NCBI GenBank assembly: GCA_964588985.1
Contig: CAZPQW010000003.1
Span: 96,001-160,000, forward strand
DNA: 64,000 nt
Source of the DNA: an uncultured Solirubrobacteraceae bacterium
Lineage (GTDB): Bacteria; Actinomycetota; Thermoleophilia; Solirubrobacterales; Solirubrobacteraceae
Reading direction: 5' to 3'
Part shown: one piece after another, positions 1 through 64,000 of the stretch
Numbering within the stretch: position 1 is the stretch's first letter
How the letters are laid out: the number at the start of each line of letters is the position of its first letter
Notes under the pieces: generated by a model
Seen by the model: the letters and a program-made list of their open reading frames with translations, nothing else
The model's database searches: none
What the model was told of the DNA's origin: nothing
Position numbers and translations under genes: made by a program

Positions 1-1
1 G

Positions 2-295
2 AGCTCGCTGCGCGCGGAGCAGGAGCAGGCGATCGGAGAGGTCGACCTGCTGATCGTGCCTGTGGGCGGCGGGCCGACGATCGGGGCCGAGCAGGCAGGC
101 GCGATCGTCGCGCGCCTGTCGCCGCGCTGGGTCGTGCCGATGCACTACCGCACGCAGCGCGTCAACTTCCTCGAGACCGCGGACGAGTTCCTGGACGCCT
201 CCGCGCACGTCGAGCGCCTCGAGGGGCCGGTCTTCGACACCTCCGGGCTCCCGGATGTTGACGGGCCGCTCGTGGTCGTGCCGGCCGCGCCGTAG
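2..295 (+). CDS. MBL-fold metallo-hydrolase (C-terminal part, truncated by window edge)
   Basis: DLLIVPVGGGPTI...VVPMHY motif typical of the UPF0173/MBL-fold family; frame open to window start. Confidence 0.8.
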   Translation, partial: SSLRAEQEQAIGEVDLLIVPVGGGPTIGAEQAGAIVARLSPRWVVPMHYRTQRVNFLETADEFLDASAHVERLEGPVFDTSGLPDVDGPLVVVPAAP

Positions 296-346
296 ACCTC
301 GGGGAAGGTTCCATCCGCGGTGGCGTCCTAGCAGGGGAGACCCCCA

Positions 347-859
347 ATGCAGGAGGAGACGACCGTGATCCTGAAACAAGCAGCGAAGCGCCCACACTCG
401 ATCTCGAAGACCACACCGGCCCTGCTGCTCGCGGGCCTGCTCCTGCTGGCGGGGTGCGGGAGCTCCTCCAGCACCACGAGCTCGTCGGCCACCACGCCGA
501 GCGCCACCGAAGCCACGACCGCCAGCACCGCGACCACGGCCTCCACGCCCGCGCCCAGCACGGGCTCCGCCGGGCAGAAGCTGAGCCTCGAAGCCAACAG
601 CGAAGGCCAGCTGTCCTACAACACGACCTCGCTGTCGGCGAAAGCCGGCTCGGTGTCGATCGACTTCACGAACATGTCCTCGCTCGGCCACAACGTGACG
701 GTCGAGTCCGCCTCCGGTGAAACCGTCGGCTCGACGCCGACCTTCCAGGGCGAATCGAAGACGGTCGCGCTCAACCTCAAACCGGGGACCTACAAGTTCT
801 TCTGCTCCGTGCCGGGCCACCGCCAGGCTGGGATGGAAGGCACGCTGACGGTCAAGTAG
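347..859 (+). CDS. Cupredoxin (plastocyanin/azurin-like) lipoprotein
   Basis: Lipobox LLAGC, Ser/Thr linker, type-1 Cu ligands GHN...FFCSVPGHRQAGM. Confidence 0.9.
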   Translation: MQEETTVILKQAAKRPHSISKTTPALLLAGLLLLAGCGSSSSTTSSSATTPSATEATTASTATTASTPAPSTGSAGQKLSLEANSEGQLSYNTTSLSAKAGSVSIDFTNMSSLGHNVTVESASGETVGSTPTFQGESKTVALNLKPGTYKFFCSVPGHRQAGMEGTLTVK

Positions 860-877
860 CGCCGCTCGGAGGCGGTC

Positions 878-1945
878 TCAGCCGCCGACGACGACGATGT
901 CGCCGAGCGCGAGCATCCCGAAGACGGTGTGGGCCGCTTCGATCGGCAGCTCCACGCAGCCGTTTGACTGCGGGGTGCCATAGGACGCGCGGGGGTAGCC
1001 GTGGACGGCGTCGCCGCCGTTGAAGTAGTTCACCCACGGCACCCCCGGCACCACGTATTTGGTGCCGTCCACGTCGGTGCCGCTCATTGTGGTGGAGGTG
1101 AAGCGCGAGTAGATCGGGAAGATCCCGCGTTCGGTTTCGGCGCCAGGCACGCCCGTGTTGACCGGGGTGCTGAACACGACGTGGTGGCCACGGTGGACGT
1201 GCAGCGTCTCGGGTATCGACTCGGACACCGACACCCACGTGTAGGGGGTGCGGTTGTGCCTGTCGGCGGTCTCAGCGGACAGCAGTGACGCCCACGTGTC
1301 GTGGTTCGGTTCGCCCGTGGCCGATATGCCGTGGTCGTCCTGGTAGACGGTGAGCGCCCCGCGCGTGGTCGCGTCGAGGTGGCCGATGTCGACCGGAGGG
1401 GCATCGGAGGGGTCGGGCGCGAGCGCACCGCGCGGCGGGTGGAACGCGAGCGCGGCCGCTTCGCCGCGGGTCTCGCGCCCGCTGGGGATGTGGACGGTGT
1501 AGCGGGGGTGGAACTTCGCGCCGAGATAGCCGAGACGGGCGAGCGCCATCTGCACGCCCGCGATCGGCGGGCACGCCACGTTCAGGCCGACCGTGTGGCG
1601 ACGGCCGAGTTCGCGCCCGTTTGTGACATGGGTGTGCGCCCACACGGTCAGCGTGTAGCTCGAGCACGGTTCGAGCGTGGAGGTGGGGGTGAACACCTCC
1701 GCATTGCCCACGATGCTCCACGTGCCAGCCACCGTGGGGTGGAGCGTCGGTGGCGGCGAGTCTGGCGCCGGAGGACCGGACATCGTGACCTTCAGCGGGC
1801 TCGTGCCGTTGGAGATCGTGTGCGATGGAAGCGCGAGCAGTCGCGTGCCGGCAGGCGACGTTTCGGGCGCGGCCGGCGTGGCGGCGCTCGCCGGTAGCGC
1901 TCCCGCAAGCGCGAACAGAGCCTGTACGGCAACGGTCGCGAACAT
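878..1945 (-). CDS. L,D-transpeptidase with peptidoglycan-binding domain
   Basis: Signal peptide, VQMALARLGY/YQDDHGI PG-binding motifs, YkuD-type HG...SNGC; start set at ATG 7 nt after TAGCCT. Confidence 0.85.
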   Translation of the reverse strand: MFATVAVQALFALAGALPASAATPAAPETSPAGTRLLALPSHTISNGTSPLKVTMSGPPAPDSPPPTLHPTVAGTWSIVGNAEVFTPTSTLEPCSSYTLTVWAHTHVTNGRELGRRHTVGLNVACPPIAGVQMALARLGYLGAKFHPRYTVHIPSGRETRGEAAALAFHPPRGALAPDPSDAPPVDIGHLDATTRGALTVYQDDHGISATGEPNHDTWASLLSAETADRHNRTPYTWVSVSESIPETLHVHRGHHVVFSTPVNTGVPGAETERGIFPIYSRFTSTTMSGTDVDGTKYVVPGVPWVNYFNGGDAVHGYPRASYGTPQSNGCVELPIEAAHTVFGMLALGDIVVVGG

Positions 1946-1967
1946 CGGACAAAGGCTAACGCGCCGG

Positions 1968-2486
1968 TCAGTCAAGGTAGGTGACGAGCTCGGAGATCGG
2001 CGTTCGCTCCGGCACCCGCTGCTCCTGGACTGGCTCGCCCAGATACAGCAGCCCGACGGGCGTCTCGTCGGCTTGGATCTGGAGGATCTCGCGTCCGCGC
2101 GGGTCGTCGAGCAGCGAGACGGTGCGCCAGTAGCCGGCCAGCCCGCGCGCGTGCGCGCCGAGCAGCACGAGGTAGGCGGCCACGGCGGTCGCGAGCAGGT
2201 CCTCGCGGTCCTGAGCTGGATCTCCCGTGAGGTGTGCGCTGACGGCGACGAGTGTGGGGGCGCGGCGCAGCTTGACCGCCGAGCCGGGCTTCTCCTGCTC
2301 GGCCAGCTCCATCAGCCGCTCGCGCGCGTGCGGGCCGAGCACGCGGAAGCGCCAGGGGTTGGTGAGGTGGTGGTTGGGCGCCCAGCTCGCGAGCTCGAAC
2401 AGCTCGGCGAGCGTGTCGCGGTCGAGCGCGAGCGCTCCGAACGCCTTGTGGGTGCGGCGGGTGCGGATAGCCTTCTCGACGTCCAT
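1968..2486 (-). CDS. Nitroreductase family protein
   Basis: IRTRRT, WAPNHHLTNPWRF, GLAGYWRT motifs. Confidence 0.9.
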   Translation of the reverse strand: MDVEKAIRTRRTHKAFGALALDRDTLAELFELASWAPNHHLTNPWRFRVLGPHARERLMELAEQEKPGSAVKLRRAPTLVAVSAHLTGDPAQDREDLLATAVAAYLVLLGAHARGLAGYWRTVSLLDDPRGREILQIQADETPVGLLYLGEPVQEQRVPERTPISELVTYLD

Positions 2487-2506
2487 CGCTCAACCCTAGC
2501 CAGAAG

Positions 2507-3307
2507 GTGTCCGTTGTCGTCCGCAGCACACTCGAACGTTGGCCTGAGTTGACCGCCGGCGAAATCGTCGCGATCGCCCTCGCGGGCCTCGCGGCGGGCA
2601 CGATCAACACCGTCGTCGGCAGCGGGACGCTGATCACCTTCCCCGTGCTGCTCGCGTTCGGCTACGCACCCGTCACAGCGAACGTGTCGAACACGATCGG
2701 CCTCGTGCCGGGCTCGGTCTCGGGTGCGATCGGCTATCGCCGCGAGCTCTCCGGCCAGGCGCGGCGCGCGCTGCGGTTCGGGACGATGTCGGTGGCGGGC
2801 GGCATCACCGGCGCGGTGCTGCTGCTGGTGCTGCCCTCGTCGGCGTTCAAGGACATCGTGCCGGTGTTCATCCTCGCCGCGCTCGCGCTCACGGTCGCGC
2901 AGCCGCGCATCGCGCGCTGGATGCTCAGGCGCGACATCGATCTCGATGGCAGGGACGGCGGCGTGCTCACGCTGCTCGCGGTCTACCTCACGGGCGTGTA
3001 TGGCGGCTACTTCGGCGCCGCGCAGGGGATCATGCTGCTCGCGATCCTCGGCGTGGCGCTGTCCCAGGACCTGCAGCGCACGAACGCGCTCAAGAACGTG
3101 CTCGCGGGGCTCGTCAACGGCGTGTCGGGCCTGTATTTCATCTTCGCCGCGCACGTCGACTGGGCGCCCGCGGGGATCATCGCGTGCACGTCGATCGCGG
3201 GCGCTCAGCTGGGTGCGCGCTACGGGCGACGTTTGCCGCCGGCGGCATTGCGGGCAACGATCGTGGCGGTGGGTGTGTTCGCGATCGTGCGCTTGGTGGT
3301 CTACTGA
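2507..3307 (+). CDS. TauE/SafE (TSUP) family transporter; start may be TTG 2549
   Basis: AGTINTVVGSG, YGGYFGAAQG motifs; multiple TM helices. Confidence 0.88.
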   Translation: MSVVVRSTLERWPELTAGEIVAIALAGLAAGTINTVVGSGTLITFPVLLAFGYAPVTANVSNTIGLVPGSVSGAIGYRRELSGQARRALRFGTMSVAGGITGAVLLLVLPSSAFKDIVPVFILAALALTVAQPRIARWMLRRDIDLDGRDGGVLTLLAVYLTGVYGGYFGAAQGIMLLAILGVALSQDLQRTNALKNVLAGLVNGVSGLYFIFAAHVDWAPAGIIACTSIAGAQLGARYGRRLPPAALRATIVAVGVFAIVRLVVY

Positions 3308-3349
3308 GCGAGGGCAATCGTCAACGCCAGCAAGCGAGGAACCAGACCA

Positions 3350-4756
3350 ATGAGCGAAGTGGAGCAGCATCGCAAGGCGGACGTGCTGGTCATATTCGGC
3401 ATCACCGGAGACCTCGCGAAGAAGATGACGCTGCGCTCGCTCTACCGCTTGGAGTCGCGCGGATTGCTCGACTGCCCGATCGTGGGCGTCGCCGTCGAGG
3501 ACTGGACCGTCGAGCGGCTGCGCGAGCACGCCCGCGAATCGATCGAGGCGGCGGGGGAGACGATCGACGAGACCGTGTTCGAGCGTCTCGCGGCTCGACT
3601 GTCCTACGTGAGCGGCGACTTCGCCGACGACGCCACCTACGGGCGCATCGCCGACGCGATCCGCGAGCACCACACCCGCGTCTTCTATCTGGAGATCCCG
3701 CCGTCGCTGTTCGCCACCGTCATCAAGGGCCTGTCCGAGGCGAAGCTGATCGAAGGCGGGCGCGTGGTGGTCGAGAAGCCGTTCGGCCACGACCTGGCCT
3801 CGGCACGGGCGCTCTCGGCCGAACTTCACAACTACCTGCAGGAGTCGCAGCTGTTCCGGATCGACCACTTCCTCGGGAAGATGGGCCTCGAAGAGATCCT
3901 CTACCTGCGCTTCGCCAACTCGATGCTCGAGCCGGTGTGGAACCGCAACTACCTCGCGTGCGTGCAGATCACCATGGCGGAGAGCTTCGGGGTCGAGGAC
4001 CGCGGGCACTTCTACGACCCGGTGGGCGCGCTGCGCGACGTCGTCGTAAATCACCTGCTTCAGCTGATGGCGGCCGCCGCGATGGAGCCGCCCGCGGGCG
4101 ACGACGTGGAAACGATCAAGGACGCGAAGTTCGCGGTCTTCCGCGCGACCGCCGACGCCGACCCGGCGCACCACGTACGCGGCCAGTACGACGGCTACCG
4201 GGCGATCGACGGCGTGGCGAGCGAGTCGGATACTGAGACCTATGCGGCGCTGCGCCTGGAGATCGACAACTGGCGCTGGGCGGGCGTGCCGTTTTACATC
4301 CGCACCGGCAAGCAACTGCCCGTCACGCAGACCGAGCTACGCCTCGTGTTCAAGCACCCGCCGCGGCTGGGGTTCATGGGCAAGGCGCATCGCCGGCCGC
4401 AGCCGAGCCAGATCGTGATCAAGATCGATCCCGCGACGGGCGTGCGGATCGTGCTCGACGCGCAGCGCGCCGACCGCTCCGGCCCGCAGGAGATCGAGCT
4501 CGACATGGAGTTCGCGCAGGAGGGAGGGGAGGGCGCGACCCCGTACGAGGTACTGCTCCACGCGGCGCTAGTCGGCGACAGCACGCACTTCACCCGCGAG
4601 GACAGCGTCGAGGCGTGCTGGCGGATCGTGCAGCCGCTGCTCGACTCGCCGGGGCCCGTGCACCCGTACGCGAAGGGAACGTGGGGTCCGGAGGAGGCTG
4701 AGCGGCTCACCGCGGGGCTTGGGGGGTGGCATGGTCCGTGGGTGCCGGCCGGGTGA
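3350..4756 (+). CDS. zwf: Glucose-6-phosphate 1-dehydrogenase
   Basis: GITGDLAKK, EKPFG, RIDHFLGK motifs. Confidence 0.95.
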   Translation: MSEVEQHRKADVLVIFGITGDLAKKMTLRSLYRLESRGLLDCPIVGVAVEDWTVERLREHARESIEAAGETIDETVFERLAARLSYVSGDFADDATYGRIADAIREHHTRVFYLEIPPSLFATVIKGLSEAKLIEGGRVVVEKPFGHDLASARALSAELHNYLQESQLFRIDHFLGKMGLEEILYLRFANSMLEPVWNRNYLACVQITMAESFGVEDRGHFYDPVGALRDVVVNHLLQLMAAAAMEPPAGDDVETIKDAKFAVFRATADADPAHHVRGQYDGYRAIDGVASESDTETYAALRLEIDNWRWAGVPFYIRTGKQLPVTQTELRLVFKHPPRLGFMGKAHRRPQPSQIVIKIDPATGVRIVLDAQRADRSGPQEIELDMEFAQEGGEGATPYEVLLHAALVGDSTHFTREDSVEACWRIVQPLLDSPGPVHPYAKGTWGPEEAERLTAGLGGWHGPWVPAG

Positions 4757-4807
4757 GCGGAGACGGTCACGGCTGACTGAACTGTGCGCTTGGTATTCTG
4801 ACACCGT

Positions 4808-5167
4808 ATGCGGTGTCAAGAGACAGATGCAGTCGCGCTGTTGCGCGAAGCGAGAAAACGCCAAGGCGTCAGCCAACGAGGGCTTGCGCTGCGCGCAGGG
4901 ACCAGTCAGGACGCGATCAGCCGCATCGAGCGTGGCGTCGAGTCGCCGACGCTCGAGCGGCTCGCCAACCTGCTGATGGTGCTCGGCGAGCGCCTCAAGC
5001 TCGACGCGACGCAAGTGCCCGACCTCGAGGGGACGGCCGTGCTGCCCACAGCGCGCGAGCGGCTGCGCGAGGCGGCATCCTGGAATCTGGTTGCCACCCA
5101 GCTGGAGATCGCGGGGGCAGAGGCACGAAGGGCCAGCCATCGGGCGACGCGTCGCGTGAGCTCGTGA
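4808..5167 (+). CDS. XRE-family HTH regulator (probable antitoxin)
   Basis: LREARKRQGVSQRGLALRAGTSQDAISRIERG; GTGA overlap with next gene. Confidence 0.85.
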   Translation: MRCQETDAVALLREARKRQGVSQRGLALRAGTSQDAISRIERGVESPTLERLANLLMVLGERLKLDATQVPDLEGTAVLPTARERLREAASWNLVATQLEIAGAEARRASHRATRRVSS

Positions 5168-5670
5168 GCGACTCGCCCGAGCGCCCGCTGGATCTCCGAG
5201 AGCTGTTTCGGGCGCTCGCCGAGCACGGCGTGGACTACCTGGTGATCGGCGGGGTTGCAGCGCAGGTGCATGGACGCCGGCGCACAACCAAGGATCTGGA
5301 CGTCATACCCGCACCCGACCAGGAGAACTTCGAGCGACTGACAGCGGCACTCGTGACTCTCGACGCTCATCCCGCCGAGCTCGGGCCCGGCGCTCCGACG
5401 CCCACTGCGGAGCAGCTCCGCATCGCCCCGATCGTGCCGCCGCTCAGCACTCGACATGGGGATCTGCACATCCTCAACGAGGTCCCCGGTGCCACCGCAT
5501 ATGCCGGAATGCGCGCGCGTGCTCTTACGACCGATCTGGACGGGATCGTTCTGAGCATCGTCGGAGTGGACGATCTCATCCGCATGAAGTACGCCAGCGG
5601 GCGGCCGAGCGATATCGAGGACATCGAGGCCGTTACGACGATCGCGAGAGAAGAGCGCAGAGCCGATTAG
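5164..5670 (+). CDS. Nucleotidyltransferase-fold protein (DUF6036/AbiEii-like, probable toxin)
   Basis: YLVIGGVA..HG..RTTKDLD and MK..SGRPSD..D motifs; GTG start overlaps HTH stop. Confidence 0.8.
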   Translation: MSDSPERPLDLRELFRALAEHGVDYLVIGGVAAQVHGRRRTTKDLDVIPAPDQENFERLTAALVTLDAHPAELGPGAPTPTAEQLRIAPIVPPLSTRHGDLHILNEVPGATAYAGMRARALTTDLDGIVLSIVGVDDLIRMKYASGRPSDIEDIEAVTTIAREERRAD

Positions 5671-5684
5671 AAACAGGTTCTAAG

Positions 5685-5909
5685 TCAGTTCAGCCGGTCG
5701 ACGAACGTGTAGAGCACCATCGCGCTGACCGACACGCAGAAGATCCGCAGGGCCCACAGCCCGAAGAGCGCTCGTCGGCCGAGGACGGCCCGCGGCACCG
5801 GTCGGAAGGTCTCGTTGACAAGCTGATCGGGCTCCAGGTGCATGATCAGCTCCTGCTCGGGGTGCGGCGCGTGGTGGACGACCGCCTCGCGCCGTTCCTC
5901 CTCGCTCAT
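5685..5909 (-). CDS. Small membrane protein, coupled to NRAMP gene
   Basis: ATGA overlap with NRAMP stop; C-terminal TM helix (LFGLWALRIFCVSVSAMVLYTF). Confidence 0.7.
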   Translation of the reverse strand: MSEEERREAVVHHAPHPEQELIMHLEPDQLVNETFRPVPRAVLGRRALFGLWALRIFCVSVSAMVLYTFVDRLN

Positions 5910-7267
5910 GAGCCGATCAGCCCGACTGTCTGCAGGAACGAGTCGATCCCGTACGCGGCGCCGCAGCAGCCGACGAACGTGATCACGACGATCCCGATGA
6001 GGTTCGTGGATCGCTTGTTGACCCACGGCCCCATCAGCTCGCGGTCGTTGGCGAGCGTGAGCACGAACAGCAGGCTGACGGGCAGCAGCACGGTCGCGAG
6101 CACGTTCGCGTTGAGCGCGATCGACAGCAGCGGCGCTCCGGGGATGAGGATCACGGCGGCGGCGATCAGGGCGACACCGACGTTGACCGCATGGAAGACG
6201 GCGGCGTTGCGCGGCGAGGTGTTGAAGCTGTGCGACACGCCGACGCATTCGCCGGCCGCGTAGGCGGTGCTGGCGGAGATCGTGAGGATCGCGACAGCCC
6301 CCGCCTCGATGAGCCCGAGCGCGAAAAGCGTCCCGGCGGCGCTGCCGGCGACTTTCGAGAGCGCGGCGGGGAAGCCCGCGCCGGCGAAGCCCTGGATGCC
6401 GGAGCCGCTGTGCAGCAGCGCGGCTCCGGCGATCAGCGCCCCGATGCCGAAGATCGAGGCGAGCACGGCGCCGAGCGCGGTGTCGTAGCGGCCGTGGCGC
6501 ACGTCGGCTGGCGTCATGCCCTTGTCAGCCGAGGCGCTCTGCTGGAAGAAGATCATCCACGGGGTGACGGTCGCGCCGATCGTGGAGGCGAGGAGGAGCA
6601 GCAGGGTGTTGAGGCTCCCGTGTGGCAGCGGGCTGAACGACAGCGAGCTCGCGAGCGTGCCGAAATGGGGTTTGACGATGATCGCCACCACGAGGAACAG
6701 GCCGTTGAACGCGGCCAGGCCGAGCACGGTGCGCTCCCAGCGCCAGTAGCGCCCGCCGCTGAGCGTGAACAGCACGAGTGTCAGGCCGAGCGCCACCGCG
6801 ACGCCCGAGCCGAGGTGGAAGTACGCGAGGCCGACGCGAATGGCGACGAACTCCGCGACGAGCGTGACGAGGTTCGTCAGGCACAGGTCCCCGGCGCCGA
6901 ACCATCCCCAGACCTTGCCGTAGCGCTGCAGCACGAGCTCGCCGTAGCCGCGATGGGTGACCGCGCCGATGCGCATGCACATCTCCTGGCATACGAACGC
7001 CATCGCGAACAGCACTGGGATGAACGGCACGAAGAAGCCGAGCCCGTACTGCGCGCCATCGGAGGCGTAGCCGATCATGCTCGGCCCGTCGTTCTCGCCG
7101 AGCATCGCCAGCAGGCCCGGGCCGACGAGCAGCCACAGCAGTCGCCCGCGCTTGTTGGCGGCCCGCGCGTGGTGCACGCGAGAGCGGTCGTGCGCTCGCG
7201 CGATGTCCTCGTCGGTGAGTTGGCGCTGTCCGAGGAGGGGGGATGCGGTGATCTCGGGGGCGGCCAT
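5906..7267 (-). CDS. NRAMP-family divalent metal transporter (non-DPGN, NrmT-like branch)
   Basis: GPGLLAMLGENDGPS, QEMCMRIG, GATVTPWMIFFQQS; ~11 TM helices. Confidence 0.88.
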   Translation of the reverse strand: MAAPEITASPLLGQRQLTDEDIARAHDRSRVHHARAANKRGRLLWLLVGPGLLAMLGENDGPSMIGYASDGAQYGLGFFVPFIPVLFAMAFVCQEMCMRIGAVTHRGYGELVLQRYGKVWGWFGAGDLCLTNLVTLVAEFVAIRVGLAYFHLGSGVAVALGLTLVLFTLSGGRYWRWERTVLGLAAFNGLFLVVAIIVKPHFGTLASSLSFSPLPHGSLNTLLLLLASTIGATVTPWMIFFQQSASADKGMTPADVRHGRYDTALGAVLASIFGIGALIAGAALLHSGSGIQGFAGAGFPAALSKVAGSAAGTLFALGLIEAGAVAILTISASTAYAAGECVGVSHSFNTSPRNAAVFHAVNVGVALIAAAVILIPGAPLLSIALNANVLATVLLPVSLLFVLTLANDRELMGPWVNKRSTNLIGIVVITFVGCCGAAYGIDSFLQTVGLIGS

Positions 7268-7269
7268 CC

Positions 7270-7986
7270 TCAGCGCTTGCTCTCCCGCAGCTCGCGTGCC
7301 CTTCCGGGCGGGCCGTCGACCTGCACGCGCATTGCCCCCGCAAGCTCGCCACCGATGGCGTGCTCGCGCTCGCCGAAGATCACGAACAGCGGGCCCCCGA
7401 ACGGCTGCCGCTCGCGCACCAGGAACCGTTCTCCCGGCGAGATCCCGCGGTCGGCGAGATAGCGCAGCATCCCGGGATCGGAATCCGAGACTCGCACGAA
7501 CAGGCCTTCGTCGCCGGGCATCATGCTCTCCATGTCGTGGGTCAAGGGCTCGTTGAGCTCGAGCTCCGCAGTCGGAATCGGGTCGCCGTGAGGATCGACG
7601 GCGGGGTGCCCCAGCTTCGCCGCGATCAGCGCCTCCAGGTCCTCCGAGAGAACGTGCTCGAGCACCTCCGCCTCGGCGTGCACGCGATCCCACGGCATGC
7701 CGAGCGCCTCGGCCAGGTAGCTCTCGAGCAATCGGTGGTGGCGGATGACCTCGAGCGCGATCCTCCGGCCGTCGTCGGTCAGGCGCACGCCGCGGTAGGG
7801 GACGTGGTTGATGAGACCGAGCTCGTCAAGGCGTTTGAGCATCGCCGAGACCGAGCCCGAGGTGATGCCGAGTCGATCGGCGAGCGCCGTCGTCGAGACC
7901 GGCTCCTCGCCGCGCGATTCGAGCGAGAAGATCGCCTTGGAGTAGTCCTCCACAGCGGGCGTGCGAAGCAGTTCCTTGCCTGTCAT
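7270..7986 (-). CDS. DtxR/MntR-family metal-dependent repressor with FeoA-like domain
   Basis: VEDYSKAIF, RHHRLLESYL, EAEVLEH, DPHGDPIP. Confidence 0.93.
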   Translation of the reverse strand: MTGKELLRTPAVEDYSKAIFSLESRGEEPVSTTALADRLGITSGSVSAMLKRLDELGLINHVPYRGVRLTDDGRRIALEVIRHHRLLESYLAEALGMPWDRVHAEAEVLEHVLSEDLEALIAAKLGHPAVDPHGDPIPTAELELNEPLTHDMESMMPGDEGLFVRVSDSDPGMLRYLADRGISPGERFLVRERQPFGGPLFVIFGEREHAIGGELAGAMRVQVDGPPGRARELRESKR

Positions 7987-7994
7987 GAGCTGAG

Positions 7995-8010
7995 ATTATG
8001 GCATACCAAA
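7995..8010 (-). promoter_or_regulatory. -10 (CATAAT) overlapped by a DtxR-type operator TTTGGTATGCCATA
   Basis: Imperfect 14-bp palindrome resembling TTAGG-N4-CCTAA; the -10 lies 8 nt upstream of the regulator ATG. Confidence 0.6.
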
Positions 8011-8034
8011 TCATTAGTCGAGGCGACTCGACAA

Positions 8035-8056
8035 GATGATGACGGCCGTCATCATC
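8035..8056. repeat. Perfect 22-bp palindrome GATGATGACGGCCGTCATCATC
   Basis: Read directly; at the backbone/accessory boundary. Confidence 0.75.
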
Positions 8057-8235
8057 GGCCTGCATCTGCTCTCCGTCGATCCCATCTGTGGTCCGCGATG
8101 GCAACCCTCAAGCGAGTCGCACGTTCATCATGTTTCCCATTCGCAGCCCGGCTGCTAAAGCGCCTAAATCCCTGCTAATACGCTGCGTCTCCATAGGAGG
8201 GAATAAGAGCGTTGTCTGTCTACTACTGACAACTA

Positions 8236-8264
8236 TTGCAACTCTTCGGCATGTCTGTTAGACA
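8236..8264 (+). promoter_or_regulatory. Candidate sigma70-type promoter TTGCAA-N17-TAGACA (extended -10 TG)
   Basis: Same architecture and GTCTGYTAGAC core as 18654-18682 upstream of a paralogous gene; -10 lacks the final T. Confidence 0.5.
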
Positions 8265-8300
8265 ACGTGCTGTCCCCAAAGTGTCTGGCTACATCCAGGC

Positions 8301-8419
8301 GCAGGGGATAGAAGCGACGGCCCCGAGCGTACCGTCCCATAAACGGGGATATACCGCACGGAGTCGAGTCGAACCATAGTCACGATCTGGCCGTACGGCC
8401 AGCTCACAACAACGGGAGC
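8301..8419 (+). other. Conserved structured element, copy A (candidate leader RNA/regulatory module)
   Basis: Homologous to 15054-15176; identical core CGAACCATAGTCACGA then GGCC hairpin and TCACAAC. Confidence 0.6.
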
Positions 8420-8623
8420 ACGATGCGCAAGACTCTCTACGGTCGGGGAACTGTCCCTACGGGGCTCTGCACGACGGATGTCGGCATGTCTGAATTCGCG
8501 GTCGGACGATTACCGCAGCGCGAATCAGCGATCGGCGCCTGCGGGAGAAGTCCGTACACAGGGCTCGGCGAGCTAGATATCGACTTGCGTCCTCATGCTC
8601 CTCATACAAAGGAGCGGTAAGCA

Positions 8624-9193
8624 ATGCAACGCATCAAGCTCGTAGGACTCGCCCTCGTGGCCGTGTGCGCCATTGGCGTCACGTCGGTTGCGAGCGCGGG
8701 AGCAAGCAACTTCTTAGCATCCGCGACCGGTGCACTGACCGGCAAAGCATTACAGAACCAGAAATTCGTGACCAAAGCGGGCGAAGTCGTCTGCACCACG
8801 ATCGCAGTCAGCGGCACAGTGAAAACAACGAAAGCCACAACGCAGGTCGCCACGGTGAACTACACCGGCTGCAAAGCCTTCGGGCTCGCAGCGACGATCA
8901 CGCCGGCCGAATATGAATTCAACGCCAATGGCTCGGTCAAGATCCTCAACAACATCATCATCACCGCGACGGCATGTGAAGTGAAAGTCCTCGCGGCGAA
9001 CAACACCTCGCTGAACACCGTCAAATACGTAAACAACGGTGGTGGCCAGCTCGGAATCAACCCCGCTGTCAAGGGCATCACGTCAGAAGGCGTTGGCGCC
9101 GGGTGCACCTACGCACTGGAAAGCAAAGGCACGTACGAAGGTAACTCCGACTCCGGCCTCAAAGCCGGCGGAACCCTAAGCTGGGACGCGTAG
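8624..9193 (+). CDS. Secreted 4-Cys beta-rich protein, paralog 1
   Basis: Sec signal; YTGCKAFGL.AT..PA.YEFNA.G and CTY..ESKGT shared with three other ORFs; strong RBS AAAGGAG. Confidence 0.9.
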   Translation: MQRIKLVGLALVAVCAIGVTSVASAGASNFLASATGALTGKALQNQKFVTKAGEVVCTTIAVSGTVKTTKATTQVATVNYTGCKAFGLAATITPAEYEFNANGSVKILNNIIITATACEVKVLAANNTSLNTVKYVNNGGGQLGINPAVKGITSEGVGAGCTYALESKGTYEGNSDSGLKAGGTLSWDA

Positions 9194-9231
9194 TCCCTTG
9201 TCGTAACGACGCGCCATGTTGTTACATGGTC

Positions 9232-9257
9232 ACGTCATGTAGTGACGTCATGTAGTG
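9232..9257 (+). repeat. Perfect tandem 13-mer ACGTCATGTAGTG x2
   Basis: Read directly. Confidence 0.8.
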
Positions 9258-9272
9258 TTTGCTGTTAGTGTA

Positions 9273-9307
9273 CGGACGGTGGCTGCCTTCTCGGTGGTCA
9301 CCGTCCG
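9273..9307 (+). terminator. 15-bp stem-loop (terminator/mRNA stabiliser) inside the secreted-protein operon
   Basis: CGGACGGTGGCTGCC / GGTGGTCACCGTCCG with 3 G-U pairs. Confidence 0.65.
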
Positions 9308-9340
9308 CATTTCAGAGTCTTAGTCGTCAAGGGGAATAAA

Positions 9341-11719
9341 TTGAAGACATGTCGGGAGACTGCAATGCGCGGTTGGACGGTGTCGATTCGTGGCGCTCTC
9401 ACCGGCATCGCCATGGCCATAGCATTGTCCGCGCTGCTCGCTGCGACGCTGCTGTTTGAGTCCGGCGACGCCTTCGCCCTCTCGTCCTGTCCAAATGCCG
9501 CCGAGATCACGGGGGCATCGACCTCGCTTCCCGATTGCCGCGCCTACGAGAAGGTCTCCCCGACAGAAAAGGGTGGCTTCGCATCAATCACGGCGGGGCT
9601 CACACCCGTTCAGCTTTCCCCCGAAGGCGAACGAATCGCCTATTTCGGAAATGAGGCCTTCCCTGGAGCGCTGGGTAACACCGCGTTGTTGGCTGCGCAC
9701 GTCAGCGCTCGATCCGAAACCGGCTGGGAAACAACCGAGCTAACGCCAGAAGTGCCCATCGCCGAAGCGGCGAAGGCCTACGTGGTCGGCTATGACTTCT
9801 CGAAGGACGTTTCACAGGCGGTCATCCGCGTACCGCTGGTCGCACTGACGCCGAAAGCGACACCGGGGGTCTTCAACCTCTTCCTGCGCGATCCGAGCGG
9901 AGCCTACTCGCTGGTGAACAACGCGCAGCCAACGGTCTCGGCCGAAGCACAGTGCCCCGTGGCGCTGCTTGCGATCTGCTTCTTCATCGCCGACTTCTCG
10001 GCATACGCCGGCGCGTCTGAAGACGAGTCGCACATCCTCTTCGAGTCGACCTCGCAGCTCACGCCCGAAGCGCCCCCGCCAGTAGAAGAAATTCCCGTCG
10101 AAAGCCTCTACGAAAGCTCCGGCGGGCACGTTCGGCTTGTCGGCATCCTGCCCAGCGGCAGCCCCGCCACCAGCGCGACGGCCGGCGCTGGCAGCAAGGC
10201 CGCGTACACCACTGGCGAATACATCGACAGGCGCGTGGAAAACGCGATCTCGAAAGACGGCTCGCAGGTCGTCTTCCAGGCACCCGCCGGTGGCGGCGAA
10301 GGCGAACCGGACATCGAACAAGCCGGCCTCCCGGAGGTCTACGATCGGATCGACGCTGAAACGACCGTCGAGCTGTCGGCCCCTGCGCCAGGGCCAGCGC
10401 CGGCCGTCACGACCCCTGAGCCGGCAACGTTCTGGGCTGCCTCCCAAGATGGGTCGCACGTCTTCTTCACAAGCAGCGCCGAGCTGACCGCACAGTCGAA
10501 CACGGGCAGCGAAAACAACGGCGCCGACCTATACGAATACAACGTCGACAGCCGGTCGCTGAAAGACATCACCGTCGACACGAACGGCGCGGACGCCACG
10601 ACGGGGCCGATGGTTCAGGGTGTCGTCGGCGCGTCGAGCGACGGCTCGTACATCTATTTCGTGGCGCTGGGTCAGCTGGTCCCCGGCAAAGGCGTCGACG
10701 GCCAGCCGAACCTCTACATGGAGCACAACGGCGGCAACCCGGTGTTCATCGCCACGCTGAGCAGCTCCGGAACGTGTTCGCTGCGCTCGGAAAAAAGCAG
10801 CGCGGATTCCTGCGACTGGACCGCCTCTCCAGCAGAACTCGAGGCGTACGTCGGGCTCGACGGAAGGCATATGGCATTCATGTCGACGATGAGCCTGCCG
10901 ACGGCGAACTTCGAATCGGGATACGACAACACCGACCAGATCACGGGCGAAGCCGACAGCGAGGTTTACGAGTTCAGCGCCCCGAGCGAATCCGAAGAAT
11001 CGGGGAGGCTGATATGCGTATCGTGCGATCTCAGCGGCGCCCGACCGGTCGGCAACGCTCTGATAGGCGGCATCACGCAGCTGGTCGAATCAAAACCCGG
11101 TAAGCAGCCGTTTGCGGGGATGAGCACACCGTTTGCGCGCGTGCGCGCCCTGAACGAAGCCGGCACTCGAGTGTTCTACAGCGCTCCGGGTAGGCAGGGT
11201 CATCCATTCAGTCAGGTCTTCGAGTACGAGCAGGACGGAGAAGGCAGCTGCGAAACCGTTGGCGGTTGTCAATATCTCATCTCCGACCCCACCGGCGGCG
11301 CAAACGACCAGTTCCTGGGTACGAGCTTGGATGGTCGCGACGCTCTTATCGCCACGTCGAGCCGACTCACCGCGGACGACATCGACAATCTCTCCGATGT
11401 CTACGATGCTCGTGCTGGGGGAGGCTTCACGGTGCCAGTCGCCCCTGCCACGTGTGAAAACACGTGCCGCGAACCAGGCGCGACGCCCAGTGCTGGTCCG
11501 CCGTTGCTGAGCGCCTCGACAGGACCTTCCAGAAACCTGACGATCACCACGGCGAAGCCTCTGACGAGAGCACAGAAGCTGGCAAAGGCCCTGAAGGCAT
11601 GTCGCGCGAAACGCAGCAGACGCAAGCGCGCGAGCTGCGAGTCCGCGGCACGACGGCACTACGGCGAGAGGAAAGGGATGGCCACGAGGTCCGCGACCCA
11701 TCGGGGGGCGAAGCGATGA
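9341..11719 (+). CDS. Secreted beta-propeller (TolB/PD40-like repeats) protein with basic C-terminal motif; start may be ATG 9365
   Basis: Signal peptide, LPDCRAYEKVSP, repeated AS.DGS.V.F.S units, tail KPLTRAQKLAKALKAC...C. Confidence 0.85.
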   Translation: MKTCRETAMRGWTVSIRGALTGIAMAIALSALLAATLLFESGDAFALSSCPNAAEITGASTSLPDCRAYEKVSPTEKGGFASITAGLTPVQLSPEGERIAYFGNEAFPGALGNTALLAAHVSARSETGWETTELTPEVPIAEAAKAYVVGYDFSKDVSQAVIRVPLVALTPKATPGVFNLFLRDPSGAYSLVNNAQPTVSAEAQCPVALLAICFFIADFSAYAGASEDESHILFESTSQLTPEAPPPVEEIPVESLYESSGGHVRLVGILPSGSPATSATAGAGSKAAYTTGEYIDRRVENAISKDGSQVVFQAPAGGGEGEPDIEQAGLPEVYDRIDAETTVELSAPAPGPAPAVTTPEPATFWAASQDGSHVFFTSSAELTAQSNTGSENNGADLYEYNVDSRSLKDITVDTNGADATTGPMVQGVVGASSDGSYIYFVALGQLVPGKGVDGQPNLYMEHNGGNPVFIATLSSSGTCSLRSEKSSADSCDWTASPAELEAYVGLDGRHMAFMSTMSLPTANFESGYDNTDQITGEADSEVYEFSAPSESEESGRLICVSCDLSGARPVGNALIGGITQLVESKPGKQPFAGMSTPFARVRALNEAGTRVFYSAPGRQGHPFSQVFEYEQDGEGSCETVGGCQYLISDPTGGANDQFLGTSLDGRDALIATSSRLTADDIDNLSDVYDARAGGGFTVPVAPATCENTCREPGATPSAGPPLLSASTGPSRNLTITTAKPLTRAQKLAKALKACRAKRSRRKRASCESAARRHYGERKGMATRSATHRGAKR

Positions 11720-14700
11720 CGCCACTGGGACCAGGTCGCATGCGAGCAACGAGGCGCGGTCGCCGAGGGGCGTGCCTGACGGTCATGGCAATGGTGCTGT
11801 GCATAGCGCCGAGGGCCGCGACGGCCGCAACGCCAGCGGCACATTGGACCGCGATCACCCAGGCAGCGCCTACATACCTCCATCCGGGTGATACCAGCGA
11901 TTTCTTCGAAATCATCGCCGATAACGACGGTTCGGCAACGGCGGGAGGACCGATCGTCATCACCGATCAGCTTCCGGCTGGTCTGGCTGTGAACGCTGCC
12001 ACCGCCTACGCGGAAATCCTCGGTGTGCGAGAGACATCGTTCGAAGAATTCCTCGAACCCTGCACGCAGGAAAGCAAAGCAGGCGCCGTGACGCTGACAT
12101 GCACGATCAACGCGAACGTGCCGATCGGCCGCGCGGTCGTGCTGAACATCAACGTCCAAGTGCCCGAAGGCGCAGCGGGAGCGCTTACGAACACGGCGAC
12201 GATCTCGGGGGGTGGCGCGCCGCAAGCCACGACCACCGTGACGGCACCCGTAAAACCGGCCTCAGAAGAAGCCGTGCCATTTGGAGCCGCGCTCACGGCC
12301 GACGCGACCGACGCGAGTGGGGGAGTCGCATCGCAAGCTGGAGCGCATCCCTTCATGTTCACCACGCTTTTGGACTTCAATGTCGCAAAGGTGAACCCGA
12401 TAGAGGAATGCAACGAAGGTCTCACGCACAGCTGCGCTGAACTGAACGCACAGGCCAAGGACATCGAAGTGGCCCTGCCGGCAGGTTTCGTGGTCAACCC
12501 CACGGCGATCCCCTACTGCACGCAGGCGCAGTTCGAACTCAGCCGAGAAAGCTGTCCGGCGGCATCACAGGTCGGCAGCATCTATCTGTACTTCTATTCG
12601 AACCAAACAGCCGTCCAGTATGCGCCTGTCTACAACATCGAACCGCCTCCGGGAGAGCCCGGCGAGCTCGGCTTCACCATCAGCACCACGGCTCATATCT
12701 CCATGTACGGCCACGTGCGCAGTGACGGAGACTACGGACTTACCGCCGACATCTCAGGCATAAATCAATTCGACCCGGTGCGAGCCGCGGCCCTATCACT
12801 CTGGGGCAACCCATCCGATGAAGCCCACAACGTGCTTCGCCTGACCGAACTCCAGACCTGCGAACCGGGCGAAGGCTGCTCGAGCGGCGTCATCTTGCCG
12901 AAACCGTTCCTGACGATGCCGACGAGCTGTTCGGCGGAACCGCTGGCCATTCCGATAGCGGGCGACTCCTGGCAGGAACGCAAGCCGGCGCCTTACCCGC
13001 ACCTTGGGGAAGCGAGCATCCCCGGAATGACCGGCTGCGATCAGCTCAGGTTCAACCCATCCCTAACGGCGCAACCAAGCAGTCATCGGGCCGGCGCGCC
13101 GACCGGATATGAGCTCGACCTGAAGGTGCCGCAGAACGAAGAACTCAACGGGCTCGCGACACCATCCGTCCGCAACGTCGAAGTGACACTGCCGGAAGGC
13201 ACGGTCGTCTCGCCGTCGGGGGCCAACGGGCTGGTGGCGTGCAGCGCAGCGCAGTTCGAACTGACGCAGCGCGCAAAGGGCCACTGTCCGAGCGCGTCCA
13301 AGATCGGATCGGTGGAAATAACGACGCCGCTCTTGAAGGACAAGGTCAACGGGGCGCTGTACGTCGGCGAACCAGAATGCTCGCCCTGCAGCCCCAGTCA
13401 AGCCGAATCTGGGCAGATGGTGCACCTCCTGCTCGAAGCCGAAGGCTCCGGTGTCGTCATCAAGCGCGAAGGACACACACGCATCAGCCAGGCGGGGGGA
13501 CAGCTGACGGCGGTCTTCACCGAAAACCCGCAGCTTCCGTTCAGCGATCTGCACGTCTCGCTCGAACAGGGACCAGGTGCTCCGCTTGTCAACTCGAGCA
13601 CATGTGGATCGACGATCACGACTGCCGCGATCACCCCGTGGAGCACGACGACAGCGTCGAAAATCGCGGCGCCGGAAGCGTCGATCGAAGGCTGTGCTCC
13701 TGAAGGCTTCGCGCCATCGTTCCGGGCCGGCGCGACCACCAGCGCCAAGTCCGGTGCGTTCACGGGCTTCTCGGTCACCATGTCGCGTGCGGACGGCGAA
13801 CAGAAGCTCGGGCGGGTCAGTGTGACCACGCCGCCCGGGATGCTGGGCGTGCTCAAGAGCGTCGAACAGTGCTCCGAAGCAGCGGCTAACGCGGGAACGT
13901 GCTCGGGAGCCTCGCAGATCGGGACGGGCTCGTTCACGCTTGGCGCAGGCTCAACGCCACTGACGATCAACGGCGGAAAGGTCTACCTCACCGGCCCATA
14001 CGAGGGCAAGCCATTCGGTCTCTCGATCGTCGCACCCGCGCAGGCAGGACCGTTCGTCCTGGCGGGGAACGCGGGGAACGGCACAGAGGTCGTGAGGGCG
14101 TCGATTGCTATCGATCCACACACCTCCGCGCTTACCGTAACGAGCGATCCGCTGCCACAGCAGCTCAACGGCGTGCCATTGAGCATCCGGACGATCAACA
14201 TCGACATCAATCGCGAAGGCTTTACATTCAACCCCACCAACTGCGACGCGATGTCTGTCAACGGAGTGATCGTGAGCGCGACCGGGACCATCAGCAACGC
14301 GTCGTTCCCGTTCCAGGCGACTGACTGCGGGATCCTCCCGTTCAGGCCAAGGTTCACGGCGACCACACAGGGCAAGACGAGCAAAAAAAACGGAGCGTCC
14401 CTGCACGTGAGAGTCACCTCGGGTCACGGGCAGGCGAACATCGGGAAAGTCAAGGTGAGTCTGCCGATCCAGCTGCCGTCGAGGTTGGCGACGCTGCAGA
14501 AAGCGTGCATCGACAGCGTCTTCGAAGCCAACCCAGCCTCGTGCCCCGCTGCGTCTGCGGTCGGACAAGCCACGGCGATCACGCCGCTGCTGAAGCGCCC
14601 GCTGACCGGGCCGGCATATCTTGTGTCGCACGCTGGTAGGGCGTTCCCCGACCTGCAGATCGTCCTGCAGGGAGAAGGCATCAACCTGGTCCTCACCGGC

Positions 14701-14961
14701 AACACGGACATCAAGAAAGGCGTGACCTCGAGCACCTTCAAAGCCGTTCCCGATGCACCGATCACGAGCTTCGACCTCGTGTTGCCCGAGGGTCCTCATT
14801 CGGTGTTCGCGGCATTCGGCAACCTCTGCACCAGCACGCTGAACATGCCAACGATCATCACCGGGCAAAACGGCGCGGTGATCAAACAGACGACGAAGAT
14901 CGCCGCGACCGGCTGCCCGAAGCGCAAGACCAGCAAGCACTCGACCACGAAGAAAGGCTGA
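11716..14961 (+). CDS. Large secreted protein (1081 aa): DUF11-like domain plus four disulfide-bearing beta modules
   Basis: ATGA overlap with upstream stop; ITDQLPAGL/LTNTATISGGG; four V..P.G...C...C(P/S).AS.(V/I)G repeats. Confidence 0.88.
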   Translation: MTPLGPGRMRATRRGRRGACLTVMAMVLCIAPRAATAATPAAHWTAITQAAPTYLHPGDTSDFFEIIADNDGSATAGGPIVITDQLPAGLAVNAATAYAEILGVRETSFEEFLEPCTQESKAGAVTLTCTINANVPIGRAVVLNINVQVPEGAAGALTNTATISGGGAPQATTTVTAPVKPASEEAVPFGAALTADATDASGGVASQAGAHPFMFTTLLDFNVAKVNPIEECNEGLTHSCAELNAQAKDIEVALPAGFVVNPTAIPYCTQAQFELSRESCPAASQVGSIYLYFYSNQTAVQYAPVYNIEPPPGEPGELGFTISTTAHISMYGHVRSDGDYGLTADISGINQFDPVRAAALSLWGNPSDEAHNVLRLTELQTCEPGEGCSSGVILPKPFLTMPTSCSAEPLAIPIAGDSWQERKPAPYPHLGEASIPGMTGCDQLRFNPSLTAQPSSHRAGAPTGYELDLKVPQNEELNGLATPSVRNVEVTLPEGTVVSPSGANGLVACSAAQFELTQRAKGHCPSASKIGSVEITTPLLKDKVNGALYVGEPECSPCSPSQAESGQMVHLLLEAEGSGVVIKREGHTRISQAGGQLTAVFTENPQLPFSDLHVSLEQGPGAPLVNSSTCGSTITTAAITPWSTTTASKIAAPEASIEGCAPEGFAPSFRAGATTSAKSGAFTGFSVTMSRADGEQKLGRVSVTTPPGMLGVLKSVEQCSEAAANAGTCSGASQIGTGSFTLGAGSTPLTINGGKVYLTGPYEGKPFGLSIVAPAQAGPFVLAGNAGNGTEVVRASIAIDPHTSALTVTSDPLPQQLNGVPLSIRTINIDINREGFTFNPTNCDAMSVNGVIVSATGTISNASFPFQATDCGILPFRPRFTATTQGKTSKKNGASLHVRVTSGHGQANIGKVKVSLPIQLPSRLATLQKACIDSVFEANPASCPAASAVGQATAITPLLKRPLTGPAYLVSHAGRAFPDLQIVLQGEGINLVLTGNTDIKKGVTSSTFKAVPDAPITSFDLVLPEGPHSVFAAFGNLCTSTLNMPTIITGQNGAVIKQTTKIAATGCPKRKTSKHSTTKKG

Positions 14962-15053
14962 CGAGGACCGGAGCCCGCAAGTTCCTCGAAGCGTTTCTAA
15001 CTAGCGCGAAGTTGTAGCGCTCGGGCACGCATGGCCCCGATCGAATGAGCCGG

Positions 15054-15176
15054 GCTGGGGGTAGTAGGCCTCAAATGGCTCCGAGGTACGCTCCATCTCT
15101 TGCGGAAGTGCGCACCTCGGAGCCGAACCATAGTCACGACCTCGGCCAACGGGCCTAGATCACAACGACCTAGAGC
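15054..15176 (+). other. Conserved structured element, copy B
   Basis: Homologous to 8301-8419; 14/15-bp stem 15077-15091/15110-15124 precedes and partly overlaps the identical core. Confidence 0.6.
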
Positions 15177-15275
15177 GTAAAGCCATTTCGGGACCGCGGC
15201 TGCGATTAGTTTCGAAGTCTGGGCACGAGCTGACCCTGAGCACCCGGTCCCCGGCCCCGCGGCAACTGATGCACT

Positions 15276-15360
15276 CCCGGCCAATTGGAACTGCGGACCC
15301 CAGCGACCCTAGACCTTGCGACGGTCTCCGTGGGGCTCAAAACCAAACTGATGCACTACC
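15276..15360 (+). mobile_element. Orphan right end of an IS1-like element (copy of 18413-18496)
   Basis: ~85-bp near-identical direct repeat ending in IR CAAACTGATGCACTACC; extra degenerate IR at 15263-15278. Confidence 0.85.
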
Positions 15361-15430
15361 CCCATACGGGTAGTGCATCAGTTTGAGATTGGCCCACTAC
15401 TGGCCTGCATCTCGGGCTACGTTTCGGAGC

Positions 15431-15670
15431 ATGCAAGCCGACGAGACGCAACGCCAGATTGTCCGCCTGGTGCTCGAACGCGAGCGCGAGCTGGCGGGTC
15501 TTGAGCGGCTTCTCGGCTCGGGCGCTGTAACTGCGGTCAAGCTGCTCGCGGCCGATGGTGTCGTGATCCGGCATGGCGAGCGGCTATGGGCCTCCCCGTG
15601 CCTGTCTCGGCTGGATGGCTTGGGGCTTGTGGCTCCGCATAGCGATGTTCATGCGGATGCTGTCCAGTAG
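15431..15670 (+). CDS. Small winged-helix-like protein at left end of element
   Basis: TACGTT 7 nt before ATG; pattern similar to ORF 18091-18360. Confidence 0.6.
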   Translation: MQADETQRQIVRLVLERERELAGLERLLGSGAVTAVKLLAADGVVIRHGERLWASPCLSRLDGLGLVAPHSDVHADAVQ

Positions 15671-15701
15671 TGGCATGAAGATGGCTCGCTACTATCAGGC
15701 T

Positions 15702-15941
15702 ATGCCCGACCGCTCACGCAAGCGCCCACGCGACCCGAGCCAGCTCGGGAAGCTGATTGTGGACATCGCCACGGGCGACGTCGAGGACACCGCGCCGGAC
15801 GACGGCAAGAACCCCGCCGCCGTCGAGCTGGGCCGCAAAGGCGGCCTCAAGGGCGGCAGGGCTAGAGCTGAGAGGATGACAGCTGAGGAACGAAGCAAAG
15901 CTGCTCAGCGCGCGGCACGTGCTCGCTGGACGAAAGGCTAG
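15702..15941 (+). CDS. Small basic IS-associated protein (often annotated histone H1-like/RNA-binding)
   Basis: RPRDPSQLGKLIVDIATG...KNPAAVELGRKGGLKGGRARA; TACTAT 6 nt before ATG. Confidence 0.85.
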   Translation: MPDRSRKRPRDPSQLGKLIVDIATGDVEDTAPDDGKNPAAVELGRKGGLKGGRARAERMTAEERSKAAQRAARARWTKG

Positions 15942-16132
15942 ACAGGCGTTTGCGCCGTTTCCTGGCTGCTCGAAACGATTGCCTTGTCTTCGGCCGGCTC
16001 CCAACGGGGTCGTCCAGGGAAGGCGTCAGTTGCCCCGTCCCACGACGTGATGTCACGCGAGACAATGGCGGCGTGGGAGACGAACTCACTCGATGTCATT
16101 TGCTCAATCGGCGTGATCTTCCCAGCCATCAT
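15938..16132 (-). CDS. Small hypothetical protein coupled to SDH protease
   Basis: ATGA overlap with protease stop, RBS AAGGAGG. Confidence 0.55.
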   Translation of the reverse strand: MMAGKITPIEQMTSSEFVSHAAIVSRDITSWDGATDAFPGRPRWEPAEDKAIVSSSQETAQTPV

Positions 16133-17148
16133 TCCTCCTTTAGTCGGCCGAAGGCCGTAATCCTGCTTGCCAATAGTGCTCTCTCGACTGCCTTCACGCG
16201 CTCGTTCAATGAATCCGTGGCATCAACAAGCGGCAGAAACCCGCCCGATTCGACCTCCTGTCGATCGATCACGAACCCATGCTCAGGATACCGGTTCACA
16301 AGCCAATCGGCGATCTTATTCGCCCGCTCCTCGGGAGCGCCGGCCAACAGGAGGAGTCGCACTGCGTAGTGCTGCGCGACGGCCAGAATGCGGGCTTGCT
16401 TAGCATAATGCACAGCGTCGATCTTGTTGAGCATTGGACACATCATGTCGCTCACGAACTTGGCGGCGATCGGGAGCAGGACGTCTGTTTTTTTGTGGGT
16501 CGCGCCTACCATCGTGACCATCGTCTGGTCTAGGTGTTGGAGCGCCACAGAGTGGAGCTGTTCGAGCGCTTGAACCTCGTTGAGGGCGCTACCCGGCTCC
16601 TCGCGCTCCTCGTCCCACAACTGAGCGTCGAGAGGGCCGATCTCAGCGTCCTCTCCCATGAGCGCGCGTGTTGCCCCAAGCGAAAGCAGCGTGGCAGCGC
16701 TCTTGGCATACCGCGGAATCACCACCGTAAAGCCGCCATCTCGTTGCAGAACGCGAGCAAGGCGGTAGGCAACCTCTGCAAGGCCGCCGGGCGAGTCGAT
16801 CAGAAGGGCTACGTGGCCGTCGGATGCCAGTTCGTCTCGTGCATCGAGGAATTTCGTGAGAAGCGGCTCGTAGAGGCCAATTGGTCGTTGGGCGCCAGAC
16901 TGCACAAGCATCCATACAGGCACACCTAGTGCTGTCTCCAGCTCCTTGACGGCTTTGCCGAAGTCATCCGGTAGAGGACCATGCGGCGCCAAGCTCCCGC
17001 TATAGAAGGTTCGTTTCGGGGTTGCCGCTGGTTTGCTGGCCTTTGACGCGGCAGCGACCGCCGCCTTCGCCGTCGCCCGCGGTGCTCGACCGTTGCTCTT
17101 CCGTCCGTTCGCTGATCGGGACGGGACAGCTGCAGGCGATTCGGCCAC
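16129..17148 (-). CDS. SDH-family (ClpP/SppA-fold) serine protease, element cargo
   Basis: IDSPGG, AKSAATL, GPLDAQ, YPEHG; GTG start 6 nt after TACACT. Confidence 0.85.
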   Translation of the reverse strand: MAESPAAVPSRSANGRKSNGRAPRATAKAAVAAASKASKPAATPKRTFYSGSLAPHGPLPDDFGKAVKELETALGVPVWMLVQSGAQRPIGLYEPLLTKFLDARDELASDGHVALLIDSPGGLAEVAYRLARVLQRDGGFTVVIPRYAKSAATLLSLGATRALMGEDAEIGPLDAQLWDEEREEPGSALNEVQALEQLHSVALQHLDQTMVTMVGATHKKTDVLLPIAAKFVSDMMCPMLNKIDAVHYAKQARILAVAQHYAVRLLLLAGAPEERANKIADWLVNRYPEHGFVIDRQEVESGGFLPLVDATDSLNERVKAVERALLASRITAFGRLKEE

Positions 17149-17242
17149 CGCCCGAGTGTACATAGACTCCAGGCGGAGTTCCAAAAATCTTGACGATTGT
17201 TGTCGATTGACCCAGCCTAGGGGCCTTAGACGATCTGCCGTT

Positions 17243-18094
17243 CTGTCCGACCGCTCACGCATAAGGTTGAGCATCGAGCGGCGCGCGCAGATCCTCGCGA
17301 TGCTCACGGAGGGGAACAGCATGAGGGCGACGGCCCGTATGGCGGGCTGCTCGTTCAACACGGTGTCGAAGCTGCTGCTGGACGTGGGCGGGGTCTGCAC
17401 GGAGTTTCAGGACCGCACGCTGCGCGATCTGCGCTGCACGGAGGTCCAGTGCGATGAGATCTGGAGCTTCGTCGGCTCGAAGGCCAAGAACGTGCCCGAG
17501 GATCGCAAGGACGAGTTCGGCGTCGGGGACGTGTGGTGCTGGGTCGCGATCGACGCCGAGTCCAAGCTGGTCCCGTCATGGCTGCTCGGGGAGCGCAAGA
17601 TCGGCGACTGCACCACGTTCCTCAACGACCTACGCGACCGGCTCCGCTATCGCATCCAGCTCTCCACGGACGCGCACGCGAGCTACAAGGGCGCTGTGGG
17701 CCTCGTGTTCGGAGGCGACATCGACTGGGCGCAGATCATCAAGGACTACAAGGCTACGAACATCCCTCCGGGCCGCTACAGCCCGCCAGCCTGCACGGGC
17801 GTCCGAGTCAAGGCGCAGCTCGGAGACCCGGATCTCGCCAAGGCCAGCACCAGCTACATCGAGCGTCAGAACCTCACGATGAGGATGAACATGCGCCGGT
17901 ACACGAGGCTGACCAACGCGTTCTCGAAGAAACTGGAGAGCCACGCGGCGGCGGTGGCGCTGCACTTCATGGCCTACAACTTCGTGCGTCTGCACCGGAC
18001 GCTCGCTAGCCCGTATCCACGTACCCCGGCTATGGCAGCCGGGGTAGCAGACCACATCTGGACGCTGCAAGAGGTTGCAGCGCTACTTGACTAA
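17243..18094 (+). CDS. IS1-family DDE transposase (start codon uncertain: CTG 17243, TTG 17267 or ATG 17300)
   Basis: HTH EGNSMRATAR; QCDEIW, LSTD, IERQNLTMR, TNAFSKK, TPAMAAG. Confidence 0.92.
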   Translation: MSDRSRIRLSIERRAQILAMLTEGNSMRATARMAGCSFNTVSKLLLDVGGVCTEFQDRTLRDLRCTEVQCDEIWSFVGSKAKNVPEDRKDEFGVGDVWCWVAIDAESKLVPSWLLGERKIGDCTTFLNDLRDRLRYRIQLSTDAHASYKGAVGLVFGGDIDWAQIIKDYKATNIPPGRYSPPACTGVRVKAQLGDPDLAKASTSYIERQNLTMRMNMRRYTRLTNAFSKKLESHAAAVALHFMAYNFVRLHRTLASPYPRTPAMAAGVADHIWTLQEVAALLD

Positions 18095-18360
18095 AGGACC
18101 TGGCCGACGATCTGCACCAGCCGGAACGCTGGCCGCGTAGCGAACACGTAGCCGTCGGACGTTTTGTTGACCAGTCCCGCGCGGTGCAGGCCGTTGACGT
18201 AGTCGATCACGTCGGTGCGGTCCATCTCGCGGTTGAGATCGGCTATCGACCACAACGGCTGCCCGTCAGGGTCGGTCAGCGCGTAGAGGGTGTCGCGTTC
18301 GACCGCCTCGAACCTCTCCACGCGTTCCTCGACAGTCTCAAAGGTATCCTCATCGGGCAT
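18091..18360 (-). CDS. Small winged-helix-like protein at right end of element
   Basis: WSIADLNRE...LHRAGLV..SDGYVFATR; preceded by GGCCGGGG/CCCCGGCC hairpin and GAAAGG RBS. Confidence 0.7.
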   Translation of the reverse strand: MPDEDTFETVEERVERFEAVERDTLYALTDPDGQPLWSIADLNREMDRTDVIDYVNGLHRAGLVNKTSDGYVFATRPAFRLVQIVGQVL

Positions 18361-18653
18361 CGGAAGGTCCAGCCTTTCGGTGTCACGGCCGGGGGGCCGT
18401 TGTCGCGGTCGCCCCGGCCAATTGGAACTGCGGACCCAGCGACCCTAGACCGTGCGACGGCCTCCGTGGGGCGCAATTTCAAACTGATGCACTACCCCCA
18501 TACACCCGATAATGCATGTTATGTCAACCAGGCATTGCACTTGAGCGGTCGTCCTACGTCCATTATCGCTTTCAGTGTTTCCGTCTTGAGCTGGTCGAAC
18601 CCTAGTTGCTACTGGCGTATTGACACCGGCCGCATTAATCGAGCTAGCTGCAC

Positions 18654-18682
18654 TTGCGTGCGTGTCGCACGTCTGCTAGACC
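18654..18682 (+). promoter_or_regulatory. Candidate promoter TTGCGT-N17-TAGACC
   Basis: Matches 8236-8264 architecture. Confidence 0.5.
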
Positions 18683-18767
18683 AATGATGCTGCTGTCAAC
18701 TCATCAGTCGGAGATCCCCGCCCAGAAGCCGGGCCAGACACGTGTAACTTTGAAAGGATGACGTGGA

Positions 18768-19319
18768 ATGAGGCTTGCCAACAAAGCTATGCTCATGCTT
18801 GTAGCGATTGGCGCACTCAATGCCGCTACGGTCACGGGCGTCAGTGCTCACACCTTCTCAGCGAGCACGGTGGCTGCATTGAAAGGCAAAGCTCTACAAA
18901 CGCAGGTGTTTAAAACCAAAGCCGGTAGTGTTGAATGTTCGACGCTGGCCATCACATCCGGGACGAGCTCGCTTTCGTCGTTAACACTGAGCGACACTGT
19001 CCAGTACTCAGGATGCAAAGCATTCGGCCTGACGGCGACCGTTTCGCCAGCTGACTACGAATTGAATGCCGATGGCTCTGTGGATCTCGTTGCTGAAGTG
19101 GCGATCAAAGCCATAGGGTGCGTCGTGATGATCCCACCTCAAACCCTGGGAGGGCTTGCGTATAAAGACTCAGGTAGTGAAGTCGTGATTGAACCGAAAG
19201 TGACTGGCATCACGTCGGAAGGCTTAGGTGCTGCGTGCGCCTACTTAAAAGAAAGTAAAGGAACGTATACGGGGAACTCATCTCTTTCGATCGCGGGTGG
19301 CAGTATTGGATGGAGTTAG
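18768..19319 (+). CDS. Secreted 4-Cys beta-rich protein, paralog 2
   Basis: Signal peptide; YSGCKAFGLTATVSPADYELNADG; CAYLKESKGT. Confidence 0.88.
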   Translation: MRLANKAMLMLVAIGALNAATVTGVSAHTFSASTVAALKGKALQTQVFKTKAGSVECSTLAITSGTSSLSSLTLSDTVQYSGCKAFGLTATVSPADYELNADGSVDLVAEVAIKAIGCVVMIPPQTLGGLAYKDSGSEVVIEPKVTGITSEGLGAACAYLKESKGTYTGNSSLSIAGGSIGWS

Positions 19320-19323
19320 GTGA

Positions 19324-19389
19324 AGACGTGGGTGGCCGCCTCTCTGCCTACCCACGTCTGTAACCACATGGCTAGGCAGCTGCCTAGCC
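19324..19389. terminator. Two hairpins between convergent genes
   Basis: AGACGTGGGT/ACCCACGTCT stem and perfect palindrome GGCTAGGCAGCTGCCTAGCC (19370-19389). Confidence 0.65.
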
Positions 19390-19398
19390 CAGACTGCC

Positions 19399-20646
19399 CT
19401 ATAGGCCGTCCACCGGCCGCACATCCTGCAACCGATCCACCCTCGCGAGCGCCGGGAACAGCCTCCCCCATCCGATCGCCAGCGCGATCGTGATCGCTCC
19501 GCCCGCCACCACCGCCGGCACCGCGCCCAGCAGGAACGCCGCCACCCCCGACTCGAACGCGCCGAGCTGGTTGGACGCGCTGATGAACACCATCTCCACC
19601 GCCAGCACGCGCCCGCGCAGATGGTCGGGCGTGGCGAGCGCGACGGTCGTGGAGCGGATGTTCATCGAGAACATGTCCACGAAGCCGCTCACGCCGAGGG
19701 CGAGCAGCGACAGCCAGAAGGAGTGCGAGAGACCGAACACCACGATGCTCGCCCCGAACGCGCCGACGACCACGAGCAGCTTGCGTCCCGCCCTGCCACC
19801 GAGCGGCCTGCGCGTGAGGACCGCCGCGGCGAGCAGCGCCCCCACCGCCGGCGCGCTGCGCAGCACCCCCAGCCCCGTCGGCCCGACGTGCAGGATCGAG
19901 CGAGCGAACAGCGGCAGCAGCGCGACCGCGCCCCCGAACAGCACAGCCATCAGGTCGAGCAGGATCGCGCCGAGCAGGATCTGGGTGTGGCGCACGAAGC
20001 GGATCCCCGCGAGCACGCTGTCGAGCCCCGGCGCCGTGCCCCCCGCCCCAGCCTGCGCCCCGGCCGCCGCCGCGGTCCTCATCCTCGCCACGCACCCCGC
20101 CGCCGCAAGGCACATCCCCGCCGCCACGCCGTAGGTGACTCCCGGAGAGATCGGGTAGAGCAGGCCTCCGAGCGCCGGGCCGACCACCTGGGCGCCCTGC
20201 ACGGCTACTCCCCGTAGTGTCATCGCGCTTTCCAACAGCTCAGCCGGCACGAGCGTCGGCGGCAGCGCACGCGCGGCCGGAGTGCCGAGCGACATCGCCG
20301 TGCCGGCGCCGAGCGCGAGCGCGAGGAACGGCAGCACGCTCGTCACGCCCGAGCTGCTCAGCGCGACCAGCCCGCCCGCGACCGCTGCGCTGAGCAACAA
20401 CGAGCAGCCGAACACCAGCCGGCGCGGGAAGCGATCCGCGAGCTGGCCCGCGGGCAGCGCGAGCACGAACATCGGGATGAACTCCGCGAGGCCGATCCAG
20501 CCGAGGTCGAGGGCGCTGCGGTGGAAGCTGTAGACCTCCCAGCCGATCGCCACCTCGAGCATCTGCACGCTCACTCCCATCCCCAGCAGCGCGAGCCACA
20601 GGAGCGCGAAGTCGCGCTCCGCGAGCGCCGGGCCGAGCCTCCTCAT
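19399..20646 (-). CDS. MFS transporter (DHA3/EntS-like)
   Basis: AGQLADRFPRR, TPDHLRGRV; 12 TM pattern. Confidence 0.9.
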   Translation of the reverse strand: MRRLGPALAERDFALLWLALLGMGVSVQMLEVAIGWEVYSFHRSALDLGWIGLAEFIPMFVLALPAGQLADRFPRRLVFGCSLLLSAAVAGGLVALSSSGVTSVLPFLALALGAGTAMSLGTPAARALPPTLVPAELLESAMTLRGVAVQGAQVVGPALGGLLYPISPGVTYGVAAGMCLAAAGCVARMRTAAAAGAQAGAGGTAPGLDSVLAGIRFVRHTQILLGAILLDLMAVLFGGAVALLPLFARSILHVGPTGLGVLRSAPAVGALLAAAVLTRRPLGGRAGRKLLVVVGAFGASIVVFGLSHSFWLSLLALGVSGFVDMFSMNIRSTTVALATPDHLRGRVLAVEMVFISASNQLGAFESGVAAFLLGAVPAVVAGGAITIALAIGWGRLFPALARVDRLQDVRPVDGL

Positions 20647-20785
20647 CGCCCTCCCCCACGAGCAGTCGCGCCCCGCTCGGCGCCTCGAGAAACCGCTCCC
20701 ATTGGAGTCATCCTCGCAGGGCATCGCCGCACTCGCGGTCTAGCATTCGGACCACGCACTGCAACCGACGACGGGGAGACACCGG

Positions 20786-21223
20786 ATGGCGAACACGCTC
20801 TACACAGCCAAGGCACACGTGACCGGAGGCCGCACCGAAGGTCACGGTCGCACGAGCGACGGGGCGCTCGAGGTCGACCTGCGCCTACCCGCGGAGATGG
20901 GCGGCACCGGTGACGGCACGAACCCCGAGCAGCTGTTCGCCGTCGGCTACGCCGCCTGCTTCGAGGGCGCGCTCGGCGTGGCCGCCCGTCGCGCGAAGGT
21001 CGACCCTGGCGAGGTGGCGATCGACTCAGAGGTCTCGCTCTCCCCGGACGGCAAGGGTGGTTTCGTGATCGGGGTCGCACTCGACGTCAGGCTCCCCGGG
21101 GTCGTCGACTCCGCCACCGCGATCGACGTGGTTCGTAAGGCTCACGATGTGTGCCCGTACTCGAACGCCACACGCGGCAACATCGAGGTGGCGCTCACCG
21201 CCAATGGCGAGCAGGTCGACTAG
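20786..21223 (+). CDS. ohr: Organic hydroperoxide resistance protein
   Basis: GTNPEQLFAVGYAACF, VCPYSNATRGN. Confidence 0.95.
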   Translation: MANTLYTAKAHVTGGRTEGHGRTSDGALEVDLRLPAEMGGTGDGTNPEQLFAVGYAACFEGALGVAARRAKVDPGEVAIDSEVSLSPDGKGGFVIGVALDVRLPGVVDSATAIDVVRKAHDVCPYSNATRGNIEVALTANGEQVD

Positions 21224-21279
21224 AGCACGACTAGAGCCGAACCGCCCGAGATTCGGAGGCCTTCGCAACGCCCAGCGCA

Positions 21280-22386
21280 TCAGTCCGCGCTCTGCTCGGC
21301 CTCGCTCTCGCTGATCTCCGACGCGCGACGCGCGACACGGTCGACGAGCCTCGTGCGTACCTCCTCCAGCTCAGAGAGATCCTCTGGCACGTCGTCGGTG
21401 GCCTCGACCGGCGGCAGCTCGGCGCGGGCATCGATCTGCCAGGTTGAAACGGCAATCGGCGCATAGACCCGATGCAGGGCGAGCTTTGCAACGGTCTCGT
21501 TGCGCTCGGTGCAGAGGATGATGCCCACGCTCTCGCGGTCATCCCCGACGCGCAACTGCTCGTCCACGGCGTTCAGATAGAAGTTCATCTTGCTCACGTA
21601 CTCAACCTGGAAGGCGCCGACCTTCAACTCGATCACGACGAAGCGCCGCAACGCGTGGTGGTAGAAAAGCAAGTCCGGGAAGAACTCCTGATCACCGACC
21701 AGCAGAGAGCGCTGGCGCCCGTAGAACGCGAAGCCCGTACCCAACTCCAACAAGAAGCTCTGGATATCGTCGAGCAGAGCCTGTTCGAGGTGGCGCTCCC
21801 GAGCATCCTCGGTCAACTCGAGGAAGTCGAATACGTATGGATCCTTGATCGCTTGCAACGCCCGATCGGCGTCGACGGGTGCCAACGCGCGCGGGAAGTT
21901 GGTCAGCGCCGCGCCCTGGCGCTCGTGCAGACGCAGATTGATCTGGCCCTTTAGGTAGCGCCGCGACCAGCGGTTCTCCGCCGCCTTCCCGGCGTACCAT
22001 GCGTAGACGTCTGGGTTCTCACCGAATGCGTCGATCAACACCTGATGGTGAGACCAGCCGATTTGTGCAGCCAGTGGCTGCACTTTCTCGGAATCGGGCC
22101 ACAACACCGCGAACCGTCGCATGTAGAACAGGTTGCGCCGGGAAAACCCTCGCGCCGAACCTGTATCCGCGCCAAGGTCCTGTGCGATCCTCCCGACGAC
22201 GTCATCGCCCCAGCCGCCGGCCTGCTGCTGCGTGAGGATCTCACGCCCGATCGACCAGTAGAGCATGACCAGCTCCGAGTTCAGGGTGCGGGCGGCGCGA
22301 GCCTGAGACTCGCGGATCTGGACGCGGAGGCGCTCGATCAGTTCACGGTAGGTAGTGCTCGCGGCGACAGCGTCCACATCGGACAC
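21280..22386 (-). CDS. YhcG/DUF1016 PD-(D/E)XK nuclease-domain protein (start uncertain)
   Basis: LYWSIGREI, GFSRRNLFYMRRF, KDPYVFDFL, DLLFYH..LR..VVIELK. Confidence 0.92.
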   Translation of the reverse strand: MSDVDAVAASTTYRELIERLRVQIRESQARAARTLNSELVMLYWSIGREILTQQQAGGWGDDVVGRIAQDLGADTGSARGFSRRNLFYMRRFAVLWPDSEKVQPLAAQIGWSHHQVLIDAFGENPDVYAWYAGKAAENRWSRRYLKGQINLRLHERQGAALTNFPRALAPVDADRALQAIKDPYVFDFLELTEDARERHLEQALLDDIQSFLLELGTGFAFYGRQRSLLVGDQEFFPDLLFYHHALRRFVVIELKVGAFQVEYVSKMNFYLNAVDEQLRVGDDRESVGIILCTERNETVAKLALHRVYAPIAVSTWQIDARAELPPVEATDDVPEDLSELEEVRTRLVDRVARRASEISESEAEQSAD

Positions 22387-22585
22387 GCCATACCGCACGG
22401 GATGCCGGCTCATAGAACGACGAGCGTGCCAACGTAGCGACCGTCGGAGCCGTACGCTTTCTTGCCTTTGAGCTTCGCTACGTGCGTGCCAGAGCGTGAG
22501 AACAGGTCGTCGCCGGACTGGCGGAGGGGCCGTCCTTGCTTCGTGTACAGCGGTGTCATTTAATGATCGTTGCACCCCGCTCGGA

Positions 22586-22599
22586 CGAACACTTGTTCG
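22586..22599. promoter_or_regulatory. LexA (SOS) box CGAAC-ACTT-GTTCG
   Basis: Perfect match to Gram-positive/actinobacterial CGAAC-N4-GTTCG in intergenic DNA. Confidence 0.7.
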
Positions 22600-22737
22600 T
22601 GCCTATGCGGTACTGTCGAACCCTCCGAGATTTGAAGCGCACGAACATCAACCTTCCCCGTCCTCACGCCAGAAGCCCTAGAAGAGATGCGACGTCGACG
22701 ACAGCTCGCCTAGATGGAGCTGGCGGACCGGCGCCCC

Positions 22738-23196
22738 TCAACGCCCAAGCGTGCGCACGAACTCATGCGCGCGCCTGCGCAGGTGGTCCAACTGCGCGCG
22801 CACCTGCTCCAGCCCCGCGCGCACCTCGGCATCCCCCACCTCGACCGGGAGCATCGAGTCCTGGAGCGTGGCGAGCGTTAGGTCCGCTTCGGTGACCGCC
22901 CGCACGGCGGCGTCTACGAACCCCTTGACCCCCCGCGCCGGTGCGACGATCGCGGCGGGCTCGAACGTGCGACCCGGGAGGTCGTGGCGCGCGGCGAACT
23001 CCGCGTGCGTGCGCTTCGCGCGACCGTAGGCGGCCTGCACGGGACGGAACAACTGTTCCTCGATGCGGTCGGCGCTGCTTTCGTCGAGCTGCTCGTATGC
23101 CTCGCTCAGCAGCGCGATCGCGCTCGCGAGCTGGTCAACGGCCTGCGCGATCGAGTCGAGCAGCTGCTGTTGGGCGTCGGCGGTCTTGTAAGCCAC
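22738..23196 (-). CDS. Hypothetical helical protein
   Basis: GTG start 7 nt after TAACCT; GC-typical codon usage. Confidence 0.7.
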   Translation of the reverse strand: MAYKTADAQQQLLDSIAQAVDQLASAIALLSEAYEQLDESSADRIEEQLFRPVQAAYGRAKRTHAEFAARHDLPGRTFEPAAIVAPARGVKGFVDAAVRAVTEADLTLATLQDSMLPVEVGDAEVRAGLEQVRAQLDHLRRRAHEFVRTLGR

Positions 23197-23218
23197 CCGA
23201 GGAAGGTTAGTGCGGTAC

Positions 23219-24466
23219 TCAGCTGTTCTCGCCGATTGGCGCGACGCTGCCTGCCGGCACGGCACTCGCCGCAGTCTCGGGGGTGCGGTAGAGGCGCACG
23301 CAATCGCGCCCCTCGGCCTTGCCCCGGTAGAGCGCGGTGTCGGCCTGGTTGATGAGGTCTTCCGCGTCCTGGCCGACCCAGCACGACACGCCGATCGTGA
23401 CCGTCAGCACGCACGATTCCGCCGCGGAGATGTCCAGGTCGCTCGAGGCGATGTGCGCGCGCAGGCGCTCGGCGACCATCGCGGCGCATTCGGCGTCGGC
23501 GCCGGGGAGCACCACGATGAACTCCTCCCCGCCCCACCGTCCGAGCACGTCCTCGATGCGCAGCGAGTCCGCGAGCCTCGCGGCCACGTGACGCAGCGCG
23601 CGATCGCCCGCCAGATGCCCGCGGCTGTCGTTGAACTCCTTGAAGCGATCGATGTCGACGAGCAGCAGCGCGAGATCGGCGTCGTGGCGCCGGGCCGCTC
23701 CGAGCGCCGCTCGCAGCGCCTCCTCGACGTGCCGGCGATTGTGGATCTCGGTCAGCGAGTCGATCCGGGCGACGCGGTCGAGCTCGCGGTTGAGTCTCGT
23801 CAGGCGCTGGCGGCTCGCGATCAGGCGGTCGAACATCGCAAGCGCCGCGAGCCCCAGCATCGCGAAGGCCGCGAACAGGATCCACGGCACCCACTGGGAC
23901 GGTCCTCGAATCGCCTGGAACACCAGGCTCGAGGGCGCCGTGAGCACCACGCGCCAGGGAGTGCCCGCGATCGGCCTGCTCGCAAACCACGATTCGCCAC
24001 GCGTGCGCGAGCTCACCGTGCCTTCGCTCGAGTGTCCCGCGGCGCGCGCGAGATCGGGGTCGATCGCCAGCAGGGCGCGCGCGGGCGTCTGCCCGGGGGC
24101 GTTGCTCACGATCACCGTCCCCGAGCGGTCGACGATGTAAGCGCCGGCACCCGAGAGCGGCACGACGCTCGCGAGATACCGCCCCAGTGGGGCCACCGCG
24201 CCGAGGACATCCGCCCGCGAGAGGGGATCGGCGTGCTGCCCGCCTTCTCGATGGGTGTGTTCCTGCAGGAAAGCGCCCGCGAAGCTCGCGGCGATCGAGG
24301 CGCGCAGCCCGAAGCGCTGCTCCACGCCGCGCTCGTTGTGAGACTGCGATTGCGCCAGCAGTAACGCCGGGGCGACCACGCACACCGCCCACAGGGCCAC
24401 GAGCGCGACGTTGCGCGTCCTTCTGGCCGTGAGAAGCCAGGCGCGTACGCCAGTGCTCGAGGTCAT
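23219..24466 (-). CDS. Membrane sensor diguanylate cyclase (Cache-like + GGDEF)
   Basis: Two TM helices, DSLT, DIDRFK..ND..GH..GD, RIED I-site, RWGGEEF. Confidence 0.92.
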   Translation of the reverse strand: MTSSTGVRAWLLTARRTRNVALVALWAVCVVAPALLLAQSQSHNERGVEQRFGLRASIAASFAGAFLQEHTHREGGQHADPLSRADVLGAVAPLGRYLASVVPLSGAGAYIVDRSGTVIVSNAPGQTPARALLAIDPDLARAAGHSSEGTVSSRTRGESWFASRPIAGTPWRVVLTAPSSLVFQAIRGPSQWVPWILFAAFAMLGLAALAMFDRLIASRQRLTRLNRELDRVARIDSLTEIHNRRHVEEALRAALGAARRHDADLALLLVDIDRFKEFNDSRGHLAGDRALRHVAARLADSLRIEDVLGRWGGEEFIVVLPGADAECAAMVAERLRAHIASSDLDISAAESCVLTVTIGVSCWVGQDAEDLINQADTALYRGKAEGRDCVRLYRTPETAASAVPAGSVAPIGENS

Positions 24467-24535
24467 GTCGAACCGCACGTGTTCATATCGGTCCAGGTAA
24501 TACCCACCTTGAGTCCGAAATCCGTGCAAAGTCGA

Positions 24536-25237
24536 CTAAATGGCCAGTTCTCGAGCGCGTGTGAGGACCGCGTCGATCATCTCCTCGGTGAGCCTGCCGG
24601 TGAACGTGTTCTGCTGGCTCGGGTGGTAGCAGCCGATCAGCCGGTAGCGCCCGAGGTCGAGCTCCGCTCCGTGACCGAAGCGCGGGCGCGGCCTCGGAAG
24701 CGCGCACTCCGGCCCGCCGATCTCCGCGACGAGGCGCAGCGCGGCGTCCCACGCGAACGCGCCGAGGCACACGATCGCCCGGACCTCGCTCAGCAGGCGC
24801 AGCTCGCGCACGCTCCACGGCAGGCAGGCGTCGCGCTCGGACGGCGCGGGCCGGTTCTGCGGCGGCGCGCAGCGGACCGCCGCGCTGATCCACGCGCCGC
24901 TCAGCTCGAGGCCGTCGTCGCGGTCGCGGGAGCTGGGCTGGTTGGCGAGACCCGCCCGCCACAGCGCTGCGTACAGGAAGTCCCCCGAGCGGTCGCCGGT
25001 GAACATCCGTCCGGTGCGGTTCGCGCCGTGGGCCGCCGGCGCGAGCCCCAGCAGCAGCAGTCGCGCGCGCGGGTCGCCGAACCCCGGGACGGGGCGGCCC
25101 CAGTAGCGCTCGTGCGCGAACGCCGCGCGTCGCTCGCGCGCCACCTGCTCGCGCCACTCGACCAGGCGCGGGCATTGTCGGCACGCTCCGATCTCCTCCG
25201 CTAGCGCCTGCAGTTCGGAACCGGCTTGCGATTGCAC
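24536..25237 (-). CDS. udgB: Uracil-DNA glycosylase family 5
   Basis: [37 protein letters not shown]. Confidence 0.92.
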
Positions 25238-25263
25238 ACCGCAGTAGTACCATCGCGCGAACT

Positions 25264-25566
25264 ATGTCGCTGTGGGTGTGGATCCTGTTGCTGGCCGCCC
25301 TGATCAAGCTTCCGCTCGCCGGGCTGATGCTTTGGATCCCCTACCGCTACGACGAATCGACGATCCCGCCGGAGCCGACGGACTCCTCCGAAGAGGACGG
25401 CGGATCGAAGGCGCTCCCCGGAGGACCGCTCGACCCTCACCCGCGCGCGCCGCTGCCCCGCAAACCGCGGCGCGGGCCGCACGGCTCCCCCAGCCTGCCG
25501 CCTCCCGCGCGGGTGCGCACGACGGCGCGCAGCCGCAGCCGGCTCCCGGTGCGCGTCTCCCACTAG
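25264..25566 (+). CDS. Small membrane protein, Pro/Arg-rich tail
   Basis: N-terminal TM helix, TACCAT upstream. Confidence 0.65.
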   Translation: MSLWVWILLLAALIKLPLAGLMLWIPYRYDESTIPPEPTDSSEEDGGSKALPGGPLDPHPRAPLPRKPRRGPHGSPSLPPPARVRTTARSRSRLPVRVSH

Positions 25567-25590
25567 CGCTCGCCGCCCGACGCGCTCTGC

Positions 25591-26112
25591 TCAGCGCTTG
25601 GCGCGGCTGGTGTTGCGCTTGCGCGACTGGCGTGCGGCCTTGGCTTTGGCGCGTCGCTTCTGGAGCAGCAGGGCGCGCTCCTTCGCCGCACGGATCTCCC
25701 GCTCTTCGCTTTCGCCCTCCGTCGCCGGCGCCACCCTGCGCGCGTCGCGCGCGATCACGAAGCCGATGCCCAGGAGCAGCAGGATCGCCGCCCCGCCGGC
25801 GAGCAGGATCGTGCTTTTCGAGTTGGTCGTTTCGGTGGTTTTCGTCACACCGGTCGCGGTGGAGGCGGTCGAAGCCGTGCTGGACGTCGATTCGGGGGTT
25901 TCCGAGGACCCTTTGAGCGCTTCGCTGAACGCGCCCGGGTTGGGCGTGGCCGCCGTACCCGTGGTGCTCGTCGTGATGCTCGGCTTGCTCGCGGCGGCGG
26001 CGCTCGCGCTCGACGCGACGGACATCGCGAGCAGCAGCACGGCCACCGTCAGAGACAGCAGACGCAGTCCCGCGCGCGACCCCGACGATGCCAATGGCGA
26101 CGAACCCCTCAC
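25591..26112 (-). CDS. Surface protein: signal peptide, Ser/Thr-rich stalk, C-terminal TM and basic tail
   Basis: GTG 6 nt after TATGCT; domain pattern read from translation. Confidence 0.7.
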   Translation of the reverse strand: MRGSSPLASSGSRAGLRLLSLTVAVLLLAMSVASSASAAAASKPSITTSTTGTAATPNPGAFSEALKGSSETPESTSSTASTASTATGVTKTTETTNSKSTILLAGGAAILLLLGIGFVIARDARRVAPATEGESEEREIRAAKERALLLQKRRAKAKAARQSRKRNTSRAKR

Positions 26113-26211
26113 GCGGCGAGCATACCGGCTGGGCGGTCTCGGTTCGAACGCGCGCACGCCGCATTCGCGAGCATCCGCGCCGCGGGCGCTCAAACCATAG
26201 AATGGCCGCCG

Positions 26212-26805
26212 ATGGCACCCAAACAACGTCAGGTCAAGATGGAGCAGCGCGGCGCCTTCGAGGCGATCCAGGCGCTGGAGCAGCGCAGCGACGAGGAGCT
26301 GGAGGCCGAGACCAAGTTCAAGTCCGCCGCGATGGCGATCCTCGGCGCGCGCGCGTCGGAGCGCTTCGACGCGGAGGCCGCACGCGGCTACTTCCAGCGC
26401 GCGATCGCGGCCGCCCGCCCGCAGGAGCGGATGCAGATCAGGCGCATGGCGGACGCCTCGCTCGCGCTCGCCGAACGGCGCGCCGGAGACCTCAAGCAGG
26501 CGGTCGAGCGCCTCGGTCAGGCGCCGCCGAGCGGGCGCCAGATGTTCGCGCTGCGCGCGATGGGCCTGCTCATCCCTCCCTCCTCCGCTGGCATCCTCGT
26601 GCGGATCCGCGGCGTGCTGCTGATCATCGCGCTGATCCTCGTGCTGCTCGCGATCGGCCTCGGCGTCGTCGAGCTCGTGTCGCTGCCGTTCGGCGGCCTC
26701 GGCCTCGCGCCCGGCATCCTGCTGGGACTGTTCGTGATGATCGCCGCGCTCGCGATCGTCGCCGCGATCGGCCGACGCCGGCGCGACAAAGCCCGCGCTG
26801 GCTGA
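26212..26805 (+). CDS. Hypothetical membrane protein
   Basis: TAGAAT 8 nt before ATG; two C-terminal TM helices. Confidence 0.75.
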   Translation: MAPKQRQVKMEQRGAFEAIQALEQRSDEELEAETKFKSAAMAILGARASERFDAEAARGYFQRAIAAARPQERMQIRRMADASLALAERRAGDLKQAVERLGQAPPSGRQMFALRAMGLLIPPSSAGILVRIRGVLLIIALILVLLAIGLGVVELVSLPFGGLGLAPGILLGLFVMIAALAIVAAIGRRRRDKARAG

Positions 26806-26865
26806 AGACGGCGCAAGCCCGCGAGCAGACCAGCTGATCCCCGCCCTCGCGACTAGGCTAGGCGC

Positions 26866-27819
26866 ATGCCAGCGCCCGTGTGTCTGATAGTGAACCCCGC
26901 CGCCGGAGGCGGTAAGGCCGGCCGGCTCGCGCCCGCCGTGGAGAGCGAGCTGCGCAGGCTCGGGCTGACGGTGCGCCGCGAGGACACCACGCACCTCGAG
27001 CACGCCCGCGAGCTGGGGCTCGAAGCGGCTCAGGCCGGTGAGACGGTGGTGGCGCTGAGCGGCGACGGCATGCTCGGAGTGCTCGCGGACGCGCTGCGCG
27101 CCGTGCCGGGGGCGACGCTGGGCGTGCTGCCGGGCGGGCGCGGCAACGACTTCGCGCGCGTGCTCGGCATCCCCGACGACGCGGTCGCGGCGTGCGCCAC
27201 GGTCGCGGCGGGCGTGGCGCGAGAGGTCGACCTGGGCCTCGTCACGACCGGCGCGGACCACGATGCGGGCGGCGTGGCGTTCGTGGGGATCGCGTCGTGC
27301 GGCTTCGACAGCGACGCCAACCGGATCGCCAACGAAGCGCCGGCGTGGCTGGGTGGGCTGGTGTATGCGTACGGGGCTCTGCGCGCGCTGATCTCCTGGC
27401 GCCCGGCGCGCTTCGAGATCGAGCTGCAGCCGCAGGGCGAGCGCCACTCCTTCAGCGGCTACACCGTCGCGGCGGCGAACTCGAAGGCCTACGGCGGCGG
27501 GATGCACATGGCGCCCGACGCGCTGCTCGACGACGGGCTGCTCGAGGTGGTGGTGGTCGAGCGGGTGGGCAAGCTGCGCTTCGTGGCGAACCTGCCGAAG
27601 GTGTTCAAGGGAGATCACGTCAAGCAGCCGTCGGTGCGGGTGTTCCGCGCGCGGGAGATCGCGGTGAGCGCGGACCGGCCGTTCACGATGTACGCGGACG
27701 GCGACCCGATCGGCGAGCTGCCGCTGCGGGTGAGCGCCCTGCCGGGCGCGGTGCGGATGCTCGTGCCGGCCGGCGGCGAGGCCGACGGGGCGTTCGCGAC
27801 GCCGACGGGCGCGAGCTGA
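26866..27819 (+). CDS. Diacylglycerol/lipid kinase (YegS/DAGK family)
   Basis: VNPAAG, SGDG, PGGRGNDFAR, YGGG, ADGD. Confidence 0.92.
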   Translation: MPAPVCLIVNPAAGGGKAGRLAPAVESELRRLGLTVRREDTTHLEHARELGLEAAQAGETVVALSGDGMLGVLADALRAVPGATLGVLPGGRGNDFARVLGIPDDAVAACATVAAGVAREVDLGLVTTGADHDAGGVAFVGIASCGFDSDANRIANEAPAWLGGLVYAYGALRALISWRPARFEIELQPQGERHSFSGYTVAAANSKAYGGGMHMAPDALLDDGLLEVVVVERVGKLRFVANLPKVFKGDHVKQPSVRVFRAREIAVSADRPFTMYADGDPIGELPLRVSALPGAVRMLVPAGGEADGAFATPTGAS

Positions 27820-29192
27820 TGGCGGGCACGCTCGCGGTGAGGCTCGCGCGCGGCGTGGGCGCGCTCTCGCGGATGCGCGGCGGCGGCGCGACGAGCGCCC
27901 CGGGGAAGGTGCTGATGCGCCTCGCTCCCGATGCGATCGGCGATCTCGGCGGACGGCTGGAGCGCGGCAGCGTGCTGATCTCGGCGACGAACGGCAAGAC
28001 GACCACCGCGGCGCTCACCGCGTCGATCCTGCGGCACGCGGGCATACCGCTGGTGCACAACCAGGCGGGCGCGAACATGGCGGGCGGGATCGCGACGAGC
28101 CTGCTCGATGCGGCTCGCCCCCACGGGCGGATGGCGGGCGAGCTGGGGCTGTTCGAGGTCGACGAGCTGTGGCTGTCATCGCTCGCCGCCCAGCTGCGCC
28201 CCCGCGCGATCCTGCTGGGGAACCTGTTCCGCGACCAGCTCGACCGCTACGGCGAGCTCGACACGATCGCCGAGAGCTGGGAGCGCGTGCTGGGCGAGCG
28301 CGACACGCAGCTGGTGCTCAACGCGGACGACCCGCTGCTGGCGGACCTCGGACGCGAGCACCCGGGCGCGGTGTTCTTCGGCGTGGAGGACGACACGCTC
28401 GCGCTGGCGGGGATGGCGCACGCGGCCGACGCGAAGCACTGCCGCCGCTGCGGAGCGCCGTATGTGTTCGACGCGGTGTACCTCGGACACCTCGGGCACT
28501 ACCACTGCGACAGCTGCGGCCAGGCCCGTCCCCTCCCCTCCGTGACGGCGACCGACTTGAAGCTCGAAGGCGTGCGCTCGGCGCGCTTCACGCTCCACAC
28601 CCCCGCGGGCGAGTCGGTCGTGTCGCTGGCGCTGCCGGGCCTCTACAACGTCTACAACGCGCTCGCCGCGGCCGCCCTCGCGACGGCGCTGGAGATCCCG
28701 CTCGAGACGATCGCGGCGGGCCTCACCGCGACGCAGGCGGCGTTCGGGCGCGCGGAGGCAGTGACGCTGTCAGGCGGTCGCGAGCTGCGGATCCTGCTGG
28801 TGAAGAACCCTGCGGGCGCGAACGAGGTGCTGCGCACGCTCGCGCTCGAGCCGGGCGAGCACGACCTGCTGGGGGTGCTCAACGACCAGATCGCGGACGG
28901 GCGCGACGTGTCGTGGATCTGGGACGCGGACTTCGAGCTGCTGGCGGGGCGCGTGCGCGTGGCGACGTGCAGCGGCAGCCGCGCGGCGGATCTGGCGACG
29001 CGCCTGAAGTACGCGGGGATCGACCCGGCGCGCATCCGCGTGGAGCCCAACCTCGAGATGGCGCTGCAAGAGGCGAGCGCCGACCGGCCCGAGGACGGCG
29101 CGCCGCTTTACGCGCTGCCGACGTACACGGCAATGCTCGCGCTGCGCGAGCTGCTCGTGGCGCGCGGGGAGGCGAGCAGCGCATGGGCCTAG
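27819..29192 (+). CDS. murT: Lipid II isoglutaminyl synthase subunit MurT
   Basis: ATNGKTTT, GAN, EVDE, NLFRDQLDRYGE, CRRC/CDSC Zn finger, DGRDVSWIWD. Confidence 0.92.
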   Translation: MAGTLAVRLARGVGALSRMRGGGATSAPGKVLMRLAPDAIGDLGGRLERGSVLISATNGKTTTAALTASILRHAGIPLVHNQAGANMAGGIATSLLDAARPHGRMAGELGLFEVDELWLSSLAAQLRPRAILLGNLFRDQLDRYGELDTIAESWERVLGERDTQLVLNADDPLLADLGREHPGAVFFGVEDDTLALAGMAHAADAKHCRRCGAPYVFDAVYLGHLGHYHCDSCGQARPLPSVTATDLKLEGVRSARFTLHTPAGESVVSLALPGLYNVYNALAAAALATALEIPLETIAAGLTATQAAFGRAEAVTLSGGRELRILLVKNPAGANEVLRTLALEPGEHDLLGVLNDQIADGRDVSWIWDADFELLAGRVRVATCSGSRAADLATRLKYAGIDPARIRVEPNLEMALQEASADRPEDGAPLYALPTYTAMLALRELLVARGEASSAWA

Positions 29193-30001
29193 CGACCCGG
29201 GTCGAGCCCGCCGAAGGCGCTCCCGCGGCGGCGGTCGTGTGGCACGACCTCGAGTGCGGCCACTACCTCGCCGACCAGCCGCTGTGGCGCGAGCTGGCCG
29301 AACACGCGCGCGTCGATGCGCCGGGCGCACGAATCCTGGACGTGGGCGCGGGCACCGGCCGGGTGGCGCTCGACCTCGCGCGCGCGGGCCACGCGGTGAC
29401 GGCGCTCGACCTCGACGCGGAGCTGCTCGGGGCCCTCGACCAGCGCTCCGCCTCCGAGACGCTGACGATCGAGACGGTATGCGCGGATGCGCGCAGCTTC
29501 GCTCTGGGCGGCGATGGCTTCGCGCTGTGCATCGCACCGATGCAGACGGTGCAGCTGCTCGGCGGCTCGGCCGGACGCGTCGCGTTCCTCGAACGCGCAC
29601 GCGCCCACCTGCTGCCGGGCGCGCTGGTGGCGTGCGCGATCGTCACCGAGATCGAGCCGTTCGACTGCGCCGCCGGTGACCTCGGGCCGTCCCCCGAGGT
29701 GGCACGGATCGACGACGTCGAATACGTCAGTCACGCGGTGCGCGTGGAGCTGCACGGACGTGGCTTTCGCATCGAACGCGAGCGGACAATCACGCAGATC
29801 GATAGATCCTCCCGAGTGGCCACGCCCAAGCGAGCCGTCCACGCACCCGAACGGGAGCGCGATGTGATCGATCTCGACCACGTGAGCGCGCGGGAGCTGA
29901 AGCGCGAGGGACTCGAGGCGGGACTGTCGTATGTGGGCGTTCGCGAGATTCCGGCGACCGATGACCACGTGGGCAGCGCCGTGGTGATGCTGGGTGCCTG
30001 A
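29183..30001 (+). CDS. Class I SAM-dependent methyltransferase
   Basis: ILDVGAGTGR, TALDLD; overlaps murT stop and gatD start. Confidence 0.88.
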   Translation: MGLATRVEPAEGAPAAAVVWHDLECGHYLADQPLWRELAEHARVDAPGARILDVGAGTGRVALDLARAGHAVTALDLDAELLGALDQRSASETLTIETVCADARSFALGGDGFALCIAPMQTVQLLGGSAGRVAFLERARAHLLPGALVACAIVTEIEPFDCAAGDLGPSPEVARIDDVEYVSHAVRVELHGRGFRIERERTITQIDRSSRVATPKRAVHAPERERDVIDLDHVSARELKREGLEAGLSYVGVREIPATDDHVGSAVVMLGA

Positions 30002-30779
30002 GCGGATTGCCGACGTGTCCGCGGCGCTCCCCCGCCCCAGAGCGCTGCGCGTGTGCGCGCTGTACCCGGACCTGATGAACATCTACGCCGACCGCGGCAA
30101 CCTGCTCGTGCTGGAGCGGCGCTGCGCGTGGCGCGGGATCCCCTTCGAGCTGTCCTCCAGCGGTCTCGGCGAGCATCTCGACGCTGACGCGCACGACCTG
30201 TTCTACATCGGCGGCGGGCAGGACCGCGACCAGGAGCTGTGCGCGGAGGACCTGATCGCGACCAAGCGCGCGGGCCTGCACGCGGCGGCGGCGCGCGGCG
30301 CGACGATCCTCGGCGTGTGCGGCGGCTACCAGCTGCTCGGCCACTCCTACACGCTCGGCGAGGAGGAGATCCCCGGCGTTGGGCTGCTCGACGTGCGCAC
30401 CGTGCGCGAGGACGGGTCGCGGCTGATCGGCAACGTCGCCATCGAGGTGTCACTGGACGGGGACGCCGAGCGGCCGCGGGTGCTGGCGGGCTTCGAGAAC
30501 CACGGCGGGCGCACCCAGCTCGGCGACGGACAGGCTCCGCTTGGGCGTGTGCTGAAGGGGTACGGCAACGACGGGCGCAGCGGACAGGAGGGCGCGATCA
30601 CGGCGAACACGATCGGCACCTACCTCCACGGCCCGCTGCTGCCGAAGAACGTGTGGTTCGCAGATTGGCTGATCGCGCGGGCGCTCGGCACCGGGGCCGG
30701 CGAGCTGGCGCCGCTGGATGACGAGCTCGAGCGCGAGACGCACGCGAGCGCGCGCCAGGCGGCGGGGCTGTCCGCCTGA
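29994..30779 (+). CDS. gatD: Glutamine amidotransferase GatD (CobQ-like)
   Basis: LYPDLMNIYADRGN, GVCGGYQLLG, GFENH, TYLHGPLLPKN. Confidence 0.92.
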   Translation: MPERIADVSAALPRPRALRVCALYPDLMNIYADRGNLLVLERRCAWRGIPFELSSSGLGEHLDADAHDLFYIGGGQDRDQELCAEDLIATKRAGLHAAAARGATILGVCGGYQLLGHSYTLGEEEIPGVGLLDVRTVREDGSRLIGNVAIEVSLDGDAERPRVLAGFENHGGRTQLGDGQAPLGRVLKGYGNDGRSGQEGAITANTIGTYLHGPLLPKNVWFADWLIARALGTGAGELAPLDDELERETHASARQAAGLSA

Positions 30780-30805
30780 CGCGCACGCTGCTCACGGCAT
30801 GAGCG

Positions 30806-31375
30806 TCATTTCCATTCGACCGATCCGGCTCCACTGGCGAGTGCGAGCCACCACACGTCTTCGACCGTGCCTTTGCTTTCTTCCGCGTATTCGCAGGTTG
30901 CGCCCGTGCCAAAAGACGTCATGCTCGTCACAAACCACGTCATCGCGACCGCATTGCCCATCTGTGTGTATTTCATCGACGAAAGGTGCTGGTTTTTCGA
31001 CGACGGCCATGTCATCAAGCACCCGGTGGCTTTCAGCGTCATCGTACGCACGAGGCTGACGCTGCCTTCGGCGTTGAACTCGTATTGCGCCGGCGAGAGC
31101 GTGGCGGCGAGGCCGAAGGCTTTGCAGCCGGAGTACTGCACGGTAAAAGCGGTCGTTTTGGCGGATAACGCCGCTTCCCCCGCGGTCAACTTTTGAACCG
31201 AGCATTCGATCGTGCCAGATTTGTTCACGAGCCTGAGGTTGATTAACGGTTTCAGCGTGAGTAAGCCCATCGCCGTGGCGCTGAATTCGTGCGCACCGGC
31301 CACGGGCATGGTCGTCGAGACGATCGCGCACACCATGACCGCGATGGTGGTAAGTGTTAGCCTGACGTGTGTCAC
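30806..31375 (-). CDS. Secreted 4-Cys beta-rich protein, paralog 3
   Basis: YSGCKAFGLAATLSPAQYEFNAEG; CEYAEESKGT; ends GSVEWK. Confidence 0.88.
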   Translation of the reverse strand: MTHVRLTLTTIAVMVCAIVSTTMPVAGAHEFSATAMGLLTLKPLINLRLVNKSGTIECSVQKLTAGEAALSAKTTAFTVQYSGCKAFGLAATLSPAQYEFNAEGSVSLVRTMTLKATGCLMTWPSSKNQHLSSMKYTQMGNAVAMTWFVTSMTSFGTGATCEYAEESKGTVEDVWWLALASGAGSVEWK

Positions 31376-31543
31376 TGCTCATTGTCCTTTGTGAGGGGAT
31401 AGGAACAGCGTGTATAACATCCGACAACGGATGCGTACAGCACGCCGCGACCCGCCGGTCCACAGCCTCGCGTTCACGACGGCCAATCCGCTCGGTACAA
31501 GGGCTTTCACGGCGTGGGCGAGCGAGGACGCAATGCGTCGCGA

Positions 31544-31560
31544 TTGGGAAACGTTCCCAA
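31544..31560. promoter_or_regulatory. LacI-family-like operator TTGGGAAACGTTCCCAA
   Basis: 7-bp inverted arms around ACG, upstream of paralog 3. Confidence 0.5.
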
Positions 31561-31623
31561 CTGACTCCTATGTACGATCCCGGCTCCAGACGTCCTCCAG
31601 CGTGAGGCCCACACGAACGCGCG

Positions 31624-31655
31624 GCGGGCCGCGAGGATCCAACCCCGCGGCCCGC
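31624..31655 (-). terminator. GC-rich hairpin after paralog 4
   Basis: GCGGGCCGCG / CGCGGCCCGC 10-bp stem. Confidence 0.6.
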
Positions 31656-31663
31656 GCGATGCG

Positions 31664-32224
31664 CTATTTCCATTCGACCGATCCGACTCCGCTCGCGAGA
31701 CCCAGTAAAGCGGTGTCTAAGAACGTACCTTTGCTTTCTTCGGCGTATGAGCAGGATGCACCTTCGCCTAACGACGTGATTGCGGCGAGATTCTCTTCCT
31801 CCACGATTTCTTTGCCCCTCTGTGAATATTTCACAGTTCCGAGATTTTGGTTTTTCGACGACGGGAAGGTGACAAGACACCCAATCGCTTTGGCTGTGGT
31901 GGTGTGCACGAGGCTTGCGGTTCCGTCGGCGTTGAGTTCATATCTCGCTGGCGACAGCGTCGCCGACAGGCCAAAAGCCTTGCATCCCGAGTATTCGACA
32001 GTCATCAGCAGTGTTTTGGACGCTAATGGCGCATCGCCCAGGATGAGCTGCTCGCTTTTGCATTCGACCACTCCGCTGGCGCTCCTGAAGCGGGCGGTCC
32101 CAGCCTGTTTGAGCGTGAGTTTGCCCATTTCGGTGGCGTTGAATTCGTGCGCCATCGCCGCTGCCGCCGGCACGGCGCCCAACAGGGCGAGCGCCAGTGC
32201 GATCACGATCTTTGCGTGTTTCAT
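31664..32224 (-). CDS. Secreted 4-Cys beta-rich protein, paralog 4
   Basis: YSGCKAFGLSATLSPARYELNADG; CSYAEESKGT; ends GSVEWK; RBS GAAAGG. Confidence 0.88.
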   Translation of the reverse strand: MKHAKIVIALALALLGAVPAAAAMAHEFNATEMGKLTLKQAGTARFRSASGVVECKSEQLILGDAPLASKTLLMTVEYSGCKAFGLSATLSPARYELNADGTASLVHTTTAKAIGCLVTFPSSKNQNLGTVKYSQRGKEIVEEENLAAITSLGEGASCSYAEESKGTFLDTALLGLASGVGSVEWK

Positions 32225-32490
32225 GTCTACCTTTCATGGATAGGTTTTCGAGTACCGATTCTCCGATTCACATCCTGCTCGGTGAAATCGAATACGGCAC
32301 AACCTGTTTACCAGCAATTAAGTTAAGCGCATAGGGCTTGTCGCCGGTAAACGTTTCGTAGGTGGGCGGCGGAGATCGTGTTGCCCCCGATTCCAGGGCT
32401 GTTTCGGCTCACGAGATGTACGGGAGGGTGATAGAAACACGTCCGTCGAGCGAGCATCGCGAAGCTCGTTTGCCATACGATCAGCCGCCG

Positions 32491-32817
32491 ATGGAGTTCT
32501 CCGAGTACCAGCAGCTCTCCCGACGCACCGCGAAATACCCGCGCGAGGCGTGGCTCGCCTACCCCGCACTGGGGCTCTCCGGCGAGGCTGGCGAGGTCGC
32601 AGAGCACGCCAAGAAGGCGATCCGCGACGACGGCGGCACCGTCAGCGACGAGCGCCGTGCGGCCATGTCGAAGGAGCTCGGCGACGTGCTCTGGTACGTC
32701 GCCCAGCTGGCGAGCGAGCTCGGCCTCGACCTCGATGAGATCGCGCAGGCGAACCTCGACAAGCTCCTCTCCCGCCAGCAGCGCGGTGTGCTCTCAGGCA
32801 GCGGCGACGACCGCTAA
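32491..32817 (+). CDS. MazG-like nucleotide pyrophosphohydrolase
   Basis: LGLSGEAGEV, KELGDVLWY, GSGDDR. Confidence 0.92.
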   Translation: MEFSEYQQLSRRTAKYPREAWLAYPALGLSGEAGEVAEHAKKAIRDDGGTVSDERRAAMSKELGDVLWYVAQLASELGLDLDEIAQANLDKLLSRQQRGVLSGSGDDR

Positions 32818-34127
32818 GAAGCTACGGCAAAACGCGCGAAGCGCTCGGCAAGCCTTGCCGGCACCTTGGCGTGCACGCGCACTCCCTCGGCGGTGTTCTC
32901 GCGTGAGAAGTCGCCCGCCAGCTCGTGCAGCTCGGCGAGGCTGCCACCGTCGGCGTAGGGAACGAGCAGATCCACCGAGCGCAGCGTGTGTGCGAGCTCG
33001 CGCTCGATCCGCTCGCCCAGCTCCTCGAGTCCCTCTCCCGTGACACCGCTCACCAGGACCGCGTCCGGGTGGCGCAGGCGCAGGTCCTCGCGCTGCTCCG
33101 CGTCGAGCAGGTCGACCTTGTTGAGCACCAGCAGCCGCGGCCGCTCGCCGGCGCCGATCTCCTCGAGCGTTCCCTCCACCGAGCGCTTCATGATCTCCTC
33201 CTGCTCAGCGGTCGCGGATGCGTCGAGCACGTGCGCGAGCAGCTCCGCGCGACGCGTCTCCTCGAGCGTCGCTCCGAACGCGTCCACCAGCTGGTGGGGC
33301 AGCTTGCTGATGAAGCCCACCGTGTCGGTCAGCAGGTGCGGGCGACCGCCGATCTTGAGCGTGCGCGTGGTCGGGTCGAGCGTGTGGAACAGCCGGTCGC
33401 GCACACCCACCTCCGATCCGGTCATCGCGTTCAGCAGCGTCGACTTGCCCGCGTTGGTGTAGCCCACCAGCGCGATCGTCGGAAGGGCGGCGCGCTCGCG
33501 CTCCGCGCGCTGCACCGCACGCGTTCCCTTCACGTGCTCCAGGCGTTTGCGCAGCACCGAGATGCGGTCGCGAGCCAGCCTTCGATCCGTCTCGATCTGC
33601 GTCTCTCCGGGGCCCCTCGTGCCGATCCCGCCGCCGAGGCGCTCGAGGTGGGTCCACAGGCCTCGCATGCGCGCGAGGTTGTACTCCAGCTGCGCGAGCT
33701 CCACCTGCAGCTTGCCCTCCGCGCTGTTCGCGTGCGAGGCGAAGATGTCGAGGATCACCGTCGTGCGGTCCACCACCGGCAGGCCCACCGCCTCCTCGAG
33801 GTTGCGCTCCTGGCGGGCGGTGAGCTCGTCGTCGCACGCGATCACGTTCGCGTCGCACGCCTTCGCCTGCGCCTTCGCCTCCTCCACCTTGCCCGGCCCC
33901 AGATACGTGTTCGGATGTGGTGCTTCGCGGCGCTGCACCATCTCCCCCACCACCGCCACGCCCGCCGTGCGCAGGAGCTCCTCGAGCTCGCTCAGGTCCT
34001 CGCCCTCCGCTAACGCCGCCACGCAGAACGCGCGCTGACGCGCGCGCGGCTCGGACTGAGACCCATCGCCCGCGTTTGCCGCCGGTCGTGGGGTGACGGC
34101 GCTGCGGCCGCTGCGAGATTTATCCAT
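32814..34127 (-). CDS. hflX: GTPase HflX
   Basis: GPGETQIE.DRR, GYTNAGKS, DTVGFI, NKVD. Confidence 0.96.
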   Translation of the reverse strand: MDKSRSGRSAVTPRPAANAGDGSQSEPRARQRAFCVAALAEGEDLSELEELLRTAGVAVVGEMVQRREAPHPNTYLGPGKVEEAKAQAKACDANVIACDDELTARQERNLEEAVGLPVVDRTTVILDIFASHANSAEGKLQVELAQLEYNLARMRGLWTHLERLGGGIGTRGPGETQIETDRRLARDRISVLRKRLEHVKGTRAVQRAERERAALPTIALVGYTNAGKSTLLNAMTGSEVGVRDRLFHTLDPTTRTLKIGGRPHLLTDTVGFISKLPHQLVDAFGATLEETRRAELLAHVLDASATAEQEEIMKRSVEGTLEEIGAGERPRLLVLNKVDLLDAEQREDLRLRHPDAVLVSGVTGEGLEELGERIERELAHTLRSVDLLVPYADGGSLAELHELAGDFSRENTAEGVRVHAKVPARLAERFARFAVAS

Positions 34128-34139
34128 TCCCCGTTCAGT

Positions 34140-35312
34140 CTAGGCGCTGCCCCCGAGCGTGCCCAGCCGTTCGACGGCCTCAAGCAGGCGATCGTCGGGG
34201 GTTGTCAGCGAGATGCGAAACCAACCCTCCCCCGCGGGGCCGTACACGGCGCCCGGGGTGAGCACCACGCCGACCCGCTCGAGCACGTGCTCGCAGTAGG
34301 ACTCCGAGGTGTCGAAGCCCTCCGGCACGGGAGCCCACACGTAGATCGTGCTTTTCGGCGGGCGCACGTTCACGCCGATCTCGCGCAGCGCGTCGCACAC
34401 GAGGTCCCGCCGACGCCTGTACAGCTCGTTCATCGACGCGACCTCCGCGTCCGCGTCGGGCGACAGCGCCGCCACGCCGGCGAGCTGCACCGCCTCGAAC
34501 AGCCCCGAGTCGATGTTCGTCTTCAACTGCCAATACGTCTCCAGCGCCTCCGCGTTTCCGACCACCACCGCGCAGCGCCAGCCCGTCATGTTGTAGCCCT
34601 TCGACAGCGAGAACACCTCGATGCCGACATCCTTCGCGCCCGGCGTCGCGAGGAACGACGGGGCGCGGTAGCCGTCGAACGTGGTCTCCGAGTACGCGTT
34701 GTCGTGCACCACGAGGATGTCGTAAGCGCGCGCGAACTCCACCACCCGCTCGAAGAAGCCCTCCGGCACCACCGCGCCGGTGGGGTTGTTGGGGTAGTTG
34801 AGGAACATCAGCTTCGAGCGGCGCGCAACGTCCTCTTCGATCGCGCCGAGGTCCGGCACGAAGCCGTGCTCGGGCTCCAGCGCCATCAGCACCGGCTCGC
34901 CGCCCGCAAGCCATGGACCGCCAGTGTAGACCGGGTATCCGGGGTCGGCCGCGAGCGCGTAGTCGCCCGGGTCGAGGAACGCGAGGTTGAGGTTGAAGAT
35001 CGCCTCCTTCGCGCCGATCGCGGGAATGATCTCGTTCGCCGGGTCGAGCGTCACGTCGAAGCGCCGCGCGTAGAAGTCGCTCACCGCTTCGCGGAAGTCC
35101 GCACGGCCGCGGTTGCTCGGGTAGCTGTGGGTCTCAGCCTCGCTCACCGCCTCCTGCATCGCCTCCACGATCAGCGCCGGCGTCGGGCGGTCCGGGTCGC
35201 CGATCCCGAGGCTGATCACGTCCACGCCCGCGGCGCGCTTGTCGGCGATCTTGCGCTCCAGCTGGGCGAACGCGTACGGCGGAATGCGCTCCAGGCGCTT
35301 ACTCGGTTTCAT
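34140..35312 (-). CDS. dapL: LL-diaminopimelate aminotransferase
   Basis: SLGIGDPD, NYPNNPTG, SLSKGYNMTGWR; adjacent to dapF. Confidence 0.85.
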   Translation of the reverse strand: MKPSKRLERIPPYAFAQLERKIADKRAAGVDVISLGIGDPDRPTPALIVEAMQEAVSEAETHSYPSNRGRADFREAVSDFYARRFDVTLDPANEIIPAIGAKEAIFNLNLAFLDPGDYALAADPGYPVYTGGPWLAGGEPVLMALEPEHGFVPDLGAIEEDVARRSKLMFLNYPNNPTGAVVPEGFFERVVEFARAYDILVVHDNAYSETTFDGYRAPSFLATPGAKDVGIEVFSLSKGYNMTGWRCAVVVGNAEALETYWQLKTNIDSGLFEAVQLAGVAALSPDADAEVASMNELYRRRRDLVCDALREIGVNVRPPKSTIYVWAPVPEGFDTSESYCEHVLERVGVVLTPGAVYGPAGEGWFRISLTTPDDRLLEAVERLGTLGGSA

Positions 35313-36171
35313 GCAGCTCCTTTTCGAACTCCTCGCTCAGGCGGCCCTCGAACACCGGGCGCGCCCAGCCTGTCAGGTTGACGTGCAGATCCTCCCCCAC
35401 CTCCACCTCGAGCTCCCCACCGTCGAGCAGCACCGTCACGCGCTCCGGGCGCAGCGGCGGGTCGTATTCGAGGGCGTGCGCGATCGCCGCCCCCGTCGCG
35501 CCGGTGCCGGAGGAGAGGGTCTCGCCCACGCCCCGCTCGAAGATCCGCGCGCGGATGCGGCCGGACGTGCCGGGTTCCAGTTCGGTGTACCACGACACGT
35601 TCGTGCGGTTGGGGAACCGCGCGTCGCCTTCGATCTCGATGCCGATCATGGGCAGATCGAGCACCTCCAATTCCTCCAGTGAGCCGACGTGGATCGCGCA
35701 CTGCGGGTTGCCGATGGAAACGTGCTGGAACACCCACGAGCGTCCCTGCGAGACGATCGTGCCGCGCCCGTCTCCGGGACCGTCCGGGAAGCCCTTCGAG
35801 CGCAGGCTCGCCTTGCCCATGTCCACCGTGCACGTGTCCGGGCCGGTGATCGTGGGGCTGATCTCGCCCGCGACGGTGAGGATCGTGAACTCGTCGCGGT
35901 CGGTCCAGCGGCGGCGCAGGTACATGATCGCCTCGCGCGCGCCGTTGCCCGAGAGCTCCGCCTCGGAGCCGTCCGGGTTGAAGATCCGCAGGTCGGCCAC
36001 GTGCGCCGCCGGGTCGGCGGGAGGCGAGAGCAGCAGGACGCCGTCGGCGAACACTCCGAAGTGGCCCTCGCAGAGCCTGCGCACGCGCGCGGGCGTGAGC
36101 TCGAACGCGAGCTCGGCGCGCTCGAGGATCAGGTAGTCGTTGCCGAGCGCCTGCCACTTCTCGAATCTCAT
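35299..36171 (-). CDS. dapF: Diaminopimelate epimerase
   Basis: GNDY, NPDGSEAELSGNG, GNPQC, ERGVGETLSSGTG. Confidence 0.9.
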   Translation of the reverse strand: MRFEKWQALGNDYLILERAELAFELTPARVRRLCEGHFGVFADGVLLLSPPADPAAHVADLRIFNPDGSEAELSGNGAREAIMYLRRRWTDRDEFTILTVAGEISPTITGPDTCTVDMGKASLRSKGFPDGPGDGRGTIVSQGRSWVFQHVSIGNPQCAIHVGSLEELEVLDLPMIGIEIEGDARFPNRTNVSWYTELEPGTSGRIRARIFERGVGETLSSGTGATGAAIAHALEYDPPLRPERVTVLLDGGELEVEVGEDLHVNLTGWARPVFEGRLSEEFEKELHETE

Positions 36172-37115
36172 CCCGCTGTGCTCCCGGCTGGGTCGTTGCT
36201 CGCGGTGTCCACGGCGCGGGAGTCTAGGGAGTCCACAATCTCGCGCGCCACCGCGGCGGGGTCGCGCCCGGTGACGTCGATCACCCGCACGCCCGCGAGC
36301 TTTCGCATCCACGTGAGCTGGCGCTTGGCGTAGTTGCGTGTGCGCCGCTTCATCCGCTCCACGTCACCCGCGAGCAGCTCCTCGAAGCCGAGCGCCTTGC
36401 GCGCCGTCTCCGACGCGCCCGCGGCGTGCGCGCGACGGACCTCCTCCGCTGCGCCCGCCGCGACCATCGCATCCACACGCGCGTCGATCGCCTCGTAGAG
36501 CGCCTCACGCTCCATGGTGAGCCCCGCGAGCAGCGTCGGATGGCGCATCTCCTCGCTCCACAGCTGCGAGGGGCCGTCGGGCGGCTCGAGCTCGCCCTGC
36601 TCCAGCGACTCGAGCGCGCGCACGATCCGCTGGCGATCATTGGGGTCGAGCTTCTCGGCCGCCCATGGCGCGTGCTCGGCGAGCCGCGCGTGCAGCGCGG
36701 GCGCGCCGTCGCGTTCCAGTTCGGCCATCAGGCGCTCGCGCAGGCCCTCGGGCGGCGGCGGGCGCAGGTCCAGGTTGGTGAGCGCGGCGCGCAGATACAG
36801 GCCCGTGCCGCCCACCACGATCGGCCTGCGACCGGCCGCGAGCAGGTCGTCGATCTCGGCGTGGGCGAGCTGCGAGTACTGCCCCGCGCTGAACGTCGCG
36901 TCGATCGGCAGGAACGACACCAGGCGATGCTCCAGCGCGCCCTGCTCGGCCGGCTGGGCGACGCCGGTGAGGGTCTCGAGGCCCGCGTAGACCTGAAGCG
37001 CATCCGCGGACACCGCCACCGGGTCCTCGCCGCGGGCGCGCAGCAGCTCGGCGAGCGCGACCGCCACCGCGGTCTTGCCGACGCCCGTGGGTCCGAACAG
37101 CGCGATGATCCGCAT
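36168..37115 (-). CDS. miaA: tRNA dimethylallyltransferase
   Basis: GPTGVGKT, SADALQVY, VGGTGLY, YAKRQLTW. Confidence 0.95.
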   Translation of the reverse strand: MRIIALFGPTGVGKTAVAVALAELLRARGEDPVAVSADALQVYAGLETLTGVAQPAEQGALEHRLVSFLPIDATFSAGQYSQLAHAEIDDLLAAGRRPIVVGGTGLYLRAALTNLDLRPPPPEGLRERLMAELERDGAPALHARLAEHAPWAAEKLDPNDRQRIVRALESLEQGELEPPDGPSQLWSEEMRHPTLLAGLTMEREALYEAIDARVDAMVAAGAAEEVRRAHAAGASETARKALGFEELLAGDVERMKRRTRNYAKRQLTWMRKLAGVRVIDVTGRDPAAVAREIVDSLDSRAVDTASNDPAGSTAG

Positions 37116-37134
37116 CGGGATAGGCTCACAGGTC

Positions 37135-37926
37135 ATGAAGATCTCCGGCTCCACCATCCTGCTCACCGGCGCCACCGGCGGCATCGGCCACGCGATCGCG
37201 CGCGCGCTCCACACGGGCGGCGCCAAGCTGATCCTCACCGGCCGGCGCACCGACGTGCTCGAGCCGCTCGCCGCGGAGCTGCAGGCGCAAGCCCTCGCGG
37301 TGGACCTCACAGACAGGGCCGACCTCGAGCGGCTGCTCGAGCAGGCGGGCGACGTCGACATCCTGGTCGCCAACGCCGCTCTGCCAGCCGCCGGACGCCT
37401 CGACACGTTCTCCACGACGGAGATCGAGCGGGCGCTCACGGTCAATCTCACCGCGCCGATCCTCATGGCGCACACACTCGCGCCGAAGATGGCGGCGCGC
37501 GGCGCGGGCCACCTGCTGTTCGTCAACTCGCTCTCCGGCAAGACCGCCACCGCTGGCACCTCGCTCTACAACGCCTCCAAGTTCGGGCTGCGCGGCTTCG
37601 CCGCCGCCCTGCGCGCGGAGCTCGTCGACAGCGGCGTCGGCGTCTCCTCCGTCTTCCCCGGCTTCATTCGCGACGCGGGCATGTTCGCGGACGCGAACGT
37701 GAAGCTCCCCCGGGGCGTCGGCACGAGCTCGCCCGAGGACGTCGCGCGGGCGGTGGTGAGCGCGATCGAGCGCAACCGCCGCGAGGTCGACGTGGCGCCG
37801 GCGATGATGCGAGCGAGCACCGTGTTCAGCAACCTCACCCCCGAACTCGCACTCAAAGTCGCCCGCATGGCCGGCTCAGACGAGATCACGAAGGCGATGG
37901 ACGTCGGGCAGCGCGACAAGCGCTGA
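37135..37926 (+). CDS. SDR-family oxidoreductase
   Basis: TGATGGIG, NAA, YNASK. Confidence 0.92.
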   Translation: MKISGSTILLTGATGGIGHAIARALHTGGAKLILTGRRTDVLEPLAAELQAQALAVDLTDRADLERLLEQAGDVDILVANAALPAAGRLDTFSTTEIERALTVNLTAPILMAHTLAPKMAARGAGHLLFVNSLSGKTATAGTSLYNASKFGLRGFAAALRAELVDSGVGVSSVFPGFIRDAGMFADANVKLPRGVGTSSPEDVARAVVSAIERNRREVDVAPAMMRASTVFSNLTPELALKVARMAGSDEITKAMDVGQRDKR

Positions 37927-37944
37927 GCTTTGCCGTAGGGCCTC

Positions 37945-37973
37945 CTTACACAGCCCCTACACGGCTCTACACC
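37945..37973 (+). promoter_or_regulatory. Helically phased TACAC direct repeats (OmpR/PhoB-type site candidate)
   Basis: TACAC at 37947, 37958, 37968 upstream of a secreted protein. Confidence 0.4.
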
Positions 37974-38049
37974 TCCGCTTAGGGCGCGCGCGCACGATGG
38001 ATGGCAGCACATGACATCCGTCCCCCAGAACCCCAGGAGGTCACACCCC

Positions 38050-38403
38050 ATGCGCATCTCGAAGATGCTCGGCGCGACGATGGTCGCCGGAGCGCTCGCC
38101 ACGGGCGGCGCGGCCGCCGGCATCGCCGGAGCGTCCGCCGCCACGAGCACGACCAGCACCACACCCACGACCGGGTCGAGCACGCAGTCGACCGCTCCCA
38201 CGACCTCCGCCCCCACGACCACGACGCCCGCACCCGGTACGCCGGCGCCCGGCCAGCCCGGCCAGAAATCGGGATCGACATCGAAAGTTCCCTGCCCGAA
38301 CATGGGCTCCGGAAGCAAGAACGGCTCCCATCCCGGCCCTCCGTCGGGCTCCAACTCGGGCGCCGCATACGGCGGACCTGGCCCGGGCGTGAGCGCTCAG
38401 TAG
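38050..38403 (+). CDS. Small secreted Thr/Pro-rich protein with CPNM motif
   Basis: RBS AGGAGG, signal peptide, low-complexity body. Confidence 0.8.
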   Translation: MRISKMLGATMVAGALATGGAAAGIAGASAATSTTSTTPTTGSSTQSTAPTTSAPTTTTPAPGTPAPGQPGQKSGSTSKVPCPNMGSGSKNGSHPGPPSGSNSGAAYGGPGPGVSAQ

Positions 38404-38650
38404 TACCCCGGCGCCGCAGACGAAGAGACGCACGGATCGTGCGCGGGGTTGCAAGTGCGCTTGCACTCCCGCGCACGCGCGTCCATTCGGATTTAGACCG
38501 CAATTTCCCCTGATTTTCCGGGACTTTGCGGCCGCGCGTCCGAGCTACCTTCGACCCAGTCGAACACGGGTTGTTTCTCTCTCGACAACGTACGTCCAGG
38601 TGGGTTGTACGCGGTTATCGATCCCCTGTAGGGGGCCGAGCGAGTACCCC

Positions 38651-39748
38651 ATGGAAGCAGCCACCCAACCGCATGCGGAGCGCAAGACGTCGCAGACGTC
38701 ATGGCTGTGTCGCGACGACTTCGACCGTGACCGGATGCTCGACATGGAGGAGCGGGTACGCCCCGTCCGGCGCAGGACCTTTGCGATCCTCGCGATCTCG
38801 ATCACCGCGGTGTCGCCGTGGACCGGTTGGTGGCCGCTGCTGTTCCTGATTCCCGCGTCGGCTTTCTTCAGCGCCGCGGACATCTTCATGCCCCGGGTGA
38901 GCCGCCCGGAGTTCCTGATGTTCGCTGCCTGGATCGGCAGCGAGCTGGCGATCGCCGGCGCCGTGTCGCTCGAGGGGGGGCCTCGCGTCGCCGCGCTTTC
39001 GTGGCTAGCCATCCCGGTGATCACGCTCAGTTCGCGCTTCTCAATGCGCGGCGTGGTCGCCGGGGTGGTCATAGCGCTCGCGCTCGTGCCCGCGGTGGCG
39101 TTCGGAGTGGACGCGAGCTACGTGATCGAAGACCCCGAGCGGGTGATCACGCCGCTCGCGCTGATCCTGTCCGTCGCCGTTCTCTCCACGCCGCTGATGC
39201 GCTCCGACATCCAGCACCGCAGCGACGCCGTCATCGACCAGCTCACCGGGATGCTCAACCGCAAGGCGCTCGGCGTGCGCGTGCACGAGCTCGCGCAGCA
39301 GTCGGAGGTCACGGGCGAGTCAGTCGGGGTGATCGTGGCGGACCTCGATCACTTCAAGTCGGTCAACGACACATACGGCCACACGGTCGGCGACGCGGTG
39401 CTCAAGGAGGTCGCCTACCTCCTGCGCAAGCAGCTGCGCGCGTTCGACCTCGCATACAGGCTCGGCGGCGAGGAGTTCCTGATCCTCGTCCCCGGCTCCG
39501 ACCTCGACCACGCGGCGGAGCTCGCCGAGCGCCTGCGCGAAGCGGTGAGCGCGGAGCGCGTCGGCGGCGGAGTGATGGCGACGATGAGCGTCGGGGTGGC
39601 GTGCTCGCCGCACAGCGGGCGCTTCGACTACTCCGAGGTGTTCGCTCGAGCCGATGCGGCGCTGTACCACGCGAAGGATCTCGGGCGCGACCGGGTGTGT
39701 GTGGATGGGCGCGCCGAGGTGGAGGCGCGCGAGCCGGCGCTCGTGTGA
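38651..39748 (+). CDS. Membrane diguanylate cyclase (GGDEF)
   Basis: TM helices, DQLTG, DLDHFK.VND..GH..GD, RAFD I-site, RLGGEEF. Confidence 0.93.
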   Translation: MEAATQPHAERKTSQTSWLCRDDFDRDRMLDMEERVRPVRRRTFAILAISITAVSPWTGWWPLLFLIPASAFFSAADIFMPRVSRPEFLMFAAWIGSELAIAGAVSLEGGPRVAALSWLAIPVITLSSRFSMRGVVAGVVIALALVPAVAFGVDASYVIEDPERVITPLALILSVAVLSTPLMRSDIQHRSDAVIDQLTGMLNRKALGVRVHELAQQSEVTGESVGVIVADLDHFKSVNDTYGHTVGDAVLKEVAYLLRKQLRAFDLAYRLGGEEFLILVPGSDLDHAAELAERLREAVSAERVGGGVMATMSVGVACSPHSGRFDYSEVFARADAALYHAKDLGRDRVCVDGRAEVEAREPALV

Positions 39749-40008
39749 CCTGGCCCGACCGCCCCGCGGAAGCGATCACCACGCCCACTTGACAAACAAC
39801 CCGACTATCAGCTCGAGCTTGCCGATTCGCGGCGTTGGCGATGATCGCTCGAACCCGCTTTTCGTCCGTTGCGGCACCTCGGAGTCCCTGATCCGGATGT
39901 TCGCTCGTCGCGCGTAAAGCGGGAGCGGGACAGCGAACACGTACTCGCCCGCAGCGGTCGGGTAGCAGTGCCGAGACCAAGAGGAGTGCGCTGGTGTACC
40001 ATGCGCGG

Positions 40009-40338
40009 ATGAGCGGCCCAAATTCCGATATCCAGGAGTTGGCCGAACTCGGACAGCGGGCGATCGGTGCGATAACTGATGGAGGCGGACAAGCCGAGAT
40101 GCAGGCCTTCTTTGACCACGCTGAGCGTGTTCCGCGGGACGAACCAAACGACCCCGTACGACAAGAGGCACTCAGCCAGGTCGATTCGCTTGAAGCTGAG
40201 GCAACGCGCATTCTGTCGACGTTGACGCGCAGCGACCGCATCGCGGCGGATGAGCTGGCGCACTTCCGCGCGGGTGTTGAGGACATCGCGATCGCGAGCC
40301 TCCGCGACAGCTTGCCGCCCCCTGAGGACATCACTTAG
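40009..40338 (+). CDS. Hypothetical helical protein
   Basis: TACCAT 6 nt before ATG; amphipathic helices. Confidence 0.55.
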   Translation: MSGPNSDIQELAELGQRAIGAITDGGGQAEMQAFFDHAERVPRDEPNDPVRQEALSQVDSLEAEATRILSTLTRSDRIAADELAHFRAGVEDIAIASLRDSLPPPEDIT

Positions 40339-40385
40339 ACAGAGTTGTTCACTCCGGTGCCGTCGCTGTGACGACGCCGTACTAC

Positions 40386-40865
40386 CTAGGCCGGGTGTTG
40401 AGATCTCAAGAGGAGAGTCATGGTCCGTGATATCGGAGCACTCAGCTCAGGGTTGTAGCCGGCCTGAGTGCCCTGCACATCCGTCGACCCGCTGCTGCAG
40501 TTTGGGCCCGCCCGTCCGGATTGCTCATGGTGGCCGTGGTAGAAGCCGTACCCGTATCCACACTGCCATCCAGAGGGCGACCTGCCCGGCGAACCCTGCG
40601 TGGGCTTCCCGTGCGTGAGGACGTACTCGATCACCCGCCGAGCGGTGGTGCATCGAACGTGTCCCTGGAGCACCGCGACGCTGAAAGACGTCCCGAGCCC
40701 CCGCACCCGACCACAGACCTGTTTCGGAACCACAGCGGCTTTACCGACTGCCCAGCCGGCTTGCCCGCTCACTGCGCCGACCGCCGCCAGACACGCGAGC
40801 GACACCACGGCGATCACCAGAAGGAGCCGGTGAGGTCGCCGCGACATGACAAGGATCCCGCTCAT
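40386..40865 (-). CDS. Secreted 4-Cys small protein (unrelated to the paralog family)
   Basis: ATGA overlap with upstream gene, signal peptide, C...VRC..AR...GWQC...C. Confidence 0.7.
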   Translation of the reverse strand: MSGILVMSRRPHRLLLVIAVVSLACLAAVGAVSGQAGWAVGKAAVVPKQVCGRVRGLGTSFSVAVLQGHVRCTTARRVIEYVLTHGKPTQGSPGRSPSGWQCGYGYGFYHGHHEQSGRAGPNCSSGSTDVQGTQAGYNPELSAPISRTMTLLLRSQHPA

Positions 40866-41983
40866 CCGCGCCTGTAGATCAGCGCCTGATCGGACTGGCT
40901 CACACTCGAGAGGCAAACCGCCTCTTGTGTGCAGGAGAAGAAGTTCATGGCCACGCCCGCCGGGGGCTGGGCGATGGCTTGGAGGCGGACGCCATCGAAG
41001 TACTTGAAGCTGGACGCCGGGCCCAAGGTCGAGACGGTACAGAACGTCGATGAGCCGCACGCCCCAGGGCTCACGTCTATTATTGGGGGGACTCCGTTCG
41101 CGCGCGCAAAGCCGCTCCCGCGATCTATCAGCACAACGCCCGCCAGCTGGCCTGCTCCGATACACAGAGGACCCGTCGCGCAAGCGATGCTGTTCATCGT
41201 GTCATCGCTGCCTTGGTAGTCGGACACTGAAACGTGCGCTGGCGCCGTCCATGAGACACCATTGAAGGTAAAGATCTCCCCTTCGTTCCCCACGATGTGA
41301 CAGTAGGCTTGGGAAGCGCACGCAACCTCAATCAACAATTGGCCTTTGCTTTCGAACGCGGTGCTCATCCAAGCACCGGCTGTGTATCGGAGCACGGATG
41401 CTTCTCCCTGCGCTCCGTCTTGACCGATCGCAAGGCAGTCGCCGTCGGCTGGACACGCGAGGTAGTCAGGGCCGCTACTGATTCCCGTGGGCATGGGCAG
41501 CCTCTGTTCTCGACTCCAACCTGCACCGTTCCATGTGAAGTACGTTTCGGCTCGTGTCATGGCCATGCAGAAGCGAGCCGACGAGCAAGACAGCTCATAC
41601 GAGTCGACCTCGGCCTGCGGAGCTCCAAGCAGCCCGGCTGTCGCAAACTGGCGACCGTCGAATGTCGCCGAGCGGTGGCCTGCGATCACCATGCAGAACG
41701 GCCCCTGGGTACACGAGATCGCCGTGATTTCCCGGGCAGTCGCGTCGCCCGTAGCTCCCAAGGCCTTTTCGATATCCACCGTAGTCCAACCTGCCGCCGC
41801 ACCCGGCTCCCCGGTTGTCCGCACTGCCGCGGCGGATCGAGAAGCAGCACCCCGCGAGCCACCACAGCCACCCACAGTGAGGATCGCCGCCAACGCCACG
41901 AGCGCCAGGCGCAGCCAGCGCGTCGCCACCTTGCTTGTCGTCACCAGCAACCGCGCCACGGGAATCCTTGAGGCGATCGTCAT
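40862..41983 (-). CDS. Lipoprotein with disulfide-rich beta-propeller repeats
   Basis: VGGC lipobox; repeated ISC.....C.......F(D/N)G..W units. Confidence 0.8.
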   Translation of the reverse strand: MTIASRIPVARLLVTTSKVATRWLRLALVALAAILTVGGCGGSRGAASRSAAAVRTTGEPGAAAGWTTVDIEKALGATGDATAREITAISCTQGPFCMVIAGHRSATFDGRQFATAGLLGAPQAEVDSYELSCSSARFCMAMTRAETYFTWNGAGWSREQRLPMPTGISSGPDYLACPADGDCLAIGQDGAQGEASVLRYTAGAWMSTAFESKGQLLIEVACASQAYCHIVGNEGEIFTFNGVSWTAPAHVSVSDYQGSDDTMNSIACATGPLCIGAGQLAGVVLIDRGSGFARANGVPPIIDVSPGACGSSTFCTVSTLGPASSFKYFDGVRLQAIAQPPAGVAMNFFSCTQEAVCLSSVSQSDQALIYRRG

Positions 41984-42678
41984 GGCTGTTCGCCGTCCGC
42001 GACCTTGTGGGCCTGTTCGGGCGTAGCGACGTCCGCAAGCGTCTTGGTTGCGGCTACGTCGGACTGCGCCGCTTCCTTGCAGCCCGTATCCAGCCAGCTA
42101 TGGAGAAAGCTCTGTGCGTTCCCGACGGTCACTTCGTAGTGGCCGTGACCTTCCGGAGTTTCGCCAACGGCGCGGGCGGCGTAGTCTCCTCGCACTTCGA
42201 TACCGGCCGCGTTCCAGTCTGCACACGTGGAGTCCGAAGTGAGCCGCGCCGACTGCGGCTTTGACACCTGGGAAGACGGTGCGGATTGAGCTGACGCTGA
42301 CGACCCGTGCCCGAAGTACTGGCCGACGGTCAGATTCCGGTCAGAGCCGCAGGCCGCGTCCACGCTCAAGCCATACATGGGATTGCCGGGGTCGCTGACG
42401 CCAGGTATTTCGCTGGAGATGCGTACCGCTGCGTCGTGGCGCGCTTCTTCAGATTGTTCGAGGTACACCTCGCAGGACGTGCTCGCTGTGATCTTGTTGC
42501 TGGCGCAGCCGCACATCAGCGCTGCGCCCAGCACCGTGACCAGCCCGGCCGCCGCGACGGATCGCCTTGTCAGCCGTGCACGCCGCGTCACGTTGGTGCC
42601 CGCATTGTTGTCATGAGCCGCGCCAGTCGGTGCCAGCATGGATTCGCGAAGTCCGAGGGACGTAGAACGCATATCCAA
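41980..42678 (-). CDS. Lipoprotein with two tandem Cys-pair helical repeats (start uncertain)
   Basis: LMCGC; ITASTSCEVY..R / LTSDSTCADW..R repeats. Confidence 0.7.
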   Translation of the reverse strand: MDMRSTSLGLRESMLAPTGAAHDNNAGTNVTRRARLTRRSVAAAGLVTVLGAALMCGCASNKITASTSCEVYLEQSEEARHDAAVRISSEIPGVSDPGNPMYGLSVDAACGSDRNLTVGQYFGHGSSASAQSAPSSQVSKPQSARLTSDSTCADWNAAGIEVRGDYAARAVGETPEGHGHYEVTVGNAQSFLHSWLDTGCKEAAQSDVAATKTLADVATPEQAHKVADGEQP

Positions 42679-42682
42679 GAGA

Positions 42683-44137
42683 TCAGGGCGTAAGCCGCTG
42701 GACTAGCTTGAAGGCGTGTTCTTCATTCAGTTCTTCAATGCCGTTAGGCAGAACGGACTGGCACTGCGGCCCGGAACTCGTGTAGGAGATCTGCTTTCCA
42801 GTGTGCAGGTTAAGCGTCGCGTATTGTCCGTTGATGAACATAAGGGTCTCGCTGCTTGAGACTCCGCAGACCGGTCCAGCCTCTTTTTCTTCGTTCGGTA
42901 GTTCCTTGAGTGACCACAGATGCTGGGCCGACCGGTCATCGAGTGCTATGAGGGCTTTGCCGCCGCTCGGTTCTTCTGCATATAGGAGGAGTACCCCGCC
43001 TCCGTCAGCGACGAGCTCCGGCGGAGTACCGCGGGCAGCTTGGTAAGGAGCGCGCCATTTCCACACGAGGTGCATGCTCGGAAGCGCATATGCGGCGACA
43101 CTCGCCTGACTCTCTTCGGGCGTTTCGGCCAAGATCACGCGACTGCCGTCACTAGATATAGCTGCCGGATCGCCCGGGAAATAGCCCGGTGACGCGAGGG
43201 GCACCATCTGATGTGAGACATCGTCAACGAAATGACGGCTACGTGTGACCGAGAAGCTTCCCAGTGACGCCCCGGTCGCCGGACTAGTTACATGTACAGC
43301 CGAGACCGGCTGGTCAGGGGGCGAATCGACCACGTAGCTACCAATAGTGCCGAGCAGCTGCTTGTCATGGCGAATAGCTCCGTCGGTGAGGTTGATGACC
43401 TCCCCGCCGGTCGCCTGACAGCTATTGCACGCGCCGTAGGGCACTTCCAGACTCCAAACTCCCCAGCGCGCGTCCGTGGTCGCCCCAAATGACGTCGGGG
43501 AAAGATTGGCGTACGGGTTACATCCAATCCCCTCGGTGCCGGGCGACACGACGTTGGCGCTCCAGACGTGCGCTCCGCTGGAAGCGTTCCACGCATCCAG
43601 GGTGGCTGAGTGGAGTTCCGGGTGAATTCCTTCGGCGGGCTTTGACGCTATGTGCTCGGTGAGGATGATGCGTCCGACACTGGGGACCGCCAAGTCAAGG
43701 GCCCCGCACGTCGTCGTCATAGCGTCAGACTGGATTTCCGCGAGCTGCTGCCCGGCTGGTCCGAATGTGATCACGCCGGTCGATGATTGGGGAGAGGAGG
43801 CGCCAAAGTAGCCCACGATCGCGAATCCCGCAGAAGGGTACGGCGATCCCGAAGTGCTGGTGATCGCCTTATCTGTCTCGTCGCCTTCCCTGGCAAGCAA
43901 CATAGTGCCGGCAGCCGGCGGACTGGGGCTCGACTGCGTCGACGACGGCATGGGTTCAGCGATCGATCTGACCGACGCCGTGCTCCTCGTAGAGCTGGTC
44001 ACATGAGGCTCGCCACTCGAAGACGACGAGCCACCCGACCCACAGCCCGAAAGGGCGAGCGCGGACGCAGCGGCGCCCAGCAAACCACGGCCTATCGAAC
44101 ATCGTCTGCCCACTCCCACCCCTCCCTGTCGAGGCAT
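42683..44137 (-). CDS. Lipoprotein with PQQ-like beta-propeller
   Basis: LALSGC lipobox; AWNASSGAHVWS, ALDDRSAQHLWS repeats. Confidence 0.75.
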   Translation of the reverse strand: MPRQGGVGVGRRCSIGRGLLGAAASALALSGCGSGGSSSSSGEPHVTSSTRSTASVRSIAEPMPSSTQSSPSPPAAGTMLLAREGDETDKAITSTSGSPYPSAGFAIVGYFGASSPQSSTGVITFGPAGQQLAEIQSDAMTTTCGALDLAVPSVGRIILTEHIASKPAEGIHPELHSATLDAWNASSGAHVWSANVVSPGTEGIGCNPYANLSPTSFGATTDARWGVWSLEVPYGACNSCQATGGEVINLTDGAIRHDKQLLGTIGSYVVDSPPDQPVSAVHVTSPATGASLGSFSVTRSRHFVDDVSHQMVPLASPGYFPGDPAAISSDGSRVILAETPEESQASVAAYALPSMHLVWKWRAPYQAARGTPPELVADGGGVLLLYAEEPSGGKALIALDDRSAQHLWSLKELPNEEKEAGPVCGVSSSETLMFINGQYATLNLHTGKQISYTSSGPQCQSVLPNGIEELNEEHAFKLVQRLTP

Positions 44138-44389
44138 CGGAGCATAGCGGCAACCGCAATCTGGCTGTTGGCCTACTTCGACGGACTTGATCTTCCTCTC
44201 GAATCGAGCTAGGCGTGTGTCCAGTCCCGAGTCAGAACACTCGCTGCAGCAAGGACGGGTGATGCCCATAGCCACCGTGTCCTAGCCGCGCGGAGTGCGG
44301 AGCCTCGGTTGAGGCGATCACAACGGCAACGTCTGTGCCGGGCGTCGTTGTGCGGTTAGGCTTCGCTGACCATCGCGTCTGAGCCCTCC

Positions 44390-45778
44390 GTGTTGATCAT
44401 CTCTCAAGCTCAGGCCGCAGAGATTAAGACGCTGCTGCCAGCCGTTGACGCGCCCCGGCGGGCGGATCAGCATATGGCTCGCGCCCGGCTGCGGAGTATC
44501 GGGTATCCGCTCTCCGCCGCGCCGACCGTAACCGACTATCAGGCGTTTGTCGCCTGCGGAGAGATCCGCGTCGATGGAACCGGGCGCGCGCGGATCGTTC
44601 GGCAGACGTCGACGCGGGTGTTCAAGGTCTCGGTCGGAGTCAGCGGCTTTCCCGTTGACCCGACGTGGTGGGCGTTTGATCAGCGCTATCAGTGGCTTGG
44701 CCGGCAGCCCCACCAGGTCGGCTCCGGTGATCATCTGTTTGCGATGGCGGTCGACCGTTGGCGCAGCGCCGTGGTAGGTCTGTACGAAGCCGTGTCACCT
44801 GGTGCTCAGGCTCTCCCTGGTTCTCCCGATCCGAAGCGCTGGCCGTTCGCGTTGGGCGTGCGGCCGCTAGCGGCGATCCTGCCTCCGGATGCCGAACGGG
44901 TCCCCGGGCTTTATGGGCCGCAGAACCCAATACCGGAGCACGTCAACAACCCGGACCATCAGACGGCGCTCTACGCGGCCGTGAGCAACAGCCCCCCTGC
45001 CCCATCTCCCACCACTGTCGAGGCTCGAATCCAGGAGGTGCAGTGGCGCGACTTGGGTGACGACGTCCTTCAGGCTGTCTACGAGCTCGGCAGCGAGGCG
45101 CGATTTGGCGAGGTGCTGGAACGGGCGATCGCGATCGGCCGATGGACCCCGGAGGAGCTCGGCGTGCTGGCCTGGTACACCAGCGCCAATGCCGAGCCTT
45201 CTCACATCCGCACAGTCGTGCGGCAGGCGATCGGCTTTGAGGAGAGCTTGACTCGGCGGATCCACCGCGACTACAGCAGCGGCCCGTACCGGATCGTCGG
45301 TGACTATGCGCTGGTCGGCAGCGGGTTCGGCTCCACGTATCGGCCAGCCAGCGGACACGAAGCGACACAGCCGGACGACGCAGTGCTCAAGATTGACCTC
45401 GCGGCACTTGAGGCGGCGACCGAACGACACATGAAGCTGCAGGACGACCTGGCTGAGGCATTGGAGGCACGGGGGATCGACCCTCGGTCGCCATCCGGCT
45501 CCCAGCCGTTCTTTGACCTCGCCTTCGAGCACGACGGCCTCCGCTACGTGGTCGAGGTCAAGAGCGGCAACCCGGCAAGCCAGCAGCAGGTCCGCTATGG
45601 CGTCGGTCAGGTCTTGGAGTATGCCCACCTGCTCAGCAGCGCGGACGCTTCGGTGATTCCGGTGATCCTGATCGAGAGCGTCCCGCCGATGCCATGGGTG
45701 GATCTGGCGGGGCAGCTCGGCGTCCGGGTGCTTGTCGCGGCTGAGCTTGATTCCGCGTTGGACACATTGCTTCAGTAA
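44390..45778 (+). CDS. Putative modification-dependent restriction nuclease (EVE/PUA-like + wHTH + PD-(D/E)XK)
   Basis: GDHLF..VVGLYE..RWPF EVE-like region; Mrr-N-like helix region; FDLAF..VVEVKS..QVRYGVGQVLEY. Confidence 0.7.
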   Translation: MLIISQAQAAEIKTLLPAVDAPRRADQHMARARLRSIGYPLSAAPTVTDYQAFVACGEIRVDGTGRARIVRQTSTRVFKVSVGVSGFPVDPTWWAFDQRYQWLGRQPHQVGSGDHLFAMAVDRWRSAVVGLYEAVSPGAQALPGSPDPKRWPFALGVRPLAAILPPDAERVPGLYGPQNPIPEHVNNPDHQTALYAAVSNSPPAPSPTTVEARIQEVQWRDLGDDVLQAVYELGSEARFGEVLERAIAIGRWTPEELGVLAWYTSANAEPSHIRTVVRQAIGFEESLTRRIHRDYSSGPYRIVGDYALVGSGFGSTYRPASGHEATQPDDAVLKIDLAALEAATERHMKLQDDLAEALEARGIDPRSPSGSQPFFDLAFEHDGLRYVVEVKSGNPASQQQVRYGVGQVLEYAHLLSSADASVIPVILIESVPPMPWVDLAGQLGVRVLVAAELDSALDTLLQ

Positions 45779-45833
45779 ACGGTGTGTCCGGCTGCGGCGC
45801 TCTGCGTAACTGTCTGACCGATCCCTCCCGTAG

Positions 45834-45969
45834 CTTTCCGACCGCGCCGTCCTCAGGCGTGTCTCCCCATCAACGTCTGGCCCACGCTTGGACGCTGAGG
45901 AGCAAGGGCCCAAGGCTCGGGGAAGGTTCACCCATTCCGTGATCGTGAGCGTGGGACGCGATCGGAAAG
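45834..45969 (+). ncRNA. Candidate structured cis-regulatory leader RNA
   Basis: Four complementary segment pairs, one occluding the RBS of 45979; see findings. Confidence 0.55.
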
Positions 45970-45978
45970 GTGGGCTGT

Positions 45979-46431
45979 ATGACTGAGTACTCCGGTCTTA
46001 AGCGCCAGGTCAGGGCGCGGATGGCGATCACTGGCGAGCCGTACTCGGTGGCTCGGCGAGCTATCCAGAACGCGGAAGTGGCCGTGTCTCAGCAGGAATT
46101 GAAGCGGCTGATCGCCGACATCCAGGAGTTTCTGGCCGGGCGCGGCCGCGTGATGGTGCCCCACGACTTCACGGTCGAGTCGGTCAAGGACGACACGGCG
46201 GTGGTGCGGATGCCAGTGATCTGGAAGCCCCGGAAGGACATGATCATCGCGCTTGCGAGCGACACGCCGGCCGCCAAGAACGTGGATGAGCTGCGCAGCC
46301 TGTTCGAGCGCGGGCTGGGCTCCGGCGAGTATCTGCCCAACGCCAGGCTCGCGGATTGGGACGCCGTCATCGAGGACGGGCCGCGGCCCGGCAAGCTCGA
46401 TTGGACGGTTCGGGTCCGCGTCAGCGCCTAG
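45979..46431 (+). CDS. Hypothetical protein with N-terminal KRQVRARMAITGEPYSVARR module
   Basis: RBS GAAAGG; basic helical N-terminus of a kind seen in actinobacterial proteins with variable C-termini. Confidence 0.75.
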   Translation: MTEYSGLKRQVRARMAITGEPYSVARRAIQNAEVAVSQQELKRLIADIQEFLAGRGRVMVPHDFTVESVKDDTAVVRMPVIWKPRKDMIIALASDTPAAKNVDELRSLFERGLGSGEYLPNARLADWDAVIEDGPRPGKLDWTVRVRVSA

Positions 46432-46933
46432 CCACCGAGGTTGAGCGAGTGCGGGCGGCCAGCGCCGCCCGCACTCGTCCCGCAGTCGAACGTCCGCTCG
46501 GCCCGGTTGTTGGCGTGGGTGCGGGCGTCCTCTTCAGCCACGTTCCACGCAACTGGCGGCGGGGAGCGCCCTCAACGGTGTGGGCGCGCCATGCATTGCA
46601 GGATCGTCGCTGAGGTCAACTCGCTGTATGCCTGCGAGACACGAGAGCAGGGCGGTAATCGATCGCCGGTGCCTTCCCTCCTCCTCCTCGCCAATTGCAG
46701 GACTGCGGCGCCTGCTTCGCCCCGGCGAAGCGGAAGCCAGCGTCGGCACCGACGGCGTCGCTGCTTTGGACGAGTTGCAGTCGTCCTGGCGTCCACTCTG
46801 CAGACGCTCGCTTATGCTGGAGAAAGTGGCGTGCTACCCCGGCCCGCACCGCCCGTATGTTCGAACTGGGTTAGTGGTCGCACGTGGGGAAGACACGCGT
46901 GGCGACCTGCGTGGGTCCGTTAGGGTTGGCGGG

Positions 46934-48196
46934 ATGGCGAATATCGAGTTGCGCAAGCGGTTCTTCGGAGCGGAGGTTGTGGGCAGCATCGATCTCTCAT
47001 CGATGCCGACGCTTAGCTGGAGCGAGCACCACGCGCTCCTTCGGATTGGGAGCACGTTCGAGGATCTCGGTATGGACGTCCGATCTGTGGCCCGGGCGAT
47101 TGACGGATTGGAGGGGGAACTTGGCCTCAGGCTCGACCACCAGTCGCTGCTCCTGGACCGACAGGTCGATCTTCTTGCGGATATTGCCCAGTCGCTTCGC
47201 ACGCCGGCGCGAGTTCGTGCAGCCGAGCGGCTATCTAGCGTCGGGGAGCTGCTGCGCCGTAAACGCTATGAGCGTGCGCTTGCCGCTGCCGAAGAGGCGA
47301 TCGAAGACGACCCCAACAACCCGGCAGGATTCATAGCTGCGGGCTGGGCACAGATTGGTCTTGAGCATCTCGATGCGGCCCGCGCTCTCTTCACGGAGGC
47401 TGCTGAGGCAAGCGACGTTGACGCGCGTAGCGCGGCGTTCCGCCAGGCTGCCCGTCTGACTCTGGCGCTCGACGGACCAGAAGCAGCCCTTACTCGACTC
47501 GGCGAGGTCTCCGGTGCAAACAGCGTTACTGAGCGTGCGGCGGTGACCTACGACCGCGCCGTCTACCTGGCGGACCTTGGCGACACCGCTGCCGCTCTGG
47601 TGAACCTGCTTGACGCTGGTCGCGCCGAGCCGAGCTTCCTGTTCGCGGCGCTCGCGGATCCGCTACTTGCGTCGCACCTCGTCATCATCGAGGCTGCATC
47701 TGAAGAGCTCGCCGCGCGCCAACGGGCGGTCGTCAGAGACATCGCCCGGTATGACGAACTCATTCAACAGCTAGGCGAGCTCACGGCGCGACTTGAAGGC
47801 GAGAACAAGACGCTTCGAGTTGCGGGCAGAAACGAGCGCCAGCAGGTTCTGGGCAAGCTCGTGGATGTAGCAACGCGTTGTTCGAGCGAGAGATCAGATC
47901 TGGTAGCCCACGCCGAGCGTGCCCTACAGGTGCAGCAGTTGAGTGCTGCCATCAACGACATGGAGGAGACTCTGGAACACGCCAACGCTCGTGAGAGTGA
48001 GCTGTTTGAGTCTGCACGCCTCGTCATAAAGCTTGAACGGGCAGCTCTAGACTTCGCTCAACGAGAAGATGCCTGGCCGACGAAGTTGAAGGACGGAACC
48101 TGGGAGATCACAAAGAAGCGACGGTTCGCGCAACAGATCACGTGGCGCGCAACGCTCGACGATCGCGGCGAGCCTGCAATCGAGCTAGCGAACTAA
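46934..48196 (+). CDS. TPR-containing coiled-coil protein
   Basis: ALAAAEEAIEDDPNNPAGFIAAG TPR; TAGGGT 7 nt before ATG. Confidence 0.75.
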   Translation: MANIELRKRFFGAEVVGSIDLSSMPTLSWSEHHALLRIGSTFEDLGMDVRSVARAIDGLEGELGLRLDHQSLLLDRQVDLLADIAQSLRTPARVRAAERLSSVGELLRRKRYERALAAAEEAIEDDPNNPAGFIAAGWAQIGLEHLDAARALFTEAAEASDVDARSAAFRQAARLTLALDGPEAALTRLGEVSGANSVTERAAVTYDRAVYLADLGDTAAALVNLLDAGRAEPSFLFAALADPLLASHLVIIEAASEELAARQRAVVRDIARYDELIQQLGELTARLEGENKTLRVAGRNERQQVLGKLVDVATRCSSERSDLVAHAERALQVQQLSAAINDMEETLEHANARESELFESARLVIKLERAALDFAQREDAWPTKLKDGTWEITKKRRFAQQITWRATLDDRGEPAIELAN

Positions 48197-48300
48197 CGCA
48201 AGGTCAGAAGGTGGCCTATGACCTGGGTGTGGAGTGGAGTGGCACCCGTTTGACGGCCTCTTGATGGCTTTAGTGGCTTGGGTGCGAAAGCGCTGCAGCG

Positions 48301-49404
48301 TCAGAGCTCGATCACGCTGCGGATGCCCGCCTGGGCCTCCATCAGCTCGAAGCCACGGTTGACTTCGTCGAGCGTGAGGCGGTGCGAGATGAACGGGTCG
48401 ACGTCGATGTCGCCGGCGAGATAGCGGCGCACGAGCGCGGGCACATCTTCGCGGCCCTTCAGGCCGCCGAAGGAGGATCCGCAGATCCGCCGGCCGGTGA
48501 TCAGCAGGCGCGGCACCACGTCGAGGGTCTCGCCGCGCCCCGCGACGCCGCACACCGTGCACAGCCCCCACCCCATCCGCGCGGCCTCGACCGCCTGACG
48601 CATCACCGCGACGCTGCCGGTCGCCTCGAAGGTGTAGTCCGCGCCGAAGCCGCCGGTCATCTCGAGGATCGTCTCGACCGTGTCGGGCCCGCCGATCAGC
48701 GTGTCGGTGGCGCCCTGTCCGCGCGCCAGCTCCAGTCGCGCGGGCGCCATGTCGACGCACACGATCCGCTCGGCGCCCTGCAGCCGGCAGCCGGCGACCG
48801 CCCCGAGGCCGACCATCCCCGCGCCGAACACCACGCACGTGGAGCCGGCGCGCACCGCGGCGGTCTTCATCGCGGCCCCGAGCCCGGTGGAGAGCCCGCA
48901 CGCGAACAGGCACGCGCGGTCGAGCGGCGCCTCGGGGTCGATGCGCGCGAGCGCAATCTCCGGCATCACGGTGTACTCCGCGAACGTCGAGGTGCCCATG
49001 AAGTGGCGCAGCGGCTCCCCCGCGCGCGACAGGCGCGTGGTGCCGTCGGGGAGGTAGCCGAGGTTCTGCTGCTCGCGGATCGCGAGGCACAGGTTGGTGA
49101 GCGGGCTGACGCAGTGCACGCACTCGCCGCACTGGGGCGAGAACAGCGTCACCACGTGGTCGCCCTCGCTCAGCAGCGTCACATCGCTGCCGACCCGCTC
49201 CACCACGCCCGCGCCCTCGTGGCCGAGCACCGTCGGCGCGTAGCCGGAGGGGTCGACGCCGGAGGCGGTGTAGAGGTCGGTGTGGCACACGCCGCACGCC
49301 ACGAGACGCACGAGCACCTCCTTCGGCCCTGGCTCCGCGAGCTCGACCTCTTGGACTACGAGCGGAGCGGCGAACTCCTCGAGCACCGCCGCGCGGATCT
49401 TCAT
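48301..49404 (-). CDS. Zn-dependent alcohol/formaldehyde dehydrogenase (class III-like)
   Basis: GVCHTD, GHEGAG, C..C..C..C, HFMGTSTF, GAGMVG. Confidence 0.93.
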   Translation of the reverse strand: MKIRAAVLEEFAAPLVVQEVELAEPGPKEVLVRLVACGVCHTDLYTASGVDPSGYAPTVLGHEGAGVVERVGSDVTLLSEGDHVVTLFSPQCGECVHCVSPLTNLCLAIREQQNLGYLPDGTTRLSRAGEPLRHFMGTSTFAEYTVMPEIALARIDPEAPLDRACLFACGLSTGLGAAMKTAAVRAGSTCVVFGAGMVGLGAVAGCRLQGAERIVCVDMAPARLELARGQGATDTLIGGPDTVETILEMTGGFGADYTFEATGSVAVMRQAVEAARMGWGLCTVCGVAGRGETLDVVPRLLITGRRICGSSFGGLKGREDVPALVRRYLAGDIDVDPFISHRLTLDEVNRGFELMEAQAGIRSVIEL

Positions 49405-50744
49405 CGGCTGGCGGTCGGGCTGGAGCCACCGACCCTCGCGAGCAGGCGTTCCTCGCCGGAGAGCGTCTGGCTGGTCGCGGCGAGGATCTCCACCTCGGTC
49501 AGCTCTCCCGACTGGGCGAGTCCGCCGAAGTTGACGACCTTGTTGTGGCGGGTGCGCCCGCGCAGGCGCTCGGGGTCGTTGCGCGAGGCGCCTTCCACGA
49601 GCACCTCCACCGTGCGCCCGACGAAGCGCTCCGCGCGCTCCTTCGCTCGGCGCTGGACGATCTCGAGCAGCCGTTCCATTCGCTCCACCTTCACGGGGTG
49701 CGGCACGAGGCCCTCGGTCAGCTCGGCCGCGTCGGTGCCGCGACGCGGGGAGAAGATGAACGTGAAGGCGCTGTCGTAGCCGACCTCCTCGGCCACTTCG
49801 AGGGTCTCCTGGAAGTCCTCCTCGGTCTCGCCGGGGAAGCCCACGATGATGTCGGTGGTGAGCGCCACGTCGGGCACGTGCTCGCGGATCATCGCCACGC
49901 GATCCATGTAGCGCGCGCGGTCGTAGGTGCGGCGCATCGCCTTGAGGATGCGGCTGGAGCCCGACTGCAGCGGCAGGTGGATGTGCTCGCACACGCTCTC
50001 GAGCTCCGCGTGCGCGCGCACCACGTCCTCGCGCATGTCCTTCGGGTGCGGGCTCGTGTAGCGGATGCGCTCGATCCCGTCGATCCCGTCGAGCAGCCTC
50101 AGCAGCTCGGAGAAGCTCGCCCGCGGCGCCAGGTCGCGCCCGTAGGAGTTGACGTTCTGCCCGAGCAGCGTGACCTCCCTCACGCCGTCGGCGACCATCC
50201 CCTCGACCTCCGCCACCAGCTCACCTAAGGGCCTGCTGACCTCGCGTCCGCGAGTGGAGGGAACGATGCAGTAGGAGCACGCGCAGTTGCAGCCCACGCT
50301 GATCTGCAGCCACCCCTGGAAGGCGCGCGCGCGGCGTGCCGGCAGGTGGCCGGTGAAGCCCTCGAACTCGAAGAAGCCCTGTGCGGTCAGCGAGTCGCTC
50401 GTGAGGAACTCCGCCAGCTTGTGCACCTGCCCGGGCCCGAACGCGACGTCCACGAACGGGAAGCGCTCGAACACCTCGTCCTTGAGCGACTGCGCCCAGC
50501 AGCCGCCCACGCCCACGACCGTCCCCGGTGTTTCCCGCTTGAGCCTCTTCGCCTCGCCGAGGTGCGAGATGAAGCGCGCGTCGGCCGTCTCGCGGATCGA
50601 GCACGTGTTGAACAGGATCAGGTCCGCCTCACTGCGCGCGGGCGCCTCGCTGTAGCCGAGCGACTCGAGCATCCCCTTCATCCGCTCGGAGTCGTGCTCG
50701 TTCATCTGACAGCCGAACGTCGTCAGGTGGTAGCGCTTTGCCAT
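49401..50744 (-). CDS. miaB: tRNA-2-methylthio-N6-dimethylallyladenosine synthase
   Basis: TFGCQMN, NTCSIRE, GCNCACSYC, TRAM domain. Confidence 0.96.
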   Translation of the reverse strand: MAKRYHLTTFGCQMNEHDSERMKGMLESLGYSEAPARSEADLILFNTCSIRETADARFISHLGEAKRLKRETPGTVVGVGGCWAQSLKDEVFERFPFVDVAFGPGQVHKLAEFLTSDSLTAQGFFEFEGFTGHLPARRARAFQGWLQISVGCNCACSYCIVPSTRGREVSRPLGELVAEVEGMVADGVREVTLLGQNVNSYGRDLAPRASFSELLRLLDGIDGIERIRYTSPHPKDMREDVVRAHAELESVCEHIHLPLQSGSSRILKAMRRTYDRARYMDRVAMIREHVPDVALTTDIIVGFPGETEEDFQETLEVAEEVGYDSAFTFIFSPRRGTDAAELTEGLVPHPVKVERMERLLEIVQRRAKERAERFVGRTVEVLVEGASRNDPERLRGRTRHNKVVNFGGLAQSGELTEVEILAATSQTLSGEERLLARVGGSSPTASR

Positions 50745-50814
50745 GGCTGCACAAGGGTACCGGCGCAAGCTCCTGTCGTTCGTCGGCATCGCCACCCGTC
50801 GCTACTCTTTTGGT

Positions 50815-51021
50815 ATGACGGCGAAGGAAAAGCTGCTTGAGGAAGCGCCCGGATGGACCGATGCACAGGCCATAGTCGCGCTGCGCGCTGTTGAGACCCA
50901 GGATGGGCTGGCCGCATATTTCGACGAGGAGGCAAAGCTCTCGGCCAATGCGCTGGATAAGCGCGAGGATCGATGGGCAGAGGCAAACGCCCGCGAGGCG
51001 GTCCGCGAAGAGCCTTGGTGA
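50815..51021 (+). CDS. Probable antitoxin
   Basis: TACTCT 6 nt before ATG; ends ..EEPW with GTGA overlap into mazF-like fragment. Confidence 0.7.
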   Translation: MTAKEKLLEEAPGWTDAQAIVALRAVETQDGLAAYFDEEAKLSANALDKREDRWAEANAREAVREEPW

Positions 51022-51110
51022 ATCGCGGCGCTATCTTCTGGCTCGATCTCGAAGCCGAGGGCCGTCGTCCCGTATGCATCCTGACTCGCGACGCGCGTGG
51101 TATGGCGTAA
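51018..51110 (+). pseudogene. Truncated PemK/MazF toxin
   Basis: VNRGAIFWLDLEAEGRRPVCILTRD then stop after 30 codons. Confidence 0.75.
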
Positions 51111-51260
51111 TACGGTCTGCTGGTCACATTGGATGAGGCCGCTGCGGATGAGGAGCCGCTCGAGCATTGAGGGCGACTCGCATTCAGCCTCGCCAGCCTT
51201 CAAAATACTGTGCTGCGGCGTTCATCAATGCATAGGAGGCGGCGGGTGGAAGAAGGCGCG

Positions 51261-51506
51261 ATGCAGGTTCACAGGCGGAGGCCAAGAGGACTCCGTGCGG
51301 CGGTCATCGAGGTGCTTGAGGATGTGAAGGAGCCGCTCTCTCCGAAGGAAATTTGGGAGGAGGTCAGCCGCCGAAAACTTCACACGAGCCAGGGGAAGAC
51401 GCCGGAAGCCACGGTCAGCGCCATGCTCTACCGCCGAAGCCATGAGTTCCAGAGAGTCGGTCGAGGTCGGTTCATCCTGATAGCCGCGTCATCGGGGGCG
51501 GCCTGA
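51261..51506 (+). CDS. Stand-alone HARE-HTH (winged helix) protein
   Basis: AVIEVL...PLS..EI...GKTPEATVSA.LY...F..VGRG.F. Confidence 0.75.
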   Translation: MQVHRRRPRGLRAAVIEVLEDVKEPLSPKEIWEEVSRRKLHTSQGKTPEATVSAMLYRRSHEFQRVGRGRFILIAASSGAA

Positions 51507-51517
51507 GTCGCGGGCCG

Positions 51518-53815
51518 CTACGACTCGAACATCATGGCGACGAGGGCGTGTAGGTCGTCGGAGTGCTCTACGCGTGGTTCCATCGCGGTGCGAGGTAGTA
51601 CAAGGCTCCAGCCCTCCTTGCCGTCCGCCAAGCCTCGGCTGAGGTCAACGGTCCCGCGTACGACGAGCGCCATTTTCGGCGACTTCAGCGCGAAGAGCTT
51701 GCCTCTGACCTTCGCGTCCAAGAGGTGGTGGCCCGTCGTGTCCACAGCCCAGCACACGCCTTTCTTCCAAATGAGGAAGTCGGGGTAGAACGTGAGGGAG
51801 TCGCCGACCTTCTTCGGCAGCGGCACGCCGTAGCCCTGGCTTCCCGTCGTGGGGTTGCGGACCCAGATCACGCCTTTCACGCGGTCAATGGCGTGCGCGA
51901 ACGGCGCCTCGTCTTTGTTGAAGTCGTTCCGTGAGTACCCGGCATGCGCGGCATGCACAAACGAGATCATGTCCTCGCTGCGGGGCCTGTACTCGCTTAC
52001 GGTCCATGTCAGCCGGTCGGGGTCCGGGTCCTCCTCGTAGTCCACGCGTTGCTCGTAGTAGTCCACGATGCGCGCCGCGAGTGCCACTAGGTCGTCCTGC
52101 GCCTGCGAGCCATGGCAGCTGTACTGCTCAAACGCCGGACCGTTGAATCGGTCCGGATGAATCGCGATCAAGCAATTACGGTTGCGCTGAAGGATTCGCT
52201 GGTGGACGAACCTGCCGTTCCTAGTGCGGGCGCTGCGCAGCACGGCTATGTCCTCGTACTCCTCGCTGCCCTCCGTCAGCGACACAACGGCCTTGCGACC
52301 CGTTCCCGGCGCTTCCAGATCCTCGTCGTCCCATTTGCGTGACGATTGGCTGCGGAGTTCTTTCCTCGGTGTTGTCATGTCTGGTGCCTTCAGTGCCCAG
52401 CGCGTGAGCTTGAGTTGTTTCGCTCCGCGCTTCACCGGCACGGGTGTCAGCGGCTCCTTGCGCGTCTTCACGCGCACCGTGGCGAACGCGGGTTCGTCTT
52501 CGGGCGCGTACAGCCGCAGCTCGGCCTTCAAGTCTGAGACGACGGTTTCGTAAGCCGACGTTGGTGTCTCGAGAATCAGGGTGGCGGTATTCAGCTCTTC
52601 AGCGGCGAAGCGTCGGGCGCGGGGCTGCCGCAGCACTCGGCCAACGATCTGGCGTATGCGCACAAACGATTTCGTGACGCCGTCGAAATAGCAGACGTAT
52701 GCCTCGGGGTCGTCCCAGCCCTCCTGCAGCGCTTGGTTGAAGATGATGTGTCGGTAACGAGGCTCAAGTTGGCTCAGGCTAGCGACGCGCTCCGCGCCCT
52801 CCGGCAGCTCCTTCGTGTCCGTATACACCGCGATCTCGTCCGCGGGCACGCCGCGCGAGAGCAGATGACGCCAGATCGCCACGGGCCGAGCCTCCTCGTT
52901 GGAGCCGCGCCGAGGATTGCTCTTCTCCACGACGTAGATCGCGCGCGGCGTTATGCCCGCTTCCTCCGCGTCGGTGGCGGCCTGCACGCGTTCCAGCGCA
53001 GCGAGTGCGCCGTCTAGGCTCTCCTCGGAGCCGCTCCGGTAGTCCACGACCTCAATCGTCGTCTTCAGAAGGTTCGCGTCCACCACGTCACGCGTCCTGA
53101 TCGGGACTTTTCCAGCGGCCAGCAGTGCTTTCGTCTCCTCTCCCTGGTTCAGCGCCTCCTCCCATTTCACGAACAGGTCGTTCATGAGCGGCGTCGCCGA
53201 TGCCATGAAGAAGCCGCGCGGTTTGAGAGCAGCGAGCTGGTCCAGCTGCACTTCGCTTTGGTTGTGGCTCTCGTCAGACACGATCCAGAGCGGTCGCCTC
53301 AGGTTCTCACGTAGCTGGTAAAACGGGGCGCCCTCGCCGGCCCAGTCCGCCTGTTCTCGGCGGAGGCGCAGGCGGGCATCACCGTCTCCTACACCGGCCT
53401 CGGCCTCGTTCCACGAGGCCACGGTCAATACCCAAATCGTGACCCCTTTCCTACTGTCAATCAGCTCGCGCCATGCAAGCTGGCTCGGGATGTCACGGAT
53501 CACCTTCGCGCCCGGCGGCAGCAGCGAGCGGTACTTGCCGTTCAGGTTCTCGTAGGTCTGCTCCACGACAGCGCTGGATCGCGTCGTCCAGAAGATCACC
53601 GCATCGCCGAGTCCTGCGACCGTACCAGCGAGCACCGGCGTCTTCCCGGAGCCCGTGACGGCCTTCAGCTGCCCCAGGAATGGGATCGGGGATTCGCCGT
53701 ATTCCGGCGGGTGGCCGCGCCGGACGGCATACGCCACCCAGGACAGCGCGGCTTCCCTGAGCGACTGGGCGGCTTCTTCCTGGAACGGGAAGAGTCGGAA
53801 GCTATCCACCGTCAT
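51518..53815 (-). CDS. res: Type III-like restriction subunit (SF2 helicase + PD-(D/E)XK)
   Basis: TGSGKT, DESH, LQEGWD, QIVGRVLR, FYPDF..AVDTTG. Confidence 0.85.
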   Translation of the reverse strand: MTVDSFRLFPFQEEAAQSLREAALSWVAYAVRRGHPPEYGESPIPFLGQLKAVTGSGKTPVLAGTVAGLGDAVIFWTTRSSAVVEQTYENLNGKYRSLLPPGAKVIRDIPSQLAWRELIDSRKGVTIWVLTVASWNEAEAGVGDGDARLRLRREQADWAGEGAPFYQLRENLRRPLWIVSDESHNQSEVQLDQLAALKPRGFFMASATPLMNDLFVKWEEALNQGEETKALLAAGKVPIRTRDVVDANLLKTTIEVVDYRSGSEESLDGALAALERVQAATDAEEAGITPRAIYVVEKSNPRRGSNEEARPVAIWRHLLSRGVPADEIAVYTDTKELPEGAERVASLSQLEPRYRHIIFNQALQEGWDDPEAYVCYFDGVTKSFVRIRQIVGRVLRQPRARRFAAEELNTATLILETPTSAYETVVSDLKAELRLYAPEDEPAFATVRVKTRKEPLTPVPVKRGAKQLKLTRWALKAPDMTTPRKELRSQSSRKWDDEDLEAPGTGRKAVVSLTEGSEEYEDIAVLRSARTRNGRFVHQRILQRNRNCLIAIHPDRFNGPAFEQYSCHGSQAQDDLVALAARIVDYYEQRVDYEEDPDPDRLTWTVSEYRPRSEDMISFVHAAHAGYSRNDFNKDEAPFAHAIDRVKGVIWVRNPTTGSQGYGVPLPKKVGDSLTFYPDFLIWKKGVCWAVDTTGHHLLDAKVRGKLFALKSPKMALVVRGTVDLSRGLADGKEGWSLVLPRTAMEPRVEHSDDLHALVAMMFES

Positions 53816-55685
53816 CCGGGGCGGTTAGCAACGCGGTCTCCAGCGCCTCAACGGCGTCGGCGTCACCGTGGAGGGCAGCATCGTCGTCGTCCGTAATCTG
53901 AAGCGCCGCCAGGATCTCATCGGGGATCTGGCAGAAACGGAAGGATTCGGTCTCACCGATCTCGCACGTCGCGGCGTATGCCCGCAGCGGCCGACGTAGG
54001 CCCTTCGCCTTCGTCTCGTCGAACATCGCGACGAGCACGTCGCGTGTGATCGCCGACTCCTTCCTTCCGTTCCAGCACAGACAGATCGCCTCCTGTCGCG
54101 AGTTGTAGCCTATGACGTACTGGCCGGCGACACGCGTGATGCCGCGGCCCTTGCCCGTGGCATCCGTGTGCATGATGAGGTTCGCAATTGCCTCGCGCTC
54201 CAGCTCCAGGATCGCGCCCCTGTTAAGGCGACGACCCGTGCTTTCAAACGTGAAGCCACCGGGCAGCTTCTCCTTCTGGATCGCCGTCTTCAAACGTGGC
54301 GCGATGAAGGTGCGGCAGTAGCGGTCCTCGCGCGTGCCCTCCTCAATGAGGATAAATCGGCGCGAGCCACCGTCGGCGGCGTTGAGCCGCATCACGGCTT
54401 GCCCTGTCGTTCCGGAGCCAGCGAACGGGTCCAACACGAGCGCGTCGGAGTCGCCTGCGAAGCCGATCAAAGTCTCAATTAGGGTTGTGGGCTTCGCGTT
54501 GGGGAAACGGCCGGCGTCTTTCGGAAGTAGCCTCTTCAAGTCGGCTGCGCCGCCACGCGAGCCCAGCTCAATCACGCCACGCAGCGGTGGCCGAAGCTCC
54601 CGTAGGTACTTCTTGAGCTGGACGAGCCGGCGCGCATCCCTCGGATAGATGATGCGCCCTTCCGACTCCAGGCGCCGCATCGTCTCCTCAGGGAAGCGGT
54701 AACCCCGCCCCGGCTTCTTGTGCACGAGTCCGGTCTCCGGGTTCACAACGTCGTAGACGTAGCCGCCAGGGTGCGGGTTCTCGGTCGTGCGGTTCGCGGC
54801 GTACGGGCCACGCTCGTCCACGAAGGAGTAGCGGGCGAGGTCGCCGAGGTCCACGATGCCTGACTCCTCTGCGGACTGCGTTGACGCGCCATACGCCGCA
54901 ATGTGCTCCTTGATTGCGGCCTGGTACGCCTTCTCAATCACCGCGACCTCGCCGCGGTGCTTCTTCTTCAGCTGTTCGTACGTCTGCAGCAGCCAGAGCT
55001 GCGCCGGACTGTCGCCGGACCACACCCGAGGCACCTCCTCCTCGCGCTTCGCGTAACAGAGGATGTACTCGTGACCGACCGCGATCCTCGTCGGATTGTT
55101 GTCTGCTGCCTGCTTCCAAACGACGACGCCGAGGCGGTTACGCTCACCGAAGATCTCGTCCATGAGCATGCCGAGTCGGAAGAGCTCGATGTCGTTGATG
55201 GAGACGAAGCAGATGCCGTCCTCAGCGAGTAGCTGCCAGACGAGCCAGAGGCGCGGGCCGATGAAGTTCAGCCACTTGGTGTGTCGGCCGCCGTCCTCGT
55301 TGTTCACGTACACCATGTCGTCGGCATCGGCGTTCGGGTCGTGGAAGCGCGCGTCGGAGTAAGCGAAGTCGCTCTTCCCAGTGTTGTACGGCACGTCTAG
55401 GTAAGCAACGTTGACCATGCCCTGGTACTGCGAGCGCAGCGACACCATTACTTGAAGGTTGTCGCCCTCAATCACGCGGTTGTCCCGCGGCTTCCCGAAC
55501 GACAGCTTCGGCACGGCCTCCAGCATGCGCGGCGCCGGCATCCTCGTCCGGTAGCCCTTCCGGCCCTCCCAGTGGAGGTACATGCCGGGACCGCCGGGGC
55601 GGCCCGCGGCGCGCGTCACGGGGTCCAGCGAAACCCGACCGTTCGTGGGCTTTGTGGTCGCGGCTTTCTTGCGTGCTGTTGCCAT
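53802..55685 (-). CDS. mod: Type III-like N6-adenine DNA methyltransferase (beta class)
   Basis: IEGDNL, YLDVPYNTG, HEYILCYAK, FPNAKP, LDPFAGSGTTG. Confidence 0.9.
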   Translation of the reverse strand: MATARKKAATTKPTNGRVSLDPVTRAAGRPGGPGMYLHWEGRKGYRTRMPAPRMLEAVPKLSFGKPRDNRVIEGDNLQVMVSLRSQYQGMVNVAYLDVPYNTGKSDFAYSDARFHDPNADADDMVYVNNEDGGRHTKWLNFIGPRLWLVWQLLAEDGICFVSINDIELFRLGMLMDEIFGERNRLGVVVWKQAADNNPTRIAVGHEYILCYAKREEEVPRVWSGDSPAQLWLLQTYEQLKKKHRGEVAVIEKAYQAAIKEHIAAYGASTQSAEESGIVDLGDLARYSFVDERGPYAANRTTENPHPGGYVYDVVNPETGLVHKKPGRGYRFPEETMRRLESEGRIIYPRDARRLVQLKKYLRELRPPLRGVIELGSRGGAADLKRLLPKDAGRFPNAKPTTLIETLIGFAGDSDALVLDPFAGSGTTGQAVMRLNAADGGSRRFILIEEGTREDRYCRTFIAPRLKTAIQKEKLPGGFTFESTGRRLNRGAILELEREAIANLIMHTDATGKGRGITRVAGQYVIGYNSRQEAICLCWNGRKESAITRDVLVAMFDETKAKGLRRPLRAYAATCEIGETESFRFCQIPDEILAALQITDDDDAALHGDADAVEALETALLTAPDDGG

Positions 55686-55775
55686 CTTGCCTCCGATTCT
55701 CGCCGATTCCGCGGCGTCGCGGCCCCCCAGAGCCACGCCGAGCTAGCCACCTACCGGTTGTCCGTCTCGACCCAG

Positions 55776-55789
55776 CGAACACAAGTTCG
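55776..55789. promoter_or_regulatory. LexA (SOS) box CGAAC-ACAA-GTTCG
   Basis: Perfect consensus 90 bp upstream of mod. Confidence 0.7.
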
Positions 55790-56086
55790 CATCCGCACCG
55801 GACGTAGCAAGAGAGATCGACCTCATCAGGGCTCCGCGTGGGCCTTAACTCGACGCGTGCCCCCGTCGCATACTGGCCTGTGATGGCGACGTCGGACGGT
55901 TGCCCGTGCGCCGTAGCTAATCCCAACGGGGCCACGCCCCCGGCTGTTAGTAGCAGAGCGGGGGCACTTTGAATGGAGCCGCCGACGCTAGACTCGGCCA
56001 GCCATGCCGTCAACCAGTTTCGCTAGCCGTTTCGCTAGGCCCTCCTAGTGGTGCCCGGCAGCGCGCCTGGTGGCTAACGTGTGGCT

Positions 56087-57007
56087 ATGTCTGCTTCGTG
56101 GCCTGCGCTCGCCTACAACGATTGGAGCGCGACGTGCGACACGCTCCACGCCCACACCCAGGTGCTCGGCAAGCTGGCCGTCGCGCTCGCGCCGCCCGAG
56201 CCGCAACTCCAGCACGCTGCGCTGCGCCTGACCGCGCGAGGCTGGGAGACCACCCCGCTTGTGGCGCCCGACGGCTCCGGGGCGTTCGTCGCCGCGCTCG
56301 ACCTGCGCACCCACGAGGCCGTGATCGAGCACAGCGCCGGTGCTGTGGTGCGTATCGCACTGGGACCGGATAGGCCGGTGGGCGAAGTCACGCGCGCGAT
56401 CCTCGATGCGATCCGCGGTCTTGCCGGAGCGGTCGAGATCGACCCGACACCGCAGGAGGTGCATTGGAGCGTGCCGCTCGACGAGGACGACGAGCACGCG
56501 CGCTACGACCCGGCGCAGGTCTCTCACTATTTCGCCGCGGCAACCCAAGCGGCGCTCGTCCTAGCAGCGTTTCGCGCGCCATTCCGAGGGCGCTCGACTC
56601 CGGTCAACGCTTGGTGGGGCTCGTTCGACATCGCGGTCAGCCTGTTCTCCGGGTTGCCGGCCGACCCGCCGTCGGATGACTTCATCATGCGCAACGCGAT
56701 GGACGCGCAGGAGGTGGCCATCGGCTGGTGGCCCGGCGATCCACGATCCTCCAAGGCAGCTTTCTACGCCTACGCGCACCCGGCACCCGCTGGATTCTCA
56801 GGCGCCACGCTCTCCCCCGCCGCCGCGCATTGGGATGCAGCACTCGGCGAGTACATCCTCGACTGGGACGATGTCTGCTCGAGTCCTGAACCGCACGCGT
56901 TCGCGCTCGAGTTCGCCCACTCGGCGTTCCGCCACGCGTGCGCCGTGTGCGAGTGGGACCCAGCGCTCGCCGCCAGCGCTGAGGGTACGCCGCCGCCTGT
57001 CGCGTGA
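56087..57007 (+). CDS. DUF5996-family protein
   Basis: WPAL....W..T.DTLH...Q..GK, WWGSFD.A, GWWPG, FYAYA.P.P. Confidence 0.85.
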   Translation: MSASWPALAYNDWSATCDTLHAHTQVLGKLAVALAPPEPQLQHAALRLTARGWETTPLVAPDGSGAFVAALDLRTHEAVIEHSAGAVVRIALGPDRPVGEVTRAILDAIRGLAGAVEIDPTPQEVHWSVPLDEDDEHARYDPAQVSHYFAAATQAALVLAAFRAPFRGRSTPVNAWWGSFDIAVSLFSGLPADPPSDDFIMRNAMDAQEVAIGWWPGDPRSSKAAFYAYAHPAPAGFSGATLSPAAAHWDAALGEYILDWDDVCSSPEPHAFALEFAHSAFRHACAVCEWDPALAASAEGTPPPVA

Positions 57008-57016
57008 GTCGGCGCG

Positions 57017-57244
57017 TTACGCGGCTACGGCCACGCCCGCGGGGACGTAGTGCTCGAAAGCCAGGTCGGAGGGCACAGGAACGCCTTGCTCCTCATCCGC
57101 ACAGGTCAGGGCAAACATCGCAGCCTCCTCCGCATAAGCGGGGTCGTAGATCTCTGAGCCGCCCACAAGGCCCGGGATATCTGGAGAGTCGAAGTTCCAG
57201 CCATAGCCTGGCTCGGTCTGGTGCAGGATGCGAATGGTGTCCAT
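57017..57244 (-). CDS. HicB-like small protein (orphan)
   Basis: GWNFDSPDIPG partial RNase H-fold motif. Confidence 0.6.
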   Translation of the reverse strand: MDTIRILHQTEPGYGWNFDSPDIPGLVGGSEIYDPAYAEEAAMFALTCADEEQGVPVPSDLAFEHYVPAGVAVAA

Positions 57245-57519
57245 GTCAGCTCAGACAGTAGTACTCAAGAGGGACGCGACCTCTGTACCCGCGCTACGCT
57301 TGCGCTATGGAGGAACGCCCAGGGTCGGCCTGGTTTGGCTTGCCCGTCATGATCGGCGTTCTGGCCCTTGTCGCAGTCTGGAGAGCGTTCCCCACCCTCA
57401 TCGGCTTTGTGGGAGCCCTACTCGCCGTCCTCGCCGTCTTCCTGATAATCGGCGCCGCGATGACGCTCGTGAAGAGGCGGTAAGGGCGCTCAAATCGCTA
57501 GCGCAGTCCCGAGACTCCT

Positions 57520-57550
57520 ATGCTGCTAGCATTGATAGCGTTGACAGCAA
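57520..57550. promoter_or_regulatory. FitA-type operator (TGCTAGCA / TGATAGCG / TGACAGCA)
   Basis: Three TG-N-(T/C)AGC half-sites upstream of the RHH antitoxin. Confidence 0.55.
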
Positions 57551-57564
57551 CCCAAGGAGTACCG

Positions 57565-57810
57565 GTGGCGACCCTGACCATTCGAGGACTCGATGATGAA
57601 ACCAAGGCCCGCCTGCGCGTGAGCGCCGCGCGTCACGGGCGCTCGATGGAGGCCGAGGTGCGAAGCATCCTCGAAGAGGCGCTGCCCTCCCGGCAGGCAT
57701 CGGGCGGTCTCGGCAGCCGCATCCACGCCCGCTTCGCGGACATCGGCGGCGTGGAACTCGATCTGCCCGGCCGGAGTGAGATGCCGCGCGCGGCGACCCT
57801 GCAGGCGTGA
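57565..57810 (+). CDS. FitA-like ribbon-helix-helix antitoxin
   Basis: ATLTIRGLDD...LRV.AA.HGRSMEAEVR; RBS AAGGAG. Confidence 0.92.
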   Translation: MATLTIRGLDDETKARLRVSAARHGRSMEAEVRSILEEALPSRQASGGLGSRIHARFADIGGVELDLPGRSEMPRAATLQA

Positions 57811-58226
57811 TCCTTCTCGACACGAACGTTCTCTCCGAGCTCATCCGTCCCGAGCCCGATGAAGGGGTGACGCGTTGGCTGGACTCGCAAGACGCCGCTG
57901 CAGTCGCGACGACTGCGATCACGGCCGCCGAGCTGCTCTATGGAGTCGCCCGTCTGCCCGCAGGGCGGCGCAAGGAGCGACTGGGCGAGGCGATCCGGGG
58001 GCTGATCGAGGAAGACCTCGACGGTCGCGTCGAGCCGTTCGACGCCACGGCCGCCGACCACTACGCGGCTCTTGTCAACGATCGAGAGACTGCCGGTCGT
58101 CCGATCAGCGTCGCCGACGCACAGATAGCCGCGATCTGCCGCAAGCTGGGGGCTACGCTCGCCACCCGCAACACCAGCGACTTCAAAGACACCGGGATCG
58201 AGCTTCTCGACCCTTGGCAGGACTAA
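57807..58226 (+). CDS. vapC: VapC/FitB PIN-domain toxin
   Basis: ILLDTNVLSE, ADAQIAAI, LATRNTSDF. Confidence 0.95.
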   Translation: MILLDTNVLSELIRPEPDEGVTRWLDSQDAAAVATTAITAAELLYGVARLPAGRRKERLGEAIRGLIEEDLDGRVEPFDATAADHYAALVNDRETAGRPISVADAQIAAICRKLGATLATRNTSDFKDTGIELLDPWQD

Positions 58227-58227
58227 C

Positions 58228-58258
58228 GAGGGGCGCCCGCGTAACGCGAGCGCCCCTC
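58228..58258. terminator. Hairpin between convergent vapC and recA
   Basis: GAGGGGCGC.CGCG / CGCG.GCGCCCCTC. Confidence 0.75.
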
Positions 58259-58266
58259 AGCTGCTC

Positions 58267-59361
<1,095 letters not shown>

Positions 59362-59421
59362 GGCGATATTCCTCCGGTTCGAAATGGAGAGAGGAAGTTA
59401 GACGGCGCTTCGGACGGAACG

Positions 59422-59435
59422 AGAACAGACGTTCG
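59422..59435. promoter_or_regulatory. LexA (SOS) box AGAAC-AGAC-GTTCG
   Basis: Consensus site 60 bp upstream of recA. Confidence 0.85.
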
Positions 59436-59501
59436 CATGCCGTTCGTCCACCACACCGCCCCTCCATTTGCATCAACCTGGCTCGGAGACGATGGAAGGA
59501 C

Positions 59502-59954
59502 ATGGCCTCCACTCCCCCCGCCCCCAGCCTCCGCCACCTCCTGCTGCTCGCCCTCACGGTCTCCGCGGTACTGCTGCTCGCGCTGCCCGCCGCCTCGGTC
59601 GCACGCGCACACAAGAGCAACTGCCATGCCGCCTCCACCACCCACTCCAAACACGCCGACCGCAAATGCTCGCGCCCCGCGCACAAGGCGAAGCCGACTC
59701 ACGCCAAACGACACCACCCGGCGCACGCCCGCCCCAAGCACAAGTCGCACACTCCGACGACTCCCGGAACAGAAGAATCCGAAGGAGCCGGCGAAGCGCT
59801 CTGCGCTGACGGCAGCGCCCCGTTCGCCAGCGAAGAAGGCACCTTCGCCTGCGAAGACGGCTCGGCGCCGGAATGCGCCGCGGGACTCGTCGAAGTGATC
59901 TCCAGCGACGGGTCCACGCTGCTCTGCGAAGCATCCGTCGGCGAAGAAAGCTGA
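59502..59954 (+). CDS. Secreted His/Lys-rich protein with C.DGSAP repeats
   Basis: RBS GAAGGA, signal peptide, basic then acidic Cys-rich halves. Confidence 0.7.
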   Translation: MASTPPAPSLRHLLLLALTVSAVLLLALPAASVARAHKSNCHAASTTHSKHADRKCSRPAHKAKPTHAKRHHPAHARPKHKSHTPTTPGTEESEGAGEALCADGSAPFASEEGTFACEDGSAPECAAGLVEVISSDGSTLLCEASVGEES

Positions 59955-59988
59955 AGCACAGCGCGCTTCGAAGCCCACGCTCGCTACC

Positions 59989-60579
59989 TCATTCGGGCCG
60001 CGCCAGCTCGCAGGTCTCAAGCGCCTCGTACGTAGCGCCGGCGGGCGACAGCCACGAGCGGTACAGCACGATCGACACCGGCTCGAAGCTCAACTGCGGC
60101 GTGGGCTCCAGCGGGCGCGCGTAGGAGGCCCCGAGAGCACCCTCGCGCATGCGCGCCACCGTCACGTGGGCCCTGAAACGCCGCCGCTGCGGCTCCCAGC
60201 CGCTGACCTCGCACAGCGCCTCGCTCACCCGCGCCTGGATCCCGGCGAGCTCGCCGTCCCGGTCATCGATCTCCACCGACAGCGCGCGCGGACGCCTCGG
60301 CGGCAGCCACAGCGGCGCTCCCACCGACAGCTCGCAGCTGGACTCGCGAGAGGATCGGAGCGCGTGCGCCAGCGCGTCGATCTCCCCCACCGGACGCTCG
60401 CCGAGGAAGCACAGCGTCAGGTGCAGATCGTCCGTATCCACGAGCCGCAGCGCCTCGCGCCCCCCGCCGCCCCTACCCGAGCCGAGGCTCGACCGCACTC
60501 CGCGCGCCCAAGCCGCCAGCTGCTCGCGCACGCTCGCCGGCGGGTCGGCCGCCACGAACAGTCGGGCAGCAGCGCTCAA
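59989..60579 (-). CDS. thpR: RNA 2',3'-cyclic phosphodiesterase
   Basis: RLFVA, HLTL and HVTV 2H motifs; TTG start overlapping cinA stop. Confidence 0.9.
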
Positions 60580-61874
60580 TGCTCGAGGAGCGCCCGTCGG
60601 ATCATGTGCAGCGCCACCGTCGTCGCCCGGTCGCGCACGTCCGCCCTGCCGCCCGGCAGGCTCACAGAGCGCGTCATCGGCTCGCCGCCGTCCACCGCCA
60701 CGCTCAGCCACACCAGGCCCACCGGCTTCTCCTCGCTGCCGCCTCCGGGCCCGGCCACGCCGGTGATTCCCACGCCCACGTCAGCTCCGAGACGCGCCGC
60801 CGCGCCCGCCGCGAGCGCCTCGGCCACCTCCGCGGAGACCGCCCCGTGCTCCTCGATCAGCTCCCCGGGAACGCCCGCCTGTGCGACCTTCACCGCGTTC
60901 GAATACGCCACGATCCCGCCCAGCACGTAGTCCGAGGAGCCCGCCAGCTCCGTCAGACGCCCCGCCAGCAGCCCGCCCGTACACGACTCCGCAGTAGCGA
61001 TCGTGCGGAGCGGGCGATCGTTGGGATCACCTCTCAGCAGAGCCGCCACCTGCTCGTCGACGGTGCTCCCGTCCTCGGAGAAAAGCGTGTCCGCGTGGCG
61101 CGCTCGTACAACAGCCACGAACTCCTCATAAATATCTTCGACGTCCGGCTCGTAGCGCGTCACGATCTCCACCTCGCCGCGTTTCAGGCACGTCGTCACC
61201 TCCAGCTCGTCGAGCGCCACGCCGTCGCGTTCGGCCACGCGCAGGGTCTCCGCGATCTCCGACTCGGGGATCCCGAACAGGCGCATCGTGTGCTGGCGGT
61301 AGACCGTCGCGTCCGCCAGCACCGCACGCAACGCCTCGGTCTCGAGCGCCTGCGACCACATCGGCTGCAGCTCGCGCGGTGGGCCCGGCAGCACCACCAC
61401 CGTCGGGCCGGGGGTCTGCGTCGGCGGGACCACCAGCCCGGGCGCCGTGCCGACGGGCGCGAGCACCGTCGCGCCGTCGGGGATCGTCGCCTGCTTGCGG
61501 TTGCCCGCACGAACCGCCTCCATGTCGATGTTCGGCCAGCGTTTGGCGAGCGGACGCAGGATCTCCGCGATCTGCGCTTCCACAGCCTCGTCCACCACCA
61601 TCTCACGGCCCTGGAACGCGCCCACGACCGCCGCCGTCATGTCGTCCGCGGTCGGCCCCAGGCCCCCGCTCGTGAGGATCACCCCCATCCCCTGCGCCGC
61701 CATGAACCGCAGCGCCCCGTCCATGTCCTCGGGCCGGTCCCCCACGATCGCCGTGTAGGCGAGGTCCACGCCGAGCTCGCGCAGCCGTTCTGCCAGCCAC
61801 GGCCCGTTGCGGTCGCTCACGCGCCCCGTCAGCACCTCGGTGCCGGTGACGACGATGCCCGCGCGAAGGCTCAT
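60576..61874 (-). CDS. cinA: Competence/damage-inducible protein CinA
   Basis: [31 protein letters not shown]. Confidence 0.95.
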
Positions 61875-61881
61875 AGCCCGC

Positions 61882-62688
61882 TCATTTGCACGACGGCAGG
61901 TGCGCGGCGGAGAGCGTCTGGCGCCCGTGCGCCCTCGTGATCGAGTAGCCGATCGGTTCACTCGACGGCGGCACAGTCCGCGCGGTGCCGTCGAGATACA
62001 GCGTCACCGAGCTGTTGCCGAGGTTGAGATAGAAGTGCTTCGCGTGGTAGGTCCGCGTCGTTTCCCCGGCCGGCAGGACCAGCCCGGGGATCACCTTGCG
62101 CCCGCCTTCGCCGAGCAGGCACACGTAGACCGGTCCGGTCGTCTTCAACGACAGGCTCACCAGCGAGCTGCCGGTGCTCGTGCTCGTGGCGGTCCGTGTC
62201 GCGCCAGCTTGCCGCTTCACGCGATGGGTTTTCGTGCGGACCGCGCTCGTGGAGGTGCTGGTCGTGTGTTTCTTCGAGCCGCCCCCACCTCCGCCCGTGA
62301 TCAGCAGCACGATCAGCACCACGATCACCACGCCGATCGCGCCGACCGCAAACGTGTAGCCGCGCGACGGTCCGTTCGGGGCCTGCCGTCCACGGCCGCT
62401 GCCTGGATTGCGCTGCGGCTTGGAGACGATCGGCTCGAGCATCATGTCGCTCGAGCGCTCGTGTTCGAGGCGGTATTCCTCCACCAGCGCCTTGCCGTCG
62501 AGGTCCAGTGCCTGCGCGTAGGTGCGCAGGAAGCTCTTCACGAACGTAGGCCCGGGCAGCAGACCCCACTCTTCGTTCTCGAGCGCGCGCAGGTACTTGG
62601 CGCGGATCTTCGTCTGCGCCTCGATCTCCGACACGTCGATACGAGCGCGCATACGCGCCTCGCGTAGCGTTGCTCCGATCTCGGGCAT
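61882..62688 (-). CDS. RodZ-like HTH membrane protein
   Basis: [31 protein letters not shown], single TM, DUF4115-like end. Confidence 0.85.
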
Positions 62689-62699
62689 CAGGCGAGAGG

Positions 62700-64000
62700 C
62701 TAGTCGCTGAGCGTCGGCGTGGCCGTCTGGGTGGGCGACTCGAGCGCCGCGAGCACCCGCGGAAGCTCCGCCTCGGTGATCAGCACCTGTCGCGGCTTGG
62801 AGCCCTCATAGCCCGAGATCACACCCCTGCGCTCGAGCATGTCGATCATCCGGCCCGCCCGCGTATAGCCGAGACGCAGGCGCCGCTGGAGCATCGAGGT
62901 GGAGGCCGTCTGCATCTCCGCCACCAGCGTGATCGCGTCCCTCAGCAGCGGATCCTCGTCCGGGTCGAACTCGTCCGGCCCGCTCTCCGGTGTGTCCGGC
63001 TCGACCTGCTCGAGCAGCTCCTCGCGCAGTTCCGGCTCGCCCTGACGGCGCCACAGGTCGGTCAGCTTCGCGATCTGCGCCTCGTCGATGTAGGCGCCCT
63101 GGATGCGCTGCAGGCGCGAGCTACCGACTGGGCTGAACAGCATGTCGCCCTGCCCCAGCAGCGACTCCGCGCCGTTCTGGTCGAGGATCACCCGCGAGTC
63201 CGTCTGCGAGGAGACCGCGAACGCGATCCGCGAGGGCACGTTCGCCTTGATCATGCCGGTGATCACGTCCACGCGCGGCGACTGCGTGGCCAGCACCAGA
63301 TGGATACCGACCGCGCGTGCCTTCTGCGCGAGGCGGATGATCGAGTCCTCCACGTCGGCGGGCGCGACCATCATCAGGTCCGCGAGCTCGTCGATCACGC
63401 AGAGGATGTAAGGGAGAGGGGCTTCACCCCTCTTGGCTCGGGCAGCGTTCAGCTCGACCAAGCCGCGCGTCCGCGCCAGGGACATAATCCCGTAGCGCTG
63501 CTCCATCTCCTTCACGAGGTTCTGCAGCGCGTTCGCCGCCATCCGCGGGCTCGTGATCACGGGCGTCAGCAGGTGCGGGATCGACTCGTAGTGGTTCAGC
63601 TCCACCTGCTTCGGGTCGACCAGCACGAGTCGCACCTCGTGCGGCGTCGCGCGCAGCAGGATGCTCGACAGCATCGCGTTGATCGCGCCGGACTTGCCCG
63701 CGCCGGTGGTGCCCGCGACGAGGATGTGGGGCATCTTCGCGAGATCCGCGCCGATCGCCTTGCCGGCCACGTCCTTGCCGAGCCACACCGTCAGCGGCGA
63801 CCAGTCCTTCGGCGGCTCCTGGAAGACGTCGCCGAGGCGCACCATCTTGCGGTGCACGTTCGGGACCTCCACGCCCACTGCCTGCTTGCCGGGGATCGGC
63901 GCGAGGATGCGGATGTCGGTCGCCGCGAGCGCGTACGCGAGGTCGTCCTTCAGCTGCGCCACCTTCCCCACCTTCGTGCCGGGCGCGAGACGCAGCTCGT
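62700..64000 (-). CDS. ftsK: DNA translocase FtsK (C-terminal part, truncated by window edge)
   Basis: AGTTGAGKS, IDELADLM, gamma domain LQRRLRLGYTRAGR. Confidence 0.97.
   Translation of the reverse strand, partial: ELRLAPGTKVGKVAQLKDDLAYALAATDIRILAPIPGKQAVGVEVPNVHRKMVRLGDVFQEPPKDWSPLTVWLGKDVAGKAIGADLAKMPHILVAGTTGAGKSGAINAMLSSILLRATPHEVRLVLVDPKQVELNHYESIPHLLTPVITSPRMAANALQNLVKEMEQRYGIMSLARTRGLVELNAARAKRGEAPLPYILCVIDELADLMMVAPADVEDSIIRLAQKARAVGIHLVLATQSPRVDVITGMIKANVPSRIAFAVSSQTDSRVILDQNGAESLLGQGDMLFSPVGSSRLQRIQGAYIDEAQIAKLTDLWRRQGEPELREELLEQVEPDTPESGPDEFDPDEDPLLRDAITLVAEMQTASTSMLQRRLRLGYTRAGRMIDMLERRGVISGYEGSKPRQVLITEAELPRVLAALESPTQTATPTLSD

Follow-up and report, generated by a model that had tools for sequence, protein, structure and literature searches.

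Ribosomal-protein operons of Escherichia coli have autoregulatory leaders, among them the S15 rpsO pseudoknot and the long-range pseudoknot of L20 rpmI-rplT. In phage lambda, the boxB/nutL hairpin lies in the leader of the N gene; the arginine-rich N-terminal peptide of the N protein binds it and represses translation of N. Pairing between hairpin loops is found in the kissing-loop riboswitches, which include guanidine-II (mini-ykkC), guanidine-IV (mepA) and the purine riboswitch.

The locus described here lies in a stretch of 64,000 nucleotides from an uncultured Solirubrobacteraceae bacterium (the window, whose numbering is used throughout). Its leader almost certainly belongs to a real family of structured leader RNAs that is coupled to a short basic peptide at the N-terminus of the encoded protein. 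The leader probably acts on translation initiation. That the peptide is the effector is possible, with doubt somewhat prevailing. The statement as a whole, a conserved leader family with autogenous translational control by the N-terminal peptide, falls slightly short of an even chance.

Positions 45831-46478 looked like a self-contained transcription unit, with a -10 box, a structured leader of about 135 nt, a gene of 150 codons and a terminator-like hairpin. The features were as follows.

45831-45836, + strand: -10-like promoter box TAGCTT (TAnnnT), at the same aligned place across leaders
45844-45860, + strand: hairpin H1, GCGCC 45844-48 / GGCGT 45856-60, loop GTCCTCA
45863-45902, + strand: helix Pa closing H2, CTCC 45863-66 / GGAG 45899-45902, placed by homology only
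45874-45894, + strand: hairpin H2, CGTCTGG 45874-80 / TTGGACG 45888-94 (three G.U), 7-nt loop CCCACGC 45881-87
45881-45887, + strand: 5' strand of the kissing loop, CCCACGC, pairing with GCGTGGG 45949-45955
45895-45907, + strand: conserved purine-rich junction CTGAGGAGCAAGG, columns invariant or nearly so in alignments A3 and A6
45906-45918, + strand: hairpin H3, GGGCC / GGCTC, loop CAA
45929-45972, + strand: basal extension of H5, predicted to bury the Shine-Dalgarno sequence, CACC 45929-32 / GGTG 45969-72 and TTCC 45935-38 / GGAA 45964-67
45941-45963, + strand: hairpin H5, GATCGTG 45941-47 / CGCGATC 45957-63, loop AGCGTGGGA
45964-45970, + strand: Shine-Dalgarno sequence GGAAAGG, 8 nt before ATG 45979
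45979-46068, + strand: basic two-helix N-terminal peptide MTEYSGLKRQVRARMAITGEPYSVARRAIQ, codons 1-30 (profile A5, AF2 model)
46069-46431, + strand: C-terminal part, about 120 residues and the stop codon, assigned to no family by Pfam, NCBIfam or PADLOC
46445-46478, + strand: terminator-like 15-bp G+C hairpin that directly follows the stop codon and lacks a T run

A scan for the sigma-70 consensus found no promoter, and the -10 box came from the alignment instead. TAnnnT occupied the same aligned place in all 59 leaders of alignment A3 and the 5' edge of 23 of 29 subtype-2 leaders; its background frequency is 0.0013 per position. Close relatives carried TATCAT, TATGCT, TATCCT or TATCTT. Transcription starting from this box would begin at about 45842-45845. 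The gene starts at ATG 45979 (MTEYSGLKRQVRARMAITGEPYSVARR). Past its stop codon, the 46445-46478 hairpin folded at -38.6 kcal/mol (z -4.9), and 0 of 200 shuffles folded equally well. The promoter scan reported one terminator-like site, within the upstream gene.

The leader comprised four hairpins (H1, H2, H3 and H5), helix Pa and a kissing loop between H2 and H5. The order was H1, Pa enclosing H2, the purine-rich junction (GGAG-CAAGG), H3, a variable segment and H5. The helices of the window were placed by manual homology, as the alignment of model R2 misplaces H2 and H5.

The 130-190 nt upstream of 55 genes, which had been found by the peptide alone, were conserved at the nucleotide level and could be aligned with the window. 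In A3, 95.0% of the cells were paired, compared with 30-46% when the 3' partners were slid, and ten pairs had changed on both sides. A6, a plain MAFFT alignment of 26 leaders, gave 76.4% paired against 36-49% slid, with 25 of 42 pairs changed on both sides. Its covariation score was 0.271, compared with 0.170 in shuffles, and was reached by 0 of 500 shuffles, a statistic that overstates significance, as the leaders share ancestry. Shared ancestry also dominated a mutual-information scan. RNAalifold returned only H1, H3 and a 4-bp stem from the mixed A3, and only Pa and H3 from A6. The structured leader RNA proposed in the preliminary description was thus conserved and covarying across relatives. 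The conserved upstream structure among homologues, on which that description had rested its own refutation test, was present, with covarying helices.

The architecture was a different one. All four pairings originally listed were found in the sequence, with correct letters and coordinates: P1 (CTTTCCGACCGCG 45834-45846 / CGCGATCGGAAAG 45957-45969, 12 of 13 positions pairing), P2 (core TCCTCAG 45850-56 / CTGAGGA 45895-45901), TCCCC/GGGGA, and CCCACGCT 45881-88 / AGCGTGGG 45948-55. Natural variants, on the other hand, favoured H1 and H5 over P1 and P2. The 5' arm of P1 overlaps the conserved -10 box, and P1 was broken by G45844>A in leader L006 and G45858>A in L007. The caveat that TAGCTT at 45831 could be a -10 box was well placed, in view of the alignment; with the box there, most of P1 is removed.

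P2 was broken twice in L005 (G45856>A and T45860>C), and both changes compensated for, or improved, the alternative hairpin H1. In this leader C45848>T with G45856>A turns C-G of H1 into U-A, and T45860>C turns G.U into G-C. Changes in two further leaders of the window clade were also compensatory or improving: G45844>A in L006 turns G.U of H1 into A-U, and G45858>A in L007 turns U.G of H5 into U-A. Counterparts of H1 in other clades were GGCAG/CTGCC, GGCCG/CGGCC and GGCGG/CCGCC.

TCCCC/GGGGA was invariant within the clade of the window and had no counterpart in other clades. The pairing of 45881-88 with 45948-55 was conserved and covarying, and was the only one on the list to survive comparison with relatives. 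One kissing-loop pseudoknot was therefore found in place of the double pseudoknot first drawn.

The kissing loop joins the 7-nt loop of H2 to the loop of H5, AGCGTGGGA, which carries the 3' strand at 45949-55. The duplex energy was -12.6 kcal/mol. The pairing covaried through at least ten sequence types: GCCCGCG/CGCGGGC, CCCACGC/GCGTGGG, CCTACGC/GCGTAGG, CTCACGC/GCGTGAG, CCCGGCG/CGCCGGG, CCCACGTCAC/GTGACGTGGG, TCCCAGC/GCTGGGA, CCCCAGC/GCTGGGG, CCCCAGT/ACTGGGG and CCCTAGC/GCTAGGG. When loops alone were swapped among six types, the own partner was the best in every row and column (own mean 8.2, minimum 7.0; swapped mean 4.8, maximum 6.5). A broader swap control, which took the best duplex anywhere, gave a weak difference (8.1 versus 6.7, sd 1.9).

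The hairpins carrying these loops were also variable in sequence. H2 homologues covaried, with 47 distinct arm pairs among 74 leaders, and H5 had 38 distinct arm pairs among the same number. The register of Pa in the window is uncertain by one or two bases, R2 picking a shift of 2-3 nt. Its homologue in subtype 2, CCUCC/GGAGG, was 95% paired and showed U-A to C-G and C-G to U-A exchanges. The junction CTGAGGAGCAAGG had the counterparts GACGAGGACAAGG and GCGGAGGCAAAGG in other clades. H3 was 100% paired in A3, with a U-A to C-G change in the window clade, and 92.9% paired in A6, where one pair was GC in 9, AU in 7 and CG in 7 leaders.

The preliminary description had the ribosome-binding site sequestered by P1. 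If it is sequestered, the partner is 45929-45938, beneath H5. The minimum free energy (MFE) structure of the window included H1 and H5, with the Shine-Dalgarno sequence paired beneath H5; the basal extension of H5 is predicted for an RNA beginning at the inferred start site. This extension showed no covariation support in the window clade, where the variants of L007 and of run X23 weaken the helix. Four sequencing runs, covered as contigs, gave only natural variants among the rows listed. In other clades, the 3' arm of H5 covered the first Shine-Dalgarno bases, e.g. CTTGGCGGG/CCCGCCGGG. The single-sequence MFE z-scores of the window leader were -0.27 (45834-45985) and +1.19 (45779-45995). Taken alone, the fold of the window is no more stable than shuffles.

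The leader is an Actinomycetota RNA family uncatalogued in Rfam 15. The 4227 models of this release gave four weak matches at E<=10 in 44000-48000 of the window, none of them in the leader; one was guanidine-II at 45436-45485 (E 6.1), inside the upstream gene. At E<=1, the 11 subtype-1 loci gave one unrelated match, and the 12 subtype-2 loci gave eight, none on a leader. The literature excerpts returned for RNA motifs held generic motif surveys only. Retron, CRISPR, IS-element RNA and T-box were dropped as candidates, with no matching Rfam model. An upstream ORF or attenuator was also dropped; the leader had no U-tract terminator, and upstream in-frame lengths varied.

RNA and peptide were associated in both directions. 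In five genomes, all 11 peptide ORFs were preceded by the leader, seven matching model R1 at E<1e-5 and one at 3.6e-4, two being weak matches in position, and one being recognised by eye only. Across the class, 25 of 27 peptide loci had an R1 or R2 match in position, most of these loci being R2 seeds; 9 of 13 non-seed loci were matched. Most subtype-2 leaders escape R1. At peptide loci L109 and L112, the leader was only a short hairpin, without H1-H3, and the thresholds used gave no RNA match for two further peptide ORFs, of G559 and G860. In the reverse direction, all nine genome-wide R2 matches (five genomes, about 41 Mb) ended at the start of a peptide ORF. The leader was thus consistently upstream of the gene for the proposed binding protein, in fixed orientation and at a fixed distance from the start codon. 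This two-way association supported the earlier idea of a portable module of RNA and peptide.

The peptide has the consensus MTxxKAxKxAIRxRMAxTGEPYSVARRA. Profile A5 gathered 3170 protein clusters, in which the motif was nearly always at residues 1-31 or 3-33. The AF2 model placed helices at residues 3-18 and 22-31 with a local pLDDT of about 70, the pLDDT of the window protein model being 53. The invariant K8, R12, R14 and G19 used 2-5 synonymous codons, and the conserved basic residues K8, R12, R14, R26 and R27 used 2-6 each. These conserved basic residues are under selection at the protein level. Of 401 sampled genomes of one class, 44 encoded the peptide (42 of 399 when the unpublished genomes G693 and G702 were left out); in the class of the window, 7 of 301 did.

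Pfam searches with 25 peptides at E<=10 matched single members only, at E 0.05-0.08; one had a faint match to HTH_23 and another to HTH_31 (E about 0.05). NCBIfam gave no match to the peptide, the best match in the PDB had an E value of 0.3, and profiles of known small nucleic-acid-binding domains (HTH, SAP/HeH, Rho_N and RHH) did not match. Nor was there a match in the phage collection, a usable one in the ESM Atlas, or one to the peptide strings in the literature. A role as a small domain for DNA binding or for targeting would fit the peptide just as well.

The C-terminal parts were diverse. The window protein (150 residues) had no match in Pfam, NCBIfam or PADLOC, and a search of 5.8 billion proteins gave 19 matches (E<=0.001), mostly close full-length relatives. 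Of 25 C-termini, 12 were DUF4287/AHSA1, three DUF2087 and two BtrH_N, and eight had no match; among 74 others, 67 had no Pfam family. The types seen were DUF4287/SRPBCC, DUF2087, BtrH_N, GNAT, coiled coil and unknown, and the literature excerpts on DUF4287 held an unrelated match only. The C-terminal parts formed at least 49 unlinked groups. This, together with the 3170 clusters, bore out the earlier remark that in Actinobacteria this N-terminus occurs in front of many C-terminal domains unrelated to one another.

We propose that translation initiation would be controlled by holding or releasing the Shine-Dalgarno sequence beneath H5, with the kissing loop serving to lock the leader fold. As effector we envisage the protein's own N-terminal peptide, which would give autogenous feedback and may act on its own mRNA while emerging from the ribosome. 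Many unrelated C-terminal domains have acquired RNA and peptide as a pair.

The most specific form of this proposal is a "self-addressing" module, in which the nascent peptide would fold into two basic helices on leaving the ribosome and clamp the kissing-loop leader of its own mRNA in cis. This form is clearly unlikely. Action in cis would allow the one to four near-identical copies per genome to coexist without cross-talk, and would leave RNA and peptide unseparated. If it were true, every protein fused to the module would come under a translational feedback loop of its own, acting in cis.

The alternative that fared best was a riboswitch or other sensor, which is unlikely but still a serious candidate. 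The leader would then sense a small molecule, an ion or temperature, or answer to an RNA or protein that acts in trans and is shared, and the peptide would have a separate job, for instance in DNA binding, in targeting or as a degradation signal, and be co-inherited through adjacency. The fold is complex, pseudoknotted and conserved, its unpaired junctions are strongly conserved as in riboswitch aptamers, the Shine-Dalgarno sequence lies in a helix adjoining it, and kissing loops occur in known riboswitches. In the major clade, CTGCCCGCT could instead pair with GGCGGGCAG, an arrangement incompatible with H1 and H5 and reminiscent of a switch. A conserved, structured aptamer with an expression platform in the 5' leader, as in riboswitches, was thus found. 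On the other hand, the downstream genes did not share one ligand-tied function: they had no metabolic theme, and the first 30 codons alone in common. Furthermore, none of the nine genome-wide RNA matches was without the peptide ORF, and adjacency poorly explains an intact pair across at least 49 unlinked C-terminal groups.

Control by the peptide was also weighed against a general expression element, such as a stabiliser, a ribosome stand-by site or enhancer, or a thermosensor. This would have no specific effector, and a promoter-leader-tag cassette would have been spread by recombination. In Pa, CCUCC resembles an anti-SD and its partner GGAGG an SD sequence, and the unit owns a -10 box and, in the window, the terminator-like hairpin. 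The unit sits inside a low-GC variable island, the gene was present in only 2 of 21 genomes of the genus, and a copy on a Streptomyces plasmid adjoins an integrase. However, a seven-base kissing loop with at least ten compensatory types and four covarying helices exceed what a stabiliser needs, and the strict pairing with a peptide conserved at the protein level would be left unexplained. We consider this explanation quite improbable.

A lasting RNA-protein particle, in which the leader, perhaps cut from the mRNA, would hold or inhibit the protein via the peptide as in a type III toxin-antitoxin (TA) system, would suit the tight two-way association and C-terminal domains that vary like effector domains. 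Defence genes lie nearby in the window, a type III restriction-modification system at 51518-55733 (PADLOC) and a VapBC pair being 5-12 kb from the gene. However, PADLOC 2.0 gave no match for the gene (45979-46428) or its neighbours at 44390-45775, 46580-48193 and 42683-44272. No nuclease-like or toxin-like domain was found in the C-termini scanned, and in other genomes, where the neighbours varied, ordinary metabolic genes adjoined the gene. The RNA is continuous with the Shine-Dalgarno sequence and start codon and is not a repeat array: TRF over 45300-46700 gave only a trivial 1.9-copy match of 11 nt at 46468-88. In systems of the ToxIN type, a structured RNA also lies just upstream of the protein gene, and here too the protein may associate with it. 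Unlike in those systems, tandem RNA repeats are lacking and the RNA is the mRNA leader itself; neither Pfam nor PADLOC matched the 150-residue protein to the endoribonuclease family of type III TA (ToxN/AbiQ/CptN). A particle is very improbable.

It is extremely improbable that conservation acts on the DNA (an operator, recombination site or mobile-element end) or that the stems arose by chance, for which the G+C-rich sequence and the MFE no better than shuffles might speak, as the two sides of helices change together, orientation and start-codon distance are fixed, and G.U pairs are kept (e.g. an invariant one of H3 in 59 of 59 leaders), which would be A.C on the other strand and make the constraint strand-specific.

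The leader, if confirmed, would be a widespread and structurally elaborate addition to the cis-regulatory RNAs of Actinomycetota, and the peptide a new small protein domain, absent from curated libraries. The unit of inheritance is unusual in that the first 30 codons travel with an RNA fold and stand before unrelated proteins. It offers a directly testable case of RNA-peptide co-evolution, and might also provide a compact, transferable part for controlling expression in high-G+C bacteria. A plasmid of the cultured strain Streptomyces sp. NBC_00989 carries one copy, whose gene is WP_331732329.1 and whose leader is L100:1824-2006. Nonomuraea gerenzanensis has a more divergent copy, picked up by R2 and on visual inspection. 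Bench tests are therefore practical.

Among the known systems, the kissing-loop riboswitches share with this leader the pairing of two hairpin loops that locks the regulatory fold of a 5' leader. They differ in that no Rfam model fits the leaders studied here, whose downstream genes are functionally incoherent.

The autoregulatory ribosomal-protein leaders resemble it in having a pseudoknot by the Shine-Dalgarno sequence, upstream of the gene for the (here proposed) binder, and in the outcome, which is control of translation initiation. There, the leader imitates the rRNA site of the one protein family that binds it; here, the putative binder is a 30-residue peptide on many unrelated proteins, and no Rfam leader model matches.

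As in the present case, lambda N begins with a short basic peptide, and its gene has an RNA element in the 5' leader. There is no relation in sequence, and no phage match here. N acts as an antiterminator, and boxB consists of one small hairpin, whereas the present leader has four hairpins and a kissing loop. The lambda system may nevertheless serve as a model for how such a peptide would recognise RNA and repress its own synthesis.

A scan of species-representative genomes with patterns of the peptide (the basic N-terminal ~30 residues of the encoded protein) returned 60 loci. At about 55 of them the match did not go beyond roughly the first 30 residues, and in every case these opened an ORF. 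Unexpectedly, the upstream 130–190 nt of these ~55 peptide-only ORFs were conserved at the nucleotide level and could be aligned to the window leader, the ~135-nt 5' RNA before the ATG at 45979. Comparison of the leaders showed that the RNA has a conserved fold that is strand-specific, includes a kissing loop, lies immediately 5' of the Shine-Dalgarno and goes with the N-terminal basic peptide. The common parts were hairpin H1, helix Pa closing hairpin H2, a purine-rich junction (GAGGACAAGG or GGAGGCAAAGGGG; GGAGCAAGG in the window), hairpin H3, a variable segment, and hairpin H5, which sits directly before the Shine-Dalgarno. In a second subtype, which emerged from the upstream regions of class-wide peptide loci, the variable segment forms hairpin H4.

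In an alignment of 59 leaders (A3), 95.0% of the cells were paired, versus 30–46% with slid partners, and both sides changed in 10 pairs. For a second alignment (A6), 26 leaders from the window clade and from subtype 2 were aligned with MAFFT without any structure. It gave 76.4% paired versus 36–49% slid, with changes on both sides in 25 of 42 pairs. Its covariation score was 0.271 versus 0.170 in shuffles and was attained in 0 of 500 shuffles; these shuffle statistics are inflated by relatedness, and a fairer measure comes from the slid controls and from how many distinct pair types occur.

H2 and H5 had complementary loops in nearly every leader, in at least 10 different sequence types. When only the loops were swapped among six types, the highest score in each row and each column was that of the loop's own partner (mean 8.2 versus 4.8); with wider windows the control was weak. 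The window elements were as follows.

45831–45836, TAnnnT box of the window (TAGCTT)
45881–45887 with 45949–45955, kissing loop of the window (CCCACGC with GCGTGGG)

All four pairings listed in the preliminary description are present in the sequence exactly where it had placed them. The fourth (45881–88/45948–55) is the kissing loop, and was the only one backed by the comparison. TCCCC/GGGGA was invariant in the window clade, with no counterpart in other clades; by homology, CTCC of the TCCCC-side strand would instead pair with GGAG (45899–45902) as Pa. P2 lost two pairs in the close relative L005, its 3' arm being unchanged. The changes in L005 (C45848>T with G45856>A, and T45860>C) were compensatory or improving for H1 (45844–48/45856–60).

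P1 did not hold as a conserved structure. It was broken in two other close relatives, by G45844>A in L006, where H1 then has an A-U pair, and by G45858>A in L007, where a U.G in H5 becomes U-A. Across all 59 leaders of A3 the TAnnnT box occupied the same position of the alignment, and in 23 of 29 subtype-2 leaders it stood at the 5' edge, against a background frequency of 0.0013 per position. This bore out the earlier caution that TAGCTT could be a -10 that shortens P1. Judged from the box, transcription most likely starts near 45842–45845, and most of the 5' arm of P1 (45834–46) would therefore be promoter and spacer. Since 11 of its 13 pairs are kept in L005 and L007, P1 could form when transcription of the upstream gene reads through.

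Folded as a single sequence, the window leader was ordinary (MFE z -0.27 for 45834–45985 and +1.19 for 45779–45995). The RNA from the putative start had an MFE of -56.3 kcal/mol, and H1 and H5 were already in it. The same structure contained an extension below H5 (TTCC 45935–38/GGAA 45964–67 and CACC 45929–32/GGTG 45969–72), which is predicted to bury the Shine-Dalgarno; variants in L007 and in the sequencing run X23 weaken this helix. The homology-constrained fold had -50.7 kcal/mol, to which the loop duplex contributed a further -12.6.

Other pairings were seen nearby. Window codons 2–4 (ACTGAGTAC, 45982–45990) are complementary to the PYSV-coding GTACTCGGT (46041–46049), possibly as a helix inside the peptide-coding region. 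In the L009–L065 leaders, CTGCCCGCT (the 3' arm of H1 and the following bases) can form 9–10 bp with GGCGGGCAG (the 5' arm of H5). This pairing would exclude both H1 and H5, and is thus a candidate second conformation. In the same loci, Thr codon 2 was ACT in 35 of 54, versus a dominance of ACC elsewhere (codon 18: 38 of 52), and a conserved GTCA(T/G)G in the otherwise variable spacer can pair with CATGAC at the start codon. These hint at start-codon sequestration in subtype 1.

The RNA and the peptide occurred together. In five genomes the leader preceded 11 of 11 peptide ORFs (seven strong matches to R1, the subtype-1 RNA model; one at E 3.6e-4; two weak but exactly in position; one by eye). 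Class-wide, 25 of 27 peptide loci had a match in position to R1 or to R2, the subtype-2 model built from the class-wide upstream regions; most of these loci were R2 seeds, and among non-seed loci 9 of 13 matched. L109 and L112 had only a short hairpin leader, L134 lay at a contig end, and L136 was without a match. Conversely, each of the nine genome-wide R2 matches in five genomes ended where a peptide ORF begins. Before the L109 and L112 ORFs (MTTNRGRKDVIRDRMAATGESYNVAARNL), H1–H3 are absent and an anti-SD/SD hairpin (CCTCCTGG/CCAGGAGG) carries GCGTGAA in its loop; the element may exist here in reduced form.

In the window's genome R1 matched once, and in the 150 other genomes sampled from its class not at all. 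Five major-clade genomes had 1–3 copies each; of 151 genomes from that clade's order 11 matched, as did 2 of 151 across its class. R2 matched the non-seed loci L129, L131, L132, L133, L135, L101 and L102, and cross-matched subtype 1. A copy in Streptomyces sp. NBC_00989 lies on a plasmid, adjoining an integrase (R1 E 5.6e-12), and a divergent copy in Nonomuraea gerenzanensis was missed by R1 and found by R2 (E 4.8e-19). In G537, two near-identical leaders (L079 and L087) lie on one contig, ~12 kb apart on opposite strands, before peptide ORFs truncated to 14 and 36 residues, one of which has a TAG. The pair may have decayed or may flank something mobile.

The peptide profile (A5) hit 3170 clusters among 1.84 billion representatives, nearly always at residues 1–31 or 3–33. 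Among genomes sampled from class Actinomycetes it matched 44 of 401, including the unpublished G693 and G702, and among those of the window's class 7 of 301. The peptide had no Pfam, NCBIfam or PDB match. K8, R12, R14 and G19 were invariant in 55 sequences and each used 2–5 synonymous codons, so the selection is on the protein; residues 20–28 were set by the search pattern and left out as evidence. An AF2 model of modest confidence placed helices at 3–18 and 22–31.

The C-terminal parts behind the peptide differed widely. The 25 subtype-1 ORFs comprised 14 alanine-zipper coiled coils, one GNAT, nine without a Pfam match, and L009 with only a weak Borrelia_P83 match. Another 25 (20 of subtype 2 with L100, L101, L109, L121 and L129's relatives) comprised 12 with DUF4287 and/or AHSA1 (SRPBCC), three DUF2087, two BtrH_N with DUF4872, and eight with none. 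Among the 74 top database matches of at least 140 residues, 67 had no Pfam family, and the C-terminal parts fell into 49 BLAST-unlinked groups. Neighbouring genes were not conserved. Small same-strand enzymes follow the peptide ORF by 10–100 nt at L019, L034 and L010 (glyoxalase, Acetyltransf_CG and PNPOx-like), and in L051 a GNAT domain is fused to the ORF itself.

The window gene (GGAAAGG at 45964–70, ATG at 45979) encodes 150 residues beginning MTEYSGLKRQVRARMAITGEPYSVARR, with no Pfam family. A search of 5.8 billion sequences with the whole protein gave 19 matches, 12 of them at 83–92% identity; the weakest align to part of the protein only. Five homologues are annotated from Met15 (P0009–P0012, of which each has 136 residues, and P0016 with 169). 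Both the leader position and the conservation of codons 1–14 suggest that these starts were mis-called. The surroundings contained the following features.

36168–37559, minus strand, miaA, one flank of a lower-G+C stretch
49401–50795, minus strand, miaB, the other flank
51518–53815, REase_III (weak match), partner in a type III restriction-modification pair
53802–55736, type III restriction-modification methylase
between this pair and the next, DUF5996 gene
57520–58226, FitA/PIN (VapBC-type) pair, just before recA
58267–59361, recA

The stretch at 39900–48200 has a G+C content of 0.62–0.67 versus ~0.70 elsewhere, contains the gene and is filled with ORFs that belong to no family; it resembles a variable island. 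The gene is accessory, given its single copy in the genome, its occurrence in 2 of 21 genomes of the genus, and its setting in this stretch between miaA and miaB. A 15-bp hairpin directly 3' of the stop codon (z -4.9) makes it look monocistronic. The upstream ORF (44390–45778, 462 residues) matched nothing in Pfam, NCBIfam or PADLOC. In L005, L006 and L007 its 3' end keeps synteny with the gene, so they may act jointly. Its stop codon lies within a 7-bp inverted repeat (GGACACA/TGTGTCC, 45760–45789), which may form a weak terminator or a hairpin for processing and precedes the -10 box.

No Rfam 15 family matched the leaders of the window, subtype 1 or subtype 2 loci, and neither Pfam nor NCBIfam holds a model for the peptide. 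Its strings and a matching motif were not found in the main text of openly accessible papers.

We propose that translation initiation is controlled by the leader, with the peptide as the best effector candidate because it is the only thing common to the regulated genes. The main rival is a leader that senses a ligand or factor, with the peptide in a separate role. For control by leader and peptide, the working analogies would be ribosomal-protein leaders and lambda N/boxB.
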